Assembly (NCBI GenBank): GCA_003646025.1
Contig: QNDR01000001.1
Span: 3,837 to 67,836 of the forward strand
Origin: Candidatus Fermentibacterota bacterium
GTDB lineage: Bacteria; Fermentibacterota; Fermentibacteria; Fermentibacterales; JCC-6
Direction: 5' to 3'
DNA length: 64,000 nucleotides
In this document: positions 1 through 64,000 of the stretch, piece by piece
Layout of the letters: every line of letters starts with the position of its first letter
Numbering within the stretch: position 1 is the stretch's first letter
Made by a program: the position numbers and the translations under genes
The notes under the pieces: generated by a model
The model's input: only the letters and a program-made list of their open reading frames with translations
Databases searched by the model: none
What the model was told of the DNA's origin: nothing

Positions 1-141
1 TTCTCTTCATTTCCCTCTTCGCCAATCCAGAAGACCGTTACAGATATGTCTTCATGGACGGTGAAACCGTTACCACCGGAAGGTCCCGTGGCTCCGCTGC
101 TTCCGCATGCAGATAATACCAGCATCGTAACCATCAGAATT
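1..141 (-). CDS. possible 5' end of a lipoprotein gene that runs off the window edge (MVTMLVLSACGSSGATG...)
   Basis: ATG at 141 on the minus strand opens a frame with a lipobox-like LSAC and continues to base 1. The signal peptide is very short, there is no positively charged n-region and no clear RBS. Confidence 0.2.
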
Positions 142-218
142 ATACGCAGTTTGATCAGAACACCTCCATTCCAGCTGATAGTATAACCTGCTACACTTCA
201 GTTTTACAGGTTAAGGCT

Positions 219-3200
219 TCATTTCTCCGTGTTGTTCCTGTCATCTTCAGAAAGGTACTTACGAAGTGTTTTGGGATCGCACTTCAGTGCTTTTGCCGCT
301 TTTGACCTGCTTCCTCCAAATGATTCAACGGTGTGTCTGATGTGTCTTTTGATAGCTTCGTGAAGAGTAAGGGTTTCGGAATCGTCTGGATGTATATCGC
401 CCAGCACGATATTACTTCTCCTGACAGTGTCTCCCCGAGCTGCTATTGACGCTCTTTTCATAACATTGGAAAGTTCCCGGATGTTTCCAGGCCATCTGTA
501 AGATGAAAGCAGCTGAAGAGCTCCACCGCTTATTTTTTTTGAAGTAAACAGGGGGATTAGAAGCGGGATGTCTTCCAGTCTGTCCCGGAGTGGCGGTAGA
601 GAAATACGGATTACCGAAATGCGGTAGTAGAGATCTGTTCTGAAAGAACCTTTTGCCAGTTGTTCTGCAATGTTGGCATTCGTAGCTGTAACAAGTCTGA
701 AATCAGTTTTTCTCTCTATGGTTTCTCCGAGTCGTCTGAATACACCGCTGTCAAGGACTCTAAGCAGTTTTGCCTGCATAAGAAGAGGCAGATTTCCTAT
801 CTCATCGAGAAACAGAGTCCCCCCGTCGGCTTCTTCCAGAAGGCCTTTTCTCGAGTAGTTAACCCCGGTGTAAGCACCTCTGGCCGCTCCGAAGAATTCA
901 GATTCCATAAGTGCTTCCGGTATGGCTCCGCAGTCAACAGGCACAAAACTGCCGTGCTTTCTTCCGCTTCTGGAATGGATTGCTCTTGCACAAAGCTCTT
1001 TTCCTGTTCCTGTTTCTCCGGTGATGAAAACTGCGGCATCTTCAGGTGCTGCTCTTTTTATCTCCGTTCTGATGCTTTTTATTCTGTCGGATTCGCCTGC
1101 TATTTCCAGAGAAAGTCTGTCTTTCTCTGGAGCCGGTTTCCCGGAAAACGGCACTGCGGTAATTACTGCAGCTACAGGTTCCAGAAAAGGAGCAATATCA
1201 GCGGCGAGACTACCGGAACAGTACAGAGGTACAGCGCCTGGAACCTTTGAGGCAGCCGGTCCGGGTACGGAACTGATTTCCTCAAGGTTCAGTGCTGTTG
1301 TGAGATCGGGGAGGTCTGATTCTCCTTCAAGATAGTTCTGTATCCATCTGGAAACTGTTCTCAGAGTTTCTTCGGTAAAATTCTGAGGCTTGAATGATTC
1401 ATGTAAAGCAGAGGGCCACACTGATGAAAATAGATTGCTGTAATCCTGTTTTTCTTCTGGTGTAAGCTGACTTAGAATGTCTTCTCTGTATTTCAGCAGG
1501 CTTTTTCTATACACCGGGCTGTCGGGTTGTCCGCATTTGTCTGCCAGTCTGCATGCCAGCAGTGGAGAAGGCATGCCCAGAAGTACTTCGAATCCTTTTT
1601 CCCTCTCTTTACCTGAAATTATCTGCAGAACCGCCAGCTCTTCCGGGAGCCCAACGGTAATTTCACTGATCCTGCTCTCCGACAGGTCCGGGCAGTTCTG
1701 CTGCAGGAGTAATTCAATCTCCGCCAGACACACCAGGTGTCTGTCTCCAAGGACATGTCCTCTGGATCTTGCTTCGTTCAGGAGATCTGTTCCCCTTGAA
1801 ATATCACCTGACTGGATATAGAGCTGACCTGCATACAGGGTACTTAGCCCGTAGTAGAGTTCCAGCCCGTAAAGGTGAGCTTCCGAGGCTGCTTTCAACG
1901 CACTGGGGAGTGACTTTTCTCCGCTTCCAAGTAGAACCCCGCGGTATGCTTCCAGCATATTCAGCATCTGGCTGGAAAGTTTTCCCCCTGTTTTCAGCAG
2001 TTTTGCAAGCCTGGTATGTGTTTCTCCGGCTTCCCGTATTCGTCCCATTTTAAGCTGCATTACATACAGGTCTATGTGGGGTGGTCTCGAAAAGGAGAGC
2101 ATATTCTCGTCGTAAAACCGAACAGCTGTTTTGTAGTCTTCCAGAGCCTCCTGCCAGTAACCTGTGTTCTGGAGTGTTCTCCCTCTTTCCTGAAGGCTCT
2201 TTACCAGCAGGGAAATACTTGTGAGTCCCCTTGCGAGAAGAACAGCCGCCTCAGCGTGTTCAAGCGCGTCCTCGTACAGTCCAAGACGCATTTCAAGATT
2301 TCTCAGGGCGCAGTAAATATTTACCCTTTCTGCCCCGGTGGCATCCTTCAGTTTCTGCTTCAGAGGAAGAAAAGCAGATGCCGGTGAACCGGTGAGGTCA
2401 AGCAGTTTTGCCAGCATAGGCAGTATTTCCGGGTCGGAACTGTTTTGCAGAACTTCCAGTGCCCTGTGTACGTCGCCCTTACCAAGGCAGGCTTCAGCCA
2501 TGAGAGATGGTTTATCTTCACCTTCAAGCAGACGGGCAGCTTCTTCAAATCTGCCCAGTGCAATCAGGATTTTCCCCTTGAGAGTATGGTTTGAGCTGGA
2601 CACACACTTGAGAGACTCGGAATATCGGCCAAGCATAAACAGGCTTTCCGCTTTGCTGTCATTTTCTTTAATACCTGGCAGTGCCGCCGTGTGCCGCCAG
2701 GCTCCTTCCGCAAACAGAGTTTTTTCCGAAAAGAAAGGCCTGTTCATATCTGCGGACTGCTCTGCCGTAACTCGGCCTCTCGGTCCGTACCACGAGGGAC
2801 CTGTTCCGCTTACGGTAATTCCGGCGGGTATATCAGCCAGAGGAACATCCACAGCTGAATCTGTATCTCCGGGAAGCAAAAGCTTTTCTGCCTGGAACAC
2901 ATCAGGAACGGATGCGCCGCAGATAACCATACGAAGGCCGGAAGGGATCAACCGGGCCATCTGCTTGAGAATGGCAACAAAGTCCGCCTGGTCTGCAGTG
3001 AGATCCTGCACTATCAGGAGTTTTTCTATCCCTTTCTTTCCGGCAAAAGTGTTCTCAAGAAGATCTCCTGGAGAGCCGGTAAAAGTTCCAGCCGGAACAT
3101 CGGGCAGCGGCCTGTTCCGTTCTCCTGCGGCGCAGCGTATTACCCTGCACAGCCAGCCCTTCCTCTCCGCAATACCTGTGAGTTGATTAACATAGATATC

Positions 3201-3875
3201 CCGGCTCTGCCAGCTTCCACCCTGTACTGTGCTTACTCCAGGGGCAGGCTCTATAGCTTCTGGAAGTTTTGGTGTGCTGAATTTGTATCCGTATTTCACC
3301 GCCGTCTTCAATCTGGTCTGGAGATTGTTGCTGAACAGAGCGTTTGCGTCTCTCGCATCGTCAGGTTCTCTGATCCAGTTCATCTTCAGAGCTACAGACG
3401 CCAGCATAAACAGATCTGAAAACACTCCTGGAACACCTCCGGCTTTAACTTCGCTGGGTGCATCCCGATGAACAGACAGGAGTCCATCTCCCCAGAATAT
3501 CAGTGAAACCGTAGTATTGTCAGCGACAAAACAGTGTTCATCAATAGAGAGATGGTTCATTCCGGTATCGTGAAGAGCCTTGAGCGGTTTGATAAGCTTT
3601 GAAAGAGTCAGTGTTTCTTTCGGAGGTGAAAATCCGGTGCTTCTAACAGAAAGACACCAGCTGCCGTCTTTCAATTCTGTTATCCCGTCAGGGATGATAA
3701 TGCCCTTTGTACCACGGATTCTATCATAGACAGCGTCCAGATAGCGTACTTGTGTGTTTTCTGGAAGAATGTATCCAAGTCTGCTGTTACCATGCCCGTC
3801 AACAAACTCTATGTGAGATCTTCCATAGGAATCGTGTGTTCTAAGGGAAATATTTACTATTTTAACTGCATTCAT
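219..3875 (-). CDS. sigma-54-dependent transcriptional activator with an N-terminal Ser/Thr-kinase-like domain and a central TPR region
   Basis: The C-terminal AAA+ enhancer-binding-protein core is present (GETGTGKE Walker A; ESEFFGAARGAYTGV at the GAFTGA position, i.e. GAYTGV). A C-terminal Fis-type HTH is present (SRSKAAKALKCDPKTLRKYL). The N-terminus has a degenerate kinase catalytic-loop-like HDTGMNHLSIDEH. The middle is rich in TPR-like repeats. Start ATG at 3875 is preceded by GGGGGGGGGTAAT. Confidence 0.85.
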   Translation of the reverse strand: MNAVKIVNISLRTHDSYGRSHIEFVDGHGNSRLGYILPENTQVRYLDAVYDRIRGTKGIIIPDGITELKDGSWCLSVRSTGFSPPKETLTLSKLIKPLKALHDTGMNHLSIDEHCFVADNTTVSLIFWGDGLLSVHRDAPSEVKAGGVPGVFSDLFMLASVALKMNWIREPDDARDANALFSNNLQTRLKTAVKYGYKFSTPKLPEAIEPAPGVSTVQGGSWQSRDIYVNQLTGIAERKGWLCRVIRCAAGERNRPLPDVPAGTFTGSPGDLLENTFAGKKGIEKLLIVQDLTADQADFVAILKQMARLIPSGLRMVICGASVPDVFQAEKLLLPGDTDSAVDVPLADIPAGITVSGTGPSWYGPRGRVTAEQSADMNRPFFSEKTLFAEGAWRHTAALPGIKENDSKAESLFMLGRYSESLKCVSSSNHTLKGKILIALGRFEEAARLLEGEDKPSLMAEACLGKGDVHRALEVLQNSSDPEILPMLAKLLDLTGSPASAFLPLKQKLKDATGAERVNIYCALRNLEMRLGLYEDALEHAEAAVLLARGLTSISLLVKSLQERGRTLQNTGYWQEALEDYKTAVRFYDENMLSFSRPPHIDLYVMQLKMGRIREAGETHTRLAKLLKTGGKLSSQMLNMLEAYRGVLLGSGEKSLPSALKAASEAHLYGLELYYGLSTLYAGQLYIQSGDISRGTDLLNEARSRGHVLGDRHLVCLAEIELLLQQNCPDLSESRISEITVGLPEELAVLQIISGKEREKGFEVLLGMPSPLLACRLADKCGQPDSPVYRKSLLKYREDILSQLTPEEKQDYSNLFSSVWPSALHESFKPQNFTEETLRTVSRWIQNYLEGESDLPDLTTALNLEEISSVPGPAASKVPGAVPLYCSGSLAADIAPFLEPVAAVITAVPFSGKPAPEKDRLSLEIAGESDRIKSIRTEIKRAAPEDAAVFITGETGTGKELCARAIHSRSGRKHGSFVPVDCGAIPEALMESEFFGAARGAYTGVNYSRKGLLEEADGGTLFLDEIGNLPLLMQAKLLRVLDSGVFRRLGETIERKTDFRLVTATNANIAEQLAKGSFRTDLYYRISVIRISLPPLRDRLEDIPLLIPLFTSKKISGGALQLLSSYRWPGNIRELSNVMKRASIAARGDTVRRSNIVLGDIHPDDSETLTLHEAIKRHIRHTVESFGGSRSKAAKALKCDPKTLRKYLSEDDRNNTEK

Positions 3876-4173
3876 ATTACCCCCCCCCAGGCAGGCGCAA
3901 CATACTGCAATGCAAGATGTACAACAATAGTATCATTTTTGTATTGGTAAAAAATCCCTTTTACGGGGAAAATATCCTGAACAAATGCATCAATTCTACA
4001 TAAGCATTGTATCATGCTTTACAGCAACAATATAGATTCTGATGCGATGATTGTTTTTAGCGAAGTACAGGGAGGTTAGAAGGACTACGGGAAAGATGTC
4101 GCGTTTAAACCGGCATCGACAAAAGTGCATTGCGTATCTAAACAATTCACTATCTGTATTCCGACAGCTGGAT

Positions 4174-5805
4174 CTACAGAGTTACACTGAAACAATCGAT
4201 GGTTGAGCAGGCATTTCCGCTGAGAAACCCCCACAAAAAATCTCCGTCCCTGGAAGGATACAGGAATACACCCCAGCCAATCAAGCTGGGCACTCCCCCG
4301 ACCGTGCCCATAAATTCCCCGTTTTGCATGTCATAAATGTCCAGTGAGTAATCTTCTGCAACATCTGTTCGATGATACAGATAGACCAGATATTCTCTTC
4401 CAGGCAGAACGGCGGCGCCCCTGGTGTTTGCTGGAAAAGCATAATTGCCCTGAAAACTGAGGTCTTCCGCATTATACCATTCAACCCCGGTTTCGCTAAA
4501 GCAGTAAAGGTTCCCGTCCAGACCAGCCTGAATATTTGTGTATGAGCCATTGATAGTCCCCAGATATTCAAGGCTGGAGCTTGTGAGAGCTTTTACTCCC
4601 GAACCCGTCAAAACAAACGACCTGTTAAGGTTATCGAATGAGACCGCGGAGGTAAATTCATAAGGTATGGAATCGATTACCTCAAAGGAAGAGGGATCGA
4701 GCACCAGTGCCTTGTTTTCTGACGAGCAGAGAATTCCGGCAGGAGTTTCGAACACACAACTCAAAGCCCGGTCAAAGTCAGCTGTCTGGAGTACACAGGA
4801 AATATCTTCTGAAATATTACACATATGGTAACTCTGGTCGCTGTTCATATAAGTAACAAGTACAGAGCCATCTGGTCTTTCAGCCAGACAGAAAATACGA
4901 TGGTAGTTCATGGACCCGAAGTAATTGCCGGAAACGGCGTCAATGCCTCTTACGGTGCCGGAATTATAGTAATCATTCCAGTAGTGAAAATACACTCTGC
5001 GGGAATCCCTGGATACCAGTCCAAAATCAGTGTAGTCGATGACATTAGCTTCATATATTCCAAAATTCCTGTCCAGGAACCACGGAATATCAGCTCCTGG
5101 AGTAAAACAGACTTCGTTGCTGTAGGAGACGATATCTTCTCCGGCGCTCACTGCCAGCACATAGTACCTTGGAAATCTGTCTGTGATGGTGGAATCAGAG
5201 AACTGGCCCGCACTGTGATCTGTTGTAATCAGCAGTGTATCCCTTGGATAGTTGGAGTGCTCAATATCTTCCTGCCAGGATCTCAGCAGACAGGCTGACT
5301 GGAATGTGCTGTCGGAACAGGCCTCCCACGAAAGAAGGCAGTTCTTAAAAAGAAACTTCTGGTAAGAGAGTTCTCCAGGAGCAGGAAAAGGAGAAGCGGG
5401 AGTCTGAACAACAACCTCATTGCTCCATTTGTCACCGCCCCGGGAAGGTATCGCCTTAACGACGTAGTAGTAATCAGTGTTCCATTCGAGTTCATCTGAG
5501 TCAACCCACAAAGTACTCAGAAGTACAGTGAGTTCCTCCGCACTTTCAGGGTTATTCTCAATCCCCGGTTCCAGACTTCTGTACACCCTGTACTCAAATC
5601 TGGTATCGGGCAGGGGCGCGTTCCATTCAATTGTAAATGCGCAATAGGGAACAGATGCTGCACCCCTGGACAGAGAATCGAGTCCTGTGGAGTCTCCCGT
5701 AAATTCAATTGATGTGATAAAGAAATCAGGAGATGAAGGACCTGCATTGTAGCATGCAGCGAAACACAACACAGACAGAATAATAAAAAGAGCTGGAAAT
5801 CTCAT
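4174..5805 (-). CDS. secreted lipoprotein of unknown function, possibly with FN3/beta-propeller-like repeats
   Basis: The track ORF starts at 5961, but the internal ATG at 5805 has a strong RBS (GGAGGTGCA-ATG) and gives a classic lipoprotein signal MRFPALFIILSVLCFAAC. I recognise no catalytic motifs. Confidence 0.6.
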   Translation of the reverse strand: MRFPALFIILSVLCFAACYNAGPSSPDFFITSIEFTGDSTGLDSLSRGAASVPYCAFTIEWNAPLPDTRFEYRVYRSLEPGIENNPESAEELTVLLSTLWVDSDELEWNTDYYYVVKAIPSRGGDKWSNEVVVQTPASPFPAPGELSYQKFLFKNCLLSWEACSDSTFQSACLLRSWQEDIEHSNYPRDTLLITTDHSAGQFSDSTITDRFPRYYVLAVSAGEDIVSYSNEVCFTPGADIPWFLDRNFGIYEANVIDYTDFGLVSRDSRRVYFHYWNDYYNSGTVRGIDAVSGNYFGSMNYHRIFCLAERPDGSVLVTYMNSDQSYHMCNISEDISCVLQTADFDRALSCVFETPAGILCSSENKALVLDPSSFEVIDSIPYEFTSAVSFDNLNRSFVLTGSGVKALTSSSLEYLGTINGSYTNIQAGLDGNLYCFSETGVEWYNAEDLSFQGNYAFPANTRGAAVLPGREYLVYLYHRTDVAEDYSLDIYDMQNGEFMGTVGGVPSLIGWGVFLYPSRDGDFLWGFLSGNACSTIDCFSVTL

Positions 5806-5899
5806 TGCACCTCCTGTACAGACTGTATCTACCTTTACCCGGGGGCCTGGTTCATTGTTCCTTCGACTGAATCCTGTTTCCATCTGTGCTCCGGGAAAC

Positions 5900-5928
5900 T
5901 TGACATTTTTCGTTTTGCCGTAATAATG
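5900..5928 (+). promoter_or_regulatory. sigma-70-like promoter (TTGACA-N16/17-AATAAT/ATAATG) that would give a leaderless or near-leaderless mRNA for the 5934 gene
   Basis: TTGACA at 5900-5905, an AATAAT/ATAATG -10 around 5922-5928, and ATG at 5934 only about 6 nt downstream. Confidence 0.3.
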
Positions 5929-5933
5929 CCACC

Positions 5934-8081
5934 ATGAATTTACTGCTTCTTTTTGTGGCATTGTGTGGTGTTTCTGTAGAAAAAACTGAGCACGCTCCGG
6001 TGATCGATGGAGTGCTGAACGACCAGTGCTGGCAGGAGTCAGCCTTCTTCGGGGGAGAGTTTACCGCTTTTCAGCCAAGAACAGATGTTCCTCTCTCTCA
6101 GCTGACGGACATTAAACTAGCCTACGATGAACACAATCTGTACGTCTGTGCTTTTATGCATGACAACGATCCATCCAGAATAATACACCAGGTCGGTGCA
6201 AGGGATGATGACCAGCCGGTGGACAAATTCTATATCTACCTCGACACCTTTGATGACAATGCCAACTGTTTTGTGTTTGTGGTTACAGTGGACGGTGTTC
6301 AGCTGGATTACAGAGTAACCGAAGTCGCAGGTTACGACATGAACTGGGATGCCGTGTGGAGTTCCGCCGCTACGGTGTGTGATTCCGGGTGGACGGCTGA
6401 GGTGGCTATCCCATTTTCGGTTCTCAGGTATTCGTCTGCGGAGGAGCAGATCTGGGGTGTTAACTTCGGAAGAAGGGTTTCCTATTCCAACGAAACAGGG
6501 TACCTTTTCAGGATGAAAGAACGAGGAGACGTAGATATTTCCTGTTTTGCCGATCTTACCGGTCTGTGTAATCTTCCTGAAAAGCATCGGGTGGAAATAC
6601 GCCCGTTTGTTGCAGGGAGGCTGCAGTTTACCGGTGATGAAAGCCTGTTCAGCAACCCGTGGGGAAGTGCCGGAGTGGATATTAAGGTGCCCCTTTCCAT
6701 GCAGTCAGTGCTCGACCTTACAGTTCTGCCGGATTTTGGTCAGGTAGAGTCTGATGCGGATCAGGGAAATATCTCGCACTGGGCACCGTGGCTGAGAGAA
6801 AAGAGACCGTTTTTTATGGAGGGCACGGAGATATTTGAGATGCCTTTCAATATGTTTTACTCCAGAAACATTGGATCGGTAGCCATGAATGGAGAGTTGA
6901 TCCCCATCCTTGGTGGGGCGAAGGTTACAGGTACTTCCGGTAAGCTTCGTTACGGTTTTCTTGAGGTGATTACCGACAGGGTCTGGGAAGCTGATACAAT
7001 GCTTGTGGAATCTTCAACTTCATACGGAATTGGTTCTCTGCTTGAGGAATTCAGTCCGGGCAACTGGATGAAAATTTCTGCTACCAGTGTGGATGTTCCC
7101 GGTCAGGGCGGAGGCGAGTACGTGTTTGGAAGATCCGCCTCTTTCAGTGGAATGGCTACCGTGAAGGAATATTTTGAGTTTGAGGGAGAACTCGGTCTTA
7201 CCTGGAACAGATTTCAGGAAGAATCAGAGAATGCTGCTTTCCGTGTTGAAGCCGGATACAATCGGGAATATTTCGATATGAGTATTTCAGCAAGCAAGTC
7301 CGGTGACAATTTTAACCCTTCGTTCATGGGTTACATGCAGGGTAACGGGGTAACCTCGTATTCGTTTGATACAGATATCTCCCGCGATTTTGATTCAGGT
7401 TTCATGAGCGGTGTGTGGCTGGGGCTGGGTTCCAGTTACAGTCTGGATTCTTCAGACCGGAATACCGGAAGCGGAGTTAACATGTGGCTTGGGGGATCAA
7501 CGGTAAGCAGGTATCACATGAACTGCTGGGCCAACTACATTGACCGTTCGTTCGACAGATACGAGGGGCCCGAAGGAAGATGGTACAATGGCGGATTCTC
7601 TGGAGGAGTTTCCGTGTCTACCGACTTCAGAAAGCCAGTTGCCGGCTGGGCAAGTGCCAGTCGCAGTGTCTATCTCGATTCATGGACAAGAAGGTTTTCA
7701 ACAGGGATCATGATAAAACCAACGCCGGTTCTGTCTTTTGATATAGAGCCATCAATGCGTATACAGAAACCGGCTACAAGCTACAACTGGTCGGAAGAGA
7801 GCTGGGAGAACACCTCTTCTGACTGGAAGTCTCTCAGTATTACCGCTTCGTACATGGTAACACCACTGATGAGAATCAGATTCAACGGACAGATGTCCAG
7901 GTTTGAAAGAGTATGGGACACTGAATCCTCTTCGAGCACAAATGACAACATCTGGGTTAATCTTCTGTACAGCTGGGAGTATCTTCCCGGCAGCTGGTTC
8001 CACTTCCTTGTTGGAGAGGTCAGCGAAGGTGAAGAAGACCCGGAGTTCACAGTTTACGCAAAGGTTTCCAGGTTTTTCTAA
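5934..8081 (+). CDS. DUF5916-type outer-membrane protein with an N-terminal CBM9-like carbohydrate-binding domain
   Basis: The N-terminal region matches the pattern of DUF5916/CBM9-like proteins (HAPVIDGVLNDQCWQESAFFGGEFTAFQP...YVCAFMHD..KFYIYLDTFDD). It has a long beta-rich body and a C-terminal aromatic residue (..VSRFF) typical of OM beta-barrels. Confidence 0.5.
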   Translation: MNLLLLFVALCGVSVEKTEHAPVIDGVLNDQCWQESAFFGGEFTAFQPRTDVPLSQLTDIKLAYDEHNLYVCAFMHDNDPSRIIHQVGARDDDQPVDKFYIYLDTFDDNANCFVFVVTVDGVQLDYRVTEVAGYDMNWDAVWSSAATVCDSGWTAEVAIPFSVLRYSSAEEQIWGVNFGRRVSYSNETGYLFRMKERGDVDISCFADLTGLCNLPEKHRVEIRPFVAGRLQFTGDESLFSNPWGSAGVDIKVPLSMQSVLDLTVLPDFGQVESDADQGNISHWAPWLREKRPFFMEGTEIFEMPFNMFYSRNIGSVAMNGELIPILGGAKVTGTSGKLRYGFLEVITDRVWEADTMLVESSTSYGIGSLLEEFSPGNWMKISATSVDVPGQGGGEYVFGRSASFSGMATVKEYFEFEGELGLTWNRFQEESENAAFRVEAGYNREYFDMSISASKSGDNFNPSFMGYMQGNGVTSYSFDTDISRDFDSGFMSGVWLGLGSSYSLDSSDRNTGSGVNMWLGGSTVSRYHMNCWANYIDRSFDRYEGPEGRWYNGGFSGGVSVSTDFRKPVAGWASASRSVYLDSWTRRFSTGIMIKPTPVLSFDIEPSMRIQKPATSYNWSEESWENTSSDWKSLSITASYMVTPLMRIRFNGQMSRFERVWDTESSSSTNDNIWVNLLYSWEYLPGSWFHFLVGEVSEGEEDPEFTVYAKVSRFF

Positions 8082-8088
8082 AACTGAT

Positions 8089-11061
8089 TCAGCAGATCAG
8101 CATTACACCCTTTCCCGTTCTTCCATCCACCATAACCTTTAAGGGTTTATCCGAAGACACATGCCTGGTGTAGTGTGTATCAGAAACTGTTTTCATGGAA
8201 TTCAACAGGTTCCAGTTAACGAAAGACCCTTTTCTGTTGTATGGCACAGTGAAGTAGACCACACCAAGGGAAGTCATATTCTGGAAAAAGTGAGAGCCCT
8301 GAGAGGGATCAATGTTCATGTTTTTCTGGCTTGCTTCAACAATTACTTTTGCATCGCTTATCTGACTCCACGTGACAGGGATACCCAGCCAGGAGTCAGA
8401 TGACCCCCATCTTCCAGGTCCGATGAGAACAAAAGGCCTGCCAGAATCACGCAGTGTATTGTTAAGTGTCTCAACCTCTTTTACTATTTCTTTTGTCTTT
8501 GACGCTGTGAAACTGTCCGGCTTGATGTAAACCACATCGGTAATGTTTCGGATGGTACCGTTACCAAGAGCGGTATCTGTTGCGCACAGCAGGTTGTCAC
8601 TGTCAAGAGTCTCCAGATCAATACTGACAAGGTCGTTGTTTACAACCATTGGTCTTATCTGTAGAAGACTGAAATGGGCCGGCAGCGCACGATTCCTGCC
8701 GAGAGTTACGGCAAATTCTATCTCAACAGAACAGCCCATGGCCTTTTCACCCATCTTCAGAAGAAAGTTGCTTATATCGGCAAGGGGGAAAACTTTGTTT
8801 TTCAGTATGTGTGCAAAGCTCACAACTCTTGGTCCCGGTGTTGTGATCCCGTCCATCACGCGGTCGTTGGGAGCATCATAAGTTGAGCCCAGAAACTCGA
8901 GGGTTCCATCTTTTTCAGCCGTTGCAAGATTGCGGGAAGTTACATACTGATCTTCTTCCAGATTTGAACCCCATGAATTACTGTCCAGCTGAACGGCAAA
9001 AAACTGTTTCTGAGAATTATTCATCATGTCTTTTATTGTACCAAACTGTGGGAATACCCTTGGAAAATCAGGGGTAAACCTTAGAGATACTCCTCCGTCT
9101 ACGATGGTTTTTCCCAGGCCAAGCGCAACATTCACAACACCATCTTCAGGTTTTGCCGAACCTACAGGATAGAAATTATAGGATCGCCCAACGCCGGAAA
9201 AATGCGGGTAGAACAGGTTTCCGTGTTGTCTGCCTGCCACTCTTTGAAGAAGCACTGCCATTTTTTCTTCTTCAACCCGGTGGCCGGTTGCCTTGATGTA
9301 AGATTTAGCGGATTGCATGAATGTTGAAGCGTAAACAAATTTTATCGCACTGGAAAGCTGCTTGAACCTCAATGCCAGACTTCTGGAGTTGTTTGGAAGC
9401 ATCTTTGTGGCGTAAATACCTGCGAAGGGCTGGTATATAGCATCCTCCAACAGGCTTGATGAACGAACCGCCAGCGGTGTGGTAACAGTTTTAACATAAT
9501 CTCTCAAGTCTCCCAGAATAGTGGGGGGAAGTGAGGCTTTCTGGAATGTTCTCTGGATCCGGCTGTCATTTTCACACTCGATTGCAAACTGATGCAGTTT
9601 GTTCATCTTCATGAATTCGTCAAAGAACTCGGTGGTTATTATCAAAGTACTGGGAATTGAAACGGTTACCTTCTTAAACGCGTTTTCTCCCAGGTTGGCT
9701 GCCAGAACTCTGTCAACAAATGCAAGTCCTCTGCCTTTGCCTCCCATTGAACCGCTGCCCAGACGGCTGAAGACAAGATCTTCTTCGTGAAAGGATCTGC
9801 TGTAGGGAACCACATAGCCTCTCCGCTGGTTTGAATTCCATGATCTCACAGCGGCAACAAGAGACTGTTTGATCTCTTCATCTGTGTAATCCTCTTTGAC
9901 GCATTCTGCCATGGTTTCTACAAGTTCCAGTTCTGTCTGAATCTTTATCCATCTGGATAGCTGGCCTGACCGCCAGATTTTTGCGATCGACTCATCTGGA
10001 AGTTTGTCCAGGACCATGCTTAACTCTCTGATACCTGATATTCTCCTCAGAGTTTTACCATTTTTGCCTTTAATACGAAGGTCACCAAAGTCCAGGAAAT
10101 CCACCAGAGCTTTGCTGAAGTCAGCCATAAGAGTTGGTGATTGTTTGTTGAGGAAGCCTACTCCAAGCTCTTTCGCAATAATCTCTCCTTCTGATTCACT
10201 GGTTTGCAGAACAATTGGAACAAGGGGATTCTTTGCCCGTATCTTTTCTATCAGATGTAACCCGGCGTTTTTTTCATGAATGCTCTTCTGATTAAATCTC
10301 ATATCGGTAATTACCCCGACAAGCGAGTTGCTGAAGTGGTTCAGAATTTCTTCAGCCTGTTCCATATTTACAGCAAGAAGAACTTTTGTTCTTGCTCTGC
10401 TCTTCAGTTTACGCATGGTCTGTGATTCCATCTGTTCCAGAATCCGGCGGGATTTCATGTGTATTTCCCGCATTCCCTGGTGCAGGTATTTGGAGTAGAA
10501 AAGAACATCATCTTCCACAAGCAATACGCATGGCACACCTGTTTCGCCGCAGTCGTGGTCGGCGTTTTCAGTGTCTTCAGCCAGCTGGATAATTCCAGGA
10601 ATAATTTCGCCAGAACCCATCCAGTTGAAAAGTCTGTAGGGCTTTTCCCCGGGATGATTGCCGCTGATTCTTCCAAGTTCTTCTGTGTTGTGTGTGAGTA
10701 CCGATACAGCAAGGTCTGGTCGTATTTCATGTACCCTGTCTGCAAATTCACTGAATGTGATATTCTCACCTGTGGACATGCATATAACAAGCTCAAAATG
10801 TGTTCCGGATTTGTTTCCCAGCATCGTCAGTGCTTCAGTTGCATTTGAAACCTGAATGATAACAGGTGCTTTCCCCGAAAAACCTGCCAGACAGGATGCA
10901 TCCAGAATATCCTCCAGCATCCCGTCTTCTTCAACAGTATAAAAATCGTAGAGGCTGCACAGCAGCATTACATTCTGTATCCGGAATCTCCCCAGATCTT
11001 TAAGGAGAAACTCTGTACGGCGCAATTGAAGCTGTCCATCCAACTTGTCTGGAGAGAACAT
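8089..11061 (-). CDS. two receiver (REC-like) domains fused to a PEP-synthase/PPDK N-terminal ATP-grasp (PPDK_N) domain protein; no phospho-His swivel domain
   Basis: REC motifs are present (VLLVEDDVL..., GVITDMRF acceptor Asp, IVLQTSE, GFLNK). The PPDK_N signatures GGKGRGLAFV and VRSSSLLED are present. The C-terminal block reads GPGRWGSSDSW...GSHFFQN. I found no TSHAAI-type His motif. The protein is a paralog of the 12708..15044 product. Confidence 0.6.
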   Translation of the reverse strand: MFSPDKLDGQLQLRRTEFLLKDLGRFRIQNVMLLCSLYDFYTVEEDGMLEDILDASCLAGFSGKAPVIIQVSNATEALTMLGNKSGTHFELVICMSTGENITFSEFADRVHEIRPDLAVSVLTHNTEELGRISGNHPGEKPYRLFNWMGSGEIIPGIIQLAEDTENADHDCGETGVPCVLLVEDDVLFYSKYLHQGMREIHMKSRRILEQMESQTMRKLKSRARTKVLLAVNMEQAEEILNHFSNSLVGVITDMRFNQKSIHEKNAGLHLIEKIRAKNPLVPIVLQTSESEGEIIAKELGVGFLNKQSPTLMADFSKALVDFLDFGDLRIKGKNGKTLRRISGIRELSMVLDKLPDESIAKIWRSGQLSRWIKIQTELELVETMAECVKEDYTDEEIKQSLVAAVRSWNSNQRRGYVVPYSRSFHEEDLVFSRLGSGSMGGKGRGLAFVDRVLAANLGENAFKKVTVSIPSTLIITTEFFDEFMKMNKLHQFAIECENDSRIQRTFQKASLPPTILGDLRDYVKTVTTPLAVRSSSLLEDAIYQPFAGIYATKMLPNNSRSLALRFKQLSSAIKFVYASTFMQSAKSYIKATGHRVEEEKMAVLLQRVAGRQHGNLFYPHFSGVGRSYNFYPVGSAKPEDGVVNVALGLGKTIVDGGVSLRFTPDFPRVFPQFGTIKDMMNNSQKQFFAVQLDSNSWGSNLEEDQYVTSRNLATAEKDGTLEFLGSTYDAPNDRVMDGITTPGPRVVSFAHILKNKVFPLADISNFLLKMGEKAMGCSVEIEFAVTLGRNRALPAHFSLLQIRPMVVNNDLVSIDLETLDSDNLLCATDTALGNGTIRNITDVVYIKPDSFTASKTKEIVKEVETLNNTLRDSGRPFVLIGPGRWGSSDSWLGIPVTWSQISDAKVIVEASQKNMNIDPSQGSHFFQNMTSLGVVYFTVPYNRKGSFVNWNLLNSMKTVSDTHYTRHVSSDKPLKVMVDGRTGKGVMLIC

Positions 11062-11288
11062 AATTGTTGCTACCTCCGGCTGTTTCTGCGTTTCCTGCGG
11101 AAACTGACTGGTGTGAAAGTTGAGAGACTATGAATGCTATATATGCCCCGGGTCAAGTATATACAGCCACCTGTATACCCTATTGACAGAAGCAAGGTTC
11201 TGGCAGTAGTCTACCCTAATCCGTGTGAGAAATCATACGGGATTCGGTTTTCCATTGTTCACCAAAGCTCTTGAGAAGGAGAGTGAGA

Positions 11289-12641
11289 ATGCTTGAGGAA
11301 CTTTACCAGAGTGTAAAAGAGAAGAACCCTGCTCAGCCGGAATTTCACCAGGCTGTTGAAGAGGTTCTTGAATCTCTCGAACCGGTAATTGAGAAACATC
11401 CTGAGTACAGAAGCGCAAAGATACTTGAAAGACTTGTTGAGCCAGAGCGTCTTATCATGTTCCGTGTTCCATGGCTTGATGACAAGGGTGAAATTCAGGT
11501 AAACCGCGGGTACCGCATTGAAATGAACAGTGCGATAGGACCCTACAAGGGCGGTCTTCGTTTCCATCCCTCTGTAAATCTTGGTATCCTTAAGTTTCTC
11601 GCTTTCGAGCAGGTGTTCAAGAATGCCCTCACCACTATCCCCATGGGTGGCGGCAAGGGTGGATCCGATTTCGATCCCAAAGGAAAGTCCGACATGGAAG
11701 TAATGAAATTCTGTCAGTCTTTCATGAGTGAACTTTTCCGTCACATCGGTCCTAACACAGATGTACCTGCAGGAGATATCGGTGTTGGTGGAAGAGAGAT
11801 CGGTTTCATGTTCGGTCAGTACAAAAAGCTTCGCAACGAATGGACCGGTGTTCTCACAGGAAAAGCACTTCAGTACGGTGGAAGCCTTATCAGACCTGAA
11901 GCTACAGGTTACGGTTCCGTGTATTTTGGTGAAGAAATGCTTAAGACCAGAGGTGACAGCTATGCCGGCAAGATCTGTCTTGTTTCAGGATCCGGTAACG
12001 TTGCCCAGTACACCACAGAGAAAATCAACCTTCTCGGCGGAAAAGTTGTTACTCTTTCCGATTCAAGCGGCTACATCTACGATGAAGCCGGTATTGATGC
12101 CGACAAGCTTGCTTATGTTATGGAGCTTAAGAATGTTCGCAGAGGCCGCATAAGCGAATATGCCGAGAAGTATCCCAGTGCTGTTTACACACCAAGAGAC
12201 AACTCTCTTGATTACAATCCACTGTGGGCACACAAGGCAGACTGTGCCTTCCCAAGTGCCACGCAGAATGAAATCAGTGCAAAAGACGCTCAGACAATGG
12301 TTAACAATGGTATAATTCTCGTTTCTGAAGGTGCGAATATGCCCACAGTTCCCGAGGGTGTTAACATTTTCATTGAGAATAAGGTCCTCTACGGGCCAGG
12401 CAAAGCCGCCAACGCAGGTGGTGTATCTACTTCTGGTCTTGAAATGGCACAGAATGCAGTCTTCTCAAGCTGGTCCCGCGAGGAAGTGGATAACAGGCTT
12501 CACAACATAATGATCAGTATTCACAAGCAGGCTTACGATGCTGCAGAGTTCTATGGCCAGCCTGGTAACTATGTTCTTGGTGCCAACGCAGCCGGTTTCC
12601 GCAAGGTTGCCGACGCAATGATGGCCCAGGGCGTGGTGTAG
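11289..12641 (+). CDS. gdhA: glutamate dehydrogenase (NAD(P)+), hexameric GdhA-type
   Basis: Carries the GDH signature GGGKGGSDFDPKGKS and full-length similarity to GdhA. The RBS AAGGAGAG precedes ATG at 11289, so the track ORF start at 11271 is a short upstream extension. Confidence 0.9.
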   Translation: MLEELYQSVKEKNPAQPEFHQAVEEVLESLEPVIEKHPEYRSAKILERLVEPERLIMFRVPWLDDKGEIQVNRGYRIEMNSAIGPYKGGLRFHPSVNLGILKFLAFEQVFKNALTTIPMGGGKGGSDFDPKGKSDMEVMKFCQSFMSELFRHIGPNTDVPAGDIGVGGREIGFMFGQYKKLRNEWTGVLTGKALQYGGSLIRPEATGYGSVYFGEEMLKTRGDSYAGKICLVSGSGNVAQYTTEKINLLGGKVVTLSDSSGYIYDEAGIDADKLAYVMELKNVRRGRISEYAEKYPSAVYTPRDNSLDYNPLWAHKADCAFPSATQNEISAKDAQTMVNNGIILVSEGANMPTVPEGVNIFIENKVLYGPGKAANAGGVSTSGLEMAQNAVFSSWSREEVDNRLHNIMISIHKQAYDAAEFYGQPGNYVLGANAAGFRKVADAMMAQGVV

Positions 12642-12707
12642 TCTTAAAAACAGGTTAATACAGAAGAATCCCCTGCCGAATAGCGGGGGATTCTTTTAGA
12701 TGGTTCA

Positions 12708-15044
12708 TCAGTTCATATAGGCGACTGCCTGATCTGTTTCTCCATTCAGTATCACAGACAAAGATGTATCCGCCGCTATATCGGAAACTCTTATCACCTT
12801 GATTATCCTCGCGAATTCTTCTGTCCCGTGAACAAAGCTTGTGAGAAGGTTTTTTTGCTTTGTTAACAGGTCTTCTCTGAAAATAACATCTTTATCATCC
12901 GGGTACAGAGGCAGGTACTTGATGTCTGCCTCCACAAGATCCTGGAAGAAGTGTGTGCCGAAGGAAAGATCAGGAAGCTGGCCCTTTTTCATTTTTGCAA
13001 CCTCAATAAGCATGGCAGTGTTGTTGATATCGCTGTATCCCACATGCACACCCAGCTTGATGTCTCCCTTGCTGCCCCATCTTCCCGGACCGATAAGGAT
13101 GAATTTCTTCTGGGGAAGGGTGTTGTTGAGTTTACCCACAATTTGTCCTACCTCCAGAAGCTTTTCTCTGCTTTCGATTGTGTCATACTCGGTACCGCTG
13201 ACATACACCATGTACTCAATATTGTGACATGCCCCGGACATGATGTACTTGTTTGCCGTAAACACGATCCTGTCTGTGTCTATACCCGACGGGATCGTAA
13301 TGTCAGCTCTGTCTCTTCCCACGCTCTGGGGCCTGCACTGAAGCAGATACGGAGTATGTATGTCCCGTCCGTAGGCGAATTCAATGTCTACAGGCAGCCC
13401 CATTTCGTCTTCCAGAATACTCAGAACCGTTTTGAAGAAAAGAGGAACCGGGCTTCTTTCCAGAAGGTTGTGGAATGTCAGGATAGTATCTTTCTGCTGA
13501 ATGTTAAGCATTGAACCTGGCGAGAGCTGTATGTGTCCTTCATCGTACAGTGAAACCATGTAGGGAAGGCATGGAATGCCTGCACCGTATTCCCTGATAA
13601 TCTTTTCAGTGCTTACAGTTTCAAGACACCCTTTCTCCAGGTTGACAACATCCATCTCTTTTTGTGAATAGCGTATAAGTTCTTCTGTTGTCACATTGAT
13701 GCGCAGCTTGGGCTGTCCGGGACTCATAAGAACCGGGAAATCCTGCCCTGTTCTGTCTACTGCCCTGGTGCCCAGCCCGGCGACGATCCGCACAATACCG
13801 TCTTCCGCTTTTATTCTTGGCGACCACCGGTAGTCATTTCTGCTGAAGGCCACCCCCGCAAACGGTGGAAAATAGTATTTACCTATTTTGCTTCCAACAA
13901 CCTCCTGAATAAGAATGCCCATCTCTTCATTGAAATCGAGGAGTCCCCTCTCCCGTCGGTATTCTATGGGATCCGGGCCGAAGATACTTGCGTATATCTC
14001 CAGAACAGCGTCTACAAGTGCATCCAGCCGCTGCTGTCTTGTCCCCTGGTTGGCAACGAAAAGGCTCTTGTATTTGCCGGCAAAAGCAGCCCCTGTACTG
14101 TCTTCAAGAAGGCTGGAAGAACGGACGATGATTGGAGTTGTTTCAAAGTAATCAAGTGCATGTTCAAGGCCAGCCAGAACACTGTAGGGCATAATAGAGT
14201 GTTTGAACACCTGTTCAAGAAGGTGGTACTCCTGTCTTATCTCATCCTGTCTTGCATACTTTATTGCCATCATCTCTTCAAGGGCATTGTGACTGATAAA
14301 TTCAAGGACGGCATCAGACGCGATGAACCATGTTTTGGGAACTTTGAGATTTCTGAGAACAGTGTGCGATTTCTTGTAGGTGTTGAGTATCATCTCAGCT
14401 CTGAACAGACCTGCAGCTTTTCCTCCGACCTTTCCGTTCCCGTTGTAGGGTCCGATTGTGTGGTTGATAATATTGGCGAAGTCACTGATACTTACATGCT
14501 TCCGGATGGTGTTTATGTAGTTCAGGTCATCGGTCAACACTCTTCTGGTTAAACCAACAGTTATGTTCTCCCTGTCTCTGGCCTCCATCTTCTTGCTCTG
14601 TTTTGGAAGCATTTCGTACTTATCCAGTGCTTCTCTGAGCTGGCCGAGAGGTACATCCCTTCGGCCTGCAGTGGTAGACAGAAACCGTATTTTTTCATGG
14701 CGAATCCATCTGTGGAGAGCAAGAGTTATCTCTTCAGGAGAAAGAACTTCCTCTGCTACCCTGAATACCTGTGTTGTTATTTCCTCAAGTATTTTGTAGT
14801 CCATCCTCGGGGCGGGCTGGTTCTCACCGTAATTGCTATTGGGACCAGAGGCATCCACCTGTTTCGGGAGCAGTTTTTCCATTATTTCAGAAATCTTTAC
14901 AACTTTCTTCCTGAACAGGTAGTTCAGCATTTTTCTGCTGAGACGGCTCAACAGTTCCGGATCAGTTTCATTGAGAAGTCTCAGAATTATCTTCCACTCC
15001 GGTTTGTTTTCCGGAACCGTATTGTCGCTGTTGTGTGGTGTCAT
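12708..15044 (-). CDS. PEP-synthase/PPDK_N ATP-grasp domain protein without a phospho-His or PEP-binding domain (paralog of 8089..11061)
   Basis: Shares GGKAAGLFRAEM and VRSSSLLEDSTGAAFAGKY motifs and the same C-terminal block (GPGRWGSKGD...GTHFFQD) with the 990-aa paralog. Confidence 0.6.
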   Translation of the reverse strand: MTPHNSDNTVPENKPEWKIILRLLNETDPELLSRLSRKMLNYLFRKKVVKISEIMEKLLPKQVDASGPNSNYGENQPAPRMDYKILEEITTQVFRVAEEVLSPEEITLALHRWIRHEKIRFLSTTAGRRDVPLGQLREALDKYEMLPKQSKKMEARDRENITVGLTRRVLTDDLNYINTIRKHVSISDFANIINHTIGPYNGNGKVGGKAAGLFRAEMILNTYKKSHTVLRNLKVPKTWFIASDAVLEFISHNALEEMMAIKYARQDEIRQEYHLLEQVFKHSIMPYSVLAGLEHALDYFETTPIIVRSSSLLEDSTGAAFAGKYKSLFVANQGTRQQRLDALVDAVLEIYASIFGPDPIEYRRERGLLDFNEEMGILIQEVVGSKIGKYYFPPFAGVAFSRNDYRWSPRIKAEDGIVRIVAGLGTRAVDRTGQDFPVLMSPGQPKLRINVTTEELIRYSQKEMDVVNLEKGCLETVSTEKIIREYGAGIPCLPYMVSLYDEGHIQLSPGSMLNIQQKDTILTFHNLLERSPVPLFFKTVLSILEDEMGLPVDIEFAYGRDIHTPYLLQCRPQSVGRDRADITIPSGIDTDRIVFTANKYIMSGACHNIEYMVYVSGTEYDTIESREKLLEVGQIVGKLNNTLPQKKFILIGPGRWGSKGDIKLGVHVGYSDINNTAMLIEVAKMKKGQLPDLSFGTHFFQDLVEADIKYLPLYPDDKDVIFREDLLTKQKNLLTSFVHGTEEFARIIKVIRVSDIAADTSLSVILNGETDQAVAYMN

Positions 15045-15155
15045 TCAGTTCACCTTTCTCAATTCAGGGATGCTTGTCTGGCTTAATCCTAATTACCGGA
15101 AAGATATAAAAAAAGGACCGGGGTTTTCACCCCGATCCTTGTTGTGGTTCCGGAA

Positions 15156-16439
15156 CTACACCAGACCGCGGAGTCTCGCTGCATTTGCCACCCGGTCGAT
15201 GGCAATCATGTAGGCCGCGTCACGCATGTAGAGGGACTGGCTTTCCGCAAGATCGGCAACGGCATGGAATGCAGTTGTCATCTTTGTATCGAGTTTTGAA
15301 AGAACTTCCTCTTTTTCCCAGTAGTAGTTCATGTTGTTCTGTACCTGCTCGAAATAAGAGCATGTTACTCCGCCGGCATTGCACAGGAAGTCGGGAATGT
15401 TGAAGATTCCTCTTTCTTTCAGCACAACATCAGCCTCAGGTGTTGTAGGGCCGTTGGCACCTTCGGCAACAACCTTTACCCGTGGATGAATTTTGCCCAC
15501 GGTATCGGCGTTGATCTGGTTTTCAAGAGCACCCGGGAGAAGGACATCAGCTTCAGTCTCAATCCATGCATCACCTGGAAGCTGCTCGTAACCTGCTTCA
15601 ATGGCTTTTCCTGCATCAAGTGTACCGAAACGATCCGTTATGCTCATTACAAAATCAAGGTCAATTCCATCCATTTTGCGGTATGTGTAAGCCTTCATGT
15701 CCTTCTGATCCCAGCAGGAAACACAAAGAACCTTTCCGCCGTACTGAATGAAAAGATCTGCAGCATACTGCGTTACATTGCCAAAGCCCTGGCAGGCCAT
15801 TGTGGCACCTTTGATATCTATACCAAGACGCTTAAGTGCTTCTCTGACAGCGTAGATTGCGCCATAACCGGTAGCTTCTGTTCTTCCGAGTGAACCTCCG
15901 CTGCCGACAGGTTTACCAGTGATAACACCAGGGTACTTGCCGCCTTTGAGAGTTTCGTATTCATCCATCATCCACAGCATATGCTGAGGTGTGGTCAGAA
16001 CCACCGGGGCAGGAATGTCATGTACCGGGCCTATGTTTCTCCAGACATTAGGAATCCATCCGCGGCATATCTGTTCCTGCTCGCGCATTGAAAGCTCGTG
16101 AGGATTGCATATAACAACGCCTCGGCCACCACCGAGAGGAATGTCTACAACAGCGCACTTCCATGTCATCCATGTGGCAAGGGCTTTAACTGTGCTGATG
16201 GTTTCATCGGGGTGAAAGCGAATGCCGCCTTTGCACGGGCCGCGAACATCGCTGTGCTGTACTCTGAAGCCGCGGAAAACCTGAACTGATCCGTCATCCA
16301 TGTGTACGGGAATGGTGAAGTGGTACTCTCTCATTGGTTCACGGAGAAAGGCTCTTACACCAGCTTCAAGATCAAGTGTTTCAGCAATCTGATCAAACTG
16401 ATCCTGAGCCATTTTGAAAGCATCGAAACCTTTGGACAT
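15156..16439 (-). CDS. Glu/Leu/Phe/Val dehydrogenase family; glutamate dehydrogenase, short archaeal/Thermotoga type
   Basis: Contains the KGGIRFHP...GGGRGVVICNP...GFGNV Rossmann motif. RBS GGAGG precedes ATG at 16439, and a stem-loop (CCGGCGGGATGCCGG) sits in the leader. Confidence 0.85.
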   Translation of the reverse strand: MSKGFDAFKMAQDQFDQIAETLDLEAGVRAFLREPMREYHFTIPVHMDDGSVQVFRGFRVQHSDVRGPCKGGIRFHPDETISTVKALATWMTWKCAVVDIPLGGGRGVVICNPHELSMREQEQICRGWIPNVWRNIGPVHDIPAPVVLTTPQHMLWMMDEYETLKGGKYPGVITGKPVGSGGSLGRTEATGYGAIYAVREALKRLGIDIKGATMACQGFGNVTQYAADLFIQYGGKVLCVSCWDQKDMKAYTYRKMDGIDLDFVMSITDRFGTLDAGKAIEAGYEQLPGDAWIETEADVLLPGALENQINADTVGKIHPRVKVVAEGANGPTTPEADVVLKERGIFNIPDFLCNAGGVTCSYFEQVQNNMNYYWEKEEVLSKLDTKMTTAFHAVADLAESQSLYMRDAAYMIAIDRVANAARLRGLV

Positions 16440-16743
16440 CTCTGACCTCCTACCGGCGGGATGCCGGTAAAAAAAAAGAAGACCTGCTTCTTTTGGTGTT
16501 AAAATGGTCGGTACAGTACAGCCGACTCGGCGGTAATATATGGTACTTGCGTCTGTGAGAACAAATGCCTGTTCCGCACCGGCTTATTTTGTATCAGCCG
16601 TTCAGAAGGTGCTGCTCTAAAAGATGTAGCAGCAATATGATCCGTGTTAAACCCAGTTTTGTGTTGAAAATGCTGTCAGTTTGGTATTACGGAGAAAATT
16701 GTTCCCTGAATACCCTTGACTGTATCTGTGTATTGTTGTACAC

Positions 16744-16767
16744 TTGTGATAGTACAAACTATCACAA
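16744..16767. promoter_or_regulatory. 24-bp perfect palindrome TTGTGATAG-TACAAA-CTATCACAA immediately upstream of rex; candidate operator (Rex-like half-sites with non-canonical spacing)
   Basis: Read directly: 9-bp arms are exact reverse complements. The half-sites TTGTGA/TCACAA match Rex half-sites but are separated by 12 bp instead of 6. Confidence 0.4.
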
Positions 16768-16775
16768 TATTATGA

Positions 16776-17426
16776 ATGGAGATTACAGTGATTGCCGTTA
16801 AAGTTTCGGAAAAATCCATACGGAGGCTGAGCCACTATGCCCGATGTCTGCGCCTTGCAAAAAAGAGAGGAGAGTCGGTAATAACCTCCCGGCAGATGGC
16901 CGCGAACTGTGGAATTTCGTCTGCCGCCGTTCGCAGAGACCTGTCAATTTACGGAGAGTTCGGCAAACAGGGTTCCGGTTACAATGTAGACGACCTGCTG
17001 ATAAACATAGAGAATATTCTGGGAACAACTGATCCGCCATCTGTGATTATCGTCGGTGCCGGCAGTATCGGTTGTGCTCTGATGACATCCGGTCTTGCCG
17101 GCACAGGTGGTTACAACTACAGCGCTATTTTCGACAACGATTCTGCAAAAATAGGAAAAGAATGCAATGGCAGGGTTATCAGACCTGTTGAAAAAATTCA
17201 TGAGATTCTGCAGAAGGAGAAGGAAGTTATTGCGGTTATTGCTGTAACCGGTGGATCTGGACAGGCAGCTCTTGACATGCTGGTTGCGGCAGGTTGTAAG
17301 GCAATTCTAAGTTTTACTCTTGAGCCACTCAAGGCTCCAGAAGATGTTGAAATAAAATACGTTGAAGTGTCTACTGAACTCGATGTTCTGACCCATTCCA
17401 TGAGAAAGAAGGAGCGTGTTTACTGA
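16776..17426 (+). CDS. rex: redox-sensing transcriptional repressor Rex
   Basis: N-terminal winged helix (SIRRLSHYARCL) followed by a Rossmann motif (IIVGAGSIGCAL). The stop overlaps the next start (ATGA at 17423-17426), so this is the first gene of the operon. Confidence 0.85.
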   Translation: MEITVIAVKVSEKSIRRLSHYARCLRLAKKRGESVITSRQMAANCGISSAAVRRDLSIYGEFGKQGSGYNVDDLLINIENILGTTDPPSVIIVGAGSIGCALMTSGLAGTGGYNYSAIFDNDSAKIGKECNGRVIRPVEKIHEILQKEKEVIAVIAVTGGSGQAALDMLVAAGCKAILSFTLEPLKAPEDVEIKYVEVSTELDVLTHSMRKKERVY

Positions 17427-17923
17427 TGAAAAGAGCACCAGCCGTTGTTTCCACTTCGGTGATCCTGATGGGTATCTGGCTGAGTCTGACACTCAGCACC
17501 GATATCCAGGAGATTGTGCTGGGTGTGGTGGTTAGTGTTATTGCAGCCATAGCCACAAACGGAGCACTTACCGGAAACCTCTTCCGCCTTCTCAAGCCCC
17601 GAAAGTTCATAGCGGCAATTAGCTACATATTTTATTTTCTTGGCCAGATGATAAAAGCTAATATTGACGTACTGTTCAGAGTGTTCAGGCCCGTTATTCC
17701 TCTTAATCCCGGCATAGTAAAGGTAAACCTGAACTTGAAGAGCGAAAGGGCCAAGGTGATTGTCGCGAACTCAATTACCCTGACACCGGGAACCATAACC
17801 ATAGACATCGCTGGTGACCACATCTTTGTTCACTGGATCTTCCTTCCGGATGGAGATGTTCACGCGGAAACACAGTCGATGGTAGACGGTTTTGCAGGAA
17901 GATTGGAGAAGATCTTTGAGTAA
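17426..17923 (+). CDS. Mrp antiporter subunit E-like (MbxA/MbhA equivalent)
   Basis: MnhE pattern including SITLTPGTITIDIAGDHIFVHW. Confidence 0.8.
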   Translation: MKRAPAVVSTSVILMGIWLSLTLSTDIQEIVLGVVVSVIAAIATNGALTGNLFRLLKPRKFIAAISYIFYFLGQMIKANIDVLFRVFRPVIPLNPGIVKVNLNLKSERAKVIVANSITLTPGTITIDIAGDHIFVHWIFLPDGDVHAETQSMVDGFAGRLEKIFE

Positions 17924-18179
17924 CACATTCATGGTTATTCTTTTTGTGCTTATCGGTGGAGGGCTGTTCCTGGCTTTTCTTCGCCTGATTCTTGGCACAA
18001 AGGCAACAGACAGAGCTGTCGCTCTTGATACAACAACACTGATTACAACAGGATTTCTTGTGCTTGTCGCCTTTCTTCAGGGAAGGTCTATGCTTCTTGA
18101 TGTTGCCCTGGTTTATTCCGTCCTTTCTTTTCTTGGTGTTCTGGCCGTCGCCAGGTATCTCGACGGGGGGCTGAGATGA
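17892..18179 (+). CDS. Mrp subunit F-like (MbxB equivalent)
   Basis: MnhF motif LRLILGTKATDRAVALDTTTLI. The start is either TTG at 17892 or ATG at 17931. Confidence 0.75.
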   Translation: MQEDWRRSLSNTFMVILFVLIGGGLFLAFLRLILGTKATDRAVALDTTTLITTGFLVLVAFLQGRSMLLDVALVYSVLSFLGVLAVARYLDGGLR

Positions 18180-18511
18180 GTTTCACATTTATACTGGCTC
18201 ATGTGCTCACCGGACTGGGGGCATTGTTCCTTTTCGCCAGTGGTGTCGGGGTATTCAGAATGCCGGATGTTTTCAACAAGATGCATGCCGGTACGAAGGC
18301 TACTACTCTGGGCTCTATTCTGTTTCTTTCCGGACTGGGTCTTTTTGAGCCGTCATGGCTGCCGAAACTTCTTCTGGTTGCTGTTTTTATCGTTCTTACA
18401 AATCCGGTGTCCAGCCATGCTCTTGCAAGGGCCGCCCACAACGATGCATCTGAAAAGCCGGACAATCTGGTTATTGATGACCTTGAAGAGAGCAAGGGGG
18501 AAGAACAGTGA
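18176..18511 (+). CDS. Mrp subunit G-like (MbxC equivalent)
   Basis: MnhG motif FRMPDVFNKMHAGTKATTLG; overlaps its neighbours by 4 nt. Confidence 0.8.
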   Translation: MSFTFILAHVLTGLGALFLFASGVGVFRMPDVFNKMHAGTKATTLGSILFLSGLGLFEPSWLPKLLLVAVFIVLTNPVSSHALARAAHNDASEKPDNLVIDDLEESKGEEQ

Positions 18512-18759
18512 ATATGTCTTTGTTTGCTGCAGCTTCCATCGGTACAGGTGTAATGATGATAGTTGCTGCGGTTGCCGCTCTGATAGTGAAAAAACTGATT
18601 TCAGCCATTATCATCGTGGGCTTTGTAAGCCTTTCTGCATCGCTGCTTTTTCTTCTGATGGATGCGCCTGATGTGGCTATTACTGAAGCCAGCATCGGCG
18701 CTGCCATATCCACGGTTATTTTCCTCTGGGGAAGAGGAAAGATAGGAGGGGAACAATGA
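18508..18759 (+). CDS. small DUF4040/MnhB-N-terminal-like membrane subunit (MbxD equivalent)
   Basis: 83-aa two-TM protein in the operon position of MbxD/MbhD. Confidence 0.55.
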   Translation: MNMSLFAAASIGTGVMMIVAAVAALIVKKLISAIIIVGFVSLSASLLFLLMDAPDVAITEASIGAAISTVIFLWGRGKIGGEQ

Positions 18760-19445
18760 TACGCACCATCGTCGGGCTCGCAATTGTTCTTATCCTGATG
18801 GCTATTCTGATAACGGTTGTTGATGATTACACAGTTCCGTCCGCACTTTCAGGAGTGGGAGAATCGTACACAGAAACCGGAGTGGAGGATACTGGGTCTG
18901 TGAACCTTGTCACCGCTGTTGTGGTGGCTTACAGAGGGCTTGATACCCTGGGTGAAGTAGTGGTGCTTTTCAGCGCGTCCACCGCCGTTGTTCTTATCCT
19001 CACACTTATACCCATTGGTTCCGGGCCAACCCCTCCAAGCTCTATTGTTTCGTTCACTGCCGGTATTCTGCCGTCGGCGATCATTCTGTTCGGCATTTAC
19101 ATCATAACCCACGGGCATCTCAGTCCAGGTGGAGGATTTCCCGGCGGTGCGGTGGTCGCTTCGGCATTTCTGCTTGTAATGCTGGGCAGCAACACTGTTC
19201 CCGGGAAATCAAAATTTCTTTCCTCTATTGAGTCTCTTGCAGGTCTTACCTTCGGTCTGCTCGGGTTCTGGGGCATGTTTGCTGCAGGGCAGTTTCTGAA
19301 CAACCTTGTTCTTCCTGCAGGCTCTCCGGGGAGAATAATATCAGCAGGTATTATTCCCCTTATTTCACTGGCCATAGGGGCTAAAGTCGCAAGCGAGTTG
19401 TCTGGGATATTTTCTTCCTACAGAAAAGCGGGAGGTGAGAAATGA
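18756..19445 (+). CDS. Mrp subunit B-like (MbxF equivalent)
   Basis: MnhB motif NLVTAVVVAYRGLDTLGEVVVL. Confidence 0.8.
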   Translation: MIRTIVGLAIVLILMAILITVVDDYTVPSALSGVGESYTETGVEDTGSVNLVTAVVVAYRGLDTLGEVVVLFSASTAVVLILTLIPIGSGPTPPSSIVSFTAGILPSAIILFGIYIITHGHLSPGGGFPGGAVVASAFLLVMLGSNTVPGKSKFLSSIESLAGLTFGLLGFWGMFAAGQFLNNLVLPAGSPGRIISAGIIPLISLAIGAKVASELSGIFSSYRKAGGEK

Positions 19446-19798
19446 GTGCAGAGTATCTGTTTTACTGGTCCATGGCTGCCACAGGTCTGGGATTGATTCT
19501 GATAGGCTTGTGGGGTGTTCTCACAAGAAAACACATACTGAGGATCGCTCTCGCATTTACACTCGCGGACACAGGGGTAAACCTGATCCTGGTTTGGAGT
19601 GGTTTTCTTCCCGGCCGTTCTGCTCCCATAGTTGATTCATCTGTGACCCAGATGGTTGATCCCCTTCCGCAGGCACTTGTTCTTACTTCCATAGTCATAG
19701 GTGTGGCTGTTGCTGCCCTGTTCGTTGTGGTTGGTGTGCTGGCCTCGCGTAAATCCGGCTCTGCCGATATTCGACACATGAAGGAGCTGAAATGGTAA
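19442..19798 (+). CDS. Mrp subunit C / NuoK-like (MbxG equivalent)
   Basis: MnhC/NuoK-like sequence ILRIALAFTLADTGVNLILVW. Confidence 0.8.
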   Translation: MSAEYLFYWSMAATGLGLILIGLWGVLTRKHILRIALAFTLADTGVNLILVWSGFLPGRSAPIVDSSVTQMVDPLPQALVLTSIVIGVAVAALFVVVGVLASRKSGSADIRHMKELKW

Positions 19799-22713
19799 AA
19801 GCACTGGCTGTATTTCTGCCTCTTCTGGGAGCCTTTGTTAACGCCTGGCTTCCTGGAAAACACCCGAAAGCGTCCCGGTTCGTAAGTTACATAATCCTCA
19901 CAGCCGGTCTGGGCTTTGTTGTAATGCTCTCTTTGCAGCTTGGAGCCTGGAACCTTGAAGACCTGTCAGATTCCGTGATATTTCATTCCGGTGTCGGGGT
20001 TCCTCCTCTCAGTATCAATCTGGAGATTACTGCCGGTGGAACGCTGGTTGCTATTGCAATGTACCTGGCGGTTATTTTCTCCATTCATCGTTTCGCTCTG
20101 CATACCCCGAAGAGTCAGCCGTTGATTCTCGCCATGCTCACTGCTTCGCTGGGATTGCTGTTTGCCACCGACATCTTTAATTCGTTTGTGTTCCTTGAAA
20201 TAGGATCAATTGCCACCATCGGTCTTACTGCTGCCTCAAAATGCGGCAGCCGCTGGGAAGCAGCAATAAAAGTTGCACTGGTCTCAGGTCTGGTTACAAT
20301 TCTGTACCTGCTGGCAGTGGCTGTTCTTTACCGATCCACAGGTATGCTTACGCTGCAGGCTCTGGGTACGCTTACAGGCGGATCGGCGGTTCTTGTATCA
20401 ATACTGCTGCTGACCGTGATAGTTACAGAGCTCAAGGCCTTTCCGCTTACAGGGTGGGGGCTTGATTTCTATCAGGGAGCAAGCTCTAATGTTGCCGGGC
20501 TGTACAGTGCAACATGGAGTCTTGCCGTTCTTATGTGGGCAGCCAGAGTTCTACCTCTTCTTCCAATTGGAAACCCGATTATCTATGCCTGGATTGGGGC
20601 TGGAGGACTTGTTTTAAGCCAGCTTGCAGGCCTCCGGGCAGGCAGTGCCGGCAGAATACTGGGTTATTCCACTTCCGCCTATGCATCGCTTCTTCTTGTT
20701 GCAGCCGGTACACTCACCGGCGCCTTTTACACGCAGACTGTACTGATCCTCATGGTTTTTTCTTCACTGGCGAAGTTCAGTCTGTTCATGCTTGGAAACC
20801 CATGGAAAAATCGGAGATGGAGCGGCTACGGAACTATCCTTATGCTTGCACCGGTACTGCTTCTGGCAGGGATTCCGCCGCTTCCGGTTTTCTGGGCGAA
20901 ATTTGCCTTCCTTGGATACCTTGCATCCAACTTTACTGTGATTTTTTATGCTGTGCTGGCAGGGTTGTTCCTGGAAGCTGTATACCTGTTCCGATTCTGG
21001 GCAGACAGATCAGAAAAAATCCAACTGAAACCCTTTTCAAAGCCGTCGGCCACAGCAGGAGTTTTTGTGATACTGATCGCGGCGGTCTGGATAACACGGC
21101 TGCTGTGGACTCAGCTTGATTTCTCTGGATCAATTGTAACTTCATCGACCCTGCGTGTTATTTTCCACGTTCTGTTCGGTGCTGGAACTCTGCTGTGTCT
21201 TCCCGGTGTATTCAACCGAATCGGCAGCGAGAGAAACTACTGGTTCTGGCTGCTTATATCCGGTGCTTCGCTTACGCTGCTTCCTGCTGCTGGTAACGGA
21301 ATTACGTTCTACATCCTGTGGGAGATCTCCGCTTTTGCAGCGGTTGTTGGTGTGAGTCGAGGTTCTGGAGCCAGGAACGGTGCTTTCTGGTACGCCGTTT
21401 TCGCTTCATTCTCCGGATATCTGCTTCTTGCCGGAATTCTTCTTTCAAGGGGAAGTTTTGTAATGGCAGGGTTGCCTGCACTGCTGATGACACTGGCAGC
21501 GCTGGTTAAACTCGGACAGTTTGGAACACACCTCTGGAATGTAAGAACATATCCAGCGGCTCCAGGAACCATGCCTGCCTACCTTTCCGGAACTGCATCC
21601 AAAGCAGCAGTTCTTCTTTTAGTGGCAGTAGCTCTAAACGCCACAGGCGGCGCTCTTCCGTGGGGAAGGGTTATGGCCTGGGCAGGTGCTCTTACGGCAC
21701 TGGCCGGCGCTGTACTTGCCGCACTTGCTCCCGATTACAAGAAGCTGCTTGCCTATGCCAGTGTTTCCCAGATCGGATACATCCTGGTCGGGCTTGGGCT
21801 TGCAAGCATTTTGGGCTGGACTGCAGCTATTTATCACACAATACACCACATGATATTCAAGATGGCTCTCTTTCTGGGGGCTGCCAGCGTACTTTACAGA
21901 ACAGGCACAACCAGGTTTAACAATCTGGGAGGTCTTGTGAAAAAGATGCCCTTGACATTCGCATTTACGCTTATTGCCGTGATTTCCTTTGCCGGAGTAC
22001 CACCTCTTGCCGGTTTTGGTGGCAAGTGGCTTCTTTACAACGGACTGATCGAAGCAGGCTGGCTGCCGATTCTGATAGTGGCAATGTTTGCTTCAGTTGT
22101 AGCATTCCTCTACTCATACCGGTTGCTTCACGGGGTATTTCTCGGTCAGCTTTCACCTAAAAATGCCCACGCAAAGGAAGCTCCCCTCACCCTTTTGCTT
22201 CCTCAGGGTCTTCTTGCCGCATCCATAATGGTTCTTGGCTTCAAGCCAACACTGCTTCTTAACATCCTTGTCCCGGTGTTGAAGGCTATCCCGGGTCTTT
22301 CCGGGCTGGCACCGGTCATACAGGGAGACATGGTTCTCACCACAATGGGAACCTGGAATGCCTGGATGGTTGGTATTATGGTGATGGTTGTGTTTGGAAT
22401 TGCTTTCGTGTTCTACTGGATATCCGGCCACAAGCCGAAGTATGTAGGGCAGCTGGATATTGGTTTTGCAGGTGAGATGCCTCCCTCCGCTGATGAGGTT
22501 CACTATTCAAACAACTTTTACAGGCCTTATGAAAGGGCACTTGCCTTCCTTCCCAGAATACATGCGGAAAAACTATTCCACGGGGTAAGTAAGACCTTCA
22601 GTATGCTGGGTGACGGGGTGAGGATGCTGTTCACCGGCGACGGCAGAACGTATCTGGCTCATTCCCTGCTTTTCCTGGTGCTTCTGTTCGTGTTTCTGAA
22701 TGGAGGGATGTAA
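19792..22713 (+). CDS. fused tandem antiporter-like subunits (MrpD/NuoN-like x2; MbxH+H' equivalent), 973 aa
   Basis: Two successive NuoL/M/N-type modules. The second carries YASVSQIGYILVGLGL and HHMIFKMALFLGA. RBS AAGGAG sits 5 nt before ATG at 19792. Confidence 0.8.
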   Translation: MVKALAVFLPLLGAFVNAWLPGKHPKASRFVSYIILTAGLGFVVMLSLQLGAWNLEDLSDSVIFHSGVGVPPLSINLEITAGGTLVAIAMYLAVIFSIHRFALHTPKSQPLILAMLTASLGLLFATDIFNSFVFLEIGSIATIGLTAASKCGSRWEAAIKVALVSGLVTILYLLAVAVLYRSTGMLTLQALGTLTGGSAVLVSILLLTVIVTELKAFPLTGWGLDFYQGASSNVAGLYSATWSLAVLMWAARVLPLLPIGNPIIYAWIGAGGLVLSQLAGLRAGSAGRILGYSTSAYASLLLVAAGTLTGAFYTQTVLILMVFSSLAKFSLFMLGNPWKNRRWSGYGTILMLAPVLLLAGIPPLPVFWAKFAFLGYLASNFTVIFYAVLAGLFLEAVYLFRFWADRSEKIQLKPFSKPSATAGVFVILIAAVWITRLLWTQLDFSGSIVTSSTLRVIFHVLFGAGTLLCLPGVFNRIGSERNYWFWLLISGASLTLLPAAGNGITFYILWEISAFAAVVGVSRGSGARNGAFWYAVFASFSGYLLLAGILLSRGSFVMAGLPALLMTLAALVKLGQFGTHLWNVRTYPAAPGTMPAYLSGTASKAAVLLLVAVALNATGGALPWGRVMAWAGALTALAGAVLAALAPDYKKLLAYASVSQIGYILVGLGLASILGWTAAIYHTIHHMIFKMALFLGAASVLYRTGTTRFNNLGGLVKKMPLTFAFTLIAVISFAGVPPLAGFGGKWLLYNGLIEAGWLPILIVAMFASVVAFLYSYRLLHGVFLGQLSPKNAHAKEAPLTLLLPQGLLAASIMVLGFKPTLLLNILVPVLKAIPGLSGLAPVIQGDMVLTTMGTWNAWMVGIMVMVVFGIAFVFYWISGHKPKYVGQLDIGFAGEMPPSADEVHYSNNFYRPYERALAFLPRIHAEKLFHGVSKTFSMLGDGVRMLFTGDGRTYLAHSLLFLVLLFVFLNGGM

Positions 22714-23617
22714 AATGTTGTCCAACATAATGTCTATTCTCCTGACAGTTGTTACCGCCCTGGTGTGGGGTCTGCTTCTTGGAGGAATTTCCAGGAATGT
22801 AACCGCGAAGATTCACGGCAGGGTTGGTCCGCGAGTTACCCAGAACTTCATTGATCTTTGGAAGCTCTTCAGAAAAACTTCGTCTATTCATCATGGAGGA
22901 ATGTTCTGGATGGCTCCCCTGTTCAGAATAACAGGAGCGATTGCAGTGCTGCTCATGGTTCCTGTGGTCGTGGGTCACAACATTAACTACAACATGTCTT
23001 TTGCCGGAGACATCTTCCTTCTTCTTTACATCATGTTCTTCGGTTGTCTGGGAATGGCTCTTGGAGCCGGAAATTCCGGTCATCCATACTCTGTGGTAGC
23101 AATAAGCCGCGGACTTGCTCAGATGTCATCCTACGAGCTTTCATTCTCCATTGCTGTAGTGGCAGTTGCCGTAGGTCTGCATACTCTGAGAATAGAGGGA
23201 ATTGTTGCTGCCCAGCAGGCGGGTGTTTCAAGCTGGAACATATTCAGGTTTCCTTTCGCGTCCGCCGGCGCGCTGATTGCTTTTCTTCCCATGCAGATGG
23301 CGTATCCTTTCAGTATTGTACTGGCCCCGCAGGAGATACCTATTGGTCCTCCAACAGAGTACAGCAGCAGATTTCTGTCTTTCATGTTCAGTGGGAGGGC
23401 ACTGTTCAGCGTGGCCAAACTGCTGTTGTTTGTAAATCTTTTCTTTGGCGGTGCTTCCAGCTGGATGGCGCTGTTCGTTAAGACTTTCCTTCTTTACATG
23501 TATGCGATCGTAGTGAGTTCGGTATTTCCAAGATTCAGAACAGAGCAGAGCATTAAATTCCTCTGGCTTGTTCCCACTACTCTGGCTCTCGTGGACCTTG
23601 TCCGCGTGATGCTTTAG
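22700..23617 (+). CDS. NuoH-like membrane subunit (MbxM/MbhM equivalent)
   Basis: N-terminal AKIHGRVGPRVTQNFIDLWKLFRK resembles the NuoH/HyfC/MbhM loop; about 8 TM segments. Confidence 0.7.
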   Translation: MEGCKMLSNIMSILLTVVTALVWGLLLGGISRNVTAKIHGRVGPRVTQNFIDLWKLFRKTSSIHHGGMFWMAPLFRITGAIAVLLMVPVVVGHNINYNMSFAGDIFLLLYIMFFGCLGMALGAGNSGHPYSVVAISRGLAQMSSYELSFSIAVVAVAVGLHTLRIEGIVAAQQAGVSSWNIFRFPFASAGALIAFLPMQMAYPFSIVLAPQEIPIGPPTEYSSRFLSFMFSGRALFSVAKLLLFVNLFFGGASSWMALFVKTFLLYMYAIVVSSVFPRFRTEQSIKFLWLVPTTLALVDLVRVML

Positions 23618-23626
23618 GAGGCTGTG

Positions 23627-24190
23627 ATGTACTGTAATCAACCACCGAAGAAGCCGGGAGACAAAAAAGAGGTTCTTCAGAAGATCACCAACATGGCCCG
23701 GGCAAACAGCCTGTGGGTCACCGCCTACGGTACAGGCTGCGGCTCCATCGAGCTCCGGCCTCTGGGCACTTCAAGGTTTGACATGGAGCGGTTCGGGATA
23801 GCCATGCGGCCAACTCCAAGGCAGGCGGATGTGCTGATCATCTCCGGGTATCTGGCAACAAAAACCCTGAAGAGAGTGATCAGAGTTTACGAGCAGATCC
23901 AGGATCCCAAGTACATCATGGCCCTCGGCTCATGCACCATCAACGGCGGAATGTATTTTGATTCCTACAACACACTGAATGTTCTGGACAAGTACCTTCC
24001 GGTGGATGTGTATGTCATGGGATGTATGCCAAGACCGGAGGCTATAATTGATGGTTTCAGTCTGCTGATGAAGAAGATAAAGGAAGGCAGAGCTGTGGGC
24101 TGGAAGCACTACAGGGAAAATTTGGATTACTACCGGGAAAACCAGAAACAGATCATCAAAAACTGGGACCTTCCCGATTACAACTGGTAA
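23627..24190 (+). CDS. NuoB / [NiFe]-hydrogenase small-subunit-like protein (MbxJ equivalent)
   Basis: Candidate proximal-cluster Cys ligands: GTGCGSIELRP, LGSCTINGG and VMGCMPRPE. RBS AGGAGG precedes the GTG-ATG at 23624-23629. Confidence 0.8.
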   Translation: MYCNQPPKKPGDKKEVLQKITNMARANSLWVTAYGTGCGSIELRPLGTSRFDMERFGIAMRPTPRQADVLIISGYLATKTLKRVIRVYEQIQDPKYIMALGSCTINGGMYFDSYNTLNVLDKYLPVDVYVMGCMPRPEAIIDGFSLLMKKIKEGRAVGWKHYRENLDYYRENQKQIIKNWDLPDYNW

Positions 24191-24201
24191 GGGGTGAGAA
24201 T

Positions 24202-24765
24202 ATGATTGACAAAGTAAAAAAAGAGCTGGAAATCCGTTTCCCCTTACTGAAGCTGGTAAGAGAGCAGCATAACTACCTGCATATAAAGGTAGACAAAGCT
24301 GCTGCCGCAGACGCGGTGCTTACGGCTAAAACCAGTCTGGGTTTTACTACTCTTCAGCTGATAAGCGCGGTAGACAGAATAGAAAACGGAGCGTTTCAGT
24401 TGACCTGGATACTGGAAAACTACGATGAGCAGGAAATCCTTCTTATCAGTGCCTACTTTCCAAGGAAAAACTGCGTTGTTCCTTCTTTGAGTCAAATCTG
24501 GCCGGCTGCCAGTGCTTTCGAGCGTGAACTTTTCGAAATGTTTGGAATCAGTTTTCCCGGTAATCCCAGGGAGGGCGAAGACTTCCTGCTGGAAGGCTGG
24601 AAAGACATGCCGCCTATGCGGAGAGATTTTGAAACAGAAGAATACGCTAGAAGAACATTTGGCGAGCGGCAGCCCAGGGAGCACACAGACCCGAGACAGT
24701 ACATCGGAGATGTGGTTGGTGAATGGAATACTCCCATGGGACGCAACAGAGAGGAGGAAAAATAA
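24202..24765 (+). CDS. NuoC (30 kDa)-like subunit (MbxK equivalent)
   Basis: ERELFEMFGISFPGNP matches the NuoC signature. Confidence 0.8.
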   Translation: MIDKVKKELEIRFPLLKLVREQHNYLHIKVDKAAAADAVLTAKTSLGFTTLQLISAVDRIENGAFQLTWILENYDEQEILLISAYFPRKNCVVPSLSQIWPAASAFERELFEMFGISFPGNPREGEDFLLEGWKDMPPMRRDFETEEYARRTFGERQPREHTDPRQYIGDVVGEWNTPMGRNREEEK

Positions 24766-25889
24766 TGGGTGTTAACCCGGCAACAGATCCGAAAAAAACC
24801 ACCCATCTCTTCTTTGGTCCGCAGCATCCCGGCGTAACCGGTAACATGAGTGTTGAAATGTGGTTTGACGGAGATCAGGTAACAAAGGCAATAACCCATG
24901 TTGGATATCTCCACAGAGGTTTTGAAAAGCTCATGGAGAAAAGGCTCTGGATACAGAACTTTCCTCTTGTGTGCAGAATCTGTGTTCCGGAACCGGACAT
25001 AAATGAGGAGTGCTACGCCCTGGCAATTGAAGAGCTTGCAGGAATAAAAGTACCGGAAAGGGCAAAGTGGATAAGAACTCTTGTTCTTGAAATGGCGAGA
25101 CTTGCAATGAATCTTATGGCGTTCGGGGGCCAGGCTGGTACTTTGGGACTCGGAACAGGAGCCATGTGGGGTATTACATTCAGAGACTTTATTCTCGATC
25201 TGTTTGAAGAACTCACTGGCGCCAGAGTTTATCACATCTATATCCAGCCTGGAGGCGTCAGACGCGATCTGCCCCGGGGATTCAGGAAGCGTGTTCACCT
25301 TGTTCTGAACAAGATTGAAGAGAGACTTCCCGAGTTTGATCGATTGATACTGAACAACGCAGTTTTCAAATTAAGAACGAAAGGCATAGGCGCTGTAAAA
25401 CCGGAGTGGATAGAGGAGTACGGTCTTGTTGGACCTGTTGCCAGAGGCAGCGGTTCAGTACGGGATGTAAGAAAAGACGCTCCCTACGAAATCTACGACA
25501 AGCTTGATTTCGATGTGGTTACTGAAACAGGCAGCGACATATACGCCAGAGCAATGGTCAGAAGAAGGGAAATCGAGCTCAGTATCTCGCTTATCAGACA
25601 GATCGTGGGAGGAATACCGCCAGGACCTGTTGCGACGAAATTACCCAATCTTACCGAGTGGAGAGTACCTGCAGGTGAGTACTATTCCCGCGTGGAATCT
25701 TCCCGTGGTGAGTATGGCTACTACGTGGTTAGTGACGGGTCTCTCAAACCGAGAAGGGTGCATGTGCGTGGGCCTTCATACGTGCACGCAGTTCCCCTCC
25801 TTGAGAGGATGCTGATTGGGGCCAACATAGCCGATGTTTCGAACATCATGGTAAGTCTCACCACCTGTCCGCCGGAAATAGAGAGGTAG
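24765..25889 (+). CDS. NuoD / [NiFe]-hydrogenase large-subunit homologue with degenerate metal-site motifs (MbxL/MbsL-like)
   Basis: Carries HRGFEKLME and YIQPGGV. The N-terminal motif reads LVCRICVPEPD where hydrogenases have RxCGxCxxxH. The C-terminus reads LTTCPPEIER where hydrogenases have DPCxxCxxH. Strong RBS GAGGAGG precedes ATG at 24765, which overlaps the nuoC-like stop. Confidence 0.8.
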   Translation: MGVNPATDPKKTTHLFFGPQHPGVTGNMSVEMWFDGDQVTKAITHVGYLHRGFEKLMEKRLWIQNFPLVCRICVPEPDINEECYALAIEELAGIKVPERAKWIRTLVLEMARLAMNLMAFGGQAGTLGLGTGAMWGITFRDFILDLFEELTGARVYHIYIQPGGVRRDLPRGFRKRVHLVLNKIEERLPEFDRLILNNAVFKLRTKGIGAVKPEWIEEYGLVGPVARGSGSVRDVRKDAPYEIYDKLDFDVVTETGSDIYARAMVRRREIELSISLIRQIVGGIPPGPVATKLPNLTEWRVPAGEYYSRVESSRGEYGYYVVSDGSLKPRRVHVRGPSYVHAVPLLERMLIGANIADVSNIMVSLTTCPPEIER

Positions 25890-25896
25890 GAAACTT

Positions 25897-27666
25897 ATGA
25901 AATTTACAGATGTAATCTCTCCATTCCTGGCCTGGTCCAGAGCGGCGAAGAAAGCCGATACTATTCCATATCCCACTCAGCAGAACCCGGGAGCAGACAG
26001 GTATCGCGGTTTCCACATTAACGATACAAGCAAGTGTATCGGCTGTGGCAGGTGTGAGACTATCTGCGAGAACAAAGCCATCGACATGGTGAAGGTTGAG
26101 GGTATTGAACCCACAAAGGGAGATTCCGGTCTCAGACCGGTTGTAGACTACGGCAGATGCTGCTGGTGTGCGCTGTGCATCGATGTATGCTCCACTGGCT
26201 CCCTTGCCTTTACCAATGAATACAGATGGGTAACTGAAAAACCCGACACTTGCAGGTACACTCCAGGTGTTGACAAAAAGGCATGGGACAACGAGGAAAA
26301 GGGTTACAGACAGGAAAATGACGTTCTCGGGTGGGCCGGCTCACCCAGGGAAGAAATGACGATCGAAGTTCCAGAAGAGCGAATCAAGACCTTCGATGAA
26401 GTTGTGAAGGGCTACACAGTACAGCAGGCAATGGATGAAGCTTCAAGATGCATCCAGTGCGGTCTCTGCATCAGTGCCTGCCCCGCGCACATGCATATAC
26501 CCGACTACCTGAAGGCCATTGCTGAAGGAAGATTTGTTGATGCGGTTAAACTGTTCTACGACAACAACCCCCTTCCAGAGATGTGCGGAAAGGTCTGCAC
26601 CAGGCAGTGTGAAACAGTCTGTGCCATGGGCTATCAGGGTGAGTCTATCGCAATCAGGTGGCTCAAGCGATTTGCCTGCGAGCAGTTCGAATCCCTTGCC
26701 GATGTGCTTGCACTTGAGGCACAGCCGGGAGAGCCGAACGGGAAGAAGGTTGCAGTTGTTGGCGCAGGTCCTTCAGGTCTCAGTGCTGCATACTACCTTT
26801 CCCGTAAGGGATACGAGGTGCATGTGTTCGACCGCTATGAAAAAGGTGGCGGCGTAGCATGGTACGCCATTCCCGAGTACAGGCTTCCTGCTGAAGGCAT
26901 CAGCAAGCAGATGAAGGTCTTTGAACAGGCCGGCGTAATAATGAATTACGGGAAAGAAATCAATGCCGGAATGCTGAAGAAGCTGGAATCTGAATTCGAT
27001 GCCGTTTACCTTGCCGTTGGACTTCAGAAACCTTCCAGTGCAAGGATTGAGGGTGAGGACCTTCCAGGGGTCAGACCTGCGTTTGATTTCCTTATGAATT
27101 CTCCGGAAAAAACAGAAGATCTCAAAGGCAAAACTGTCATCGTCATAGGCGGGGGAAATGTTGCTATGGACACAGCCAGAACCTGTGTAAGACTCGGGGC
27201 TGAAGTTATCCTGTCCTACAGAAGGCGTGTTGTGGACATGCCGGCAGATGATGAAGAGATCCATGAGGCCATGGAGGAAACCATCGATTTCAGGCCGAAA
27301 ACAATTCCCATCAGAATCGAAAAGACGAAGAACGGTATCAGGTATCTCTACCACGAAGCCAAGATGGTTCCGAACCCCAAAGGAGGCAGGCCTTCACCCA
27401 AGCCGAAGGATGATGTTGAGCATGCAATAGATGCAGACATCCTGTTCTCTGCCATAGGTCAAACCTCCGACATTGAGTTTATTCCCGAATCAATGCAGAA
27501 GGAAATGGAACTCAAATGGGGCCGTATTATCGTAGACGACAAGCAGTACACGGGCTACAAAAACTTCTTCGCCGGTGGCGATATCACACCTGGCGAGGGT
27601 GATGCGATAACAGCAATAGCAGATGGCCTGAGAGCTGTTCAGGGAATAGTAGACCGGCTGGAATAA
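25897..27666 (+). CDS. fusion of a NuoI/MbxN-type 2x[4Fe-4S] ferredoxin subunit with a GltD/SudA-like FAD/NAD(P)H oxidoreductase
   Basis: N-terminus: CIGCGRCETIC plus CCWCALCIDVC (two ferredoxin motifs). Then the GltD N-terminal FeS region (CIQCGLCISACP...NPLPEMCGKVCTRQCETVC). Then two Rossmann motifs (VAVVGAGPSGLSAAYYL and VIVIGGGNVAMDTA). Confidence 0.8.
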   Translation: MKFTDVISPFLAWSRAAKKADTIPYPTQQNPGADRYRGFHINDTSKCIGCGRCETICENKAIDMVKVEGIEPTKGDSGLRPVVDYGRCCWCALCIDVCSTGSLAFTNEYRWVTEKPDTCRYTPGVDKKAWDNEEKGYRQENDVLGWAGSPREEMTIEVPEERIKTFDEVVKGYTVQQAMDEASRCIQCGLCISACPAHMHIPDYLKAIAEGRFVDAVKLFYDNNPLPEMCGKVCTRQCETVCAMGYQGESIAIRWLKRFACEQFESLADVLALEAQPGEPNGKKVAVVGAGPSGLSAAYYLSRKGYEVHVFDRYEKGGGVAWYAIPEYRLPAEGISKQMKVFEQAGVIMNYGKEINAGMLKKLESEFDAVYLAVGLQKPSSARIEGEDLPGVRPAFDFLMNSPEKTEDLKGKTVIVIGGGNVAMDTARTCVRLGAEVILSYRRRVVDMPADDEEIHEAMEETIDFRPKTIPIRIEKTKNGIRYLYHEAKMVPNPKGGRPSPKPKDDVEHAIDADILFSAIGQTSDIEFIPESMQKEMELKWGRIIVDDKQYTGYKNFFAGGDITPGEGDAITAIADGLRAVQGIVDRLE

Positions 27667-27681
27667 CCAGCCCATCACACA

Positions 27682-27711
27682 GGCAGGCGGAGGTTGATGC
27701 CTCCACCTGCC
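27682..27711 (+). terminator. rho-independent-like terminator after the operon
   Basis: GGCAGGCGGAGG-ttgatg-CCTCCACCTGCC hairpin (one mismatch) followed by a T-containing tail. Confidence 0.45.
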
Positions 27712-27951
27712 TTGTATATCGGGAACAAGCACCCCCAGTAACCAATCTTGAAACATTCATTTTCACAGTAGTAATTGCAGCGCCTGTGTTGAGCGCTTAA
27801 CAAAAAGCGATGAGCAGATTCAGGCTGAAATTGAAGAGTATGAAGCATTCGCTGTGTATGATGCTTCCTCTACAGAGGGGTATCAGCCAACGATGTATCA
27901 ACAGTTATAGTGAATACTTCAGACAAATGATATTACGAAAAAAGGGATATT

Positions 27952-28368
27952 TCAGGAATCAAATTTCCTTGTTTCATGCAGAACGATTGGTAGATACTTT
28001 ACAAACTGCTGGAAATCCCTATCTGTAGTGTAAATAGCCATTTTTCTCCGCACCGCAACTGCACATATCAAAAAATCAGTGTTTGATCCCTGAATTCCCT
28101 TTGCCCGGCACTTATTGAAGTATTTAGCTGCAGTAACATGATCAGTGGCTTCCAGAGTGATGTCCGGAAATGCTTTCAGGTGTTCTTCAAGCCTGTCGAA
28201 CTGAGCATCCACACGCAACCCGGACAATAGCTCCTGGCGTATAGGGCCAATTATTTCAACACGATGCTCACGGATCAAACCCTGGAGCTCTCTTGAAACA
28301 TCTGATTCCTCACTGGTTTTCCGGCGAAGAGCCTCAGACCAGACACATGTGTCCACCAGAATTCTCAT
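27952..28368 (-). CDS. vapC: PIN-domain toxin VapC
   Basis: N-terminal MRILVDTCVW, about 138 aa, overlaps the upstream antitoxin by 4 nt. Confidence 0.75.
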   Translation of the reverse strand: MRILVDTCVWSEALRRKTSEESDVSRELQGLIREHRVEIIGPIRQELLSGLRVDAQFDRLEEHLKAFPDITLEATDHVTAAKYFNKCRAKGIQGSNTDFLICAVAVRRKMAIYTTDRDFQQFVKYLPIVLHETRKFDS

Positions 28369-28565
28369 GCTCGGGATCTCTGTTTTTTGTAGTTGTAATC
28401 CTCAGCATAGTCAATGGAGCCAAAAAGGGCTAGTATGTTCTCCTGCTCAAGATGAAGTATGTAGTTAATAAGAGCCTGTGTTACTGCGGCTTTTTTTGTT
28501 TTGTGGTGTCCAAGATCCACTGCCCTGGTTATAAGCTTGTCATCAATCTGCAGATTTGTTGCCAT
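28365..28565 (-). CDS. vapB: type II antitoxin, VapB-like
   Basis: 66-aa protein upstream of and overlapping vapC. RBS GGAGGTGA sits 5 nt before ATG at 28565. Confidence 0.55.
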   Translation of the reverse strand: MATNLQIDDKLITRAVDLGHHKTKKAAVTQALINYILHLEQENILALFGSIDYAEDYNYKKQRSRA

Positions 28566-28734
28566 GAATATCACCTCCACACAAAACTTAACACATTATT
28601 ATGTGTGGGTCAATGTGTGAATTGTTGTTCTGCCATCTATCCGTTCAGCATAGAGCTCTTGGGCTTCTCAGTAACAGGGGGCGGGTATAGCTATGAATAT
28701 CACTTCTGATAAATACTATTCATCCCTGGATAGT

Positions 28735-29511
28735 TTATCTTGTTTCTTTAACTCTTCCCACCGGTGCCAGGTAAACCACGAACTCGTCAACTCCGTCCAG
28801 ATGCAGAAGATCGTCAACCTTGCTCTGCGAGTATGCGGCAATGGCAACTGTCCCCAGCTGAAGAGACTCTGCGGCAAGGTAGAGGTTCTGGCACACATGA
28901 CCTGCGTCCAGAAGCATGGCCTTGTGGGATTCCCCTTTGTAACGCCATTCTCCCATGTAGGGTCTGCAGGCCCAGAAGAAAACAACCGGGGCCTCGCCTG
29001 TAAAGCTCTGTCCCGCTGCTGCCGTAGTAAGTTTTTCCCCGATATTGTTTTCCTGAAACAGGAAGATCAGGCTGTGCCTCAGCGCTGAGTAACGGTATAT
29101 GCCGGGTTTTACTCCGGTAACTCTGTTGATTGCCAGATAGGTTTCAAAAGGGTGACGGGCGCCTGCAGATGGAACCGTTCTGAAAGTTACAGTTCCCCTG
29201 TTTTTGTATGCGTTGATAGTTTTTTTCACACCCTGAGTTGCCCACAGCAAGAAAGACAGCTCTTCCAGCGTAATGCTTCCTGTGGTGTATTTTCTTCTGC
29301 TTACCCTGTCAAGAATACAGTTCGCAAGGCCAGGTTTAATTGCTTTTACAGAATCGTGTTCAGGAAGTGCAATTTCAACAGCATCCGGAAGAATCCGGGA
29401 TTCCACCGGAGGAGGGTTTACTCCCCGATCCTGATCTGATTTTTCTTCAAGAAATTTGGGAGCGTCAAAATGTGACTTCATCAGTTCTCTGTTGGTTATC
29501 CAGTTTTTCAT
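28735..29511 (-). CDS. SagB-type dehydrogenase (nitroreductase superfamily)
   Basis: The pattern ELSFLLWATQG...VPSAGARHPFETYL...LLDAGHVCQNLYLAA is typical of SagB/ThcOx-like proteins. Start chosen at ATG 29511 (TGGAGGAAC-ATG). Confidence 0.6.
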   Translation of the reverse strand: MKNWITNRELMKSHFDAPKFLEEKSDQDRGVNPPPVESRILPDAVEIALPEHDSVKAIKPGLANCILDRVSRRKYTTGSITLEELSFLLWATQGVKKTINAYKNRGTVTFRTVPSAGARHPFETYLAINRVTGVKPGIYRYSALRHSLIFLFQENNIGEKLTTAAAGQSFTGEAPVVFFWACRPYMGEWRYKGESHKAMLLDAGHVCQNLYLAAESLQLGTVAIAAYSQSKVDDLLHLDGVDEFVVYLAPVGRVKETR

Positions 29512-29632
29512 GTTCCTCCAATGTTCTGGGCAATATGGGAACGGGTTGAGATTTGTGCAATCGGTGCGTTTGGAATAATGGTCCGAATTGTTTAGTATTA
29601 ATTCAAGGAGCATTACAAAGAAGGAGATTAGA

Positions 29633-30076
29633 GTGAGCGCATCTAACAGGGACACACTGCATCTTCTGGCAGTATTTCACTATGTAGTCGCAGGGCTGAT
29701 TGCTCTTGCTGCATGTTTTCCACTGATTCACTTGACCGCAGGCATGTTTCTGGCTGTTGGAGGCGTCAGTAATGATGAGCCTGCAGCGGGAGTTGTAGGT
29801 GCAACCTTTGTGGTGATTGCAGCCATTCTGATTATCATTGGATGGGGTCTTGCGATATTCGTATTTATTTCAGGGAAAAACCTGGACAGGCAGACGAAGT
29901 ATCAGTTCTGCATGGTCGGGGCAGGTGTGTTGTGCATATTTATGCCTCTTGGTACAATACTGGGAGTCTTTACCCTGGTGACCCTGCAGGATGATGCAGT
30001 GAAACAGCTCTTCAAGAACAATGAACAGTCTGTTCCTGGTGACCAGTCAGAATCTTTGAAACAGCGGAAAGACTGA
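29633..30076 (+). CDS. small membrane protein, paralog A (DTLHLL family), 3-4 TM
   Basis: GTG start at 29633 after AAGGAG. About 60% identical to the 30776 ORF, including at the nucleotide level. Confidence 0.55.
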   Translation: MSASNRDTLHLLAVFHYVVAGLIALAACFPLIHLTAGMFLAVGGVSNDEPAAGVVGATFVVIAAILIIIGWGLAIFVFISGKNLDRQTKYQFCMVGAGVLCIFMPLGTILGVFTLVTLQDDAVKQLFKNNEQSVPGDQSESLKQRKD

Positions 30077-30080
30077 TTTC

Positions 30081-30632
30081 ATGAACGAACTGTACAACAG
30101 ACACACAGAGTACAGGCATTGTCACCTTGGAGGCTCAGTATATCTGGCGGTTGAAGGGGTACTCTGGTTGCTTTCTGCCGCTTTCGGGGCAGCAGGGCAG
30201 GTACCGGCCGCCATGCTGATTCTTCTGATTGGCGGTATGCTGATTCACCCGGTTGCCTCCGGCTTCTCCAGATTGTTGGGTATGTCTTCACCGGCAGAGT
30301 CAAGCACGCTGCCGGTTCTTAATACCTGGCTTGCTCTGACAATACCACTGGGGCTTCCGCTGATAATTATGACTACTGCAGATGGTCATGCCAGCATGTT
30401 TTACCCTGCCTTTGCCGTACTGGTTGGGGCACACTGGTTACCGTTTGCGTGGATTTATTCTATGAAGTCATTTCTTGTGATTGCAGGTAGTATGGTAACT
30501 GCCGGTATCTTCTTTGGCTTTGTCCACACCGCTTCCTTTTCTGCGTGCGGTTTTATTTCCGGAGGTATTCTGCTTGTGTTTTCAGCTGTGCATTACTTCA
30601 TGGTTCGCCGGGAGTTGCACACACATTCCTGA
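30081..30632 (+). CDS. polytopic membrane protein of unknown function
   Basis: 183 aa, hydrophobic, lies between the two paralogs. Confidence 0.5.
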   Translation: MNELYNRHTEYRHCHLGGSVYLAVEGVLWLLSAAFGAAGQVPAAMLILLIGGMLIHPVASGFSRLLGMSSPAESSTLPVLNTWLALTIPLGLPLIIMTTADGHASMFYPAFAVLVGAHWLPFAWIYSMKSFLVIAGSMVTAGIFFGFVHTASFSACGFISGGILLVFSAVHYFMVRRELHTHS

Positions 30633-30775
30633 GCGATCACAATGTATTCTTGAGTGGTTTGCGGGTCTCAATAAATGCTAACTGATCCGCAGGTTTGATT
30701 CAGTTTGTTATACGGCGCTGTAGTTACTATTTTTGCTGAAGAAGATCGTGTCGATGCACTGAAACTGGGGGAATT

Positions 30776-31216
30776 ATGAGTACTACAGACAAAGATACGC
30801 TGCATCTGCTTTCTATTTTTCATTACATTATGGCTGGCATCATCGCACTTCTCTTCTGTCTGCCACTGCTGCATTTCGCAATGGGGGTCACATTGACCGT
30901 GGGAGGTCTTACCCAGGAAGAACCCGCTCTTGGAATACTTGGTGCAGCAATCTCTGTTGTCGTGGGGGTGATCATTCTTATCGGCTGGGGATTGGCTTTG
31001 CTGGTGTTTCTCGCGGGAAAGAACCTCGACCGGCAGACGAAGTATCAGGTTTGCCTGTACGGAGCGGGAGTACTGTGTATATTTATTCCCATGGGAACAA
31101 TCCTGGGCGTTTTTACCCTGGTTACCCTTCAGGACGATTCGGTAAAAGAGTTATTCAACAGAAACAGTGCATCCCCGGTGCTGTCTGAAGAAACAACGCC
31201 ATCTGAAGAACTTTAA
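30776..31216 (+). CDS. small membrane protein, paralog B (DTLHLL family)
   Basis: Paralog of 29633..30076. Confidence 0.55.
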   Translation: MSTTDKDTLHLLSIFHYIMAGIIALLFCLPLLHFAMGVTLTVGGLTQEEPALGILGAAISVVVGVIILIGWGLALLVFLAGKNLDRQTKYQVCLYGAGVLCIFIPMGTILGVFTLVTLQDDSVKELFNRNSASPVLSEETTPSEEL

Positions 31217-31261
31217 CAGTAATTGAACTGACGTCCCCGCGCCGGAAAAGAGTGGAGTATA

Positions 31262-33295
31262 ATGCGAAGTCTTTTTGCTGTTCTGCTTGTGGGTTGTGTT
31301 TCGTCTTTTGCCGCACAGCTTACATACCATGTGGATTTTCAGAATCGCACCCTTGTAGAATCCAGTTACATGGGGTACACAAGGGTACAAATTTCCGGTT
31401 GTGAATCTGCCGGTTCGCCAGGGGAACCGCTTCTTCCAGCTCAGGTTGTTGCTCTGGTTGTTCCCTCCGGTGCTTTTAACGTAACTGTTTCTGCTGATGC
31501 GGAAGAGACAGTGTTAACCAGTGTGTCCGGCGTTGTTCAGCCAGTGGCTGTACCCCGTCCATTCAGCGCGGTTTTTTCCACACCGCAGACGATTCATGAG
31601 AATCCGTCTATCTACAGTTCAGATGCTTTCTGGCCGGCCGGAAGGGTACAGAATCTCAGAACAGGAAACAAATCCGGTTTTACGATTGTAAGTTTTCTTG
31701 TGTATCCGTACACCTGCAATCCTGTTTCCAGAGAGCTTGAGTTTGCTCCCGCTGTGGATGTAACTGTAACCTGGGATCAGGGAGCTGCAGTTGCAGTTTC
31801 TCCTTCCCAGGCGGAAACAGCAGGTGAACAGATCCGGAGCTGGGTTAACAATCCTGAAGACATTCAGCAGTGCAGCCCCATGACCATTGGTTTCGACGGA
31901 GTAGATTACCTTGTGGTAACTTCAGGCGACTATTCAGACTCGTTCACTTCTTTTGTGACTTTCAAAAATTCCCAGGGAATTTCAACTGAGCTGGTGGACA
32001 TTGCGGACATTGTTTCAGGCACATCAGGTTACGATGACGCCGAGAAGCTGCGTAACTACATAATTCAACGATACAACGCCGACGGGGTCAAGTATGTTCT
32101 GCTTGCAGGAGACCAGTCTGTTGTTCCTGTGCGGTCGGTGAACCTGTCCTGCGAAGGCTATACAGACACAGCTCCTGTGGATCTGTACTTCAGCGATCTT
32201 GACGGTACCTGGGACGCAAATGGTGATCACAACTACGGTCAGCCCGGTGACAGTCTCGATCTTTACGCTGATATTGCGGTGGGCAGAGCCCTGTTTGATT
32301 CCGCAGACGAGGCTGCAATTTTTGTTGAAAGATCCATAAGTTACGAGGGCACACCACCGGCAGGTGACTGGCAGACCACGGCCATGCTCTGCGGAGCAGG
32401 GCTGTTTACCGGTTACACAGGCGCGAAAGTGTGCGATTCAATTGCAGTCAACCTTCCATCGGGCTGGATTGTAAACAAGGCTTATGAATCCGCTCGCTCG
32501 AGTGATGGTTTTACCACACCCACTGATATTATCAACACTGGTGCAAACTGGGTACACTATGCCGGCCATGGGAACACAGGTGGTATCTACTGGCAGGGTT
32601 CTCCTTCATCCATGATGACCAATTCCATAGCGCAGGGGCTTACCAACGGAGACAAGGCCGGTATCCATCACAGTATTGCGTGTATGCCGGGAGCTTTTCA
32701 AAGCGGTGAGTGTTGTGCGGAGGCTTTGTGGCACAACAGTGGCGGCGGAGCCGCTTCTGTGATGTTCAATACCAGTTACGGGTGGGAGGGAAACCTTCCA
32801 GAAATGGGTGTTAGTGAGTGGATGTGTGTTTACCTTACGGAAGAGGTATACCAGAACGGGAATTCTCTTATCGGTGAAGCCTTTGCAACATCGAAAGACC
32901 GCAGAGTTCCTCTGTGGACAGGCGGGTACGACAGAGAACTTTACTGTATACTTGACTGGCACGGCTTTCACGATCCCACTCTGATTCCTTTGAACGGAAG
33001 TTCCGGTGTGGAAGATAGTTCACAGGGTATGGTATCGCCGCAGACTTCTCTTGCCGGGCCATTCCCCAATCCTGTCGTTTCCGGGGAATCTGTTTCCTTT
33101 GCCGCAGGTTTCGCTGGTTCATCAGCCAGACTTTCTGTTTATGATGTTTCAGGCAGGCTTGTGTGGACTCAGCTTCTGGAGGGTTCCGGTTCAGTTTTAT
33201 GGAACACTGGATACGGTGTTCATCCCGGAATCTATCTGGTAAGGCTTGAAGCCGGTTCATCTTCGGCAGTAAGCAAACTGATCGTTACCAACTGA
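31262..33295 (+). CDS. secreted C25 (gingipain-like) family peptidase with a T9SS C-terminal sorting domain
   Basis: Signal peptide present. Candidate catalytic His/Cys in VHYAGHGNTGG and HSIACMPGAF. The C-terminal ~80 aa (LSVYDVSGRLVW...GIYLVRLEAG...KLIVTN) looks like a T9SS CTD. Confidence 0.55.
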   Translation: MRSLFAVLLVGCVSSFAAQLTYHVDFQNRTLVESSYMGYTRVQISGCESAGSPGEPLLPAQVVALVVPSGAFNVTVSADAEETVLTSVSGVVQPVAVPRPFSAVFSTPQTIHENPSIYSSDAFWPAGRVQNLRTGNKSGFTIVSFLVYPYTCNPVSRELEFAPAVDVTVTWDQGAAVAVSPSQAETAGEQIRSWVNNPEDIQQCSPMTIGFDGVDYLVVTSGDYSDSFTSFVTFKNSQGISTELVDIADIVSGTSGYDDAEKLRNYIIQRYNADGVKYVLLAGDQSVVPVRSVNLSCEGYTDTAPVDLYFSDLDGTWDANGDHNYGQPGDSLDLYADIAVGRALFDSADEAAIFVERSISYEGTPPAGDWQTTAMLCGAGLFTGYTGAKVCDSIAVNLPSGWIVNKAYESARSSDGFTTPTDIINTGANWVHYAGHGNTGGIYWQGSPSSMMTNSIAQGLTNGDKAGIHHSIACMPGAFQSGECCAEALWHNSGGGAASVMFNTSYGWEGNLPEMGVSEWMCVYLTEEVYQNGNSLIGEAFATSKDRRVPLWTGGYDRELYCILDWHGFHDPTLIPLNGSSGVEDSSQGMVSPQTSLAGPFPNPVVSGESVSFAAGFAGSSARLSVYDVSGRLVWTQLLEGSGSVLWNTGYGVHPGIYLVRLEAGSSSAVSKLIVTN

Positions 33296-33397
33296 CAGTG
33301 TTGTCCGGGTGACGGAGAATTCTTGAATGCGGTAAAAACACAGATACCGCAATGAGGCTGCAGTTGAGACTTGCTATTTAGCTGATCTGAAATGAAA

Positions 33398-33421
33398 GTG
33401 GGGAGCCGCCTGGCTCCCCAC
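33398..33421. terminator. bidirectional hairpin terminator between the peptidase gene and nox
   Basis: Perfect 10-bp stem GTGGGGAGCC/GGCTCCCCAC with a T-rich tail on the minus strand. Confidence 0.55.
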
Positions 33422-33435
33422 TGAATACCCGCGTG

Positions 33436-34800
33436 TTAGCCGTGGCTGCAGTTGATCTTTGAGATGGCGTCTTCGCACGCTTTGATTAGCGAGTACTTTG
33501 TAGGGGCGGTTGTAAGAAGAGGATGGGTTCCAACCTGGAAAGAAACCAGCTCATACACGGTTATGTACTTCTGTATAGCAAGAGCTATGATGTTTATCAT
33601 TTCTCCTATTGACTTCCCGCCGTAGATCTCTCCTCCGATGATCTCACCGTTTTTAGGTGAGACTATAATTCGTATGCGGATTTCTTTTGCTCCGGGCAGT
33701 GTACCCGGGTGTCTGTCCATATCCGAGAAACTTCCCGTTACATAGTCAACTCTGGATTCTTCAGCAGACTGTTCAATGGCACCTGCAGAGGCAAAGGCAT
33801 AGCCGTTGAGCTCTGTGGAGAATACGGAAAGAGTGCCGGAAAAAGTTCTGAGGATACCTATTTTACACAGGTTGTACCCCAGAATGCGGGCTTCAGCTGT
33901 TGCAGTGGATGCCAGCATGATGTTGTCTGTTCTGCCGGTGATAAACCCGAAGGTCTCGGAACAGTCTCCCACGGCAAAAACATCTTCAAAGTCTGTACGC
34001 ATAAACTTGTCAACTCTGATTGTTCCGCTGCTGGTGATCTGCAATCCTGCCCTTTTTGCAAGATCGGTATTGGGCCTGTAACCTATGGCGGAAATAACCA
34101 TGTCTGCCTCTATGATTTTTCCGCTTTTCAGCTTGACAGAATGAACTTTGCCATCTTCCCCAACAAGCTCTTCCACTGTACTTCCAGTAAGAACGTTCAC
34201 ACCGGCTTTTTTGAGGTTTTCATCGGCAAGAGCTGCAAAGTCGGGAGAAAATGCCCGGCCCAGACAGTGATCCATCATTTCAACAATGGTAACTTTCTTA
34301 TCGGGGTGTTTGGCTATCTGCTCGGCAACTTCAGCGCCAATAAATCCACCACCGATAATGACAACATTCTTTGCAGATGCTACCCTTTCCTTGAGGGCTG
34401 TTATGTAGTTAAAACTCTTTGGAATAGTCTCTACATTTTCAAGGTCGTAGCCTTTGATGAAGGTTGGTATTGTAGGCGTGGATCCGGTTGCGAAAACAAG
34501 CTTCCTGTACGACAGTTCGAGACCAGACTCGGTTGTAATCGTGGTATTTTTCAGATCAATTTCCGTTACTTTGTCTACAAGAACTTCTCCTCCTGCTTTT
34601 ATGAATGGGGCAGGCCCCATCTTGTTCTGAGAAACGCTGTCCAGGTCGTGGAATACATAGGGAATACCACAGGGGACAAGACCGTTTTCTTCTTCTTTGA
34701 TCATAAGGAACGATGCCTGGGGATTCTGTTTCTGAGCAGTTACCCCGGTGATCAATCCTGACGGCCCTCCGCCGATAATGATTACATCGTAGGCTTTCAT
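33436..34800 (-). CDS. FAD-dependent pyridine nucleotide-disulfide oxidoreductase (NADH oxidase / CoA-disulfide reductase family)
   Basis: VIIIGGGPSGL motif, redox-Cys motif LVPCGIPY, and a second Rossmann motif VVIIGGGFIGAE. RBS GGAG precedes ATG at 34800; the track ORF start is an upstream extension. Confidence 0.75.
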   Translation of the reverse strand: MKAYDVIIIGGGPSGLITGVTAQKQNPQASFLMIKEEENGLVPCGIPYVFHDLDSVSQNKMGPAPFIKAGGEVLVDKVTEIDLKNTTITTESGLELSYRKLVFATGSTPTIPTFIKGYDLENVETIPKSFNYITALKERVASAKNVVIIGGGFIGAEVAEQIAKHPDKKVTIVEMMDHCLGRAFSPDFAALADENLKKAGVNVLTGSTVEELVGEDGKVHSVKLKSGKIIEADMVISAIGYRPNTDLAKRAGLQITSSGTIRVDKFMRTDFEDVFAVGDCSETFGFITGRTDNIMLASTATAEARILGYNLCKIGILRTFSGTLSVFSTELNGYAFASAGAIEQSAEESRVDYVTGSFSDMDRHPGTLPGAKEIRIRIIVSPKNGEIIGGEIYGGKSIGEMINIIALAIQKYITVYELVSFQVGTHPLLTTAPTKYSLIKACEDAISKINCSHG

Positions 34801-35010
34801 AGTAAACTCCAACTGTTTAGTGTTGCGCATACTGGAACTGTGTGGAAGAGAGAAACTCTCTAAACACCATTGTGAATATATGAATAAGGGTAATAGAAAT
34901 ACAACTATTCTATATCAATTATATATGAATATATTAATACATACTGAAGTGATAGGAAATTAAAAACCAGCAACGGAGATACTTCAAAAGGATCTCCGCT
35001 GCTGTGACTG

Positions 35011-35877
35011 CTATTCTGTTCTGTAGGGAAGCTCTGCTATAATAAATCTGTTGACAGTTATCTCTGTGTGTATGTCCGGCACTACTTCCATAGCTGCTAT
35101 TCGTTCGACTGTTTCTTCCGGCAGTCTGTAGAGAATCATCACATCTGTTGATGAGTCAGCCAGGAATCTGCTTTCCCATGTGCTCCAGAAGGCATCGAAT
35201 TCATCTTCGTTCAGAACACCGTCTGCCCATCGCCAGAGTTCTCTTCTGAGCTGTGCCGGCTCATCGAGAAACCGCAGACCTTTCGGTATGTCAGTCAGTA
35301 TGTCTGCAAGGGTGAAAACGCCGAACATCGGTTTGTCTCCTGACGAGGTAAGAACGATGCATGGAATTTCACCGTACGGCATCCTGAATGAAAGGTTGCC
35401 ACTCTGGCGTGCAAACGGCAGATCTCCCATGTTGCCTGGACGGCATTCGTAGTAGATAAAACGGTCGGTCTCGCCATTCGATGAAACATTCAGCGCATCG
35501 ACCTGACGCCAGACGGACACAGGGAAGTTGTGTTCTCCGGAGTTTACCCAGCCTTCAGTAAGAATTGTGTCTGAAGCTTCAGTGAGCCTGAGGTTGTTCC
35601 ACACTGCATAGGTTGAATTGATACCGCCTTCATCCGGCTCTGGAAGTACTGCTGTTGTGTAACCCATTTCAGGGAAACTGATACGCAGGGTAACAGAGCA
35701 GGGGTCTCCGTGGAAGTAGACCACAGGAGCTCTGTCATCAAGCGGATCCAGCAATGGTTCAGCGGTTATAATCTCAGAATCGGCTGGAACCGCCCCGGAA
35801 ACAATATCTGGAGCTGTAGTTACAACACCCCACTCGTGAACTTGAAGCCCGGCTATAAGAACAAGCAGTGTAATCAT
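35011..35877 (-). CDS. secreted hypothetical protein, HEWGV-motif family paralog 3
   Basis: Signal peptide, LQVHEWGVV, PVVYFHGDP, RFIYYECR. Paralog of the next two genes. Confidence 0.6.
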   Translation of the reverse strand: MITLLVLIAGLQVHEWGVVTTAPDIVSGAVPADSEIITAEPLLDPLDDRAPVVYFHGDPCSVTLRISFPEMGYTTAVLPEPDEGGINSTYAVWNNLRLTEASDTILTEGWVNSGEHNFPVSVWRQVDALNVSSNGETDRFIYYECRPGNMGDLPFARQSGNLSFRMPYGEIPCIVLTSSGDKPMFGVFTLADILTDIPKGLRFLDEPAQLRRELWRWADGVLNEDEFDAFWSTWESRFLADSSTDVMILYRLPEETVERIAAMEVVPDIHTEITVNRFIIAELPYRTE

Positions 35878-35878
35878 A

Positions 35879-36832
35879 TCAGTTCACCCTTACAAGACCG
35901 AGAAACAGCCTGTTGTAGGTAATTTCCCTGTCAATTTCATCGTGCACATCCAGATACAGTGTGCTATACTCTTCCACAGCGTCCCAGGGAAGCGGGAACA
36001 GAATCCACTGTTCATTGAGAAATATACCGTCGGTTGCGGATTCATCATCAATGCTGTTGTTTTCAAAGAATGGTTTCCAGGTCTGCCACAGAGCTGTGAT
36101 CTCCTCCGACTTCAGGCTGTTTCCTCCCCAGTCGCAGATGATTGTACAGATGTCATCATCGTTCAGATTACCTGTCTGGTCCGGCGGTGTTCCAGATCCG
36201 TCCGGGAGGGGAATCAGCTGAATCCTCTCTATTTCAGGGGTATCTCCAACTGTAATCAGAAGACCGTCGGGGGCGTAATATCCTGCGAGAGTTCTTGCCT
36301 GGTAAATACCCTCAGGGGGGTTCCAGTATGGAATGCCAATTTCATAGTACAGGAAGTTCGATCTGTACTCTCCTGAGTCTGGCGAGTACAGTTCCATTGA
36401 CGGTACTTTTCGCCAGTACTCCATTGCCCATTCAAACGGAGTTCCAGCGGGAACATCAGGAGCAGGCCTCTCGCTCATGGGTACAGGGGGACGGGCCGAG
36501 ATATTCCACGAGGCGGCTACAGTCATCTCTGTACCGGAAGTCAGATCCGGTTCAGGGAAAAGGGCAGTCAGTGAACCCTGTGGTATTTTTACGGTAAGAG
36601 TTGCATCTTCGAAGAACCCGCCGTGTATCCAGATTACAGGTGCATCCACTGCAAGGTCACCGTAGATCTGTCTGCCACCGTGGATGTTACCGTATTCATC
36701 AGGAGCACCGGCAACTGTTGTTCCTTCGGTGCTGAATACCACAACCCCCCACTCGTTTACGAACAGGTCATTAAGATCGGGAGGGGGAATTTCAACTGTG
36801 TCAACCATGAAAGGGAACAGCAGCGGCAGCAT
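35879..36832 (-). CDS. secreted hypothetical protein, HEWGV-motif family paralog 2
   Basis: FVNEWGVVVF, PVIWIHGG, NFLYYEIG. Confidence 0.6.
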   Translation of the reverse strand: MLPLLFPFMVDTVEIPPPDLNDLFVNEWGVVVFSTEGTTVAGAPDEYGNIHGGRQIYGDLAVDAPVIWIHGGFFEDATLTVKIPQGSLTALFPEPDLTSGTEMTVAASWNISARPPVPMSERPAPDVPAGTPFEWAMEYWRKVPSMELYSPDSGEYRSNFLYYEIGIPYWNPPEGIYQARTLAGYYAPDGLLITVGDTPEIERIQLIPLPDGSGTPPDQTGNLNDDDICTIICDWGGNSLKSEEITALWQTWKPFFENNSIDDESATDGIFLNEQWILFPLPWDAVEEYSTLYLDVHDEIDREITYNRLFLGLVRVN

Positions 36833-37761
36833 CAGTATTCTCCCCGGAAGGGCATTGCAACCAGCAGGTAGCGCGAGATGTCTACAGGATAGTCGACTTC
36901 CTCGGGAGAAACGGAGATCACACTGAGTTTCTCGGTAAGTTCATCGGGAATCCTGTACATGAGAAGACCGCTGCCGTAACCCTCTTCATAGATGTAGTCA
37001 CGGAACATCCAGGCAGACCATGTGTTCCAGAGCGCTTCCACTTCGTCGGCTTCAAGGATGTCTGTTGACCAGTCGAAAAGTACATCCAGAACGGCATCAT
37101 CTGTGTCCAGCTCTGTGTATTCGATGTCGCCTCCATAGACAACATTTCCCAGTGTACACCGGGCAAGGAATATTCCCTCATTTCGTCTCTGTATTATCAT
37201 GGCTTCAACGCCCATGTATTCTTCGCTCAAGCTTTCCTTTGCAGGAGAGTAAGGCAGAAAGTCTATTGATTGAGGAGCTGTTTCATAGTATAAAAATTTG
37301 TCATTCCAGTCGTTGGCACCACTGATACTCAGGGCGTAAACTTCTCTCCACAGGTCGTAGTTCCATTCACCTGGTGCCATGCCATGGAAGTCGGGGTACT
37401 CCTGTATGTCGTTGTAGCTGAAATCAGCTGTCCAGGTGCAGTGGCTGTGGTCTCTGTCCGTATCAGGTACAGAGGGGTAGATATCGAAAATGGAACCGTT
37501 GTCTGTCCTTACCGTGACTGTTCCTGAAAATGCCGGTCCGTGAAAGTAAAGAACCGGAGCCCGGAGAAGGCCCGCTCCGCCCCCGGAACCCATGCTGTCA
37601 GATGTGATAACCGGCGATGGCGTTCCAGGTACAGATGACAACACAGGGTTTGTGCTGCCGAGGGTAAGAACTCCCCACTCGTGAACCTGAATGTGTGCAA
37701 GTTCAAGTTCACAGTAGCCGTATGAAGCAAGTATGAACAATATGATTAGTGTGATCTTCAT
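36832..37761 (-). CDS. secreted hypothetical protein, HEWGV-motif family paralog 1
   Basis: IQVHEWGVLT, PVLYFHGPA, KFLYYETA. Its stop overlaps the next start. Confidence 0.6.
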   Translation of the reverse strand: MKITLIILFILASYGYCELELAHIQVHEWGVLTLGSTNPVLSSVPGTPSPVITSDSMGSGGGAGLLRAPVLYFHGPAFSGTVTVRTDNGSIFDIYPSVPDTDRDHSHCTWTADFSYNDIQEYPDFHGMAPGEWNYDLWREVYALSISGANDWNDKFLYYETAPQSIDFLPYSPAKESLSEEYMGVEAMIIQRRNEGIFLARCTLGNVVYGGDIEYTELDTDDAVLDVLFDWSTDILEADEVEALWNTWSAWMFRDYIYEEGYGSGLLMYRIPDELTEKLSVISVSPEEVDYPVDISRYLLVAMPFRGEY

Positions 37762-37814
37762 TGCTGTCCCTTCGTAGACGATATTTCAATTGTGATACTT
37801 CCATCGGTAGTATT

Positions 37815-38585
37815 CTATTCCGAAACTTCTATTTTGAAAAGCACCGGTGTGTGGTCTGACGGTTTCTCCCATTTTCTGGGTTCTTTGTCTATAAAACAAT
37901 CAGTAATTCTTTCCATCGCAGTTTCGTCGGCAAGTACAAGATCCAGCCTCATTCCCCGGTTTCTTCTGAAGGAAGCAGCTCTGTAATCCCACCAGCTGTA
38001 GGCTTTTCCCTGTGGATGATACTTTCTGAAAACATCTCTGAATCCGTGCTTTTCGAACAATTGAATCTGTTTCCGCTCCAAAGGATGGTAGCAGACAGTA
38101 CCGTCCTGCTGTTCCGGGGAGTGCGTGTCATCCGGTCCCGGGGCAACATTGAAATCTCCCACTATTACAGTAGGTCTGTCGAAGCCTTCGGCATAGTTTC
38201 TGAGAACCTCGTAGTACCGGAGCTTGTCTTTAAACCGCGGGTCATCTACATCGCTTCCATTGGGCACATACACATTTATCAGCCTGATTCCGTGAATTCC
38301 GGTGGAGATCATCCTGCTCTGCTCTGGAAGAAAACCGTTGAGATCAGTTTCTATGGCTGCAGGTTCAGAGAGTGAAACAACAGCAACACCGTTCCACCTG
38401 ACCTGACCGTTTACAGCACAGTGATAACCAAGGTTTTCGAATTCTTCAAATGGGAACTGCTCCGAAGTGGCTTTCAACTCCTGCATGCACAAAACATCCG
38501 GTTTTTCCTTTTCAAGCCATTTTACAACAACAGGCACTCGCGCCCTGACGGAGTTTACATTCCATGTGGCAATTTTCAGTTCCAC
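37815..38585 (-). CDS. xth: exodeoxyribonuclease III (AP endonuclease, Xth family)
   Basis: LKIATWNVNS...DVLCMQELK...WDYR. Start is GTG at 38585 after AGGAGGTG; the track ORF start is an upstream extension. Confidence 0.85.
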   Translation of the reverse strand: MELKIATWNVNSVRARVPVVVKWLEKEKPDVLCMQELKATSEQFPFEEFENLGYHCAVNGQVRWNGVAVVSLSEPAAIETDLNGFLPEQSRMISTGIHGIRLINVYVPNGSDVDDPRFKDKLRYYEVLRNYAEGFDRPTVIVGDFNVAPGPDDTHSPEQQDGTVCYHPLERKQIQLFEKHGFRDVFRKYHPQGKAYSWWDYRAASFRRNRGMRLDLVLADETAMERITDCFIDKEPRKWEKPSDHTPVLFKIEVSE

Positions 38586-38688
38586 TTCACACCTCCTGTG
38601 GTTTTCTACCGGGAAACGCCTTGCAAAGTCAAGTACAACGCAGGTTTGATCTTTGCTCACAGAGGGTGTTTTCAGTAAATTAGCTGGC

Positions 38689-40314
38689 ATGGGCAAAAAA
38701 ACATATTTTCTCGGTGTGATTTCCATACTGCTTGCGGCTGCCTTTATCAGGGTGTGGGTTGTTCACCGCAACCCGATTCCTGCAGGTGACGGAATTGCCT
38801 CACACATTCTTCTCGCAGACAATCTGAGGAGAGGGCTGGGATTCAGAACCTTCGTAAAGTGGACTCTTTACGACCCGTCCGAGGAATTTCTTAGGCCAGA
38901 GGCCAACAGACAGCCGGCAATGGCATTTACCCTGGTTCCAGTGTTTTACCTGCTTGGAACCGGTATGGTGCAGGCCCAGATTGTGGTTCTGCTGCAGGGT
39001 TTACTGGCCATGTTTCTGTGTGCGTTCTGGGCAAAGAGACTGTTTGGCCGGAAGGTTGCCCTTGCCGTTCTCGCCTACATGGCAGTTGATCCGCCGTTTG
39101 TGTGGTTTGGCACACAGCCAGACAGTCTGATGCTTTACATCTCCCTGTTTTACCTGATTCTGATCGTGGCGGACAAACCTCAAATTTCATGGAAGCGCGC
39201 GCTTGTTCTCGGTGCGATGTCCGGTTCTCTTTACCTTACTCGTACACAGGGGATGCTTATGGTTCCTTCAATTGCGCTCTGGGTTTTGCTGCGTGGCGGT
39301 GAAAAAAAATGGCTGAAGGTGGGTTTGATCGTTCTTGCCGCTCTTGTTGTGATTTCTCCATGGTTTATCAGGAACATGAATGCATTTGGAAGCCCGCTGC
39401 ACAGCCAGAACGGACAGTTCCTGCTGAACGAGAATCACTGGTCTGCATGGAGTGTGCGGGAAACAGCCCCTTCGCCGCTGGATATGTGGAACAACCAGGG
39501 ACCAGTTGCAGTAGTCGGATACCTGGCAGCTGGAGTTCTAAGAGTGATTGAACCGTTTACTCTTGGCAGCACACACAGAGGAGAGGTGTTCGGCCAGCCG
39601 ACTCTTGTGATCTTTGTAATACCTGCTGTTATCGCACTTCTTTTCAGGAAGAACAGAGACAAGATGCTGCTTCCCCTTGTTGCAATAGCACCTGTGCTTG
39701 CAGCTCTGGTTCTGCATCAGCATTCAGGCAGATACCTGACCGTAGCCGTTCCGGCAGTAGTGGCTGCAGGTTCTGCCGGTTTCAGAGAGATCCTGCGAAG
39801 GCCTCAGAAAAAGATCCTGATGTTTTCCATTCTGATTGTGTTGTTTTTTGTTATGATCGTGCCGTTTATCAGAGTAATGCAGACAGACAGCAGGGGGAGA
39901 GCTGCGGAAGCAATGGAAGCAGCACTGTGGGTTAAACAGAACGCTTCAGACTCGGCGTGGGTTTGTACCTATCCAAATGTGGAGCTGTTTCACTGGGTAT
40001 ACCGTAAACCCACTCTTGCATGGCCCAACGACTACGAGATGCTGTTGTGGCCGTATCTTGAGCAGCACAATGTGCAGTACATGGTTGTAGACACAGACCT
40101 TCCCGTGCTTCGTCCCTGGCTTTCCAGACGGTGGAGAAGGTCTCCCGACGGTACAGTATGGGATGCAGCCGACCCTCCACCTTTTATTACAGAGGTATGG
40201 AGAAGCCAGTCAGAAAATACCATCATCTACCAGTTCACAGGTTCTGTTCCAGAGGGCTATATGGCTGTAGATTCGCTTCCTCCGGATAACTACAGGGCAA
40301 TAGGCCCGGACTGA
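38689..40314 (+). CDS. polytopic membrane glycosyltransferase (GT39/GT83, ArnT/PMT-like)
   Basis: More than ten TM segments and an N-terminal loop architecture like ArnT/PMT. I recognise the family only weakly. Confidence 0.45.
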   Translation: MGKKTYFLGVISILLAAAFIRVWVVHRNPIPAGDGIASHILLADNLRRGLGFRTFVKWTLYDPSEEFLRPEANRQPAMAFTLVPVFYLLGTGMVQAQIVVLLQGLLAMFLCAFWAKRLFGRKVALAVLAYMAVDPPFVWFGTQPDSLMLYISLFYLILIVADKPQISWKRALVLGAMSGSLYLTRTQGMLMVPSIALWVLLRGGEKKWLKVGLIVLAALVVISPWFIRNMNAFGSPLHSQNGQFLLNENHWSAWSVRETAPSPLDMWNNQGPVAVVGYLAAGVLRVIEPFTLGSTHRGEVFGQPTLVIFVIPAVIALLFRKNRDKMLLPLVAIAPVLAALVLHQHSGRYLTVAVPAVVAAGSAGFREILRRPQKKILMFSILIVLFFVMIVPFIRVMQTDSRGRAAEAMEAALWVKQNASDSAWVCTYPNVELFHWVYRKPTLAWPNDYEMLLWPYLEQHNVQYMVVDTDLPVLRPWLSRRWRRSPDGTVWDAADPPPFITEVWRSQSENTIIYQFTGSVPEGYMAVDSLPPDNYRAIGPD

Positions 40315-40325
40315 GCAGGAAAAAC

Positions 40326-40805
40326 TTGAGTGCAGCAGTTCTTTACACGACAAAGTATGGTACAGCCGCAAAGTGCGCTGCTATACTACAGGAGAAAGCT
40401 AAAAAGCCACTCATTGTTGTGAATATCAAAGACAATCCCCATTTTGATATACAACCGTACAGCAAGGTAATTCTTGGTGCGTCTGTGTATGTAGAGAGAA
40501 TACAGCGGGAAATGACCGCATTCTGCCGGAGAAATGAAAAGCAGCTCTTGTTAAAACAGATCGGTCTTTACATCTGCTCCGGGGACAAAGGCAGAGCAGG
40601 AAGGGGATACCTGAAACTCTTCGGTAAAGAGATACACAGCCACGCTGTCGCCAGAAAGCTGTTCGGCAGCGAGATTTACTGGCACAAAATGAACATGGTT
40701 GAGAAGCTCGCAATGCGGGTCATAAAGAAATCAACAGCCAGCTCTTCCGACCTTGACATGAAAGCAATACAGGAACTGGCTGTTGAAATGGGTCTGTTGA
40801 ACTAA
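40326..40805 (+). CDS. flavodoxin-domain protein
   Basis: Small alpha/beta protein starting LYTTKYGTAAKCA, flavodoxin_5-like. Confidence 0.45.
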   Translation: MSAAVLYTTKYGTAAKCAAILQEKAKKPLIVVNIKDNPHFDIQPYSKVILGASVYVERIQREMTAFCRRNEKQLLLKQIGLYICSGDKGRAGRGYLKLFGKEIHSHAVARKLFGSEIYWHKMNMVEKLAMRVIKKSTASSSDLDMKAIQELAVEMGLLN

Positions 40806-40831
40806 CCGTAGAGTTTTGTAAACCAGTCCGA

Positions 40832-41560
40832 TTACACAGTAAAAACCTCAGCCCATATTACTACATACGCAACTGCAGGCAGAGCCAGTCGTTTAAGCAT
40901 TTTCTCACTTCTCACCTGCTTTGAAGAGCAGTCCCACGATCTGAAAACTGGAAACAGCAGCAGATACGGCAGAGTTGCAGGTACAACGAGCAGAAGCCCG
41001 TCCAGAATTTTATAAAGAACCCAGTGATTCCAGACAAGAGAGATCAGTGGCGCCCCCGTTTGAAGGAAAACAAGGTACGAAACAAACACACTCAGTACCG
41101 GGTAGGTTGTGATAGCAAAGAATACGGCAACAAGAACCGGGTTGCGTCTGTTGGATATTCCCAGCAGAAAACCGGACAGCATGACACCTGCAGAGAACAC
41201 CACTGAAACCAGCAGTGAATCGTATACCGGGACTGAGGTAAGGTTGAGGACGGCGCCAATCGCCCAGACCATAGCAAGCCTTGGCAGCGTTTTTACAGCA
41301 AGAAGTTTCCATCTTGTGACCGGGAGTGTTTTCAGGTAATCCTCAGAATCGTCTGTGTCTTCTCCTGCAAACATTTCGTAGGCCAGCCACATCACTAACA
41401 GGTAAAAATCAAGATACAACCCCAGAACAACGTACTCTTCAAAAGACTGTTCTCCTGAAAGTCTGGCACTGTTTACCAGGAAAACAACGGGAATTACTGC
41501 AAGAAAACAGGCAACCAGTGCTGTCTGTTTCAGTGTGTCAATTATTTCCTTCTTAAGCAT
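40832..41560 (-). CDS. membrane permease-like protein (ABC-2-like), paralog of the next gene
   Basis: 6-TM protein in an operon with the ABC ATPase. Confidence 0.5.
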   Translation of the reverse strand: MLKKEIIDTLKQTALVACFLAVIPVVFLVNSARLSGEQSFEEYVVLGLYLDFYLLVMWLAYEMFAGEDTDDSEDYLKTLPVTRWKLLAVKTLPRLAMVWAIGAVLNLTSVPVYDSLLVSVVFSAGVMLSGFLLGISNRRNPVLVAVFFAITTYPVLSVFVSYLVFLQTGAPLISLVWNHWVLYKILDGLLLVVPATLPYLLLFPVFRSWDCSSKQVRSEKMLKRLALPAVAYVVIWAEVFTV

Positions 41561-41571
41561 TGCTCTCCCTT

Positions 41572-42369
41572 CTAAAGTAGATTCAGTTTGTAAATGGTGA
41601 ACAGGGCAATGATCAAAGTCAGTGGCATTGCCATCCGTTTCAGTATCCTCTGGCTTCTGATTTTACCTGAAGAGGCATCCCATGATTTGAAAACGGGAAT
41701 CAGCACAAGCAGCGGCAGCACTGCCGGAATCACTACCGCTATGATGAATGAAACCACACGAAGAAGGTTGAAAAACCACAGGTGCATCAGTTCCAGTGGT
41801 TTCATCACATGGGAGTAGAGGAAGTACAGAATCTTGCGTGTAACCAGTGTGTCGGAAGAGAGAAGTATGAAAAGAACCGGAATCAAGAATGCAATTGCAA
41901 GAAAGGGGTTTCTTCTGTCGGAGATTCCCAGCAGAAAACCGTAGAGCATGGCGACAGCAACCATGAAAATACTTTCAAGATAGCCTTCAATATCCACGCT
42001 AAGCCAGAAGGCGCTCATTCCGTGTGTCCACCAGTATTTGTGTACCAGCCAGTTGGCGGCCAGTATAAACAGCAATGCAGACACAAACCGTGGAAGCACT
42101 TTCATCCAGAAGATATTTCGGTACGGCAGCGGCAATGATTTCAGGTATTCCTGTGCGCCGTCTTTGTCGTCAGAGGCAAACATTGTATAAGCCAGATAGA
42201 ACACCAGAAGGGGGGCAACAGCAAGTATCCCCCAGACTGCGTAGCTGAAGAACGTAAGATTGTTTTCCAGGCGCAGCTGATTTATACCAAACACTAACGG
42301 GACAACAAGCAGGAAACTCAGTACAGAAGCAGTCTGCCTGAGTGTGTCAGTTATCTCTTTTTTCCACAT
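41572..42369 (-). CDS. membrane permease-like protein (ABC-2-like)
   Basis: Paralog of 40832..41560. Confidence 0.5.
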   Translation of the reverse strand: MWKKEITDTLRQTASVLSFLLVVPLVFGINQLRLENNLTFFSYAVWGILAVAPLLVFYLAYTMFASDDKDGAQEYLKSLPLPYRNIFWMKVLPRFVSALLFILAANWLVHKYWWTHGMSAFWLSVDIEGYLESIFMVAVAMLYGFLLGISDRRNPFLAIAFLIPVLFILLSSDTLVTRKILYFLYSHVMKPLELMHLWFFNLLRVVSFIIAVVIPAVLPLLVLIPVFKSWDASSGKIRSQRILKRMAMPLTLIIALFTIYKLNLL

Positions 42370-42371
42370 AC

Positions 42372-43178
42372 CTATACCTCTTCGTTGTTCCGGTTGTAGC
42401 TGCCGGTCATAAGCATGGTAAGTATGTCTGAAAGCTTGAGCTGTTCGCCGGTGCCCGGAATTACCAGATGTTCAGTTTTGCCAGAGCCGGTTCTGGTAGC
42501 AAATGTGTTCTCCGGTGCCGTGTCAGAGCGTTCAAGCTTTGCGTTATCAAGAAGGTATTGCGTTGATTCGTTGAGAAGAATTCCGTTTTTTGTTAGAAAG
42601 ATTACCCGGTTTACAAGGTGTTCAACTTCGTTGTAGTTCAGGTTTACCATTACAATAGTTGGCTTTCTGTCGGCCATGGTTTTTACAAGTGTCTCCAGAG
42701 CAAGGCTTCTTAGATACGGGTCTATGGAGTGCAGTATCTCATCAATGAGAATCAGTTTTGGACCGGTAGACAGAATCAGAGAAAGATGAAAGATAACCCT
42801 TTGCCCCACCGAGAGTTCCTTTATTTTTGAGTTCCAGTTGATTGACGCTTTTTTAAGCAGTGGAAGAGGGTCCGGCTGTACACCGAAGGCATTCCAGTGG
42901 AGTTCGGCAAGGTCTTTTACCTTCATGGATTTGTAGATGCTGAGACTGTCCGGCAGGTAACCGATGAATTGCCGGGGGTCCTTTACTCCCGGCCAGCCGT
43001 AGTCTACGGTTCCTTCTGTGGGGTAAAGAATATTGGCAAGAACTTTCAGCAGAGTTGACTTTCCAGCTCCATTGGGTCCGGTGATCATAACAACATCGCC
43101 GTCGTTTATTTCAAAGGTAATGTCTGACTGAACCGGTGTTTTCCCGTAGCCGCAGGTAATACTATTCAGTTTGATCAT
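42372..43178 (-). CDS. ABC transporter ATP-binding protein
   Basis: Walker A GPNGAGKST, signature LSVGQ, Walker B ILIDE. Confidence 0.85.
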   Translation of the reverse strand: MIKLNSITCGYGKTPVQSDITFEINDGDVVMITGPNGAGKSTLLKVLANILYPTEGTVDYGWPGVKDPRQFIGYLPDSLSIYKSMKVKDLAELHWNAFGVQPDPLPLLKKASINWNSKIKELSVGQRVIFHLSLILSTGPKLILIDEILHSIDPYLRSLALETLVKTMADRKPTIVMVNLNYNEVEHLVNRVIFLTKNGILLNESTQYLLDNAKLERSDTAPENTFATRTGSGKTEHLVIPGTGEQLKLSDILTMLMTGSYNRNNEEV

Positions 43179-43551
43179 TGGCCTGTTTCCTCTCCAGCTT
43201 TGTTAACATTGTGTTCATGAGTTCTTCAGGAGAAAATCCCAGTTCAATCACCATGTTGACGAATTCATCTGTGATTTCAGCCAGTAGTTTCTTCCTTGTG
43301 ATCCCAAGGTGTTCCTTTTCGAACTGCACAAAAAATCCCGAACCGGTTCTTGAGTGAAGGAAACCTTCACTTTCAAGCTGCCGGTAAACTTTTGCTATGG
43401 TGTTGGGATTTATTGTGAGCTGCGCCGCAAGCTGCCTGATCGAAGGCATTCTGTGGTTTTGCGGGTATTCCCCTGAAACAATACCAAGCTTTATCTGCCT
43501 TTTCAGCTGTTCGTACACAGGTACTGCGGACCCGGCATCGATTTTAAGCAT
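43162..43551 (-). CDS. GntR-family (YtrA subfamily) transcriptional regulator
   Basis: 129-aa HTH (MPSIRQLAAQLTINPNTIAKVYRQLE) upstream of the ABC genes, which is the classic YtrA operon layout. Confidence 0.85.
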   Translation of the reverse strand: MLKIDAGSAVPVYEQLKRQIKLGIVSGEYPQNHRMPSIRQLAAQLTINPNTIAKVYRQLESEGFLHSRTGSGFFVQFEKEHLGITRKKLLAEITDEFVNMVIELGFSPEELMNTMLTKLERKQANDQTE

Positions 43552-43579
43552 TTGTTCCTCCCTGAGTTATTGTACCACA

Positions 43580-43608
43580 GTAATAGTACAGTAGTACAGT
43601 TATGTCAA
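43580..43608 (-). promoter_or_regulatory. sigma-70-like promoter (TTGACA-N17-TATTAC) with GTAC-containing direct/inverted repeats in the spacer; candidate YtrA autoregulatory operator
   Basis: On the minus strand: GTTGACA-taactgtactactgtac-TATTAC, about 20 nt before GGGAGG-ATG. The repeat element ACTGTAC is duplicated. Confidence 0.4.
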
Positions 43609-43857
43609 CCCATGGTCAGGAGGTGTTTTCTGCGTCGAAACGACTCCCTGCTTTGTTTCGTTGTCTTGAGGGTTATTCAGAATTGTTATCCGGGATGTTA
43701 ACTTCATTTTTTCCTGAAGGCTGTTGAAAGGTACAATGAGGCTGAAGCATCTATGCAATGCTCGCATTTCAAGAAGAGATGAGTTAAGGCGGTTTGTGTA
43801 TGGTTTTACTCTTCAGAGCACAAGATGGAATTCAGATGTTGAGAAAGGTCTGTTATT

Positions 43858-44037
43858 TTACGCTCTTGTCATAACAGCATTACACTTCGGGCAACGGGTT
43901 TTGTAGCAGGGAACTCCTCTTGCGTGAGAAACTTCGTGTCCGCATGACGGGCATACACAGCGTCCGCCCTGTCCCCGGGCAGTGCCGTTGTTCCGTCCTC
44001 TACCGCTGCCTCCGCCTGTACCGTCCCCTGATCTCAT
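43858..44037 (-). CDS. small Gly/Arg-rich zinc-ribbon protein (59 aa): MRSGDGTGGGSGRGRNNGTARGQGGRCVCPSCGHEVSHARGVPCYKTRCPKCNAVMTRA
   Basis: Not in the ORF track because it is under 60 aa. Strong RBS AAGGAG sits 7 nt upstream of the ATG. Contains a CxCPxCGH...CxxxxCPKC four-Cys zinc ribbon. Confidence 0.55.
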   Translation of the reverse strand: MRSGDGTGGGSGRGRNNGTARGQGGRCVCPSCGHEVSHARGVPCYKTRCPKCNAVMTRA

Positions 44038-44220
44038 TTTCGCACTCCTTACTGTATAGATCCATGCAAATACTGAACCGGATGTTTAAGATAAAATTCC
44101 AGTCCATTTCTTCCCCGCGCACAAATCAACCGCAGAAAACTGTCTTTCCTGTGCACCAGCCAGCCGAAAATCAATATACAGCGGATTGTTCCAATCGTGT
44201 TAGTTCGGGCATATAAAAAC

Positions 44221-44242
44221 AGGAGCCGGTTTCCCGACTCCT
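44221..44242 (-). terminator. hairpin terminator downstream of the 44260 gene
   Basis: AGGAGCCGG/CCGACTCCT stem, then a T-run on the minus strand. Confidence 0.4.
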
Positions 44243-44259
44243 GTATTAACCGATAAGAT

Positions 44260-44919
44260 CTAGAGAGCAGCCTTGATTGATGCCCAGGTGGCAGGGGCAA
44301 GAGCTGAACCTGATGCCACGAGGTTGAAGTCATCCCAATAGATTGAACTTCCACCGTCGCTGAAAATGTCTACAGCGTCGAACTGGTAGATCTGGCTTGT
44401 GGGGCTCCATGGAATGGTTTCAAGGAGAGTGCCGTTGTAGTAGATGCTCTGGGTGTCTGCAGCGAGGTCGATCTCAACCTTAACTTCCACCCACTGATCG
44501 TAAACGATACCTGTTGTGGCTGTACCCTCAACAGTGCTTACAACACCGGCATCGGAGTCAAACTTCATGTCCAGAGCCCAGTCGCTGTCTGAACCCATGT
44601 ACACTGTAAGAAGAATGAAGTACTGTGCACCTGTTGAGCCGGTTGGAATGTAGTTCCAGGCCGTGATAGTAGCTGTACCGGACATGATGTTGAACTCCTG
44701 AACCATGTCTGAAGTAGGTGTAATATCTACGGAATTAGGTGCGCTCTTTGCCTGTGTGGTGGTAATGTAGGCTTCAGCTGCAGGATTGTTGTCCCAGCAG
44801 AACCAGCCGCCCTGGCCATTGAGACCGCTGCCGGCGGTGTAGGAGTCGAAGTTGTCACTCCAGTCTGCTGATGCAAGTGATGCAAGCAGCAGTACAAGTG
44901 TTACTGCAAGATATCTCAT
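44260..44919 (-). CDS. secreted hypothetical protein (beta-rich, possibly lectin/LamG-like)
   Basis: Signal peptide MRYLAVTLVLLLASLASA. I recognise no catalytic motifs. Confidence 0.5.
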   Translation of the reverse strand: MRYLAVTLVLLLASLASADWSDNFDSYTAGSGLNGQGGWFCWDNNPAAEAYITTTQAKSAPNSVDITPTSDMVQEFNIMSGTATITAWNYIPTGSTGAQYFILLTVYMGSDSDWALDMKFDSDAGVVSTVEGTATTGIVYDQWVEVKVEIDLAADTQSIYYNGTLLETIPWSPTSQIYQFDAVDIFSDGGSSIYWDDFNLVASGSALAPATWASIKAAL

Positions 44920-45047
44920 ATTTCCCCTTCCTCATTAACGTTGGTTACTAATCGCAAGGGTGTTAATAACCTAAATATTCGCTGCAGTCAAGTGCATACC
45001 GAGGTCTCAAGTGTTATAAATATGAGGAACCTGCATGGGGAGGTGAT

Positions 45048-46022
45048 ATGCAGAACAGCAAAGACTGGTCAGAGAATCATCTGAAAAAGCTGATTGTTGA
45101 GCAGAGAAAACATCTGTGGCGTGATGACACCATCGAAATGTACTCGAAGTGGTTAAATCTCATGCAGGGTATGACAGTTGTCGATGTCGGATGTGGTCTC
45201 GGTTACCTGGGCTGGACATACTGGAAGTATTTTGGACAGGGAGGCAGATACTTTGGTCTTGATCAGTCTTCAAAGCTTCTTGAAGAAGCCTCGAAACTCA
45301 GCGAAGACTGGTCACGCGGGGGTATCGCTTCTTTTCAGGAGGGTGATGCCTACCAGCTGCCGTACCCGGATAACTTTTCCGACTGGACGATGTGCCAGAC
45401 ATTGCTGATGCATCTTGAGTTTCCGGAGAAGGCTCTGGCCGAAATGGTGAGAGTCACCAGACCTGGTGGACTGATAATGTGCAACGAACCGGATAATGTT
45501 TCTGCTTCTCTGAAAACTTTTTTCGCAAACGGGATTTCCTACAGTGATGACTATGCTGTGCAGCACCACCGCATTCTGCTCACCTGGGCCAGAGGAAGAA
45601 AGAAACTGGGCTTCGGAGACTATTCCATTGCAGTGAAAATACCGTGGATGATGCACAATCTGGGTCTTGTTGAAATAGATTCCAGATGCAATGACAGCTG
45701 TAACTTCATTCAGCCTCCCTACGAAACCCCTTTTCAGAAGTATCAACTGGAGCTGGCAACACGGAATATGAGAAAAAAGCAGGATACGGGAGGCACAGAA
45801 GACCGTAAGAGGGGTAAGAAAGAATTCAAAGAATTCTACCTGGCAGGCGGTGGCTCACTTTCATCGTACTACAGATTCATGAAAAAGGCTGACAGAGTCA
45901 GCGAAGAGTACGAACAGGCGTTGAAAGGCAGTATAGAATCAGGAGAGATGCGTAGAAGCTGGGGGGGGAGTTCTTTTTTCTGTATAAAAGGTCGTAAAGC
46001 TGAACTGAAGGTGGAAGAATGA
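45048..46022 (+). CDS. class I SAM-dependent methyltransferase
   Basis: Motif I VVDVGCGLGYLG. Confidence 0.7.
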   Translation: MQNSKDWSENHLKKLIVEQRKHLWRDDTIEMYSKWLNLMQGMTVVDVGCGLGYLGWTYWKYFGQGGRYFGLDQSSKLLEEASKLSEDWSRGGIASFQEGDAYQLPYPDNFSDWTMCQTLLMHLEFPEKALAEMVRVTRPGGLIMCNEPDNVSASLKTFFANGISYSDDYAVQHHRILLTWARGRKKLGFGDYSIAVKIPWMMHNLGLVEIDSRCNDSCNFIQPPYETPFQKYQLELATRNMRKKQDTGGTEDRKRGKKEFKEFYLAGGGSLSSYYRFMKKADRVSEEYEQALKGSIESGEMRRSWGGSSFFCIKGRKAELKVEE

Positions 46023-46501
46023 TTTTTTACGGTGTTGTTCTGGTTCTCCTGCTGCTGTCTTTCTTCTCGGACAGGAAGAAGACTTTCAAAGCATTGAAGA
46101 TAGCCTGGAATAGATTCTCCGGTATACTGCCGGCATTTGTACTGATGCTTGTCCTTGTTTCCATATCTCTCTACCTTCTTCCACATGAGCTGGTTATGAA
46201 ATACCTGGGAGAGGAAAACATTTCCCGGGGAATGGGAATTGCAATGCTGGCCGGATCGTTCGCTCTTATGCCTGGGTTTATTGTGTTTCCGCTGTGCGGG
46301 ATCCTTCGGGAACAGGGTGTGCCGTACATGGTTCTTTCAGCGTTTACAACTACTTTGATGATGGTGGGTGTTCTTACCCTTCCTGTTGAGAAGCAGTATT
46401 TCGGGATAAAAACGGCCCTTGTTAGAAACGGAACAGGCCTGATAATCGCAGTAATCGTAGCAGTTGTTACCGGGCTGGTATTTTCTGAGGTGGTGCTATG
46501 A
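46019..46501 (+). CDS. membrane protein, putative permease half (split two-component permease, DUF318-like)
   Basis: 4-TM protein that overlaps the next gene by 4 nt. Confidence 0.4.
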   Translation: MIFYGVVLVLLLLSFFSDRKKTFKALKIAWNRFSGILPAFVLMLVLVSISLYLLPHELVMKYLGEENISRGMGIAMLAGSFALMPGFIVFPLCGILREQGVPYMVLSAFTTTLMMVGVLTLPVEKQYFGIKTALVRNGTGLIIAVIVAVVTGLVFSEVVL

Positions 46502-47016
46502 AAGCCAGATTTTCCACCGTTCTCTTCGCCGTCTACATCGCGTTTGTTTTTGCTTCACTGGTGTTCGGGTTTCAGCCGGGGAAAGACATAGGCAGTAACT
46601 TCCTTACCTTCACACTGTCCATGCTGAAGATACTTCCAGGTGCTTTCATTCTTATAGGACTGTTTCAGGTCTGGGTGAGTCGTGAGAGGGTTGAAAAGCA
46701 CCTTGGTGAAGAATCATCTATTCTGAGTTTTCTGTGGGTACTGCTGCTTGCCGGAACCACCGTCGGCGGGCTTTACGTTGCATTTCCGGTGGCTTATGCG
46801 CTGTACGAAAAAGGGGCGAGAATTCAGGTGGTGCTGGCTTATATCGGATTTGCTGCAGTGAGTAGAATACCCATGATGATTTTCGAGGCTTCGTTCATGG
46901 GTATTAGGTTCACCGTTGTAAGGCTGGCTGTATCCATTCCTCTTGTGGTGGTTTCCGCAGTGGTCCTTGGAAGGTACCTGAAAGCCTCGAACTGGAAGAT
47001 GACATCTCCTCAGTAA
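46498..47016 (+). CDS. membrane protein, putative permease half
   Basis: 4-5 TM segments; partner of 46019..46501. Confidence 0.4.
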   Translation: MKARFSTVLFAVYIAFVFASLVFGFQPGKDIGSNFLTFTLSMLKILPGAFILIGLFQVWVSRERVEKHLGEESSILSFLWVLLLAGTTVGGLYVAFPVAYALYEKGARIQVVLAYIGFAAVSRIPMMIFEASFMGIRFTVVRLAVSIPLVVVSAVVLGRYLKASNWKMTSPQ

Positions 47017-47032
47017 AGTTTTTCCGGCAGAT

Positions 47033-47554
47033 TCAGATCACAGGCCTGGGGCAGATGTCTCTTCTGCCACAGGTTTCACAGAACTGCCCCATCCAGATGT
47101 TGTCGAAGTAGTTTTCCAGCAGAAGCATTTCTTCGGGATCTTCAGTAACAGTTCCGCACTCAAAATTCCTTCTGCGGTCAGACTTCATACCAAGCCCGGC
47201 TCCGGTAAGATTGGCGCTTCCAGTGTACGCAAAACGGCTGTCCACGATCACAATTTTAGTGTGGATTCGCGGGCACAGCTGCATCTCAAACCCATCTCCC
47301 CTGTGAAGCTCTGACAGTTCAGACAGGGTGTTGAGAAATGGGGCAGAAGGTTTTGCTCCATGCAGGATCCGTATGCCTACCCCTTTTCTTTGTAGCTTTT
47401 CAAAGTGATAGAGCAGGGGAAGGCTTTTGCGCCTTCCCCCGGCAACATGCAGATCCTTTACGTTAGCTGTAGCTATCCACACCCTGCTGTGCGCTTTCAG
47501 TATACCATTCTCCACAACCGCTTTGTAGTGTTCCGAGTCAAAAATCAGCTTCAC
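47033..47554 (-). CDS. phospholipase D-like (single HKD motif) protein, Nuc-type endonuclease-like
   Basis: HKD motif HTKIVIVDSRFAYTGSANLT. Confidence 0.65.
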   Translation of the reverse strand: MKLIFDSEHYKAVVENGILKAHSRVWIATANVKDLHVAGGRRKSLPLLYHFEKLQRKGVGIRILHGAKPSAPFLNTLSELSELHRGDGFEMQLCPRIHTKIVIVDSRFAYTGSANLTGAGLGMKSDRRRNFECGTVTEDPEEMLLLENYFDNIWMGQFCETCGRRDICPRPVI

Positions 47555-49440
47555 TTCACCGCTTTCCTGGCTTCTTTGTAAAGAGATTTTCTCTGCTTGG
47601 CTATGGTTGACGATACTTCGTATTTTGACAACCCGGCACTGGTTGCGTAGTTGTCAAGAAGGGCCTTTTCAGTGTCGTCAATCCTGCCGTCCGCCAGCGA
47701 CATTCGAACCATAGCTTTCAGTACTTCCATGGCCTCCGCAGTGTTGGCAGGTCTTGGAAGCTGCGCATCAGGCTGTTTAACGGTGTTGATGATGGCAGAC
47801 AGGCTGTCCTGCGATATACCCCGCTGGCCGGCAAAGGAGGCCAGCATGTCCATTTCCTTCGCATCCAGCTCTCCATCTGCATACATGGTGCTGGCCATGG
47901 CCATAAGAAGAATGTCAGCGGAAACACCTGATGTTCCTGTTACTGGAGATACAGACGCAGAGTTTATTCTGGCAGTGGTGAAGGCACCTATGGATTCAAG
48001 AACCCATGCGCCGCTTCCATCATTCAATGGTCTGCCGCAGTATTCGCATGAGCCTGAGTCGTCTCCGCTGTATGGAGCTCCGCAGCCCGGGCAGTGGGCA
48101 CTGTTAAGCTGGGTGGCAGCAAGGGTGGTGACTCCGTGTTTTCTTACCAGAGTAAATATCTGTGGTCTTATGGTTTTGGGTCCTCCGCCTTTTACATTTC
48201 CGGTGTGGTCGATCCAGCTGTTGGCAGCTGACCATTTTACGAGCACCTGTACCCGGTCAAAGTCGGTTCCCTGAACAATGCTCTGCACCTCGACCGCGCC
48301 TACTGCGGCATCGGCAAAAAACAGGTGTGAGTTCCCGTCCCTCGTACTCTCCAGACTGTTTTCGAGGGAATCAGAATACTCTGCAGTGGCCATTTTCCTT
48401 ACCGGGGCTGCACTGGATTCAAAGTAGCTCTTGATGTATCTCCAGAAAATAACTGAAGTGGTGTCTTCTATGGTTTGAAGGTTGAAAGCCGGATCGGCTT
48501 CCACCATTGCCGTGTACCCTGGAACTGCAGATGGACTGGTTGCAGTGCTCCATTCTATGGATTGCGTTATCTCACTGAGTACCCAGTCGTATTCTCCGCT
48601 GGTAACAACAGCATCACAGTACTGGCATTTACCGGAATCAGACAGCTCAAGGTGTGCTCCGCAGTTCGGGCACACACCCTCAACCAGCCCCTTCCCGGCA
48701 AGAGTCTGCGCTCCGGGCTTTCTGAGGAAACTCCAGTATTCGACAAATGTGCCGGAGTAGTTGTCTCTGATTTTCTTACCGGTAACAATGTCAACATCGG
48801 TATCTTTTGCCTTTGCAGTTATCCTGAGATGTATTGAATCGAAATGTGAATCGCTTTCAATGGAGGTAATCTCAGTTTTAAGAACCTGAACATTCTCCAT
48901 TCTGTTCCGGATACCCTGGGTTTTCTGCATATCGATCTGCAGTGAGAATCTTTCGTTCACTCCGTCACTGATGAACCGTCTGACCTTCGAAAGATCCTGG
49001 TCTGACCATGCCTGCTGAATTTCAAGGAAAGCTGCTTCAGCTTTTTTCATCAGCGCAGCTGCGGTGAACTGCGGGTCCCTCGCCTTTAATTTTGCCAGAG
49101 CGGTCTGAGTTGCCACAGAATCCTGAGACTGGTTCAGGTTCCGGTTTCCCGCCTTTTGAATAGTGCTGTACTGCATGTTCAGACGCTTTTTCTTCACGAT
49201 GATAGATATCACAATGATTATTATTACAAGAGGAATACCAATAACAGGTTGCTCTATGCATAATCTTATGAGGAAGTAGATCAGAATACCCAGTCCGTCA
49301 CCGCCTCCGCCGGAGCCCCCGGAACTGCTTCCGCCGTAGCTGTGCCCGCCTCCGGCTCTTGCAAAGGCTATGCCTGCGGTGGAAACTATCAGGACTACCA
49401 GAAACAAGGTGAAAAACGGGAATTTCTTCCTCGATATCAT
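47551..49440 (-). CDS. membrane-anchored protein with two Tim44-like domains, two zinc ribbons and a C-terminal TerB-like domain
   Basis: N-terminal TM plus a Gly-rich stretch. Tim44-like regions are present. Zinc ribbons CPNCGAHL..CQYCDA and CPGCGAPY..CEYCGRP are present. A TerB-like C-terminus is present (MVRMSLADGRIDDTEKALL). Confidence 0.5.
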   Translation of the reverse strand: MISRKKFPFFTLFLVVLIVSTAGIAFARAGGGHSYGGSSSGGSGGGGDGLGILIYFLIRLCIEQPVIGIPLVIIIIVISIIVKKKRLNMQYSTIQKAGNRNLNQSQDSVATQTALAKLKARDPQFTAAALMKKAEAAFLEIQQAWSDQDLSKVRRFISDGVNERFSLQIDMQKTQGIRNRMENVQVLKTEITSIESDSHFDSIHLRITAKAKDTDVDIVTGKKIRDNYSGTFVEYWSFLRKPGAQTLAGKGLVEGVCPNCGAHLELSDSGKCQYCDAVVTSGEYDWVLSEITQSIEWSTATSPSAVPGYTAMVEADPAFNLQTIEDTTSVIFWRYIKSYFESSAAPVRKMATAEYSDSLENSLESTRDGNSHLFFADAAVGAVEVQSIVQGTDFDRVQVLVKWSAANSWIDHTGNVKGGGPKTIRPQIFTLVRKHGVTTLAATQLNSAHCPGCGAPYSGDDSGSCEYCGRPLNDGSGAWVLESIGAFTTARINSASVSPVTGTSGVSADILLMAMASTMYADGELDAKEMDMLASFAGQRGISQDSLSAIINTVKQPDAQLPRPANTAEAMEVLKAMVRMSLADGRIDDTEKALLDNYATSAGLSKYEVSSTIAKQRKSLYKEARKAVK

Positions 49441-49511
49441 GTTGTACCTCCCGGTGGTGCATATATTCTACAGTCAGGATTGTACAAGTAGTCTATCCAT
49501 TGAGAGGCGTA

Positions 49512-50552
49512 ATGTCCATATTGGAAATCCGGAAGAGAATCGCGGAGATCAAAGGAACAGTCACCGTGGTTGTTAACGATGGAACCAGGCCATCCTCCGC
49601 CGTATATCTCAACGAGTTAAGACCTCTGCTTGAAGGAAGGGTGAGGTTTGTGTTCGCAACAGGAACCCACAGGCCTTTGACACAGCAGGAAGAGCTGTTT
49701 GTTCTTGGGTCGTCCTTTGCCGGGAAAACGCCTGCGGTAAACAATATGTGTGATGACGGAACTCATGTTTCAGTGGGTACGACATCCAGAGGAACGGAAG
49801 TTGAAATGCACCCGTGGATGCTTGAGGGTCCGGTTGTGGCGCTTGCTACAGTTGAGCCCCACTATTTTGCAGGATTTACCGGCGGGCGCAAGTCATTTCT
49901 GCCAGGGGTGTCTTCGCGGAACACAGTTGTACAGAATCATTTTCTGGCCTGCCGGTCCGGTGCGCTGCCCGGCGTGCTCCAGGGAAATCCTGTGCATGAA
50001 GACATGATGGAGGGCGCAGCACTTCTTGCTGAAAGAACGGAAATCATTATGGTCAACAGGGTGGCAGGCACAGACAAGGTATTTTGCGGTGCCTTTGATA
50101 CCTCTTTTTATCAGGCCTGCAAAGCTGCCGAGCTGCACTGCGGTGTTCCAGTGAAGAAAAGATACACTTCGCTTGAAGTCCGCCCTGGCGGCATCCTGGA
50201 AGTCAACCTTTATCAGGCAATGAAGGCTGTATTTCTGTGGGAGCAGGCAGTTGAAGACGGTGGCGAACTCGTTCTTGCGGCTGATTGTCCGGAGGGTCTG
50301 GGAGCAGAGCAGATGGAACGGCTTCTTCTCTATTCCGGTTCTGATGTTGCAGTTCCGGGTTCTGCTGAAGAATATTTACTGGGTGACCATGCCGCTCTCC
50401 GCCTCGCCAGGATAAGAAAAAGGGTTAATCTATCGTTTAGAACAGGTATTGACATGCATAGATTTGGTTTCAGCACACCTCCGGAAGAGTGCCTGGTCAC
50501 CAGGGAAGATGCCGGATTCACCTTCCCGGTAATGGAAGTTTCCAATGCGTAA
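49512..50552 (+). CDS. LarA-family (nickel-pincer-cofactor-dependent 2-hydroxyacid racemase/epimerase-like) protein
   Basis: DUF2088/LarA motifs ATGTHRP and EPHYFAGFTGGRKSFLPG. GAGAGG precedes ATG at 49512. Confidence 0.55.
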   Translation: MSILEIRKRIAEIKGTVTVVVNDGTRPSSAVYLNELRPLLEGRVRFVFATGTHRPLTQQEELFVLGSSFAGKTPAVNNMCDDGTHVSVGTTSRGTEVEMHPWMLEGPVVALATVEPHYFAGFTGGRKSFLPGVSSRNTVVQNHFLACRSGALPGVLQGNPVHEDMMEGAALLAERTEIIMVNRVAGTDKVFCGAFDTSFYQACKAAELHCGVPVKKRYTSLEVRPGGILEVNLYQAMKAVFLWEQAVEDGGELVLAADCPEGLGAEQMERLLLYSGSDVAVPGSAEEYLLGDHAALRLARIRKRVNLSFRTGIDMHRFGFSTPPEECLVTREDAGFTFPVMEVSNA

Positions 50553-51915
50553 CGCATTCAGAAGAAGAATCGTTTTTATTTTGTTTGCCAGCATGGCTAT
50601 ATGGGTGTTTCTGTGGTATACCCATGATCTGGTGAAAAAATTGAACGAATCCAACAGAAAAGACTGCGAAACAATCGCATGGCTCTGGGCAGGAGTTCAG
50701 TATCCACTCAGTGTCGCCGGGGATGAACTCGGTATCATGTCCTGTACCCAGTGCGGATATCCGGGAAAAAGGTATGAACCTGGTGTGGAAAGCGAGTCTC
50801 TGTACTGTCCGGTATGCGGAGATACAACTCTTTTTATCCATACACAACGGCTTCTGCGCGAAGAGAGGGCAGAGGTAATCGATTTTACAAGAAGACTGTT
50901 CGGGGATCTCGTCACACGGTTGGAATTCCCAACAATATTTGCCGATGCAAACAACAATCCTCAGATTGTAAACGGTCAGATCATTGATGATTTTCCTGCA
51001 GACCGGGTGATGGAGTTCAGGAAGAAAATGGAAATTCTGGAGGCACAGAATGACCCTATTCCCGTGATTGCCAGGGGAGACACAATAGGGCACCTGTTTT
51101 ACGGATCCTCACCCCTTTACACCGAGATGAAGCTGATACCATTTCTCGAACTCGCGCTGCTTCTTCTGATTGCTGCCGTTGTTTTTCTTTTCCTGCGAGC
51201 AGAGATATCCAGAGACAAGGACCTGTCCTGGGTGGGTTTTGCCAGAGAAACCGCCCACCAGATAAGTACACCGCTGTCTTCTCTTATGGGCTGGATAGAA
51301 CTGTTGAAGGACGATTCAGAGCTTTCCAGAAACTCTGATCTCAAAGATGCACTGGTTCACATGAATGCGGATGTAAAAAGACTTAACAGCATAGCTCAGA
51401 GGTACGGTCAGATGGGAAGAAAGCCAAATCTGAAGCCTATGAGCGTTGAAGCAGCAGTCTCAGGTATCGTAGACTATTTCAACGCAAGAAAAGGTCTTCT
51501 GGGAAGCGGAGTTGTTCTTGAACTTGTGCAGAGTACGGATGAGCACATCATTAACGGTAATTCAGTGTTGATCGGATGGGTAGTGGAAAATCTGGTAAAG
51601 AATGCCGTTGCGTCCTGTGCCGGTATTCCAGGTGGCGGTAAAGTTACCGTAAGCTGCGAAACTGGTGATTCACCGGCGGGTGAGATAGAAATCAGGGTTT
51701 CCGACAACGGGAAGGGCATCCCGTTCGGTGATCAGGGCAGAGTGTTTCAGGCGGGATTTACAACCAGAAAAGGCGGCTGGGGGCTTGGTCTTTCGCTGGC
51801 GAGGAGAATAGTGGAGGAGTACCACAACGGGTCAATAAGGCTTCTCTCAAGCACTCCCGGTGTGGGAACAGTTTTCAGTATTCTTCTTCCACTAAAAGGA
51901 AGAGGTAAGGATTGA
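50545..51915 (+). CDS. sensor histidine kinase (PorY-like partner) with an N-terminal TM and a Cys4 zinc ribbon
   Basis: H-box ARETAHQISTPLSSLMGW. HATPase_c G-boxes DNGKGIP and GGWGLGLSLARRIV. Zinc ribbon CTQCG...CPVCG. Confidence 0.8.
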   Translation: MRNAFRRRIVFILFASMAIWVFLWYTHDLVKKLNESNRKDCETIAWLWAGVQYPLSVAGDELGIMSCTQCGYPGKRYEPGVESESLYCPVCGDTTLFIHTQRLLREERAEVIDFTRRLFGDLVTRLEFPTIFADANNNPQIVNGQIIDDFPADRVMEFRKKMEILEAQNDPIPVIARGDTIGHLFYGSSPLYTEMKLIPFLELALLLLIAAVVFLFLRAEISRDKDLSWVGFARETAHQISTPLSSLMGWIELLKDDSELSRNSDLKDALVHMNADVKRLNSIAQRYGQMGRKPNLKPMSVEAAVSGIVDYFNARKGLLGSGVVLELVQSTDEHIINGNSVLIGWVVENLVKNAVASCAGIPGGGKVTVSCETGDSPAGEIEIRVSDNGKGIPFGDQGRVFQAGFTTRKGGWGLGLSLARRIVEEYHNGSIRLLSSTPGVGTVFSILLPLKGRGKD

Positions 51916-53468
51916 TAACGATACTCTGGGTTGATGACGAGATTGATCATCTTCAGGCACATATCAGATTTTTAAGAAAGAGAAACTACGAAGTTGTGCC
52001 TGCCAGCTCAGGGCGGGAAGCCCTTGAGATACTGAAAAGTGTACGGGTTGATCTTGTTCTGATGGATCAGATGATGGTGGGCATGGACGGGCTTGAGACT
52101 GTCTACGAGATACGCAAAAGCTACAAAGATATGCCGGTTGTAATGGTTACTCAGAGTGAGGAAGAAGAGCTGATGGACAAGGCTCTTTCAGGGACTATAG
52201 CGGATTTTCTAACGAAGCCGGTAAATCCCAGTCAGATTCTTCTTGTACTGAAGAGGCTGCTTGAATCCGGAATGCTCAAGGTCAAAAAGGCTGCGGTTGA
52301 GGTTATTTCCGAGACGGAAAGGATCCGAGCCAGCAGAAACAACGATCTGTCAGACTGGACTCATCTGTACCATTCATGGATGGAAAAAGATATCAGCCTT
52401 GGCGGTGTACTTGATCAGAAACTGCACGGTATACAGGGAGGTGGTCTTGACCAGGTTCAACTTGGTTTTTCCAGATTCATAGAAGAGAACTACCCTCGAT
52501 GGATAGCCTCCCCTTCCTCTGCACCTCTTATGGCACACAATGTTCTGGAAAGAAAAGTGGTGCCTGAACTTCTCAGAGGGAAAGGAGAGGTGGTTTTCCT
52601 CGTTGTTGACTGCATGAGGTACGATCAATGGCTGCTTATGGCAAAGTCCATAGAGCACTGGTATCACCGGGAACCTGGTTTCATGGTGGCTGGTCTTCCT
52701 TCCGCGACTCCATACAGCCGGAATTCTATTTTCAGCGGGCTGGTTCCAAGAGACATCTGGAGATTTTACAGAACCCGCTGGGTGGAAGAATACGGAGTTC
52801 CCGGGCTTAACTCCTATGAGCAGACGCTGCTGGACAACGCCCTGGGCCGGATGGGCTGGCGTACAGGGAAAGATGCTGTTTACACAAAAGTGTCTACACG
52901 TCAGGAAGGCGAAAACCTGAAGCGCGGTCTCTCGTACTTTCTCAAAAACGGATTCATGGCCGTAGTTGTAAACTTTATAGATCACCTTACCCATGGCAGG
53001 TCGGAACTTGATCTGATCAGAGATATTGCACCTGATGTGCCTGCTTTCAGAAGACTCGCAGAGGGCTGGTTTGAACACTCGTTTCTCTTTGACATGATAA
53101 AGACTCTCAGCGCAAGAGGTGCGACTATCGTTGTAACGAGTGATCACGGTTCCACCCAGGCCAACAGAATAACAACAGTACAGGGCGCCCGCGGAATATC
53201 TCACAGTGTAAGGTACAGGTTCGGTCATTCTCTTGTCGCGGATCCCAAGCATGCTATTGTTGTTAACGATCCTGCCAGGTGGGGTCTTCCCGATGACAAT
53301 CCAAGGAAGTCTTACCTGTTTGCCAGGGAAGATTATCTGCTGATGCAGAATGGTTTCAAAAAGGAAGATATGCACAAGTTCAAGGGATCTTTTCAACACG
53401 GTGGTGTTTCCCTTGAGGAAATGCTCGTACCCTGTGAAGTGCTCAGGCCCAAGAAGTACAGAGGATGA
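51912..53468 (+). CDS. response regulator with a REC domain fused to a PglZ (alkaline-phosphatase-like) domain; PorX-like
   Basis: REC motifs ILWVDDE and VDLVLMDQMM. The long C-terminal PglZ-like domain contains VVDCMRYDQW. Confidence 0.65.
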   Translation: MITILWVDDEIDHLQAHIRFLRKRNYEVVPASSGREALEILKSVRVDLVLMDQMMVGMDGLETVYEIRKSYKDMPVVMVTQSEEEELMDKALSGTIADFLTKPVNPSQILLVLKRLLESGMLKVKKAAVEVISETERIRASRNNDLSDWTHLYHSWMEKDISLGGVLDQKLHGIQGGGLDQVQLGFSRFIEENYPRWIASPSSAPLMAHNVLERKVVPELLRGKGEVVFLVVDCMRYDQWLLMAKSIEHWYHREPGFMVAGLPSATPYSRNSIFSGLVPRDIWRFYRTRWVEEYGVPGLNSYEQTLLDNALGRMGWRTGKDAVYTKVSTRQEGENLKRGLSYFLKNGFMAVVVNFIDHLTHGRSELDLIRDIAPDVPAFRRLAEGWFEHSFLFDMIKTLSARGATIVVTSDHGSTQANRITTVQGARGISHSVRYRFGHSLVADPKHAIVVNDPARWGLPDDNPRKSYLFAREDYLLMQNGFKKEDMHKFKGSFQHGGVSLEEMLVPCEVLRPKKYRG

Positions 53469-53902
53469 CAAAAGAACTCGATGTCTCCGGTCTTGAGGAG
53501 CTTGCCTGTGAGCTTGCGGCAGCTGTAAAGCCGGGAGACAGGTATTTTCTTTCCGGACCGCTCGGAGCGGGTAAGTCAACATTTGCCAGAGCATTTATCC
53601 GTTGTTTAGGAGTAGAAGGAGCCATACCAAGCCCCACATTCATTATGGATTCTGTGTATAGTATCAGGGGATCCGGTCTGGTAGTTCACCATATTGATCT
53701 TTACCGTCTGGAAGGGCGCAGGGAAGAAATGCAGATGCTCGGGTTTGAAGAGATACTTGATTCCGAAGCGGTGGTGCTGATTGAGTGGCCTGAGCGCATG
53801 GAAGATTACAGGGAAAGAAGAGGATGTACCGTATCAATTTCCAACGGTGTTACACCGAACAGCAGGAGAGTAAAGGTTGAGTGGAATCTGGCTGGGTATT
53901 GA
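53465..53902 (+). CDS. tsaE: tRNA threonylcarbamoyladenosine biosynthesis protein TsaE
   Basis: P-loop GPLGAGKSTFARAF; YjeE size. Confidence 0.8.
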   Translation: MTKELDVSGLEELACELAAAVKPGDRYFLSGPLGAGKSTFARAFIRCLGVEGAIPSPTFIMDSVYSIRGSGLVVHHIDLYRLEGRREEMQMLGFEEILDSEAVVLIEWPERMEDYRERRGCTVSISNGVTPNSRRVKVEWNLAGY

Positions 53903-54533
53903 TACCACTTCGTCCACAGGCGGAGTGGCACTGCTTGATGACGGAAGGTTGTTGTCCGAGTTTGTTCTTCCGGTAAACGGTTTTCACTCGGAGAAGATAC
54001 TTCCCGCGGTTGAAAGAATTCTGGAACAACCCGGAATTGACGGCAGAGATTTATCCGGTATCGGTGTTTCTCTGGGACCGGGATCGTACACCGGCCTTCG
54101 AATTGGCCTTTCAACAGTGCTTGGTCTTTCCGCCGGCTGGGAAGTTCCCGTAAAGGGAGTATCCACTCTTCGCGTTATCGCCGCCTCCCTTCCAGGTGGC
54201 CATGTTTTCGCGTGTATCAGAGCGAGGAATGGAGAGGTATTTGCAGGTGCTTTCAGCTCGCCGGATCCTCTTTCTGATGAAATTATTCCACAGTCTCTGT
54301 ACTCGGCGGAAGTACTTGAAAAAAGCATATCAGACGGGGTCTTCGCTGCCGCAGGTTCCGGAAGAAGCGAAGTGTCATGTCCGGGGCTTGTGTGGGCAAA
54401 TCCTCTTATGGATAACCCCAGATCTTCGTTTGTCGCTTTTTGTGCATCTTCCCTTGCCGACAGATACGGTTTCGACAGTGAAATTGAACCTCTGTATCTC
54501 AGGGAATTCAACCAGAGGGTTGTTTCCCCGTGA
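53877..54533 (+). CDS. tsaB: tRNA t6A biosynthesis protein TsaB
   Basis: LGIDTTSSTGGVALL...GPGSYTGLRIG. Confidence 0.8.
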   Translation: MSGIWLGIDTTSSTGGVALLDDGRLLSEFVLPVNGFHSEKILPAVERILEQPGIDGRDLSGIGVSLGPGSYTGLRIGLSTVLGLSAGWEVPVKGVSTLRVIAASLPGGHVFACIRARNGEVFAGAFSSPDPLSDEIIPQSLYSAEVLEKSISDGVFAAAGSGRSEVSCPGLVWANPLMDNPRSSFVAFCASSLADRYGFDSEIEPLYLREFNQRVVSP

Positions 54534-55747
54534 GCGTTATCGAGTACTATCGTCCTTCTGCCGGTGATGTTGAATCACTGTTCAAACTTGAAAAACTGTG
54601 TTTTCCCAGCCCGTGGGATAAAGAGGAGATCAAGGCCCTCGTTCAGTCTGAACCGCTGCTCTATACTCTTGGAGCTTTTGACAAAGGTAAAGCAGTCGGA
54701 TACATCTCAGGAACAATTTCCAAAAAGGGAACACTTCACATAATCAGCCTGTGCGTTCATCCCGATTACAGACGCAGAGGAATTGCTGTCAGTCTCTGCA
54801 GTCATACTGTTCACTGGGGCAGACACATGGATGCCTGCAAAGTCGTTCTTGAGGTCAGAGAAGAAAACTCCGCGGCCAGACAGCTTTACAGAGGTCTCAG
54901 CTTTTCCGAAAAGGGGATTCTACAGAATTTCTATGGAGAAAACTCACACGGAGTGCTGCTGGAGAAAACCGTTGAACCTTTCGGGCATTCTCTGAATACA
55001 TCACTTTTTCTGTACAACCGTCTTAAAACCACTCCACGAATTGGAGTTATTCTGGGGTCGGGTCTTGGATGGGTGACCCAACCTTTCGGCAGCGGTCAGT
55101 CCATTCCTTTTTCTGAAATTCCTGGAATGGCCGGTGAAGCGGTGGAAGGGCATTCTCTTACTCTGCAGACCAGCGAAAACGGCGAGATTGTATTTGTTAT
55201 GGGGAGAAGGCACCTTTATCAGGGCTATTCCGGTCGGGAGATTGCACTTCTTCCGTCAGCTCTTGCTGCACTGGGCGTTGGAACCTGGGTTCTCACCAGC
55301 TCAGCGGGAGCTGTGGATACCTCTTACAAAGTTGGCGACGCAATGGTATTCACCGACCACATCAATTTTTCCGGGTGTATACCTGATCTGCCCGGGCATT
55401 GTATTGCCGGTGATGTGTATTCAGATTCGCTGCAGGATGTAGCAAAGCGGTGTATGACAGGTTCGCACACGGGAGTGTTTGCCTGTGTTTCCGGCCCGGC
55501 GTACGAAACCGCGGCAGAGGTTGAACTTATCAGAAACTGCGGTGCTTCCGCGGTTTCCATGTCTACAGTTCAGGAGGCCCTGGCACTTAGGTCCCTTGGG
55601 TGCAGAGTTCTTGCCATGGCATTGATTACAAACGCCACAGACAGCGGTGATTCCGTGTGTCATGATGAGGTTCTGTCAGCGCAGGAAACAGTAAGGGCAA
55701 AACAGGAAGGTTCTCTTGTCCGGTTACTTGAGGGGCTGCTGAAATGA
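54530..55747 (+). CDS. fusion of RimI-like GNAT acetyltransferase (N-terminal) and purine nucleoside phosphorylase (PNP/MTAP family, C-terminal)
   Basis: GNAT region: HPDYRRRGIAVSL. PNP region: IGVILGSGLG...GRRHLYQGY...SGPAYETAAE...MSTVQEA. Confidence 0.65.
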   Translation: MSVIEYYRPSAGDVESLFKLEKLCFPSPWDKEEIKALVQSEPLLYTLGAFDKGKAVGYISGTISKKGTLHIISLCVHPDYRRRGIAVSLCSHTVHWGRHMDACKVVLEVREENSAARQLYRGLSFSEKGILQNFYGENSHGVLLEKTVEPFGHSLNTSLFLYNRLKTTPRIGVILGSGLGWVTQPFGSGQSIPFSEIPGMAGEAVEGHSLTLQTSENGEIVFVMGRRHLYQGYSGREIALLPSALAALGVGTWVLTSSAGAVDTSYKVGDAMVFTDHINFSGCIPDLPGHCIAGDVYSDSLQDVAKRCMTGSHTGVFACVSGPAYETAAEVELIRNCGASAVSMSTVQEALALRSLGCRVLAMALITNATDSGDSVCHDEVLSAQETVRAKQEGSLVRLLEGLLK

Positions 55748-56976
55748 ACTACAGTGAAGCGGAGAAGTGGCTTTTCAGCAGAAGACGTATGGGGATGAAG
55801 TACGGTCTCGAGAGGATGCTTTCCCTGATGCAAGACCTGGGTAACCCGGAAAGAGAATTTGAGACGGTTCATATTGTCGGCACCAACGGTAAAGGCAGTA
55901 CAGCTGCAATTCTGTCAGGAATAGCAGGAGAACTTGGAATATCCTGGGGAAGGGGAACTTCCCCGCATCTGCTTGATTACAGAGAAAGAATTACAGTAGA
56001 TGATCTGTGGATTCCGAAAAGCGCTGTTGCAGAATTTGTAACCGACCACAAACACACCATACGAAAGCATTCTGCAACATTTTTTGAGATAACCACTGCA
56101 ATGGCTGCGTGGTATTTCGCGAACAGGGGTGTGAAATGGGTGGCAGCCGAAGCCGGTCTCGGCGGAAGGCTTGACGCAACAAGAACATACAACGGTGCTG
56201 GAACTGTGTTTACAGGTGTAAGGGTGGAACACAGCAGAATTCTTGGCAACACGAGAGAAAAGATAGCAGTGGAAAAAATAGCCATTGCTTCACCTGGAAC
56301 AGTACTGGTTGCCGCACCACAGACTTATGGTGTTGAAAAAGTGATAGACAGTGCGGTTGAACGGGAAAACCTCAGGCGTGTTTTTCCTGTGCCGGTAAGC
56401 AGAAGCCCTCTTCCCGGGAAACATCAGCTACAGAACAGTGCCCTTGCCTGCACCGCTGCTCTGGAGCTATTCGGCAGATCGGAAAGCGAAATAGAAGCAG
56501 CCTATCAGAGGGTCTGCACTTCTCTCAGATGGCCGGGAAGACTTGATTACAGGAAAGGCAACCCCTCCATTCTGTTTGATGTAGCACACAATCCCCAGTC
56601 CATGGAAGCTCTCGTAAACTTCACAAAATCCTGGGGGAATTCTGTGCCGGTGGTTGTAGGCTTTCTCAGTGACAAGCCCTGGAAACGGATGGTTGAGCTG
56701 CTTAAACGTATTACTGGAACTGTGGTTGTTACAACACCAGAAAGTGAAAGAAAGCTTGAAGCTGCTGAACTGGGCAGTTACATGAGCAGCCGGGGATTCA
56801 AAGTGAAAGTCCGGGAGGATATTGTTGAAGCGGTTGCTGTTTGCAGGGAGATGGCTGGCAGCGATTCCATGGTGGTTACCGGTTCGTTTCATGTGGTTGG
56901 TAAAGCAATAAATGAATCGGTACACAGAAGCTGGGTAACCGGGGTTCCCAATTCCGCTGGAGATGTTTTAGGTTAG
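55744..56976 (+). CDS. folC: folylpolyglutamate synthase / dihydrofolate synthase
   Basis: Mur-ligase P-loop HIVGTNGKGST. Confidence 0.85.
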   Translation: MNYSEAEKWLFSRRRMGMKYGLERMLSLMQDLGNPEREFETVHIVGTNGKGSTAAILSGIAGELGISWGRGTSPHLLDYRERITVDDLWIPKSAVAEFVTDHKHTIRKHSATFFEITTAMAAWYFANRGVKWVAAEAGLGGRLDATRTYNGAGTVFTGVRVEHSRILGNTREKIAVEKIAIASPGTVLVAAPQTYGVEKVIDSAVERENLRRVFPVPVSRSPLPGKHQLQNSALACTAALELFGRSESEIEAAYQRVCTSLRWPGRLDYRKGNPSILFDVAHNPQSMEALVNFTKSWGNSVPVVVGFLSDKPWKRMVELLKRITGTVVVTTPESERKLEAAELGSYMSSRGFKVKVREDIVEAVAVCREMAGSDSMVVTGSFHVVGKAINESVHRSWVTGVPNSAGDVLG

Positions 56977-57014
56977 AACGCTGGAAAATTTACTTTTACT
57001 GTGAAAGGAAGAAA

Positions 57015-57245
57015 ATGGCAAAAGATAAAAAGCCTGCTTCTTCAGATGAGAAGCAGAATGTTGTACCCTTCGGCAGAGTAAACTACATACTGTTTGCTAC
57101 AGGTCTGATTGTGATAACTGCAGGTTGGTTTCTTCTCCGGGCAGGGCACATTTCATTGTCTCCTGTGATGCTGATTCTGGGATACTGCGTTGTGATCCCG
57201 GCTGCAATAGTTCTTAAACCTGGAAACAGGAAGGAAAAGCAGTAA
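57015..57245 (+). CDS. small two-TM membrane protein (DUF3098-like)
   Basis: 76 aa; RBS AAGGAAG. Confidence 0.5.
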   Translation: MAKDKKPASSDEKQNVVPFGRVNYILFATGLIVITAGWFLLRAGHISLSPVMLILGYCVVIPAAIVLKPGNRKEKQ

Positions 57246-57989
57246 ATGCAGGGATACCTGAAGGTAGTTCCTTTTGTGATTCTTGTTCTTGCCGGCTGCG
57301 GGCAGCAGCCGGAACTGATTCCCGCAGCGGTTCCCGTACAGCAGGAAGATACAGTGTTTGTTACAATTCCCGGTGGCACTTTCGTAAACTCTGCCGGCGA
57401 AACTGTGGAAGTTCAGTCTTTTCAGCTTCAGAAGAACGAAGTCAGCAACCGCCTGTTCCGATATCTTGCTGACAGAGCAGGGCTTTCCCACCCGGCAGAT
57501 CCCGGTTTCCCGGGGATGGACGGGTATTTTTATGAATTCCCTGACTATCCGGTTGTGAACGTCAGCCCGGGAACAGCCGAAACAGCGGCATCTGTTCTGG
57601 GTGCCAGACTGCCCACAAGGAATGAATGGGAGTATGCTGCTTCCATCGGTCTGTCCGGACCTGTTGCCGGTCAGTATCCGTGGGGAAACCTGTCTCCGGC
57701 AGAGGTGCCTGGTGTTCCTGCCAACTGCATGGCTCTGGATGACTGGCAGCAGCGGGATCTTGACGGCTTTCTGTATACCGCGCCCAGCGGCTCCTACCCT
57801 CTGTCAAGCGCCGGTCTTGCCGATATGGCAGGGAATGTGGCCGAAATCGTGTACTGTTCTTCAGACAGTGTTATGTACATTGCAGGTGGAAGCTGGGCCC
57901 AGGTCGAGGAAGCCATGACACTGGGATTCTACAGAAACATAGGCTACGGAGATATAGACTGGTACACCGGCTTCAGAATGGCAAAATAA
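57246..57989 (+). CDS. lipoprotein with an FGE-sulfatase (formylglycine-generating-enzyme family) domain
   Basis: Lipobox LVLAGC. FGE motifs RLPTRNEWEYAAS and YPWGN. Confidence 0.7.
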   Translation: MQGYLKVVPFVILVLAGCGQQPELIPAAVPVQQEDTVFVTIPGGTFVNSAGETVEVQSFQLQKNEVSNRLFRYLADRAGLSHPADPGFPGMDGYFYEFPDYPVVNVSPGTAETAASVLGARLPTRNEWEYAASIGLSGPVAGQYPWGNLSPAEVPGVPANCMALDDWQQRDLDGFLYTAPSGSYPLSSAGLADMAGNVAEIVYCSSDSVMYIAGGSWAQVEEAMTLGFYRNIGYGDIDWYTGFRMAK

Positions 57990-57994
57990 AAAAA

Positions 57995-58020
57995 CCGGGA
58001 GAGATTATCCCCCGGTTTTT
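57995..58020. terminator. bidirectional rho-independent terminator
   Basis: aaaaaaa-CCGGG-agagattatc-CCCGG-ttttt. Confidence 0.6.
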
Positions 58021-58096
58021 GGTGGGCGAAGAGGGACTTGAACCCCCGACGTCCTGCTTGTAAGGCAGGCACTCTAGCCAACTGAGTTATTCGCCC
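58020..58096 (-). tRNA. tRNA-Val (anticodon TAC)
   Basis: Reverse-complement cloverleaf GGGCGAATAACTCAGTTGGCTAGAGTGCCTGCCTTACAAGCAGGACGTCGGGGGTTCAAGTCCCTCTTCGCCCACCA. The anticodon loop is CTTACAA and the CCA end is encoded. Confidence 0.85.
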
Positions 58097-58112
58097 TCAG
58101 CAGCGCTGAAGA

Positions 58113-58138
58113 ATACTAACTATCTGAATATCTGTCAA
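58113..58138 (-). promoter_or_regulatory. sigma-70-like promoter for tRNA-Val (TTGACA-N17-TATTCT)
   Basis: Minus-strand TTGACA at 58133-58138 and TATTCT at 58113-58118, about 13 nt before the tRNA 5' end. Confidence 0.45.
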
Positions 58139-58176
58139 TACTGGTCAATGCAGCGTTTGTGTTTCATAATTGCCCA

Positions 58177-59976
58177 ATGGATAGAGAAGAACACATCAAA
58201 AAAGAGCAGCCTAATCATTTTGGTGAGGCTTGCCCTGTTGTAATTATTCCGGGAGATCGCCGGCAGGAGATCTATTCCCGGCTTTTCAGCTCCGACAAAG
58301 ATGTTTCGATTACCGTTGATGTCCGCGACGGCCTTGCCCTGCTTGGTGTAAGCGCTGTGGACTGGGCGGGTCTCGCCTCTGTTGTGGTGGGAGAGCTACA
58401 CCATGAGGGGTGGAATCTAGATCTTCTCGAGGGCTTCGCCGTGGAGAAAGACGGTGTTAGAAGGGGAACCATCATCACCGGTATTGTGATAAAAGATTCC
58501 GAAGAAGAGCGGGGAAACAAGTTCAAAGAGGATACATACAAGCTGAAGGAACTGCTGCAGAGACTTGCCGTTGGAAGGGAGGGTGTGATTTCTCTTCTCG
58601 ACAGGTCGGCAGACAGGGTAGAGTGTTATCAGGGAATACTTGAAGAGCTTCACCGCATTTACAAGGGACATATCCCTGAAGGTATACTGGGTAAGAAAGG
58701 GCAGCTTGTTCTTTTTATTAGTTCGAGATCCGACCAGTACCTGCTTGCCAGAAAGGATTCCGATCTGGCCTGGATTGTTAAAACAAATCATGATCTCGTG
58801 GATAGTGTCAGAAAAAAAGGTGGTGTTCCCTCTTACAAAATCAGAAATATCAGAGCGAAAGGTGAACATCTTACCGGTATAAACATAGTGGGTTATGAGC
58901 GTGATATTTCCTTCCAGGACCTGACTGCGGCTCTTTCTGTCGCGTGGCCCGGTTCAACTGTAAGTCACCAGAGAAAATACACAACAGGTGATGGAATAGT
59001 GTCTATAAGGGTCGAAATGACAGGGCCCAACGGTATGAGCGCGAACCGCAAAGAGCTGAAGGTAATAAGGGAGTACCTCAAAAAACTTCTGGTTTCCAGG
59101 GGTATTGAAAGACTTCACAGGGTTCATCACTACGGCGGGACAGAGCACATAGGAAGGGCTCTGCTGCCGTTGCTTATAAAAGAGTGCCGGTCCACCGGTG
59201 TTAACCAGGCATACATAGCACTGGAGAATGTTACCACATTCAACGCGGAGCTCAAACTTCTACTGGTCACTGCTGCCGGGGAGGCCAACGATACACAGAA
59301 CCACGACAACCGGATACTCAAGCTTGTGAAGAATCTCAGCCTTCAGAGAGGTATCGGAGTCAACTCTTTTAAATCGCCGTCCAGAAGAGAAGATGTATGG
59401 ATCGATGTGTTTGACTTTGTGGCAGAACGGGAGCACTTCGACCAGCTGGAAGATGCTTACTCCATAGTGAAACAGGCCATACAGGACAGCTTTGGCAACT
59501 TCAGAGATTTTGATCAGGGCATGCGCCAGAATGATGTAAACCAGCTTGATGAGATAAGAAAGGAACTGTCAGACATTCCCTACACTGTTGTTACCGACTT
59601 CTACTACAGCCTGGAAGATTTTATGAGAGCTTCAGTTCCTGTTGATGAGCTTTCCAGGCATATCAGACTGCTCTTCAAAACAATCAACTCTCTTCTTTCA
59701 GACGATGAAGTAACAGAGAAGGTTGTTTATGAAGATGTTCCAGGAAGAAACAAATCTGTAGCCACTCTGTTCTGCTGTGCCAGAAAAAGCGAGTGCCATG
59801 ATATGGAAGGTCTTCTCGCAGTGGTCAGAGATTATACTGTTACAGCAAGTATTGTACGGTGGTCAGGTGCTGTTTCTGTTCTTCTTCGTGTTCAGAAGAG
59901 CGGCGGTGCTCTGGATCCTGTAGAACGGGATACTATTTTCAGGACCATCAGTGAAAGGATGGAAACACATGACTGA
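58177..59976 (+). CDS. hypothetical protein, about 600 aa, with ACT-like N-terminal repeats
   Basis: Long ORF with coding-like composition. I recognise no definitive motifs. Start is either ATG at 58177 or GTG at 58159. Confidence 0.45.
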   Translation: MDREEHIKKEQPNHFGEACPVVIIPGDRRQEIYSRLFSSDKDVSITVDVRDGLALLGVSAVDWAGLASVVVGELHHEGWNLDLLEGFAVEKDGVRRGTIITGIVIKDSEEERGNKFKEDTYKLKELLQRLAVGREGVISLLDRSADRVECYQGILEELHRIYKGHIPEGILGKKGQLVLFISSRSDQYLLARKDSDLAWIVKTNHDLVDSVRKKGGVPSYKIRNIRAKGEHLTGINIVGYERDISFQDLTAALSVAWPGSTVSHQRKYTTGDGIVSIRVEMTGPNGMSANRKELKVIREYLKKLLVSRGIERLHRVHHYGGTEHIGRALLPLLIKECRSTGVNQAYIALENVTTFNAELKLLLVTAAGEANDTQNHDNRILKLVKNLSLQRGIGVNSFKSPSRREDVWIDVFDFVAEREHFDQLEDAYSIVKQAIQDSFGNFRDFDQGMRQNDVNQLDEIRKELSDIPYTVVTDFYYSLEDFMRASVPVDELSRHIRLLFKTINSLLSDDEVTEKVVYEDVPGRNKSVATLFCCARKSECHDMEGLLAVVRDYTVTASIVRWSGAVSVLLRVQKSGGALDPVERDTIFRTISERMETHD

Positions 59977-60304
59977 TTCTGCTGACTCCTCTTCTTTTGA
60001 TTTTTCAGACAAAGAAAAGCTTCAGATGCTTGAAAACTGGTTCCAGAAGAGGGCGGAAATGAGTTCAAGGGCCTTAAAACTGATACTTATTCCTGTGATT
60101 GCGGTTCTGGTTTTTGCTCTTGTTTTCTGGTTTCAGTACTACATTCCCGTTCCTGCGGTAGCTCTTCTGGGCATTCTCGGAAGTTCTGTACTTGCCTGGA
60201 TAGTCTGTCTGTTTATTGGCGGCGGGGTACTCAAGAAGGTTAGAACCGGTGATGCTATAATGCTTCGCAAGATAAAGTCTTCCGACGACTCGGTAAAATC
60301 TTGA
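59969..60304 (+). CDS. small two-TM membrane protein
   Basis: AAGGA precedes ATG at 59969, with an ATGA overlap on the previous stop. Confidence 0.45.
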   Translation: MTDSADSSSFDFSDKEKLQMLENWFQKRAEMSSRALKLILIPVIAVLVFALVFWFQYYIPVPAVALLGILGSSVLAWIVCLFIGGGVLKKVRTGDAIMLRKIKSSDDSVKS

Positions 60305-60329
60305 CAAAACTTGTGTTCTACAGTATGGT
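60301..60329 (+). promoter_or_regulatory. consensus sigma-70 promoter TTGACA-N17-TATGGT for the tRNA
   Basis: TTGACA at 60301-60306, a 17-nt spacer, TATGGT at 60324-60329; the tRNA starts at 60345. Confidence 0.6.
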
Positions 60330-60344
60330 CAGCACCTCTGCCGT

Positions 60345-60420
60345 GGCGGTGTAGCTCAGTTGGTAGAGCAGCGGAATCATAATCCGCTGGTCGGGGGTTC
60401 AAGTCCCTCCGCCGCTACCA
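60345..60420 (+). tRNA. tRNA with anticodon CAT (elongator tRNA-Met or lysidine-modified tRNA-Ile2)
   Basis: GGCGGTGTAGCTCAGTTGGTAGAGCAGCGGAATCATAATCCGCTGGTCGGGGGTTCAAGTCCCTCCGCCGCTACCA. The anticodon loop is ATCATAA. The anticodon stem lacks the initiator GGG/CCC feature. Confidence 0.85.
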
Positions 60421-60448
60421 GGCGCCGGTTTTTCCGGCGCCTTTTCTT
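60421..60448. terminator. rho-independent terminator (GGCGCCGG-ttttt-CCGGCGCC-TTTTCTT)
   Basis: Perfect 8-bp GC stem plus a T-run; it also lies downstream of the convergent permease gene. Confidence 0.75.
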
Positions 60449-60457
60449 AAGCACTGG

Positions 60458-62335
60458 TTAAACTTCTCTCCGTCTTCTGGACAGCAGAACAAGATCTCTT
60501 AAACCCTGGGTTGTGCGGCACTTTCTCCACGCCTCGTCAAATCCGGGGGCTGTAGTAATTTCCGCGATTGCCATAAGGGCTTTCAGGTGGAAGTTCCGCT
60601 GATCCATGGTTCCGGCAAGGATAAACACAGTGTGTACAGGTTCCGATGGGTTCCCAAAATTGATTCCTCCGGTACATCTTGCAAGATTTACAGTGAACTT
60701 TCCATTTCCAGGAACAACTATGTGAGGAATTGCAAGCCCCGGACGCAGTGCTGTAGGTGATGCCTTTTCTCTTTCAAGCAGTAGTTGATAGAGTTCAGCT
60801 GGCTGCATTTCCAGAGATGGTGCGATTGTTTCTGCTGCTATTTTTAGAAATTCCTTCAGCTCCATGGATTCTGGGATATCAAGAATTTCTGATCTGAGGA
60901 CAAGTCTGTCAAAACGGTCTTCCGTTATTATGTCTCTTTCCATGAGAACTTTCTTCAGTTCCCGGGTTATGGATTCATTTCTGAATTTAAGTTCTCCGGG
61001 AAAGATTCTTGCTGCGAGATGAAGAAGAGCCGAATCCCTCTGCACACGCTTTCTGGAGTAAACAAAGTACCAGATTGATCCTCCGAAGATTACAGCGGAA
61101 GAGGCAATCAGAGCATCGGTACCGATCATCACCAGAAAGAACAGCATGGATGCCGTACCGAGTATCTGCATCCAGGGGTACAACGGGCTTTTGAAAGAGG
61201 GTTTGTAGGTGTGAATTCGGCTTTCCCGCATTACGATAACAACCACATTGGTCAGCATGAACAGAAATATCTGCATGGCACTGGCCATTTTTACAAGTCT
61301 CACAAAGTTGACAAACAGCATGGAGGCAATGAAGACACTGGTGAGAGCGATGGAGAACCACGGAGTTCCGCTCCTGGATCCGATTCTGCCTATTACAGCC
61401 GGTACAAGCCGGTCTCTGCTCATTGCCAGGGGAAACCTTGCCGAAGCCAGAATTCCCGCATTGGCCGTTGATAGAAATGCGAAGATCGCCGCAACCGCCA
61501 TAACTATGAACCCTGTTCTGCCGGCGAATGTTGCGGCTGCATCTGAAAGCGGAGTCATGGAAGCGGCAAGAACACCTCCTTCAAGCGTTCCTACACACAC
61601 TGTAACTGAAGTGAAGTACAGGAAGGTTACCACTGCAAGTGATGCCATCATGCTGAGGGGAATGTCCCGGCGGGGATTTGCTGCCTCTTCAGCTACGCTT
61701 GCAGCTTTTGTAAGCCCTCCAAAAGCAACAAAGATCAGAGCTGTGGCTTCAACGATTCCCCGAATTCCATTGGGAGCAAACGGAAGCATTCTGGCCGCTG
61801 AGGTGTGGAGGTTGCCAAGAACGGAAAACACCAGCAGTATCGTGAGAAGCCCGGTAACCATGAAAACCTGCGCCCTGCCTGCGTGGGAGGCGCTTCGCAG
61901 GTTCAGGAAGGTAAAAACAGCCAGCGCGGCAAGGGTTATCTCCATGCTGTATGTCCCGGGAACAAGAACCTCAAGGAACACCTTTATTCCCACGAACGCA
62001 AAGGCAGTTTTGATACTCAGGCTTACCCATGCGGCAATTCCGGCAACGGTGCCTGCCAGGTGTCCCAGGGATCTATCAATAAAATAGTAATCGCCACCTG
62101 CTTTGGGCATGGCGGTGGCAAGTTCAGCCTTGGCGAACAGAGCGGGAAGTATAAGAATACCGGCAATTACATAAGCTGCTATAGCAGAAGGGCCTGCGTA
62201 GTAATAAGCCAGCCCCGGCAGAACAAACAGCCCGGAACTTATCATGGCACCTGTGGCTATGGAAAACAGGTCGGGAAAACGAAGAGACTTGTGGAGCCTG
62301 GAATTCTTTCTCCCTGTGGAACTATCGGATACCAT
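60458..62335 (-). CDS. APC-family amino acid permease fused to a C-terminal PTS EIIA (type 2) regulatory domain
   Basis: About 12 TM segments beginning IATGAMISSGLFVLPG. The C-terminal ~150 aa has an EIIA-2-like His motif (PGLAIPHIVVPG). Confidence 0.65.
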   Translation of the reverse strand: MVSDSSTGRKNSRLHKSLRFPDLFSIATGAMISSGLFVLPGLAYYYAGPSAIAAYVIAGILILPALFAKAELATAMPKAGGDYYFIDRSLGHLAGTVAGIAAWVSLSIKTAFAFVGIKVFLEVLVPGTYSMEITLAALAVFTFLNLRSASHAGRAQVFMVTGLLTILLVFSVLGNLHTSAARMLPFAPNGIRGIVEATALIFVAFGGLTKAASVAEEAANPRRDIPLSMMASLAVVTFLYFTSVTVCVGTLEGGVLAASMTPLSDAAATFAGRTGFIVMAVAAIFAFLSTANAGILASARFPLAMSRDRLVPAVIGRIGSRSGTPWFSIALTSVFIASMLFVNFVRLVKMASAMQIFLFMLTNVVVIVMRESRIHTYKPSFKSPLYPWMQILGTASMLFFLVMIGTDALIASSAVIFGGSIWYFVYSRKRVQRDSALLHLAARIFPGELKFRNESITRELKKVLMERDIITEDRFDRLVLRSEILDIPESMELKEFLKIAAETIAPSLEMQPAELYQLLLEREKASPTALRPGLAIPHIVVPGNGKFTVNLARCTGGINFGNPSEPVHTVFILAGTMDQRNFHLKALMAIAEITTAPGFDEAWRKCRTTQGLRDLVLLSRRRREV

Positions 62336-62423
62336 CTCTGCCCCTTCCGGGTATACCCATCACGGATGCGGATTCACCATTTCAATTTCACGGACAGTCA
62401 GTACAAGAGATTATATTAGAATT

Positions 62424-63347
62424 ATGAGGACATTGGAAAAGACATTTCTGCACACTGTTTCCAGGGAGTCTCTGTTCCCTGCCGGCAGTCACATAACTGC
62501 GGCTGTTTCAGGCGGTGCCGATTCAGTCGCGATGCTTCATCTTCTTAACAGGTTTGCAGGTGCAAAGCGCTGGACTGTCCATGTTCTGCACATCAACCAC
62601 GGTATCAGGGAAGAAGCGGACAACGATGAATCGTTTGTTAAAAAACTTTCAAAGAGTTTCGGATTATCCTGCCGGTGTGAACACCCGGAACAGGCTGAAA
62701 ACGGTTCAATGGAAAGCCGGTGGAGTACTGTAAGGCAGGGGATCTATCAGAAACAGCAGGGTCTGGTTGCTGTTGCCCACACAGCCAGCGACAGAGCGGA
62801 GACCATTCTGCTCCGTCTGTTTGAAGGGGCCGGTCTCCGGGGGTTGGGAGGTATGGATTACCGTGGAGTGGGGCCTGTCAGACGGCCGATGCTTGATATG
62901 CAGAGCACAGAAATAAGAGACTGGCTGACGAAAAACAGACACAGCTGGGTTGAGGATGTCAGCAACACAGATACCGGGATAAACAGGAACCGTCTGCGGC
63001 TTGAAGTAATGCCGGCTGTTGAGAAGAATTTTCCAGAGGCTGTGTCAGGAATATGCCGCTCAGGAGTTCTTTTGAGCGGATGGAGAGACCTCCAGAATCA
63101 GATTGAGGTTTTTGCCGGGACAGACAGTATTGCAACAGGGGAACTTCTTGAAATGCCCGGTGTTTTAGGTGCTCTGGTGCTGTGGCAGATGGCGGGTAAA
63201 CCGAGAAGCGGTTTTCAGGAGTTTCAGAAAACACTGAGCTGGCTCAACCGGGGTGGAAAGGGAGAGCACATTCTGCCCGGAGGAAAAAGGCTTGTTGCAG
63301 AGGGTGAACTGGTTCGCGTTGAAATCAGAGGTCCCGGGAGGTTTTGA
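62424..63347 (+). CDS. tilS: tRNA(Ile)-lysidine synthetase
   Basis: PP-loop AAVSGGADSVAML. Start chosen at ATG 62424 to avoid overlapping the permease gene. Confidence 0.8.
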   Translation: MRTLEKTFLHTVSRESLFPAGSHITAAVSGGADSVAMLHLLNRFAGAKRWTVHVLHINHGIREEADNDESFVKKLSKSFGLSCRCEHPEQAENGSMESRWSTVRQGIYQKQQGLVAVAHTASDRAETILLRLFEGAGLRGLGGMDYRGVGPVRRPMLDMQSTEIRDWLTKNRHSWVEDVSNTDTGINRNRLRLEVMPAVEKNFPEAVSGICRSGVLLSGWRDLQNQIEVFAGTDSIATGELLEMPGVLGALVLWQMAGKPRSGFQEFQKTLSWLNRGGKGEHILPGGKRLVAEGELVRVEIRGPGRF

Positions 63348-63895
63348 TGGGTATCAAATACGACATTCTGGTCAGCGCATCAGAGATAACTGAAAAGGTT
63401 AACAAACTTGGAGCAGAACTTACAGAGCTGTATGCAGGAGAAGAAGTAGTGGTGATCCCGCTGCTCCGCGGAGCGTTTATGTTTGCGGCGGATCTTGTAA
63501 GGGCTATGACCCTGCCTGTCCGTGTGGAGTTTCTCGGTGCCGCCAGTTACGGAGAGGAAACTGTTTCGTCCGGGGAGGTTCGTCTTACCCTTGATACTTC
63601 CTTCCCTCTGCATGGCAGGAATGTTCTTGTTGTGGAAGATATTGTAGACACCGGCCTTACACTGGCATATATTCAGAAATTATTGAAATCAAGAAACCCT
63701 AAATCAATCCGCAGCGTCGTTCTTCTTGATAAGCCGTCCAGAAGAACTGTGAAAGTGGATTTGCATAGAACCCTCTTTACTATCCCCGACAGATTTGTTG
63801 TGGGATACGGGCTTGACGGGCCAGGCGGTTTCTGGAGAAATCTGCCTGATATCGTTGCGTTGAGGGAAGAAACGGAGAACACGCACAGTGAGTGA
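63344..63895 (+). CDS. hpt: hypoxanthine(-guanine) phosphoribosyltransferase
   Basis: PRPP-binding motif VLVVEDIVDTGLTL; tilS-hpt synteny. Confidence 0.85.
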   Translation: MMGIKYDILVSASEITEKVNKLGAELTELYAGEEVVVIPLLRGAFMFAADLVRAMTLPVRVEFLGAASYGEETVSSGEVRLTLDTSFPLHGRNVLVVEDIVDTGLTLAYIQKLLKSRNPKSIRSVVLLDKPSRRTVKVDLHRTLFTIPDRFVVGYGLDGPGGFWRNLPDIVALREETENTHSE

Positions 63896-64000
63896 AAACA
63901 AGACGCCTCGCGACAAGAAGAAGAACCCCATGCCCACTCCTCCCCCTGGTCTGGGAGGATGCAGTTTCCGTACCGTTACAATGTGGGTTATGCTGGGGCT
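63887..64000 (+). CDS. possible 5' end of ftsH that runs off the window edge
   Basis: Only synteny (tilS-hpt-ftsH is a common arrangement) plus an open frame with a basic N-terminus followed by a hydrophobic stretch. No catalytic motif is visible in the window. Confidence 0.2.

Follow-up and report, generated by a model that had tools for sequence, protein, structure and literature searches.

Two paralogous families of dikinase-like proteins with type-specific linkage to glutamate dehydrogenase genes

Two proteins, A and B, encoded in a 64,000-nucleotide stretch of a Candidatus Fermentibacterota genome (contig QNDR01000001.1; hereafter, the window) belong to two widespread families of dikinase-like enzymes that are paralogous to each other and have not been characterised; their domain content and intact ATP-site residues are observed directly. 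Both families display a conserved, type-specific linkage to glutamate dehydrogenase (GDH) genes: B occurs with the short-type GDH, and the form of A that carries a receiver (REC) domain occurs with the gdhA-type GDH. From inference only, and tentatively (we put the probability at about 0.4), we read A and B as regulators of their cognate GDHs that respond to signals and work by ATP-dependent phosphotransfer through a histidine in their C-terminal domain (CTD). The recurring pairing suggests that a central nitrogen-metabolism enzyme is under a control system not yet described, and no paper in the literature searched ties either family to GDH.

Table 1. Coordinates of the A, B, and GDH genes and their domains within the window
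Feature	Position	Strand	Description and basis
Protein A	8089..11061	-	990 aa; pseudo-receiver + receiver + linker + PPDK_N ATP-grasp + C-terminal His domain (ORF, Pfam, homologs, alignment)
A pseudo-receiver-like domain, aa ~25-150	10612..10989	-	Degenerate; boundaries approximate; inferred from a conserved alignment block
A receiver (REC) domain, aa ~178-305	10147..10530	-	PF00072 below gathering score; homologs; residues
A PPDK_N ATP-grasp nucleotide-binding domain, aa 438-810	8632..9750	-	PF01326, E 1e-38
A CTD, aa 811-990	8092..8631	-	GPGRWGS and GSHFFQ motifs
GDH1 gene	11289..12641 (ORF 11271/11289-12641)	+	gdhA-type (NADP-type) glutamate dehydrogenase (Pfam, NF006929)
Protein B	12708..15044	-	778 aa; helical N-domain + PPDK_N ATP-grasp + CTD
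B N-terminal all-helical domain, aa 1-204	14433..15044	-	B-family-specific (AF2 model, alignment)
B PPDK_N ATP-grasp domain, aa 205-580	13305..14432	-	PF01326, E 6e-53
B CTD, aa 581-778	12711..13304	-	GPGRWGS and GTHFFQ motifs (alignment, AF2 model)
GDH2 gene	15156..16439	-	427 aa; short or archaeal-type glutamate dehydrogenase
GDH2 nucleotide-difference cluster	15998..16134	-	13 differences from a 99.5%-identical public contig

The open reading frames listed in an earlier note, which was made without database searches, were confirmed at their coordinates (Table 1). The A and GDH1 genes are divergently transcribed, with GDH1 starting at an ATG (position 11289) preceded by a GGAG ribosome-binding site, and the GDH2 gene lies immediately 5′ of B in the same direction (111-nt gap), a layout that follows the conserved gdh-then-B order. 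GDH1 matches the Pfam domains ELFV_dehydrog and ELFV_dehydrog_N and is of the NADP/gdhA type (NCBIfam NF006929, 748 bits, above the cut-off of 536); GDH2 comes nearest to the archaeal/short-type GDH profile of NCBIfam (477 bits, under the cut-off of 750).

A and B are paralogs, with 29% identity over 603 columns (BLASTP, E 1e-51) in an alignment that extends through the C-terminal block, and the motifs quoted in the earlier note (GGKG/GGKA, VRSSSLLED, GPGRWGS, and G[ST]HFFQ) were all found. PPDK_N (PF01326) is the sole Pfam domain recovered in whole-protein scans; the swivel domain (PF00391) and PF02896 are absent from both proteins by Pfam, and the PEP/pyruvate TIM-barrel domain is absent from every family member examined. 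The ATP-grasp domain is complete in both proteins, covering PF01326 profile positions 3-316 of 328, and the NCBIfam PEPS, RPH, and PigC profiles match mainly this N-terminal part (up to profile position 336 of 784), with all scores far under cut-off. Mutagenesis of RPH has assigned Lys22, Arg117, and Thr136 to positioning of the ATP polyphosphate; their equivalents are kept as K209, R308, and S327 in B and as K442 and R533 in A. Invariant residues of the domain are K209, R308, S327, E555, Q569, and R571 in B and K442, R533, E780/E782, Q801, and R803 in the A-family alignment, and the EF...LQxR motif is retained in both.

Structurally, the best match to the ATP-grasp domain is found among RPH and the PEP synthase-like dikinases (PRK06241 group; PigC/RedH), with a Foldseek E of 1e-11 to 5hv1 and 5hv3. 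As in this group, A and B begin their shared core with the ATP-grasp and end it with a domain that bears a His, lack the TIM barrel, and conserve equivalents of the RPH residues; unlike this group, they have no detectable swivel or RIF-binding-like middle domain, score 24-48 bits against NCBIfam cut-offs of 880-1700, end in a C-terminal domain of ~200 aa with no detectable relative, and are tied to GDH and signalling domains, not to antibiotic or pigment genes. With PpsA and PPDK they share the N-terminal nucleotide-binding ATP-grasp and its catalytic motifs but neither the swivel nor the PEP/pyruvate-binding TIM barrel (32-58 bits versus cut-offs of 598-740). Foldseek matches to the ATP-grasp of B comprise RPH, HpeI, PEPS, and PPDK, and HpeI (9goj), which ranks among the top ones, belongs to the split dikinases (phenylphosphate synthase and HpeHI-type 4-hydroxyacetophenone dikinase). 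These resemble A and B in having stand-alone or separate PPDK_N units that work with a partner, and two paralogous A/B subunits are likewise encoded side by side. The partner subunit of split dikinases bears a conventional swivel His domain; in contrast, both A and B combine an ATP-grasp with a novel CTD within one protein, and their neighborhood is GDH, not aromatic catabolism.

Description of both proteins as PPDK_N-only, as in the earlier note, failed for A, whose first ~430 aa consist of a pseudo-receiver and a receiver that had been missed. The pseudo-receiver block has no match in a Pfam search and contains invariant S36, D46, W147, and G149 in the A-family alignment; that it is receiver-like is inferred solely from this sequence pattern. 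In the window copy, the REC domain falls under the PF00072 gathering score (19 bits, E 0.0016) and possesses an intact acidic pocket (E183-D184-D185), a putative phospho-acceptor (D253), T287, and K306; PF00072 is recorded in most members of this ~990-aa homolog family. REC-PPDK response regulators have been catalogued in censuses of two-component systems (Galperin et al.), and A has exactly that architecture; the census entries give architecture only, with no function, C-terminal domain, or GDH linkage. The window A is of the REC form, and a short form, A(short), exists at other loci.

The N-terminal domain of B spans helices from residues 16 to 194 in the AF2 model, conserves W17, R34, R167, and R168 across the B family, and returns nothing significant in Pfam. 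The window copy is a short B form, without the sensor-like N terminus (a domain that can repeat in tandem) and the nucleotidyltransferase (NTase) C terminus of most homologs; the latter, of the Pol-beta/MNT type, is present in 61 of 80. In 22-25 of 80 loci, some of them archaeal, a gene for a calcineurin-like metallophosphoesterase directly follows B; it is mostly convergent with B, and none lies within the window. The A(short) and B genes have a start/stop overlap at the two loci inspected, and natural A+B fusions exist as single polypeptides of 1484-1654 aa. Anti-phage defence models gave no match, and the accessory parts (REC, sensor-like domain, NTase, and phosphoesterase) are of a signalling type.

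Linkage to GDH was assessed in two sets of 80 loci, one anchored on B and taken from GTDB species representatives (with at least 597 matches), the other anchored on A(REC) and taken from metagenomes. Among the 55 B loci with ≥5 kb upstream, 51 have a GDH within 10 kb, which is of the GDH2 type in all but one (50/51); the prevailing co-directional arrangements are gdh2, A(short), B in 24 loci and gdh2, B in 17, and Thermoplasmata and Methanomassiliicoccales are included. A(REC) loci contain a GDH1-type gene in 46/80 and a GDH2-type gene in 9/80, and of the 60 loci with ≥1.6 kb upstream, 36 have a GDH1-type gene ≤600 nt from A(REC). The difference in GDH type between A(REC) and B gives a Fisher p of 3.5e-13, and the adjacency spans ~20 phyla of bacteria and archaea. 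No GDH is nearby in ~38% of well-flanked A(REC) loci and ~7% of B loci. The pairing is type specific though both GDH types share their small molecules except for the coenzyme, which argues for recognition at the protein level. The earlier note had named two tests, namely, the presence of a conventional swivel domain and the conservation of gdh adjacency in relatives; both favor its reading, with adjacency conserved far past relatives and, additionally, type specific.

Mere co-expression, in which A and B would serve amino-acid catabolism or gluconeogenesis (e.g., as a PEP-synthase-like enzyme for growth on glutamate) with no direct action on GDH, is very unlikely. The nearest named families are PEP synthases and GDH-linked catabolic genes occur near some loci, but PEP synthesis by the known route is impossible because the TIM-barrel domain is missing from the members examined, and the adjacency across ~20 phyla, the A(short)/B overlap at the two loci inspected, and the type specificity are far tighter than usual for loose co-regulation. 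A small-molecule dikinase remains possible: A and B could phosphorylate or otherwise ATP-activate a metabolite linked to the GDH reaction (a 2-oxoglutarate or glutamate derivative, a nicotinamide coenzyme, or a signalling compound) on the model of RPH, PigC, HpeHI, or phenylphosphate synthase, with the CTD and the B helical domain forming the acceptor site. All characterised relatives with a matched ATP-grasp (PEPS, PPDK, RPH, PigC/RedH, and HpeI) use small molecules, the extra conserved ~200 aa of B could bind a substrate, and neighbors include malic enzyme, ADP-forming acyl-CoA synthetase, and 2-oxoacid:ferredoxin oxidoreductase at locus L105 and GltD/Nfn-like genes at locus L001. However, a shared metabolite hardly explains type-specific pairing, unless it is a coenzyme that differs between GDH types; REC, sensor-like, NTase, and phosphoesterase partners typify regulatory switches, not pathway enzymes; and A(short), being ATP-grasp and CTD only, has no further domain for acceptor binding.

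The CTD, ~200 aa in length and common to A and B, carries invariant GxGRWG and G[ST]HFF motifs, with G, G, R, W, G, E, S, G, H, F, F, and Y unchanged across 33 diverse sequences. The invariant His is H924 in A (codon 8290-8292) and H698 in B (codon 12951-12953), and the earlier note had overlooked it as a possible phosphocarrier. A confident AF2 model of the isolated B CTD (pLDDT 90.2, pTM 0.89) places H698 at the N terminus of a helix (123-131 of the model); in the full-length B model, both invariant loops have pLDDT <50, and therefore their placement relative to the ATP site is undetermined. Isolated C-terminal fragments have no Pfam match even at E ≤10, a CTD profile against PDB sequences finds nothing relevant (best E 0.54, unrelated proteins), Foldseek of the model against PDB gives a best E of 0.15 with TM ≤0.3 and no PPDK, PEPS, EI, or RPH match, and hhalign against a 16-sequence swivel alignment yields 0.7% probability (P 0.086 over 12 columns). 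In these searches, the CTD is a previously undescribed domain without detectable sequence or fold relative, and the claim that a conventional swivel and TIM barrel are lacking held.

Still possible is that the block is a very divergent PEP-utilizer swivel, making the proteins strictly homologous to RPH-type dikinases of ATP-grasp plus swivel. By eye, its motifs are co-linear with Escherichia coli PpsA: ALGNGxI..VVYV with AIGHRIGAGPVKVI, FVLIGPGRW with VLVTDMTDPDW, VIVE with AIVT, G[ST]HFFQ with RTCHAAI, and VMVDGRTGKGV with the swivel consensus VxVDGxxGxV (PpsA itself having VTVSCAEGDTGYV). Moreover, in both, the His follows an [ST] residue at a helix N terminus, the CTD sits straight after the ATP-grasp or C-terminally as in PEPS and RPH, and the sole segment aligned by hhalign is the terminal VxVDGxxG motif. 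Against this, all of the statistical tests failed (Pfam at E ≤10, HMM against PDB sequences, Foldseek, and hhalign), and a swivel domain has only about half the length of the CTD. The question concerns ancestry and is compatible with every functional reading proposed.

Under the preferred phosphotransfer reading, the ATP-grasp domain would bind ATP and move a phosphoryl group (probably the β-phosphate, by analogy with PPDK and RPH) to the CTD His (H698 or H924), from which the CTD would hand it to a target, most likely the cognate GDH encoded by the neighboring gene or a GDH-bound ligand, such that GDH activity would be switched by signals. Signals may enter through the receiver domain of A in the window and through the sensor-like N-domain in homologs, in which a modification could be added by the NTase domain and removed by the neighboring metallophosphoesterase; proteins of the A and B types would probably act as a complex. 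Phosphotransfer to His, GDH as the target, and the regulatory role are all inferred, with no direct evidence of phosphohistidine, GDH modification, or interaction. Several observations weigh against this reading: the CTD is not detectably related to known phosphocarrier domains and its His could be a metal or substrate ligand; a share of loci of both families has no nearby GDH; the phosphoesterase is usually convergent and found in fewer than a third of loci; and the window lacks it, as its B lacks the NTase and sensor parts. Moreover, bacterial hexameric GDHs are not known to be regulated by phosphorylation.

A non-covalent regulator, by which A and B would sense energy charge or a signal through ATP/AMP and modulate GDH by protein contact alone, with the CTD docking and no phosphotransfer, is unlikely. 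The type-specific adjacency and signalling-type accessory domains would suit any regulator, and no known phosphocarrier fold was detected in the CTD; however, the ATP-grasp of both widely diverged families has an invariant catalytic set of Lys, Arg, Ser/Thr, Glu, Gln, and Arg, and the motif His is kept in 33/33 diverse CTDs, which suggests chemistry rather than mere binding. For phosphotransfer control of GDH, the control of glutamine synthetase (GS) and PII by GlnE/GlnD offers a functional analogy only: there, too, an ammonium-assimilation enzyme is encoded alongside, or controlled by, large multidomain modifiers that use ATP/NTP, and many B homologs carry a Pol-beta-type nucleotidyltransferase, with a possible eraser phosphoesterase adjoining. 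Unlike in GlnE/GlnD, the core is not homologous, GDH would take the place of GS or PII as the target, a modification has yet to be proven, and the window B has no NTase domain. Overall, the functional link to GDH drawn in the earlier note, with an RPH-like phosphotransferase or regulator rather than a PEP synthase, is supported as the best fit, its mechanism being inferred.

The short-type GDH copy of the window shows odd substitutions at catalytic residues. Relative to the 99.5%-identical public contig, the cluster of differences in GDH2 alters the Lys of one catalytic motif (GGGKGG to GGGRGV) and the Asp of another (PAPDVM to PAPVVL).

Two proteins built around a PPDK_N ATP-grasp domain, A and B, each lie beside a glutamate dehydrogenase (GDH1, of the gdhA type, and GDH2, of the short type), and all four open reading frames sit where the earlier note had placed them. 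A and B align with each other as paralogs (29% identity, 603 columns, E 1e-51), right through their common C-terminal block, and the nearest homologs belong to Candidatus Fermentibacteria/Sabulitectum. Gene order is identical on a public contig (GCA_029932975.1) of 99.5% sequence identity. By NF006929 (748 bits, exceeding the cut-off), GDH1 counts as a bona fide gdhA/NADP-type enzyme; it has the Glu-specific Lys of GP-x-KGG, the catalytic Lys of GGGKGG, and both ELFV domains. GDH2, assigned by NCBIfam profiles to the short, archaeal-like type, has both ELFV domains and the GPCKGG motif.

Coordinates of the genes and other features discussed in the text (window positions unless a locus, L, on another contig is given)
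Feature	Position	Strand	Remarks
TPR/sigma-54 interaction protein	219-3875	-	1218 aa
Two genes flanking A	4174-8081		595 aa and 715 aa
Protein A	8089-11061	-	990 aa
GDH1	11289-12641	+	GGAG ribosome-binding site precedes ATG at 11289
Protein B	12708-15044	-	778 aa
GDH2	15156-16439	-	427 aa
Substitution cluster in GDH2	15998-16134		137 nt
Inverted repeat	16744-16767		between gdh2 and Rex-like gene
Rex-like gene	16776-17426		divergent from gdh2; Put_DNA-bind_N and CoA_binding domains
Substitution cluster in Rex-like gene	17235-17440		
Co-directional cluster	17426-27666		downstream of Rex-like gene
GltD/NfnB-like protein	25897-27666		after the Nuo-like subunits
WQYP domain at B-long N terminus	L023:9542-10000; L035:9527-10000		
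Metallophosphoesterase gene	L035:12728-13645; L022:5418-6281		after the B-long stop; range L012-L079

Both A and B are members of the PPDK_N ATP-grasp superfamily: PF01326 (gathering score, 27) is the sole Pfam match in each, covering aa 438 to 810 of A (133.6 bits, profile positions 3 to 314 of 328) and aa 205 to 580 of B (180.6 bits, positions 3 to 316). In structural searches with Foldseek, the ATP-grasp domain of B retrieves RPH (E 1e-11), HpeI, PEPS, and PPDK, with superfamily matches ranging from E 1e-11 to 1e-5; the RPH alignment covers just ~400 to 450 columns at a TM score of ~0.3. The ATP polyphosphate is positioned in RPH/PPDK by Lys22, Arg117, and Thr136 (PMC4844700). When residue equivalence is set by alignment to RPH 5hv6, the ATP-site residues, counted as ligands of the polyphosphate and of Mg2+, are invariant in B (K209, R308, S327, E555, Q569, and R571, across 45 diverse B-family sequences) and in A (K442, R533, E780/E782, Q801, and R803, across 49 diverse A-family sequences), the Glu and Gln/Arg residues belonging to an E-F...LQxR motif.

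Neither protein is a PEP synthase, PPDK, or RPH; tests for the TIM barrel, the conventional swivel, and the rifampin-binding domain were all negative. Pfam detects no PF02896 TIM barrel (PEP/pyruvate) in A, in B, or in any of their variant forms (the receiver-less A form, A(short); the extended, nucleotidyltransferase-bearing B form, B-long; and the fused forms), nor does it find the PF00391 PEP-utilizer swivel domain with its GG-x-T-S-H-A-A motif in A or B; the central rifampin-binding domain of RPH likewise fails its criterion in both. Scores against the PEP synthase/PPDK equivalogs reach only 32 to 58 bits (cut-offs, 598 to 740), and the RPH equivalog NF041857 scores 24 to 32 bits (cut-off, 999) and is matched at profile positions ~33 to 222 alone. 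Taken across the NCBIfam profiles for PEP synthase, RPH, and PigC/RedH, scores of 18 to 58 bits (cut-offs, ~500 to 1700) derive mainly from the N-terminal ATP-grasp, the furthest profile position matched being 336 of 784. The earlier note's dismissal of a PEP synthase thus held, as did its statement that both proteins lack a TIM barrel and a phospho-His swivel motif, which is borne out by the Pfam domain map.

Its description of A as consisting of PPDK_N only did not hold, since the first 430 aa contain a degenerate block that is receiver-like by sequence pattern (aa ~25 to 150) and a probable receiver domain (aa ~178 to 305, with E183-D184-D185, D253, T287, and K306) that had been overlooked. 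In A itself, PF00072 scores 19 bits, under its gathering score of 30.2, and the match is recorded for most homologs; within the A family, neither K306 nor E183 of the acidic pocket varies, and the putative phospho-acceptor, D253, reaches a conservation of at least 90%. The N terminus of B is instead a conserved, all-helical region of ~200 aa without a Pfam match.

The C-terminal domain (CTD) shared by A and B is newly described here and has no detectable relative in our Pfam, PDB, and Foldseek searches. Aligning the C-terminal ~200 aa of 14 B-family sequences with the C-terminal ~185 aa of 19 from the A family reveals 15 positions that are invariant in both families, including G-x-G-R-W-G, a Glu, and S-x-G-x-H-F-F. 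When the domain is folded by itself, a confident alpha/beta model results (pLDDT 90.2, pTM 0.89), in which the invariant His is predicted to lie at the N terminus of a helix. Pfam returns no match to the block even at E ≤ 10, a CTD HMM retrieves nothing relevant among PDB sequences, and the best Foldseek match of the model to the PDB has an E value of 0.15 (TM ≤ 0.3), with no PPDK, PEPS, EI, or RPH entry. The earlier note had raised the possibility of a cryptic swivel in this block, and Foldseek detected none with the confident model; the idea of a swivel there, conventional or cryptic, was rejected for lack of support, since Pfam, the PDB profile search, and hhalign also failed to favor it, the last of these run against 16 swivel domains aligned for the purpose (those of E. 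coli PpsA, of PtsI, and of plasmid-borne PEP-utilizers). What remains of swivel likeness is a co-linear, motif-level resemblance. A Pol-beta nucleotidyltransferase motif (GS...D.D) within the CTD was also rejected, because conservation of its acidic residues does not extend across the A and B families. Among 1.84 billion representative proteins, a profile search finds the CTD in 2531 representatives, and it is paired with PPDK_N in every architecture inspected. Whether its His can reach the ATP site cannot be read from the full-length model of B, because confidence in that model is only moderate (pLDDT 76.6) and the two invariant CTD loops fall below 50.

Conservation of the linkage to gdh, on which the earlier note had staked its proposal, held very strongly, extending across ~20 phyla of bacteria and archaea. 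Among distant homologs, a Caldisericia contig is ordered GDH2-A-B-GDH1 and a Fermentibacteria chromosome B-x-GDH1-A. With the B alignment as query, at least 597 matches were obtained among GTDB species representatives, and we retained 80 loci from ~20 phyla: bacterial loci include Riflebacteria, Caldisericota, Calditrichota, Acidobacteriota, Zixibacteria, Ignavibacteria, Bacteroidota, Planctomycetota, Bacillota, Chloroflexota, and Cloacimonadota, and archaeal loci include Thermoplasmata and Methanomassiliicoccales. Neighbors were called by tblastn using the four window proteins. Among the 55 loci whose B has 5 kb or more of upstream sequence, 51 contain a GDH, and in 50 of them it is of the GDH2 type; where the genes are co-directional, they most often run GDH2, A(short), B (24 loci) or GDH2, B (17 loci). 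When metagenome contigs were scanned independently with the A alignment, at least 585 matches resulted, from which we retained 80 loci encoding the receiver-bearing form, A(REC). Here GDH1 usually precedes A(REC), across a gap of 130 to 300 nt, and it lies within 600 nt of A(REC) in 36 of the 60 loci that extend 1.6 kb or more upstream; in two of four individually inspected loci, a GDH is directly upstream. Both of the conserved pairs occur in the window: GDH2 then B lie co-directionally on the minus strand, and GDH1 and A(REC) are divergent, as at two other loci (L005 and L013).

The pairing is type specific: B occurs with GDH2 at 63 loci versus GDH1 at 17, and A(REC) with GDH1 at 46 of its 80 loci versus GDH2 at 9 (Fisher p = 3.5e-13). 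Given pairing of this specificity, we regard it as very unlikely that these genes adjoin merely because they are expressed together.

Variants of these arrangements were also seen. Two metagenome loci (L112 and L119) carry a tandem duplication, GDH1-A(REC)-GDH1-A(REC), and other contigs read GDH1-A(REC)-GDH2, suggesting a larger supercluster that unites both pairs. On a JGI contig (3300033146) whose B is 92% identical, GDH2-B-GDH1 and the DUF5916/CBM9 gene are kept and the receiver form of A is missing from between these neighbors; close relatives are thus polymorphic for insertion or deletion of the A gene.

The families comprise three core forms: A(REC), of ~990 aa; A(short), of ~590 aa and consisting of the ATP-grasp and CTD alone; and B. 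In Acidobacteria and Zixibacteria the operon reads gdh2, A(short), B, with the stop of A(short) overlapping the start of B, and in three proteins (P0241, P0243, and P0294; 1484 to 1654 aa) the two are fused, each polypeptide having two PPDK_N domains and two CTDs, to which P0243 adds a C-terminal nucleotidyltransferase domain. Because such natural fusions exist, A-type and B-type proteins likely act together.

Most B homologs, at ~1060 aa, are longer than the window B, with an extra N-terminal region of ~150 aa (67 of 80 loci) and a C-terminal nucleotidyltransferase of the Pol-beta/MNT type (PF01909, E 5e-7; 61 of 80 loci). The B-long N terminus carries an unannotated domain of ~130 aa (WQYP...ARI.Y...GPFLxEE) that matches no Pfam family and recurs as four tandem copies ahead of some receiver-form proteins (P0284, aa 1 to 520; P0311, aa 1 to 560); in this it behaves as a sensor module would, an inference from sequence. 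Clustering of all open reading frames from the 80 B loci further revealed, as a third neighbor that is conserved, a calcineurin-like metallophosphoesterase (PF00149, ~285 aa) directly after B-long, mostly convergent, in 22 to 25 of the 80 loci, including archaea. The window contains no metallophosphoesterase, nucleotidyltransferase, or sensor-like domain of these kinds, its B lacking both the sensor-like and the nucleotidyltransferase parts. A role in anti-phage defense was considered and rejected: PADLOC defense models do not match A or B, and B-long with its phosphoesterase draws weak generic nucleotidyltransferase and phosphoesterase matches alone.

How these proteins act is a matter of inference. 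We propose, at a probability of roughly 0.4 and hence with the odds slightly against it, that A and B are signal-controlled phosphotransfer regulators of their cognate GDHs. The ATP-grasp would use ATP as in PPDK/RPH to phosphorylate the CTD histidine, which would hand the phosphate to the cognate GDH or to something bound to it, such that GDH activity would follow signals received by the receiver or sensor domains. Support comes from the intact ATP-site residues, the shared CTD with its invariant His, the ancient, type-specific linkage to GDH, the A+B fusions, and the signaling-type accessory domains. Against it, there is no biochemical evidence, the CTD is unlike known carriers, the invariant loops are badly placed in the full-length model, and an appreciable minority of A(REC) genes lack a GDH in their neighborhood. 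There are two rivals. A small-molecule dikinase would also make use of the ATP site, but we consider it unlikely: the two GDH types differ in coenzyme and in no other small-molecule ligand, yet each has a partner family of its own, which is our main argument for a protein target. A regulator that senses ATP without covalent transfer would fit the type-specific linkage and the signaling-type accessory domains; with an invariant His in the CTD of both families, this too seems improbable. Part of the probability we assign to none of these readings.

A bolder version of the regulator reading, which taken as a whole is no more than possible, is that of an unrecognized, ancient covalent-modification switch for GDH. 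In such a switch, a heteromeric, dikinase-like pair would phosphorylate its cognate GDH via a new phosphohistidine carrier domain, and in most lineages the fused nucleotidyltransferase could also nucleotidylate it; receiver and sensor domains would exert control, the neighboring metallophosphoesterase would reverse the modification, and the assimilatory (gdhA-type) and catabolic (short-type) enzymes would have separate writers. The role would be comparable to that of GlnE/GlnD, which control glutamine synthetase. In layout, the closest known proteins are RPH-type enzymes, which share with A and B an initial ATP-grasp, a terminal His-bearing domain, and the absence of a TIM barrel. The superfamily and the REC-PPDK architecture are already known, the latter cataloged without function in a response-regulator census (PMC5847659), a source that also records homologs of the receiver form from Bacteroides; what is new here is the GDH linkage and the CTD, neither of which is reported in the open-access papers and bioRxiv preprints that we searched. 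A candidate precedent, the Bacteroides locus BT1970-1973, was ruled out, BT1971 being a catalase.

GDH is the point where carbon metabolism meets that of nitrogen, and the two types, carried together by many anaerobes, could cycle futilely against each other; to our knowledge, little has been established about post-translational control of the hexameric GDHs of bacteria and archaea. With an intact ATP site, a His domain, signaling parts, and linkage to GDH, the family, which occurs in at least ~600 bacterial and archaeal species representatives and almost always with one GDH type, is therefore a testable candidate for this missing control. Were the regulatory reading right, the biological role could be new; confirmation would bring a new class of acceptor and a new type of carrier domain into the PEPS/PPDK/RPH dikinase superfamily and assign a function to the thousands of genes labeled "PEP/pyruvate-binding domain-containing protein," "histidine kinase," or "hypothetical."

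The window GDH2 is itself unusual. Relative to the near-identical contig, it has 13 substitutions within a single cluster, many of them transversions, which alter seven residues: GGGKGGVICD becomes GGGRGVVICN, changing the catalytic-motif Lys to Arg, and PAPDVM becomes PAPVVL. The Lys of GG[GAS]KGG is the rule among GDH2-type genes: of the 66 scored, 64 have it, one has Met, and in one the motif cannot be scored. PAPDVM, whose Asp, like the Lys, is a catalytic residue of GDH, is kept in all five aligned homologs. Either the assembly or consensus is locally wrong here, or the allele has been inactivated; conclusions on A and B are unaffected. A second cluster, of ~12 substitutions, lies inside the Rex-like gene, and 72 positions differ in all over the 14.6 kb compared. 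Such patchy divergence suggests a mixed-strain assembly or recombination.

Several other genes surround the four. The proteins flanking A, one with a weak fn3 match and the other with DUF5916 and a CBM9-like domain, are by appearance probably unrelated to the A/B-GDH finding. Farther out, a protein combines TPR repeats with a sigma-54 interaction (AAA+) domain; no sigma-54 promoters occur in the gdh/A and rex/gdh2 intergenic regions, and the idea of such promoters was rejected, window-wide matches (41 observed versus 39 expected) being at chance level. The Rex-like gene has a domain make-up that we take to be that of a Rex-type redox-sensing repressor, and the perfect inverted repeat preceding it, TTGTGATAG-N6-CTATCACAA, has half-sites similar to the Rex operator (TTGTGA...TCACAA); repeat and domains together suggest NADH/NAD+-dependent control of the gdh2/Rex-like region. 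The long cluster downstream begins with Mrp/Mbh-type antiporter-like genes (MnhE, MnhB/MbhE, and Proton_antipo_M), continues with NuoH-, NuoB-, and NuoD-like subunits, and includes a GltD/NfnB-like protein (Fer4_20 and Pyr_redox_2); by appearance, it could encode a membrane-bound hydrogenase- or Mbx-like respiratory complex.

Follow-up and report, generated by a model that had tools for sequence, protein, structure and literature searches.

The window analyzed here, a 64,000-nt stretch of DNA from Ca. Fermentibacteraceae, an uncultured fermenting bacterium, contains a tightly packed operon in which rex is followed by 12 structural genes. The first-pass annotation had proposed 13 genes on the plus strand; the ORF list of the window contained all of them at those positions, and Pfam and NCBIfam profile searches placed each in the family claimed for it. 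The features are as follows:

16716..16744, + strand: sigma-70-type promoter, TTGACT-17 nt-TACACT (promoter scan)
16744..16767, no strand assigned: perfect 10+10 palindrome TTGTGATAGT-ACAA-ACTATCACAA, overlapping the -10 box and start site
16776..27666, + strand: the operon as a whole, 13 genes
16788..17426, + strand: rex, redox-sensing repressor (Pfam and NCBIfam matches; ORF opens at ATG 16776)
17426..17923, + strand: MbsA-like (MrpE/MnhE; PF01899, E = 2e-35)
17931..18179, + strand: MbsB-like (MrpF; PF04066, E = 3.5e-16; ORF opens at TTG 17892)
18176..18511, + strand: MbsC-like (MrpG/MnhG; PF03334, E = 2e-26)
18508..18759, + strand: MbsD-like (MbhD/DUF4040; PF13244, E = 9e-19)
18756..19445, + strand: MbsE-like (MbhE and MnhB domains; PF04039, E = 1e-19; PF20501, E = 1e-5)
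19442..19798, + strand: MbsG-like (MrpC/NuoK; PF00420, E = 1.5e-20)
19792..22713, + strand: fused MbsH and MbsH' antiporter-like subunit, 973 aa
22700..23617, + strand: MbsM-like (NuoH) membrane anchor (6u8y_M, 119 bits)
23624..24190, + strand: MbsJ-like (NuoB), proximal [4Fe-4S] subunit (6u8y_J, 220 bits)
24202..24765, + strand: MbsK-like (NuoC; PF00329, E = 1e-24)
24765..25889, + strand: MbsL-like (NuoD/NiFe large-subunit relic; 6u8y_L, 361 bits; ORF opens at 24723)
25897..27666, + strand: MbsN (NuoI-type 2x[4Fe-4S]) fused to an NfnB/GltD-type module, 589 aa
27679..27715, + strand: candidate operon terminator, a GC-rich hairpin (RNA fold, -30.8 kcal/mol)

The rex gene probably starts at GTG 16788, with GGAG 6 nt upstream, and the starts of mrpF and the L gene are probably ATG 17931 and ATG 24765. 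Inside the operon, neighboring genes overlap by up to 14 nt or are separated by at most 11 nt; the rex stop and mnhE start overlap by 1 nt in TGATG, not in the ATGA previously given. The hairpin begins 13 nt past the last stop codon, is followed by UUGUAUAU and is far more stable than its shuffles, which average -16.6 kcal/mol (z = -5.2). It is likely the operon's transcription terminator, and the gene beyond it is convergent to the operon. Two GDH genes lie upstream, as had been noted, and no rubrerythrin gene follows the operon in the window.

The 12 structural genes are collinear with Pyrococcus mbsABCDEGHH'MJKLN, with M preceding J-K-L-N, and the core subunits all matched the MBS sulfane-sulfur reductase (6U8Y) better than complex I or Mbh hydrogenase, which upheld the proposal of an Mbx/Mbs-ordered, complex-I-like machine. 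The M subunit scored only 57 bits against MbhM and ~48 bits against NuoH; the J subunit scored at most 142 bits against complex I/NDH and 106 bits against MbhJ; and the L subunit scored at most 246 bits against the complex I 49-kDa subunit and 133 bits against MbhL. In the H-H' fusion, which is one ORF in every locus of the window's subclade, the N-terminal half matched 6u8y_H (120 bits) and the C-terminal half, extension included, matched 6u8y_X (195 bits). Judged from sequence, the products of the structural genes would make up an Mrp-type Na+/H+ module, a pair of antiporter-like pumps (fused in the window) and a complex-I-like arm.

The homology of L and J to group-4 hydrogenase subunits (MbhL and MbhJ scores above) could point to an energy-converting [NiFe] hydrogenase of the Mbh/Ech type, and such an enzyme was included in a published metabolic model (PMC5030696). 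However, L retains only C73 and C368 (equivalent to MbsL C85 and C385) of the four NiFe cysteines, in line with the original observation that half were missing. The second and fourth are replaced by Glu in the window and nearly all of 45 homologs, and L has an extra cysteine, C70. The gene order is Mbs-like rather than Mbh-like, and no hyp maturation genes were found among the window ORFs scanned. A [NiFe] hydrogenase identity, already doubted in the first-pass annotation, is refuted at the sequence level by the loss of two of four NiFe cysteines, and we regard this reading as scarcely credible.

A minimal complex I, in which the GltD module takes the place of NuoEFG in an NAD(P)H:quinone oxidoreductase, would suit the overall Nuo-like subunit set, and L exceeds the cut-off of NCBIfam NF004739 'NuoD' (426 versus 360 bits). 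We nevertheless consider it very improbable: L has Thr and Val in place of the 49-kDa subunit's His and Tyr for the quinone head group, the tandem CC of complex I is absent from the NuoB-like J subunit, the subunits score far higher against MBS, and respiratory pathways are reported absent from Hyd24-12 genomes (PMC5030696). No NuoEFG genes occur inside the 13-gene cluster, and the earlier view that this is not a classical complex I stands. The J subunit has only three Cys ligand positions for the proximal [4Fe-4S] cluster (GTGCG, GSCT and GCMP); Gly takes the place of MbsJ C25 in the window and in 38 of 39 related loci, the remaining one, L013, being cut off at this motif. Such a three-Cys cluster would leave one iron open, and the catalytic pocket of the arm is Mbs-like, having neither a NiFe site nor the quinone His/Tyr. 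Across phyla, the three J cluster cysteines and the two in L are retained.

The last gene encodes the fusion of a ferredoxin-type subunit to an NAD(P)H flavoprotein that had been recognized at the outset, with Pfam and NCBIfam NF010590 matches spanning its full length. Residues 7-113 match 6u8y_N (77 bits), and residues 154-584 match T. maritima NfnB (4YLF_B, 259 bits). This C-terminal module contains 2x[4Fe-4S], FAD and an NAD(P)H site with a YRRR motif, which is NADPH-like, versus the NADH-like LER in Thermosipho. The 17 cluster cysteines of the fusion are invariant in 38 homologs, across phyla. Because N is covalently extended by the NfnB/GltD-type module, four invariant [4Fe-4S] sites are predicted to connect the FAD/NAD(P)H site to the peripheral arm. 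The closest solved relatives of the module are NfnB (4YLF_B) and NfnI-L (5JCA_L, 253 bits), both scoring above plain GltD (201 bits), and both NfnB cluster motifs and an invariant Glu239 beside a cluster cysteine are retained. These features are compatible with a flavin-based bifurcating or confurcating complex, in which the NfnB-like FAD would split an NADPH electron pair, sending the downhill electron to an acceptor at the membrane site and the uphill electron to ferredoxin, or in which, in reverse, ferredoxin and the arm would jointly reduce NADP+. However, the cluster contains no NfnA-like partner with a [2Fe-2S] and a second FAD, NfnB likeness alone is not predictive given that glutamate synthase GltD shares the fold, and the AlphaFold model has pLDDT < 50 in the N domain, where its geometry is unusable. 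We consider bifurcation improbable.

The Rex protein contains Pfam Put_DNA-bind_N and CoA_binding domains, matches the NCBIfam Rex subfamily (195 bits) and T. maritima Rex 5ZZ5 (110 bits), and shows a wHTH as well as the Rossmann motif GAGSIG. A promoter of the form TTGAC(T/C/A)-17-TAnnnT occupies the same position in 11 of 11 Fermentibacteraceae sequences, and the palindrome is kept just 5' of rex in 10 of 10 related loci, with 0-3 mismatches. It occurs once in the window, with 0.01 chance matches expected. The half-sites are Rex-like (TTGTGA/TCACAA) and their spacing is N12 versus the canonical N6; the sequence makes the palindrome a candidate Rex operator, and the N12 spacing in Fermentibacteraceae weakens the case for Rex binding. 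A box scan of the window found canonical Rex boxes not above chance. The rex gene and the structural gene after it overlap or lie at most 2 nt apart in all nine measurable related loci, a count that leaves out L013 (unclear) and L042 (no result). Together with the conserved promoter and palindrome, this agrees with the claim that Rex leads the operon. In Ca. Hydrothermae, rex is adjacent and co-directional (rex-first), and a near-canonical box follows the -10; in Thermosipho, rex is divergent from the cluster, with two canonical Rex boxes within 300 bp, where an estimated ~0.14 would be expected by chance in the whole locus. Across three phyla, rex is found next to the cluster, and the promoter carries operator-like palindromes. 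Rex targets are typically NADH-consuming enzymes. The Rex-led 13-gene operon, with its complex-I-like membrane ion pump and built-in NAD(P)H-binding flavoprotein, is real.

The same cluster, including the fusion, was found in at least 10 bacterial lineages, and the implied novelty of the locus did not hold. Carriers include Krumholzibacteriota, Planctomycetota, Acidobacteriota, Bacteroidales, Fibrobacteraceae, Lysobacterales, WOR-3, Ca. Hydrothermae and Thermosipho, so that the suggested recurrence of the fused architecture was seen both in Fermentibacteraceae loci and in other phyla. In the cultured carrier Thermosipho melanesiensis, a 616-aa ortholog in the same cluster has the same NuoI+GltD fusion and is 42% identical end to end; a rubrerythrin gene follows the operon in Thermosipho and six other loci. 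An 'mbx-like operon' with NuoI replaced by a gltD-related flavoprotein, and often rubrerythrin at the end, was described in 2015 (Degli Esposti 2015, PMC4758237), and Thermotogae papers named the cluster Mbx (PMC9431562, 10.1101/322537). The locus is therefore the Ca. Fermentibacteraceae copy of a bacterial 'Mbx-like' complex whose architecture was already described; as to whether it was also already characterized, no biochemical characterization of a GltD-fused mbx-like complex was found in the literature.

The reading we favor, at about an even chance, is a Rex-derepressed, ion-translocating oxidizer of NAD(P)H, and possibly also of ferredoxin, with a non-quinone acceptor that is probably sulfane sulfur. 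At low NADH/NAD+, Rex would repress the operon, and a build-up of NADH would release it. The derepressed complex would take electrons from NAD(P)H, and perhaps, at the N domain, from reduced ferredoxin, and relay them along its clusters to an acceptor at the proximal cluster that is neither a quinone nor a proton, while Na+/H+ is exported. The outcome would be an energy-conserving redox valve in a fermenter without a respiratory chain. By analogy with MBS, and on that likeness only, sulfane sulfur or polysulfide is the most likely terminal acceptor. The link to sulfur is supported by the 4.4-fold induction of T. maritima mbxA by S0 (PMC9431562), by the prediction of S0 use in Hyd24-12 genomes, which lack respiration (PMC5030696), and by a gene for a CoA-disulfide-reductase/NSR-family flavoprotein 5-6 kb downstream in both the window and Thermosipho (47% identical). 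An NSR-like gene is nearby in two loci only, which weighs against this reading. The step from NAD(P)H to polysulfide spans roughly 60-110 mV by textbook potentials, barely one ion's worth; this small yield is at odds with the retained full two-pump membrane arm, as is the NADPH-type YRRR motif with an NADH-sensing Rex. Earlier authors also proposed the opposite direction, from ferredoxin to NAD(P)+ (PMC4758237; 10.1101/322537).

That published proposal for bacterial mbx-like/gltD clusters (the latter source citing Schut 2013) corresponds to the main rival, an Rnf-like ion-translocating ferredoxin:NAD(P)+ oxidoreductase, which we regard as possible though doubtful. Reduced ferredoxin would dock on the N domain and electrons would exit via the GltD FAD to NAD(P)+, a drop of ~100-150 mV powering Na+/H+ export and making an external acceptor unnecessary; in reverse mode, the ion gradient would drive electron flow backwards. 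Known enzymes can run the NfnB/GltD module in both directions, the neighboring GDH genes could supply or consume NAD(P)H, and the fermenter forms reduced ferredoxin via PFOR (PMC5030696). However, an electron path through only the N clusters and FAD skips the J/L/M pocket, which is conserved across phyla and couples redox chemistry to pumping in all solved relatives. The forward reaction makes NAD(P)H, which one would hardly expect of an operon that high NADH derepresses, whereas the reverse, NAD(P)H to ferredoxin, is compatible with such derepression. Archaeal Mbx was first assigned this same function and was later found to reduce polysulfide directly (PMC7684303).

Among known systems, P. 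furiosus MBS (formerly Mbx, 6U8Y) has the identical gene order (A B C D E G H H' M J K L N) and is the best solved match (L 361, J 220, H' 195, H 120, M 119 and N-domain 77 bits). Both have an L subunit with the first and third NiFe cysteines only (MBS pattern: PMC7684303), neither has the quinone His/Tyr, and both have three effective Cys ligands on the proximal cluster, with MbsJ C25 present but a non-ligand in MBS and replaced by Gly in the window. In contrast to MBS, H and H' form one polypeptide in the window, N carries a ~430-residue NfnB/GltD flavoprotein extension missing from MbsN, and the extra L cysteine makes a CxxC with the retained first cysteine. The window system is bacterial with putative Rex control, whereas MBS is under the archaeal SurR system (PMC10356935, reference list). 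The mbx-like operon of Thermotogae and proteobacteria ('Mbx' in T. maritima and Mesotoga) shares the Mrp module, the NuoH/B/C/D homologs, a gltD-related flavoprotein at the NuoI position and the vestigial first and third NiFe cysteines in L; the window's subclade differs in its fused H-H', J GTGCG rather than CTGCG, and L VCRIC. Thermosipho, unlike the window, has a rubrerythrin gene after the operon and a divergent rather than (predicted) co-transcribed rex. Over its C-terminal 430 residues the fusion aligns along the full length with T. maritima NfnB and P. furiosus NfnI-L, and the alignment takes in two [4Fe-4S] motifs, the FAD GxGxxG and the YRR-bearing NADPH site. Unlike in NfnAB/GltD, neither NfnA nor GltB accompanies the module; it is joined to a NuoI-type di-cluster domain and encoded by the last gene of a membrane complex. 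With the Rex regulons of Firmicutes, Thermotogae and Actinobacteria, the window shares a genuine Rex with a wHTH and an NADH Rossmann domain, a TTGTGA/TCACAA half-site palindrome over the promoter, and a pyridine-nucleotide-linked energy enzyme as the (putative) target. It differs in half-site spacing, which is N12 in Fermentibacteraceae and N6 in the canonical box and the Thermosipho sites, and in having rex as the first cistron of its putative target operon.

The operon comprises 13 co-directional ORFs on the + strand within positions 16776-27666 of the window. The anatomy given in the first-pass annotation was accurate, and the gene families were assigned by profile search. The transcription unit and its flanking signals are as follows:

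16716-16744, promoter-like TTGACT-17-TACACT (promoter scan)
16744-16767, perfect palindrome TTGTGATAGT-ACAA-ACTATCACAA, directly after the -10 box
Gene 1 (+), Rex
Genes 2-4 (+), MnhE, MrpF and MnhG
Gene 5 (+), MbhD/DUF4040
Gene 6 (+), MbhE+MnhB
Gene 7 (+), NuoK-like
Gene 8 (+), 973-aa protein with two antiporter modules
Genes 9-12 (+), NuoH-, NuoB-, NuoC- and NuoD-like (M, J, K and L)
Gene 13 (+), 589 aa, N-terminal NuoI-type 2x[4Fe-4S] domain and C-terminal GltD/NfnB-type flavoprotein
Starting 13 nt past the last operon stop codon, hairpin of -30.8 kcal/mol (z = -5.2, RNA folding versus shuffles)

With the likely start codons used, neighbouring genes of the operon overlap by as much as 14 nt or are separated by up to 11 nt. 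The overlap of rex and mnhE had been read as ATGA; the junction is actually TGATG, with one base common to stop and start. Internal promoters and terminators were not above shuffled sequence (12 versus 10.9 and 17 versus 12.5, respectively), and these counts give no evidence of a split transcript, though they do not amount to proof. The fusion gene is followed by the hairpin and then by a convergent PIN-domain gene, without a terminal rubrerythrin gene.

[quoted passage not shown] L scored 361 bits against MBS, at most 246 against complex I/NDH and 133 against Mbh; the corresponding values were 220, at most 142 and 106 for J, and 119, about 56 and 57 for M. The N-terminal half of the 973-aa protein corresponds to MbsH (120 bits), and its C-terminal half plus extension to MbsH' (195 bits). 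By definition, MBS retains just two NiFe cysteines in L (C85 and C385), lacks the quinone His/Tyr, and ligates its proximal cluster through three cysteines (PMC7684303). In the window L, RIC-VPE and TTC-PPEIER align to MbsL C85 and C385; of 45 homologs, 43 retain the first Cys and 42 the third. The two lost NiFe positions, the second and fourth, are Glu, on which ground a [NiFe] group-4 hydrogenase (Mbh/Ech) was rejected. Alignment with the Drosophila and human 49-kDa subunits sets PAAH-G against PGVT-G and RLD-Y against RIC-V of the window protein, a replacement of the quinone His and Tyr by Thr and Val that rejects a quinone reductase or complex I. The active-site residues thus make the window complex neither a hydrogenase nor a quinone reductase. 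Profile searches also found no 51-kDa, 24-kDa or 75-kDa genes of a NuoEFG input module in the cluster.

The cluster cysteines of the window J are C38, C103 and C133 alone. MbsJ has CTGCG where the window J has GTGCG, and the position of MbsJ C25 is therefore Gly, as it is in 38 of 39 related loci; the Candidatus Sabulitectum silens locus (L013) is truncated there. The SCC of NdhK aligns to GCG in the window J, which is without the tandem Cys-Cys of NuoB. The proximal [4Fe-4S] cluster of J would thus have three Cys ligands, with a fourth ligand of non-Cys type possible. Judged by these sequence signatures, the window complex belongs with MBS, its N subunit excepted.

In the N subunit, residues 7-113 match MbsN (6u8y_N) and residues 154-584 match Thermotoga maritima NfnB (259 bits). 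All 17 cluster cysteines are invariant in 38 full-length homologs. From its sequence, the protein is a true fusion in which the flavoprotein keeps the NuoI di-cluster domain. An AlphaFold2 model was confident for the GltD half; the NuoI half had pLDDT below 50, and the packing of the halves was unusable. The motif following the second Rossmann strand is YRRR in 34 of 38 loci and in Candidatus Hydrothermae, the same as in the NADPH site of NfnB. LES or LER occupies the site in three Bacteroidales loci (L036, L037, L038), in Thermosipho melanesiensis (L047) and in L012, a rex-led Fermentibacteraceae-like locus. An acidic residue in the LES/LER position is typical of NADH sites, and the exchange of YRRR for LES/LER suggests switches between NADPH and NADH inside the family. 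A 605-aa NuoI+GltD fusion in a further locus (L051, 10001-11818) adjoins formate-tetrahydrofolate ligase, with Mbx genes absent nearby. This free-standing copy indicates that the fused flavoprotein is also used outside the membrane complex, and rules out its restriction to Mbx clusters.

The fusion protein matched 46 loci when species-representative genomes were scanned. The closest homolog (98% identity) was from a Candidatus Fermentibacteraceae MAG, and others from Candidatus Sabulitectum and Fermentibacteraceae lay at 60-95%, which places the window in Fermentibacterota (Hyd24-12). Searches by tblastn with the 13 window proteins recovered the complete mnhE-to-fusion cluster, with its order kept, beyond Fermentibacterota in loci labelled Krumholzibacteriota, Planctomycetota, Acidobacteriota/Thermoanaerobaculia, Bacteroidales, Fibrobacteraceae and Lysobacterales. 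Among the best 120 matches of a large protein collection, full-length fusion homologs made up >110 clusters at 90% identity. When the 50%-identity representatives were searched exhaustively, the full fusion turned up in about a dozen distinct clusters, matches under ~330 bits covering the GltD half alone. T. melanesiensis ABR31076 shares 42% identity with the window fusion across residues 6-584; it is encoded within the same cluster, and a rubrerythrin-like gene comes after it. The cluster is also present in Candidatus Hydrothermae and WOR-3. The window, Thermosipho, Candidatus Hydrothermae, WOR-3 and >30 MAG loci share one layout, in which an Mrp module and NuoH/B/C/D precede a gltD-type flavoprotein that occupies the position of NuoI. 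Recurrence in related loci, Thermosipho and Candidatus Hydrothermae rules out a cluster unique to the window genome. A rubrerythrin-family gene follows the fusion in seven related loci (L018, L019, L022, L030, L031, L046 and L047). At L042 (8355-9891), a Fermentibacteraceae locus, rex and the start of mnhE run directly into the last third of the fusion gene, reflecting either a ~9 kb deletion or a chimeric assembly.

Two arrangements could be distinguished within the family. Thermosipho, Candidatus Hydrothermae and WOR-3 have separate H and H' genes, CTGCG in J, and L without an extra cysteine. The window's subclade, formed by Fermentibacterota with FCB, Acidobacteriota and Planctomycetota loci, has a single H-H' ORF and GTGCG in J. 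Its L carries the motif VCRIC, with an extra cysteine three residues ahead of the retained first cysteine, in 38 of 45 sequences. This subclade is predicted to have a genetically fixed three-cysteine proximal cluster.

The window Rex is orthodox, with 110 bits to T. maritima Rex, a wHTH, a GAGSIG motif, FD after strand 2, and an NADH-type Rossmann domain. In related Fermentibacteraceae, rex lies directly ahead of mnhE in 10 of 10 loci; the two genes are overlapped or <=2 nt apart in the nine loci where the junction was measurable (L013 was unclear and L042 gave no result). The rex-first layout is not unique, being ruled out as such by comparison loci that include Candidatus Hydrothermae. The palindrome at 16744-16767 occurs once in the window (0.01 expected by chance) and is found just upstream of rex, with 0-3 mismatches, in L001, L005, L006, L007, L010, L012, L013, L014, L040 and L042. 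The half-sites of this candidate operator are of Rex type (TTGTGA/TCACAA), spaced by N12 versus the canonical N6, and the inner TAGT/ACTA is conserved. The T. maritima Rex operator used in crystallography has 6-nt spacing (PMC8836258). The canonical Rex box was taken as TTGTGAA-N4-TTCACAA. Searching the window for TTGTGAANNNNTTCACAA with <=3 mismatches gave 6 matches versus 4.9 expected, none near the operon promoter; because these matches are not above chance, a canonical Rex site is not claimed.

Outside Fermentibacterota, rex was found with the cluster in two further arrangements. In Candidatus Hydrothermae it is co-directional, separated by a 4-nt gap, and preceded by TTGACA-17-TATATT and a near-canonical TTGTGAAAGTTATCAC. 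The Thermosipho rex is divergent, with one canonical box at the rex start and a second 19 nt inside mnhE, each carrying two mismatches; by our estimate, ~0.14 such boxes are expected over the whole 21.8-kb locus. These two cases make the linkage of Rex to the cluster recurrent in three phyla, in three layouts. The remaining MAG loci outside Fermentibacterota have no rex within ~1 kb upstream of their clusters. A MarR-family regulator (WOR-3 L050, 456-836, -) occupies the divergent upstream slot held by Rex in Thermosipho.

The genes surrounding the operon in the window include the following:

219-3875 (-), 1218-aa sigma-54 activator with TPR repeats
8089-11061 (-), 990-aa protein, sole match PPDK_N, far under family cut-offs
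11271-12641 (+), glutamate dehydrogenase
12708-15044 (-), 778-aa protein, sole match PPDK_N, far under family cut-offs
15156-16439 (-), glutamate dehydrogenase paralog, divergent from rex across a 336-bp spacer
27952-28368 (-), PIN-domain protein, just downstream of and convergent with the operon
28735-29655 (-), SagB-type (nitroreductase-fold) peptide dehydrogenase, just downstream of and convergent with the operon
31262-33295 (+), gingipain-like C25 peptidase with propeptide and type-IX secretion C-terminal sorting domain
33436-34830 (-), CoA-disulfide-reductase/NADH-oxidase-family flavoprotein, 5.8 kb downstream of the operon
50545-53468 (+), histidine kinase, then response regulator fused to a PglZ domain

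PPDK_N is the ATP-binding domain of PEP synthase and pyruvate phosphate dikinase. The adjacency of gdh and rex is also seen in L001, L005, L007 and L042, and the C25 peptidase is consistent with a proteolytic, amino-acid-fermenting organism of the FCB group.

Four invariant [4Fe-4S] sites join the FAD/NAD(P)H site to the Mbs-type peripheral arm, whose terminal cluster has three cysteine ligand positions and which sits atop an Mrp-type membrane arm. We infer that NAD(P)H, and perhaps also ferredoxin at the N domain, would feed electrons to the proximal cluster, which would reduce a non-quinone, non-proton acceptor while ions are exported; the neighbouring glutamate dehydrogenases would be NAD(P)H sources. 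Sulfane sulfur is the best candidate for the acceptor, because the pocket signatures match those of MBS, because T. maritima mbxA is induced by S0 (up 4.4-fold; PMC9431562), and because Hyd24-12 (Fermentibacterota) genomes, which are without respiration, are predicted to use S0 (PMC5030696). The candidate is also favoured by the flavoprotein at 33436-34830, since its family includes the NAD(P)H sulfur reductase NSR of Pyrococcus and Thermotoga, and a protein with 47% identity to it is encoded 4.7 kb downstream of the cluster in Thermosipho (L047, 16553-17893, +); NSR-family genes were found in none of the other loci compared. Rex targets are usually NADH sinks, so Rex control fits an NADH-relieving role. 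The reading as a whole has two weak points: the energy yield of NAD(P)H to polysulfide is small, and YRRR points to NADPH but Rex reads NADH.

The main rival, an older and still plausible proposal, makes the complex an ion-translocating ferredoxin:NAD(P)+ oxidoreductase (PMC4758237; 10.1101/322537). Under this reading the strictly conserved J/L/M pocket would have no function, and the forward reaction would make NAD(P)H under a regulator that answers to an excess of NADH. Archaeal Mbx was at first credited with this function too, an assignment later overturned (PMC7684303). A flavin-bifurcating mechanism is suggested by a single pointer, the NfnB-like nature of the flavoprotein, and is opposed by the missing NfnA partner, profile searches having found no NfnA-like gene in the operon. 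It is unlikely that the GltD-fused subclade represents a novel kind of energy-converting enzyme, one that is not a simple Mbs driven by either NAD(P)H or ferredoxin. In one version, NADPH oxidation by a flavin-bifurcating membrane complex would drive reduction of both ferredoxin and sulfur or disulfide, together with ion pumping. In the other, an open iron in the proximal cluster, expected from the presence of only three Cys and a fixed Gly at the fourth position, would act with the CxxC of the subclade's VCRIC in L in chemistry like that of ferredoxin:thioredoxin reductase or Hdr, placing disulfide/persulfide chemistry at the complex-I coupling site. Reduction of sulfane sulfur is the reading preferred here.

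Related clusters have been reported. In a known mbx-like operon, a gltD-related flavoprotein replaces NuoI, L retains the first and third NiFe cysteines, and a rubrerythrin gene is often found at the end (PMC4758237); Thermotogae papers name the complex Mbx (PMC9431562, 10.1101/322537). The first-pass annotation therefore rated novelty too highly, as this type of cluster was already described (PMC4758237) and recurs in many lineages. The transcribed "NADH-oxidoreductase (ndh)" described in the paper on Candidatus Sabulitectum silens (PMC5763382) may correspond to the L013 cluster. The literature searched (Mbx-like, MbxN/MbsN, sulfane reductase with NADPH) yielded no study of the biochemistry or structure of the fused complex. 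As far as checked, the features new relative to that literature are the true NuoI+GltD fusion; the GTGCG in J, VCRIC in L and fused H-H' of the window's subclade; and the linkage of Rex to the cluster in three phyla.

Fused Mbx-like complexes span many anaerobic phyla, among them Thermotogota, WOR-3, Hydrothermae, Fermentibacterota, Bacteroidota, Acidobacteriota and Planctomycetota. Should they couple ion pumping to electron transfer from NAD(P)H or ferredoxin onto sulfur, fermenters of sediments and digesters would have an overlooked route of sulfur respiration; as ferredoxin:NAD(P)+ oxidoreductases, the complexes would be a second answer to the task of Rnf, unrelated to Rnf. The Rex linkage, the fixed three-cysteine cluster and the YRRR versus LES/LER switch offer practical handles, all three testable because cultured Thermosipho and Thermotoga carry the complex.

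Among known systems, the mbx-like operon differs in its frequent rubrerythrin end, seen in seven related loci but not in the window (PMC4758237). NfnAB has an NfnB-like module in common with the window complex, whereas its NfnA partner ([2Fe-2S], FAD, NAD) has no counterpart in the window operon. The closest likeness is to MBS, in which ferredoxin-dependent polysulfide reduction is coupled to ion export: the window order A-B-C-D-E-G-H/H'-M-J-K-L-N is the mbs order, with the NuoH-like M ahead of J-K-L-N; in the Mbh order, M comes after L. H and H' form one polypeptide in the window, yet their position is kept. C25 is present but non-ligating in MBS and gone from the window J. MbsN is a plain 2x[4Fe-4S] subunit that takes electrons from ferredoxin, whereas the window N carries a GltD/NfnB flavoprotein.

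Follow-up and report, generated by a model that had tools for sequence, protein, structure and literature searches.

The NuoD/large-subunit homologue encoded at this locus keeps the first cysteine of both [NiFe]-hydrogenase CxxC motifs and has a glutamate three positions later, which raises the question of whether the two Cys/Glu pairs form an altered site, either metal-free or holding a different metal, as the original prediction proposed, or whether the pattern has another meaning. The ORF at positions 24723 to 25889 (+) is assigned Pfam PF00346; the gene probably starts at the ATG at 24765 (24765 to 25889, +), since the resulting 374 aa fit both the homologues, of 372 to 377 aa, and a gene that was called with the same sequence on a metagenome contig in ENA. 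Ligand columns were read from a MAFFT alignment of the query with five references: MbhL and MbsL of Pyrococcus furiosus, HycE and NuoCD of Escherichia coli, and Nqo4 of Thermus thermophilus (residue numbers of the query refer to the 388-aa ORF). The query has C87/E90/C382/E385 in these columns; the N-terminal motif, RICVPEPD, is encoded at nt 24975 to 24998, and the C-terminal motif, CPPEIER followed by the stop codon, is encoded at nt 25866 to 25889. The same columns hold C68/C71/C374/C377 in MbhL, C/C/C/C in HycE, C85/E88/C385/D388 in MbsL, E/G/V/D in NuoCD, and D/H/V/D in Nqo4. Had the motifs been misregistered, four cysteines would be expected here, but phmmer against P. furiosus MbsL (PDB chain 6u8y_L) and the independent five-reference alignment give the same register; misregistration was rejected, and the conversion of both CxxC motifs to CxxE is confirmed. 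Of the 120 closest homologues, 110 contain RICVPEPD, and nearly all have CPPEIER at the end, so a chance origin of the pattern was rejected as well. The query also has an extra cysteine, C84, three residues before C87 (C84-R-I-C87), and one more at position 97.

The best PDB match of the query by sequence is 6u8y_L (E = 7e-107 over the full length, 47% identity), and the same chain is the best fold match for its AF2 model (TM 0.92; pLDDT 83). From these matches we assign the gene as an MbsL orthologue, lying in an ordinary bacterial copy of MBS/Mbx, and the expectation that this would be a non-H2 enzyme like Mbs therefore holds. The Cys-x-x-Glu pattern itself does not mark a new site; it has already been published as the signature of MbsL, which in the membrane-bound sulfur reductase is the subunit without nickel. 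In P. furiosus, the two cysteines of MbsL have been described as a vestige unable to bind NiFe, and a C85A/C385A mutant retains polysulfide reductase activity (PMC7684303; PMC8165549); polysulfide reduction has been located instead at the proximal [4Fe-4S] cluster of MbsJ, which has three Cys ligands (PMC7684303). In an alignment-based tabulation of 71 Mbs-like loci, ligand position 1 is occupied by Cys in 58 loci, by Ala and Asn in 6 each, and by Ser in 1; at position 3 there are 44 with Cys, 18 with Tyr, 4 with Val, and 2 with Thr. Either cysteine has thus been lost in several lineages whose operons are otherwise intact (position 1 in 13 loci, position 3 in 24), and no locus departs from a carboxylate at position 2 (71/71) or position 4 (68/68). 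That the retained cysteines are expendable and the two carboxylates invariant refines the published picture slightly and in a testable way. Position 4 is also acidic in 107 of 114 representatives of the non-hydrogenase members of the superfamily; because this acid is standard in complex I NuoD, the apparent Cys/Glu symmetry is not special, and the alignment gives the position-4 acid no special pairing with the retained cysteine.

The surrounding genes were identified within the window (the whole 64-kb stretch of DNA that was analyzed). Equivalents of all 13 MBS subunits lie in one operon on the plus strand, with a gene for the repressor Rex first (16776 to 17426). It is followed by genes for an MnhE/MrpE-type subunit (MbsA equivalent, 17426 to 17923; PF01899 MNHE, E = 2e-35), an MrpF-type subunit (MbsB equivalent, 17931 to 18179; PF04066, E = 3.5e-16, with the start as called on an identical contig), an MnhG/MrpG-type subunit (MbsC equivalent, 18176 to 18511; PF03334, E = 2e-26), an MbhD-type subunit (MbsD equivalent, 18514 to 18759; PF13244 MbhD, E = 9e-19, and gene call), an MnhB/MbhE-type subunit (MbsE equivalent, 18756 to 19445; PF04039 MnhB, E = 1e-19, and PF20501 MbhE), and an MrpC/NuoK-type subunit (MbsG equivalent, 19442 to 19798; PF00420, E = 1.5e-20). 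A single ORF at 19792 to 22713 encodes a 973-aa fusion of MbsH and MbsH', with Pfam Proton_antipo_M in two stretches; residues 3 to 256 resemble 6u8y_H (E = 6e-34), and residues 565 to 965 resemble 6u8y_X (E = 2.4e-56). Next come MbsM, which is NuoH-type and anchors the peripheral arm in the membrane (22730 to 23617; PF00146, E = 1.5e-49, and gene call), NuoB-type MbsJ (23627 to 24190), NuoC-type MbsK (24202 to 24765; PF00329, E = 1.2e-24), MbsL, and a protein containing MbsN (25897 to 27666). By their Pfam and PDB matches, the genes thus encode what defines an MBS: the full Mrp-derived arm, both antiporter-like subunits (here fused), and MbsM, MbsJ, MbsK, MbsL, and MbsN. The layout of bacterial "mbx-like" operons has already been described, and it is present in many phyla; their gltD-type flavoprotein and vestigial cysteines have been noted before (PMC4758237), and mbxA of Thermotoga maritima is upregulated 4.4-fold with S0 (PMC9431562). 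A gene of the CoADR/NSR family lies 5.8 kb downstream.

MbsJ, the predicted carrier of the proximal [4Fe-4S] cluster, has 6u8y_J as its best PDB match (E = 1.6e-64). In an alignment of 74 MbsJ homologues, P. furiosus C25/C28/C93/C123 line up with G/C/C/C of the query, the glycine lying in TAYGTGCGSIE (nt 23720 to 23752); C25 is non-ligating in P. furiosus, and the other three cysteines are kept. The loop is as long as that of P. furiosus MbsJ and shorter than that of a hydrogenase-type locus (L082), so that the proximal cluster would have three Cys ligands on a shortened loop, as expected of an MBS. Both the three-Cys cluster and the chamber formed by MbsJ, MbsL, and MbsM are strictly conserved. 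Residues needed by other activities are missing from MbsL: the column of the MbhL proton relay, E21, is Gly in the query and in 68 of the 71 Mbs-like loci, and the quinone-binding columns of Nqo4 are Thr at H38 (T 42, E 17, V 6, S 4, and P 2 among the 71) and Val at Y87 (V 69, I 2).

Two readings depart from the MBS assignment. A new catalytic metal site made of the C/E/C/E quartet, either mononuclear or holding a metal that is not Ni-Fe, could draw on the invariant carboxylates, on the retention of both cysteines in the query's own clade, and on C84, which makes a C-x-x-C with C87. We nevertheless consider such a site very improbable, given that P. furiosus MbsL shares the pattern with cysteines that cannot hold NiFe and whose joint replacement by Ala leaves the enzyme active, that A, N, or S at position 1 and Y, V, or T at position 3 are tolerated in intact operons, and that metal-free NuoD has the position-4 carboxylate too. 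AF2 confidence in the MbsL monomer is low at the beta1-beta2 loop and at the last six residues, and the model therefore gives no evidence for a preformed pocket. As first claimed, a new Cys/Glu metal site opens no new question. Automatic annotation points elsewhere, to a genuine energy-converting group 4 [NiFe] hydrogenase or a quinone-reducing complex I (Nuo11 type): NCBIfam NF004739, "NADH-quinone oxidoreductase subunit D," scores 426 against a cutoff of 360, databases name the protein NuoD, and the Hyd24-12 genome paper, from the same phylum, reports an "energy-conserving hydrogenase" that may or may not be this operon. Group 4 hydrogenases, however, have the four cysteines of RxCGxCxxxH and DPCxxCxxH/R, whereas only two cysteines stand at the ligand columns here, the other two Ni-Fe ligands and the E21 relay being absent, and MbsJ does not have the longer C-x-x-C loop of hydrogenase small subunits that is seen in L082. 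No match to HypA-F, HycI, or HycH was found within the window by tblastn with ten E. coli queries (E < 0.04), which is weak evidence either way, and Pfam scans of approximately 50 ORFs there likewise found no such maturation gene and no second hydrogenase. A quinone reductase is opposed by the Thr and Val at the H38 and Y87 columns and by the absence from MbsJ of the tandem CC of NuoB (TGCGSIE versus SCCAIE). We therefore give very little credence to either annotation.

The gene 3' of MbsL encodes a 589-aa protein in which NuoI-type MbsN, expected to hold two [4Fe-4S] clusters, is fused to a flavoprotein. Residues 7 to 113 match 6u8y_N (E = 1.2e-20), and residues 154 to 584 match NfnB of T. 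maritima (4ylf_B, E = 9.5e-76), NfnI-L of P. furiosus (5jca_L, E = 6e-74), and GltD (6s6s_G, E = 2e-58). The C-terminal domain is covered by Pfam Fer4_20 (E = 1e-29) and then Pyr_redox_2 (E = 1e-28), with both GxGxxG motifs present in the full-length alignment with 4ylf_B and 5jca_L; it is thus predicted to be an NfnB/GltD-type module, in which a Fer4_20 domain with two [4Fe-4S] clusters precedes Rossmann folds for FAD and NAD(P)H. NCBIfam PRK13984 covers the fusion protein over its full length at 572 bits, under its cutoff of 946. Of roughly 60 bacterial loci, spread over many phyla, some 55 carry this fusion 3' of MbsL, among them Thermotogae (L066) and sulfur-oxidizing Gammaproteobacteria; it is not found in Thermococcus.

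Taking these results together, we favor a bacterial MBS/Mbx-type respiratory complex that would pass electrons from NAD(P)H to sulfane sulfur and translocate ions, in a host that probably belongs to Fermentibacterota (Ca. Aegiribacteria / Sabulitectum lineage). Homology, ligands, subunits, fusions, and gene neighborhood are observed; substrate, donor, direction, and coupling are those we infer. MbsL would be a descendant of the [NiFe]-hydrogenase large subunit with two vestigial ligand cysteines and carboxylates at the other two positions, and to this explanation as a whole we assign a probability of roughly 0.6. The leading rex, the CoADR/NSR-family gene, and two nearby glutamate dehydrogenase genes count in its favor. 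Electrons would enter from NAD(P)H at the FAD, pass through the two [4Fe-4S] clusters of the NfnB/GltD-like domain and the two of the fused MbsN domain to the proximal cluster, and there reduce sulfane sulfur (polysulfide) to sulfide. By homology with P. furiosus MBS, the Cys/Glu positions would not be the catalytic site. Sulfur would instead react in the hydrophobic chamber enclosed by MbsL, MbsJ, and MbsM, on the open iron of the proximal [4Fe-4S] cluster that MbsJ holds with three Cys, and the Mrp-like membrane arm would link this reduction to H+ or Na+ translocation. The fused NAD(P)H flavoprotein domain makes NAD(P)H the probable donor, instead of or besides ferredoxin. Bacterial complexes with an NfnB/GltD fusion have yet to be purified, and so the donor and acceptor proposed here are carried over from an archaeal enzyme that depends on ferredoxin and is 47% identical. 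From NAD(P)H (approximately -320 mV) to polysulfide (approximately -260 to -270 mV), the driving force for ion pumping is small.

Two other electron routes have to be weighed against this one. The complex could be an ion-translocating ferredoxin:NAD(P)+ oxidoreductase with an Rnf-like role, in which the flavoprotein would be the exit that reduces NAD(P)+ and a soluble NSR/CoADR would reduce sulfur elsewhere; an oxidoreductase of this kind was the original proposal for Mbx. The driving force from ferredoxin to NAD(P)+ is larger than that from NAD(P)H to polysulfide, a CoADR/NSR-family gene lies close by, and the MbsN domain, which binds ferredoxin in MBS, is still present. Degli Esposti, moreover, reads the gltD-type subunit as the site of NAD(P)+ reduction (PMC4758237). 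However, electrons running from ferredoxin through MbsN to FAD would skip the chamber of MbsJ, MbsL, and MbsM, the coupling site of all complex I-like enzymes (PMC7684303), and chamber and three-Cys cluster are nevertheless strictly conserved; for P. furiosus, the view of Mbx as a ferredoxin:NADP+ oxidoreductase was dropped after MBS was shown to reduce polysulfide directly (PMC7684303; PMC8165549). We regard this route as unlikely, though it deserves to be kept in mind. Alternatively, as the flavoprotein domain is nearest the bifurcating NfnB and not plain GltD (E of about 1e-75 and 6e-74 for NfnB and NfnI-L versus 2e-58), which leaves other electron routes open, its FAD might bifurcate or confurcate within the membrane complex, for example by splitting the electrons of NADPH between the chain to sulfur and ferredoxin, one to each, or by running the opposite way. 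Such a scheme would remedy the weak driving force of NAD(P)H alone, and a C-E-x-x-C segment is kept (QCETVC, aligned with QCESRC of NfnB), but Pfam scans of the operon detected neither an NfnA-like partner nor a second flavin site, and members of the GltD family with the same fold are non-bifurcating; we consider it quite improbable.

The MBS-type complex proposed here agrees with that of P. furiosus in the MbsL fold, the Cys/acid/Cys/acid ligand pattern, the partner equivalents (MbsA to MbsE, MbsG, MbsH, MbsH', MbsM, MbsJ, MbsK, and MbsN), the apparent three-Cys proximal cluster, and the lack of both the E21 relay and the quinone-binding His/Tyr. It differs in having Glu instead of Asp at ligand position 4, Gly instead of Cys at MbsJ position 25, MbsH and MbsH' joined in one 973-aa protein, and an NfnB/GltD-type NAD(P)H flavoprotein domain at the C terminus of MbsN that the archaeal protein does not have, as well as in its Rex-led operon and its bacterial, assumedly mesophilic host. 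With the mbx-like operons of Thermotoga and Proteobacteria (PMC4758237, PMC9431562), it shares the Mrp module, the homologues of NuoH, NuoB, NuoC, and NuoD, the gltD-related flavoprotein at the NuoI position, and the vestigial cysteines in the NuoD homologue; the versions from Thermotogae and Planctomycetota, however, have lost both cysteines (N/E/V-or-T/E), whereas the query's clade keeps both and has Gly, not Cys, at MbsJ position 25. Common ancestry with group 4 [NiFe] hydrogenases (MbhL, HycE, and EchE) is still visible in 29% identity and in the R-x-C... and ...C-x-x-x-x-x-R framework, although two of their four cysteines have become Glu, the relay Gly, and the C-x-x-C loop of the small subunit has been shortened. 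NuoD/Nqo4 of complex I is 31 to 39% identical and shares the acidic position 4 and the NCBIfam name, but it has no cysteine at any ligand position, possesses the quinone-binding His/Tyr, and is paired with a NuoB bearing the tandem CC.

The practical value of these results lies in annotation: neither "NADH-quinone oxidoreductase subunit D" nor "energy-conserving hydrogenase" is supported by the sequence, which points instead to an NAD(P)H-fed MBS-type sulfur-reducing complex and would change metabolic reconstructions of Fermentibacterota and of the many other anaerobes bearing the operon. Other carriers include Bacteroidales, Cloacimonadota, Spirochaetes, Aminicenantes, and sulfur-storing gammaproteobacterial symbionts. 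More tentatively, and with some doubt on our part, bacterial MBS with the NfnB-like fusion might form a distinct class of NAD(P)H-fed ion pumps, possibly bifurcating or confurcating with ferredoxin, in which sulfane sulfur would be reduced at an open-iron [4Fe-4S] cluster and the carboxylates at positions 2 and 4, not the cysteines, would be the functional remnant of the NiFe site. If true, it would stand beside complex I as a sulfur-reducing counterpart, mesophilic and fed with NAD(P)H.

The first gene of the operon offers a possible link to its regulation. Its product has the Pfam domains Put_DNA-bind_N and CoA_binding and scores 194.9 bits against NCBIfam NF003995 (cutoff, 126), identifying it as Rex, a transcriptional repressor that senses the NADH/NAD+ redox state, and a buildup of NADH would be expected to switch the operon on. 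Directly upstream of rex, at 16744 to 16767, we read a perfect palindrome, TTGTGATAG-N6-CTATCACAA, a candidate operator with Rex-like half-sites and noncanonical spacing; this departure from the canonical Rex box counts against the best explanation. A regular-expression scan of 1.2 Mb of related loci found the palindrome only here and on an identical contig (L003), and no canonical 20-bp Rex box (TTGTGAAN6TTCACAA, at most 3 mismatches) was found near the operon, the count of such boxes being at chance level. A Rex homologue is also encoded near the operon in five other loci (L028, L029, L061, L062, and L063). Two glutamate dehydrogenase genes lie farther upstream.

The MbsL/NuoD-type gene, an open reading frame at 24723 to 25889 (+; Pfam PF00346, E = 1e-72), encodes a homologue of the [NiFe] large subunit. 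Translation likely begins at the ATG at 24765, overlapping the stop codon of the upstream NuoC-type gene, and gives a 374-amino-acid product in line with homologue lengths; a gene with an identical product has been called on a 54-kb ENA metagenome contig. Translation places RICVPEPD at 24975 to 24998 and CPPEIER plus the stop codon at 25866 to 25889. RICVPEPD recurs in 110 of the 120 closest database homologues (60 to 97% identity), almost all with the CPPEIER end, and this conservation rules out a chance origin of the pattern; the nearest named homologues belong to Candidatus Sabulitectum and Candidatus Aegiribacteria (79 to 85% identity). The product was aligned using MAFFT with P. furiosus MbsL and MbhL, T. 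thermophilus Nqo4, and E. coli HycE and NuoCD; the MbsL (6u8y_L), MbhL (6cfw_L), and Nqo4 sequences were reconstructed from PDB alignments, and the E. coli sequences came from the annotated K-12 genome. At the columns of the four [NiFe]-ligating cysteines (positions 1 to 4), MbhL has C68, C71, C374, and C377, and HycE has four cysteines; the query has C87, E90, C382, and E385 (numbered from the 388-residue frame), MbsL has C85, E88, C385, and D388, NuoCD has E, G, V, and D, and Nqo4 has D, H, V, and D. Since C87/E90/C382/E385 fall opposite the hydrogenase cysteines, the original prediction of CxxE at both [NiFe] motifs was correct.

Among proteins of solved structure, P. furiosus MbsL is closest in sequence (E = 7e-107, full length, 47% identity in the alignment), with weaker matches to complex I NuoD (about 1e-70) and to HycE and MbhL (about 1e-38), and an AlphaFold2 model of the query (pLDDT 83.4, pTM 0.87) had 6u8y_L as its top structural match (TM 0.92). 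Cys-acid-Cys-acid is already in the literature as the signature of MbsL: of the four MbhL cysteines, MBS, the membrane-bound reductase of sulfane sulfur, lacks two and retains C85 and C385, and a C85A/C385A MBS subcomplex is still active as a polysulfide reductase (Yu et al. 2020, PMC7684303). A 2021 review treats C85 and C385 as a vestige that has lost NiFe coordination and has no part in catalysis (PMC8165549), and vestigial cysteines in NuoD homologues of bacterial mbx-like operons were already noted by Degli Esposti in 2015 (PMC4758237). The two CxxE motifs represent the vestigial NiFe site already known from MbsL, and the operon around them is of the usual bacterial mbx-like type.

In a superfamily sample of 150 representatives clustered at 50% identity, 134 span all four ligand columns. 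Twenty of these are C/C/C/C (hydrogenases), and position 4 is Asp or Glu in 107 of the remaining 114; this carboxylate is therefore general to the Ni-free branch, complex I included, and the supposed Cys/Glu "symmetry" is not special. An acid at position 2 occurs in only 19/114, and this carboxylate alone is typical of the Mbs clade. Across 71 Mbs-like loci from GTDB genomes, position 1 is C in 58, A in 6, N in 6, and S in 1, and position 3 is C in 44, Y in 18, V in 4, and T in 2; positions 2 and 4 are acidic in 71/71 and 68/68, respectively. Cys3 goes first, to Tyr (C/E/Y/E, 11 loci), and Cys1 second, to Ala or Ser (A/E/Y/E and S/E/Y/E); loss of Cys1 with Cys3 retained was found in 0 of the 71 loci. 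This fixed order of vestigial-Cys loss runs over the bacterial lineages of loci L008 to L045 and L059 to L066, and Thermotogae, Planctomycetota, and Sumerlaeota show a separate pattern, N/E/V-or-T/E. Because the losses lie inside intact operons, the cysteines are expendable, which, together with the active C85A/C385A subcomplex, makes a new metal site at C/E/C/E very improbable; what stands of the original prediction is non-H2 chemistry like Mbs, given that MbsL is the best match by sequence and fold. In these 71 loci, the invariant remnant of the NiFe site is the carboxylates, not the cysteines, a modest new point.

The MbsL gene is the 12th of 13 tightly packed co-directional genes (16776 to 27666), in which equivalents of 13/13 MBS subunits are present. 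The first encodes Rex (NCBIfam, 195 bits versus a cutoff of 126), followed, in order, by MnhE, MrpF, MnhG, MbhD, MnhB/MbhE, and MrpC/NuoK-type subunits. A 973-amino-acid MbsH-MbsH' fusion (19792 to 22713, +) then carries in a single frame two antiporter-like subunits that are separate proteins in P. furiosus MBS; the NuoH-type anchor MbsM lies between it and the NuoB-type MbsJ (6u8y_J, E = 1.6e-64), the NuoC-type MbsK directly precedes MbsL, and a 589-amino-acid protein comes last. Directly upstream of the rex start codon is a perfect 9-bp inverted repeat, TTGTGATAG-tacaaa-CTATCACAA (16744 to 16767), whose half-sites match the TTGTGA/TCACAA of Rex boxes but are spaced 12 nt apart rather than 8; one possibility is a Rex operator particular to this lineage, another a site for a different regulator.

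MbsJ retains the three cluster-ligating cysteines (P. furiosus C28, C93, and C123) and has Gly (within 23720 to 23752, +) at the column of P. furiosus C25, a residue too distant to ligate the cluster in the archaeal structure (PMC7684303). Among 74 aligned MbsJ homologues, 38 are G/C/C/C, 28 C/C/C/C, and 6 F/C/C/C; in the same alignment, complex I-type neighbours have a tandem CC motif, and the sole true hydrogenase locus has a longer C-x-x-C loop. As far as sequence can tell, the three-Cys proximal cluster, the proposed catalytic centre of MBS (PMC7684303), is conserved in the query complex, and since Gly replaces C25 in the query clade, its three-Cys state would be hard-wired there.

The 589-amino-acid protein fuses an MbsN-like part (residues 7 to 113; 6u8y_N, E = 1e-20), with eight cysteines in two ferredoxin-type motifs, to a flavoprotein of the NfnB/NfnI-L/GltD family (residues 154 to 584; T. 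maritima NfnB 4ylf_B, E = 9.5e-76; P. furiosus NfnI-L 5jca_L, E = 6e-74; GltD 6s6s_G, E = 2e-58) containing a Fer4_20 two-cluster domain and both dinucleotide-binding motifs; the alignment with NCBIfam model PRK13984 spans the whole protein. This fusion lies 3' of MbsL in essentially all examined bacterial loci (Aminicenantes, Acidobacteriota, Bacteroidales, Spirochaetes, Cloacimonadota, WOR-3, Planctomycetota, and Thermotogae, as well as sulfur-oxidising Gammaproteobacteria, including Thiodiazotropha and Sedimenticola) and was not found in the examined Thermococcus loci. Its counterpart in Thermotoga and Proteobacteria mbx-like operons is the "gltD-related flavoprotein replacing NuoI" (PMC4758237).

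By homology, the query complex is most likely an oxidoreductase that sits in the membrane and translocates ions. NAD(P)H would be oxidised at FAD, with electrons travelling over four [4Fe-4S] clusters to the three-Cys proximal cluster; polysulfide, as a hydrophobic sulfur substrate, would be reduced there, and the ensuing conformational change would drive the Mrp-like arm. The idea that the complex serves as an NAD(P)H sink is supported by Rex leading the operon, with a Rex homologue also near the operon in five other loci, by two glutamate dehydrogenase genes just upstream (11271 to 12641, +; 15156 to 16439, -), by the induction of T. maritima mbxA by S0 (PMC9431562), and by a CoA-disulfide reductase/NADH oxidase/NSR-family flavoprotein gene 5.8 kb downstream of the operon (33436 to 34830, -). 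The product of this last gene matches NoxA-3 (6pfz, E = 9e-59), Pyrococcus CoADR (E = 1e-42 to 8e-44), and CoA-persulfide reductase (8a56, E = 2e-37), and it is reminiscent of the NSR protein that partners MBS in Pyrococcus and Thermotoga. There is little driving force from NAD(P)H to polysulfide, the flavoprotein part is nearest to a bifurcating enzyme (NfnB), and we know of no characterised bacterial complex of this MBS-flavoprotein type; alternatives were therefore kept. A ferredoxin:NAD(P)+ oxidoreductase role is conceivable but unlikely, and a bifurcating variant is improbable. We consider a hydrogenase or a quinone reductase highly unlikely, as the query has Gly in the column of the hydrogenase proton-relay Glu (MbhL E21), and Thr and Val in the quinone-ligand columns Nqo4 H38 and Y87. 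Despite missing these quinone-binding residues, the query scores above the cutoff of NCBIfam NF004739 ("NADH-quinone oxidoreductase subunit D"), through which MbsL-type proteins are likely misnamed systematically as NuoD in public annotation.

Upstream of the operon, the glutamate dehydrogenase genes are paired with genes for two large PPDK_N-domain proteins (8089 to 11061, -; 12708 to 15044, -), a duplication (8089 to 16439) that suggests amino-acid fermentation supplying NAD(P)H. Directly downstream of the operon are a PIN-domain toxin and VapB antitoxin (27952 to 28580, -), then a nitroreductase-family gene (28735 to 29655, -). Two paralogous small membrane proteins of 162 and 146 amino acids (29588 to 31216, +) flank a DUF7010 protein; they match no Pfam family and share ...TLHLL..FHY..AG.IAL... 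and ...GKNLDRQTKYQ...GAGVLCIF.P.GTILGVFTLVTLQDD.VK.LF. Also encoded in the window is a C25 peptidase bearing a Por (T9SS) sorting tail, in keeping with the FCB-group phylum Fermentibacterota.
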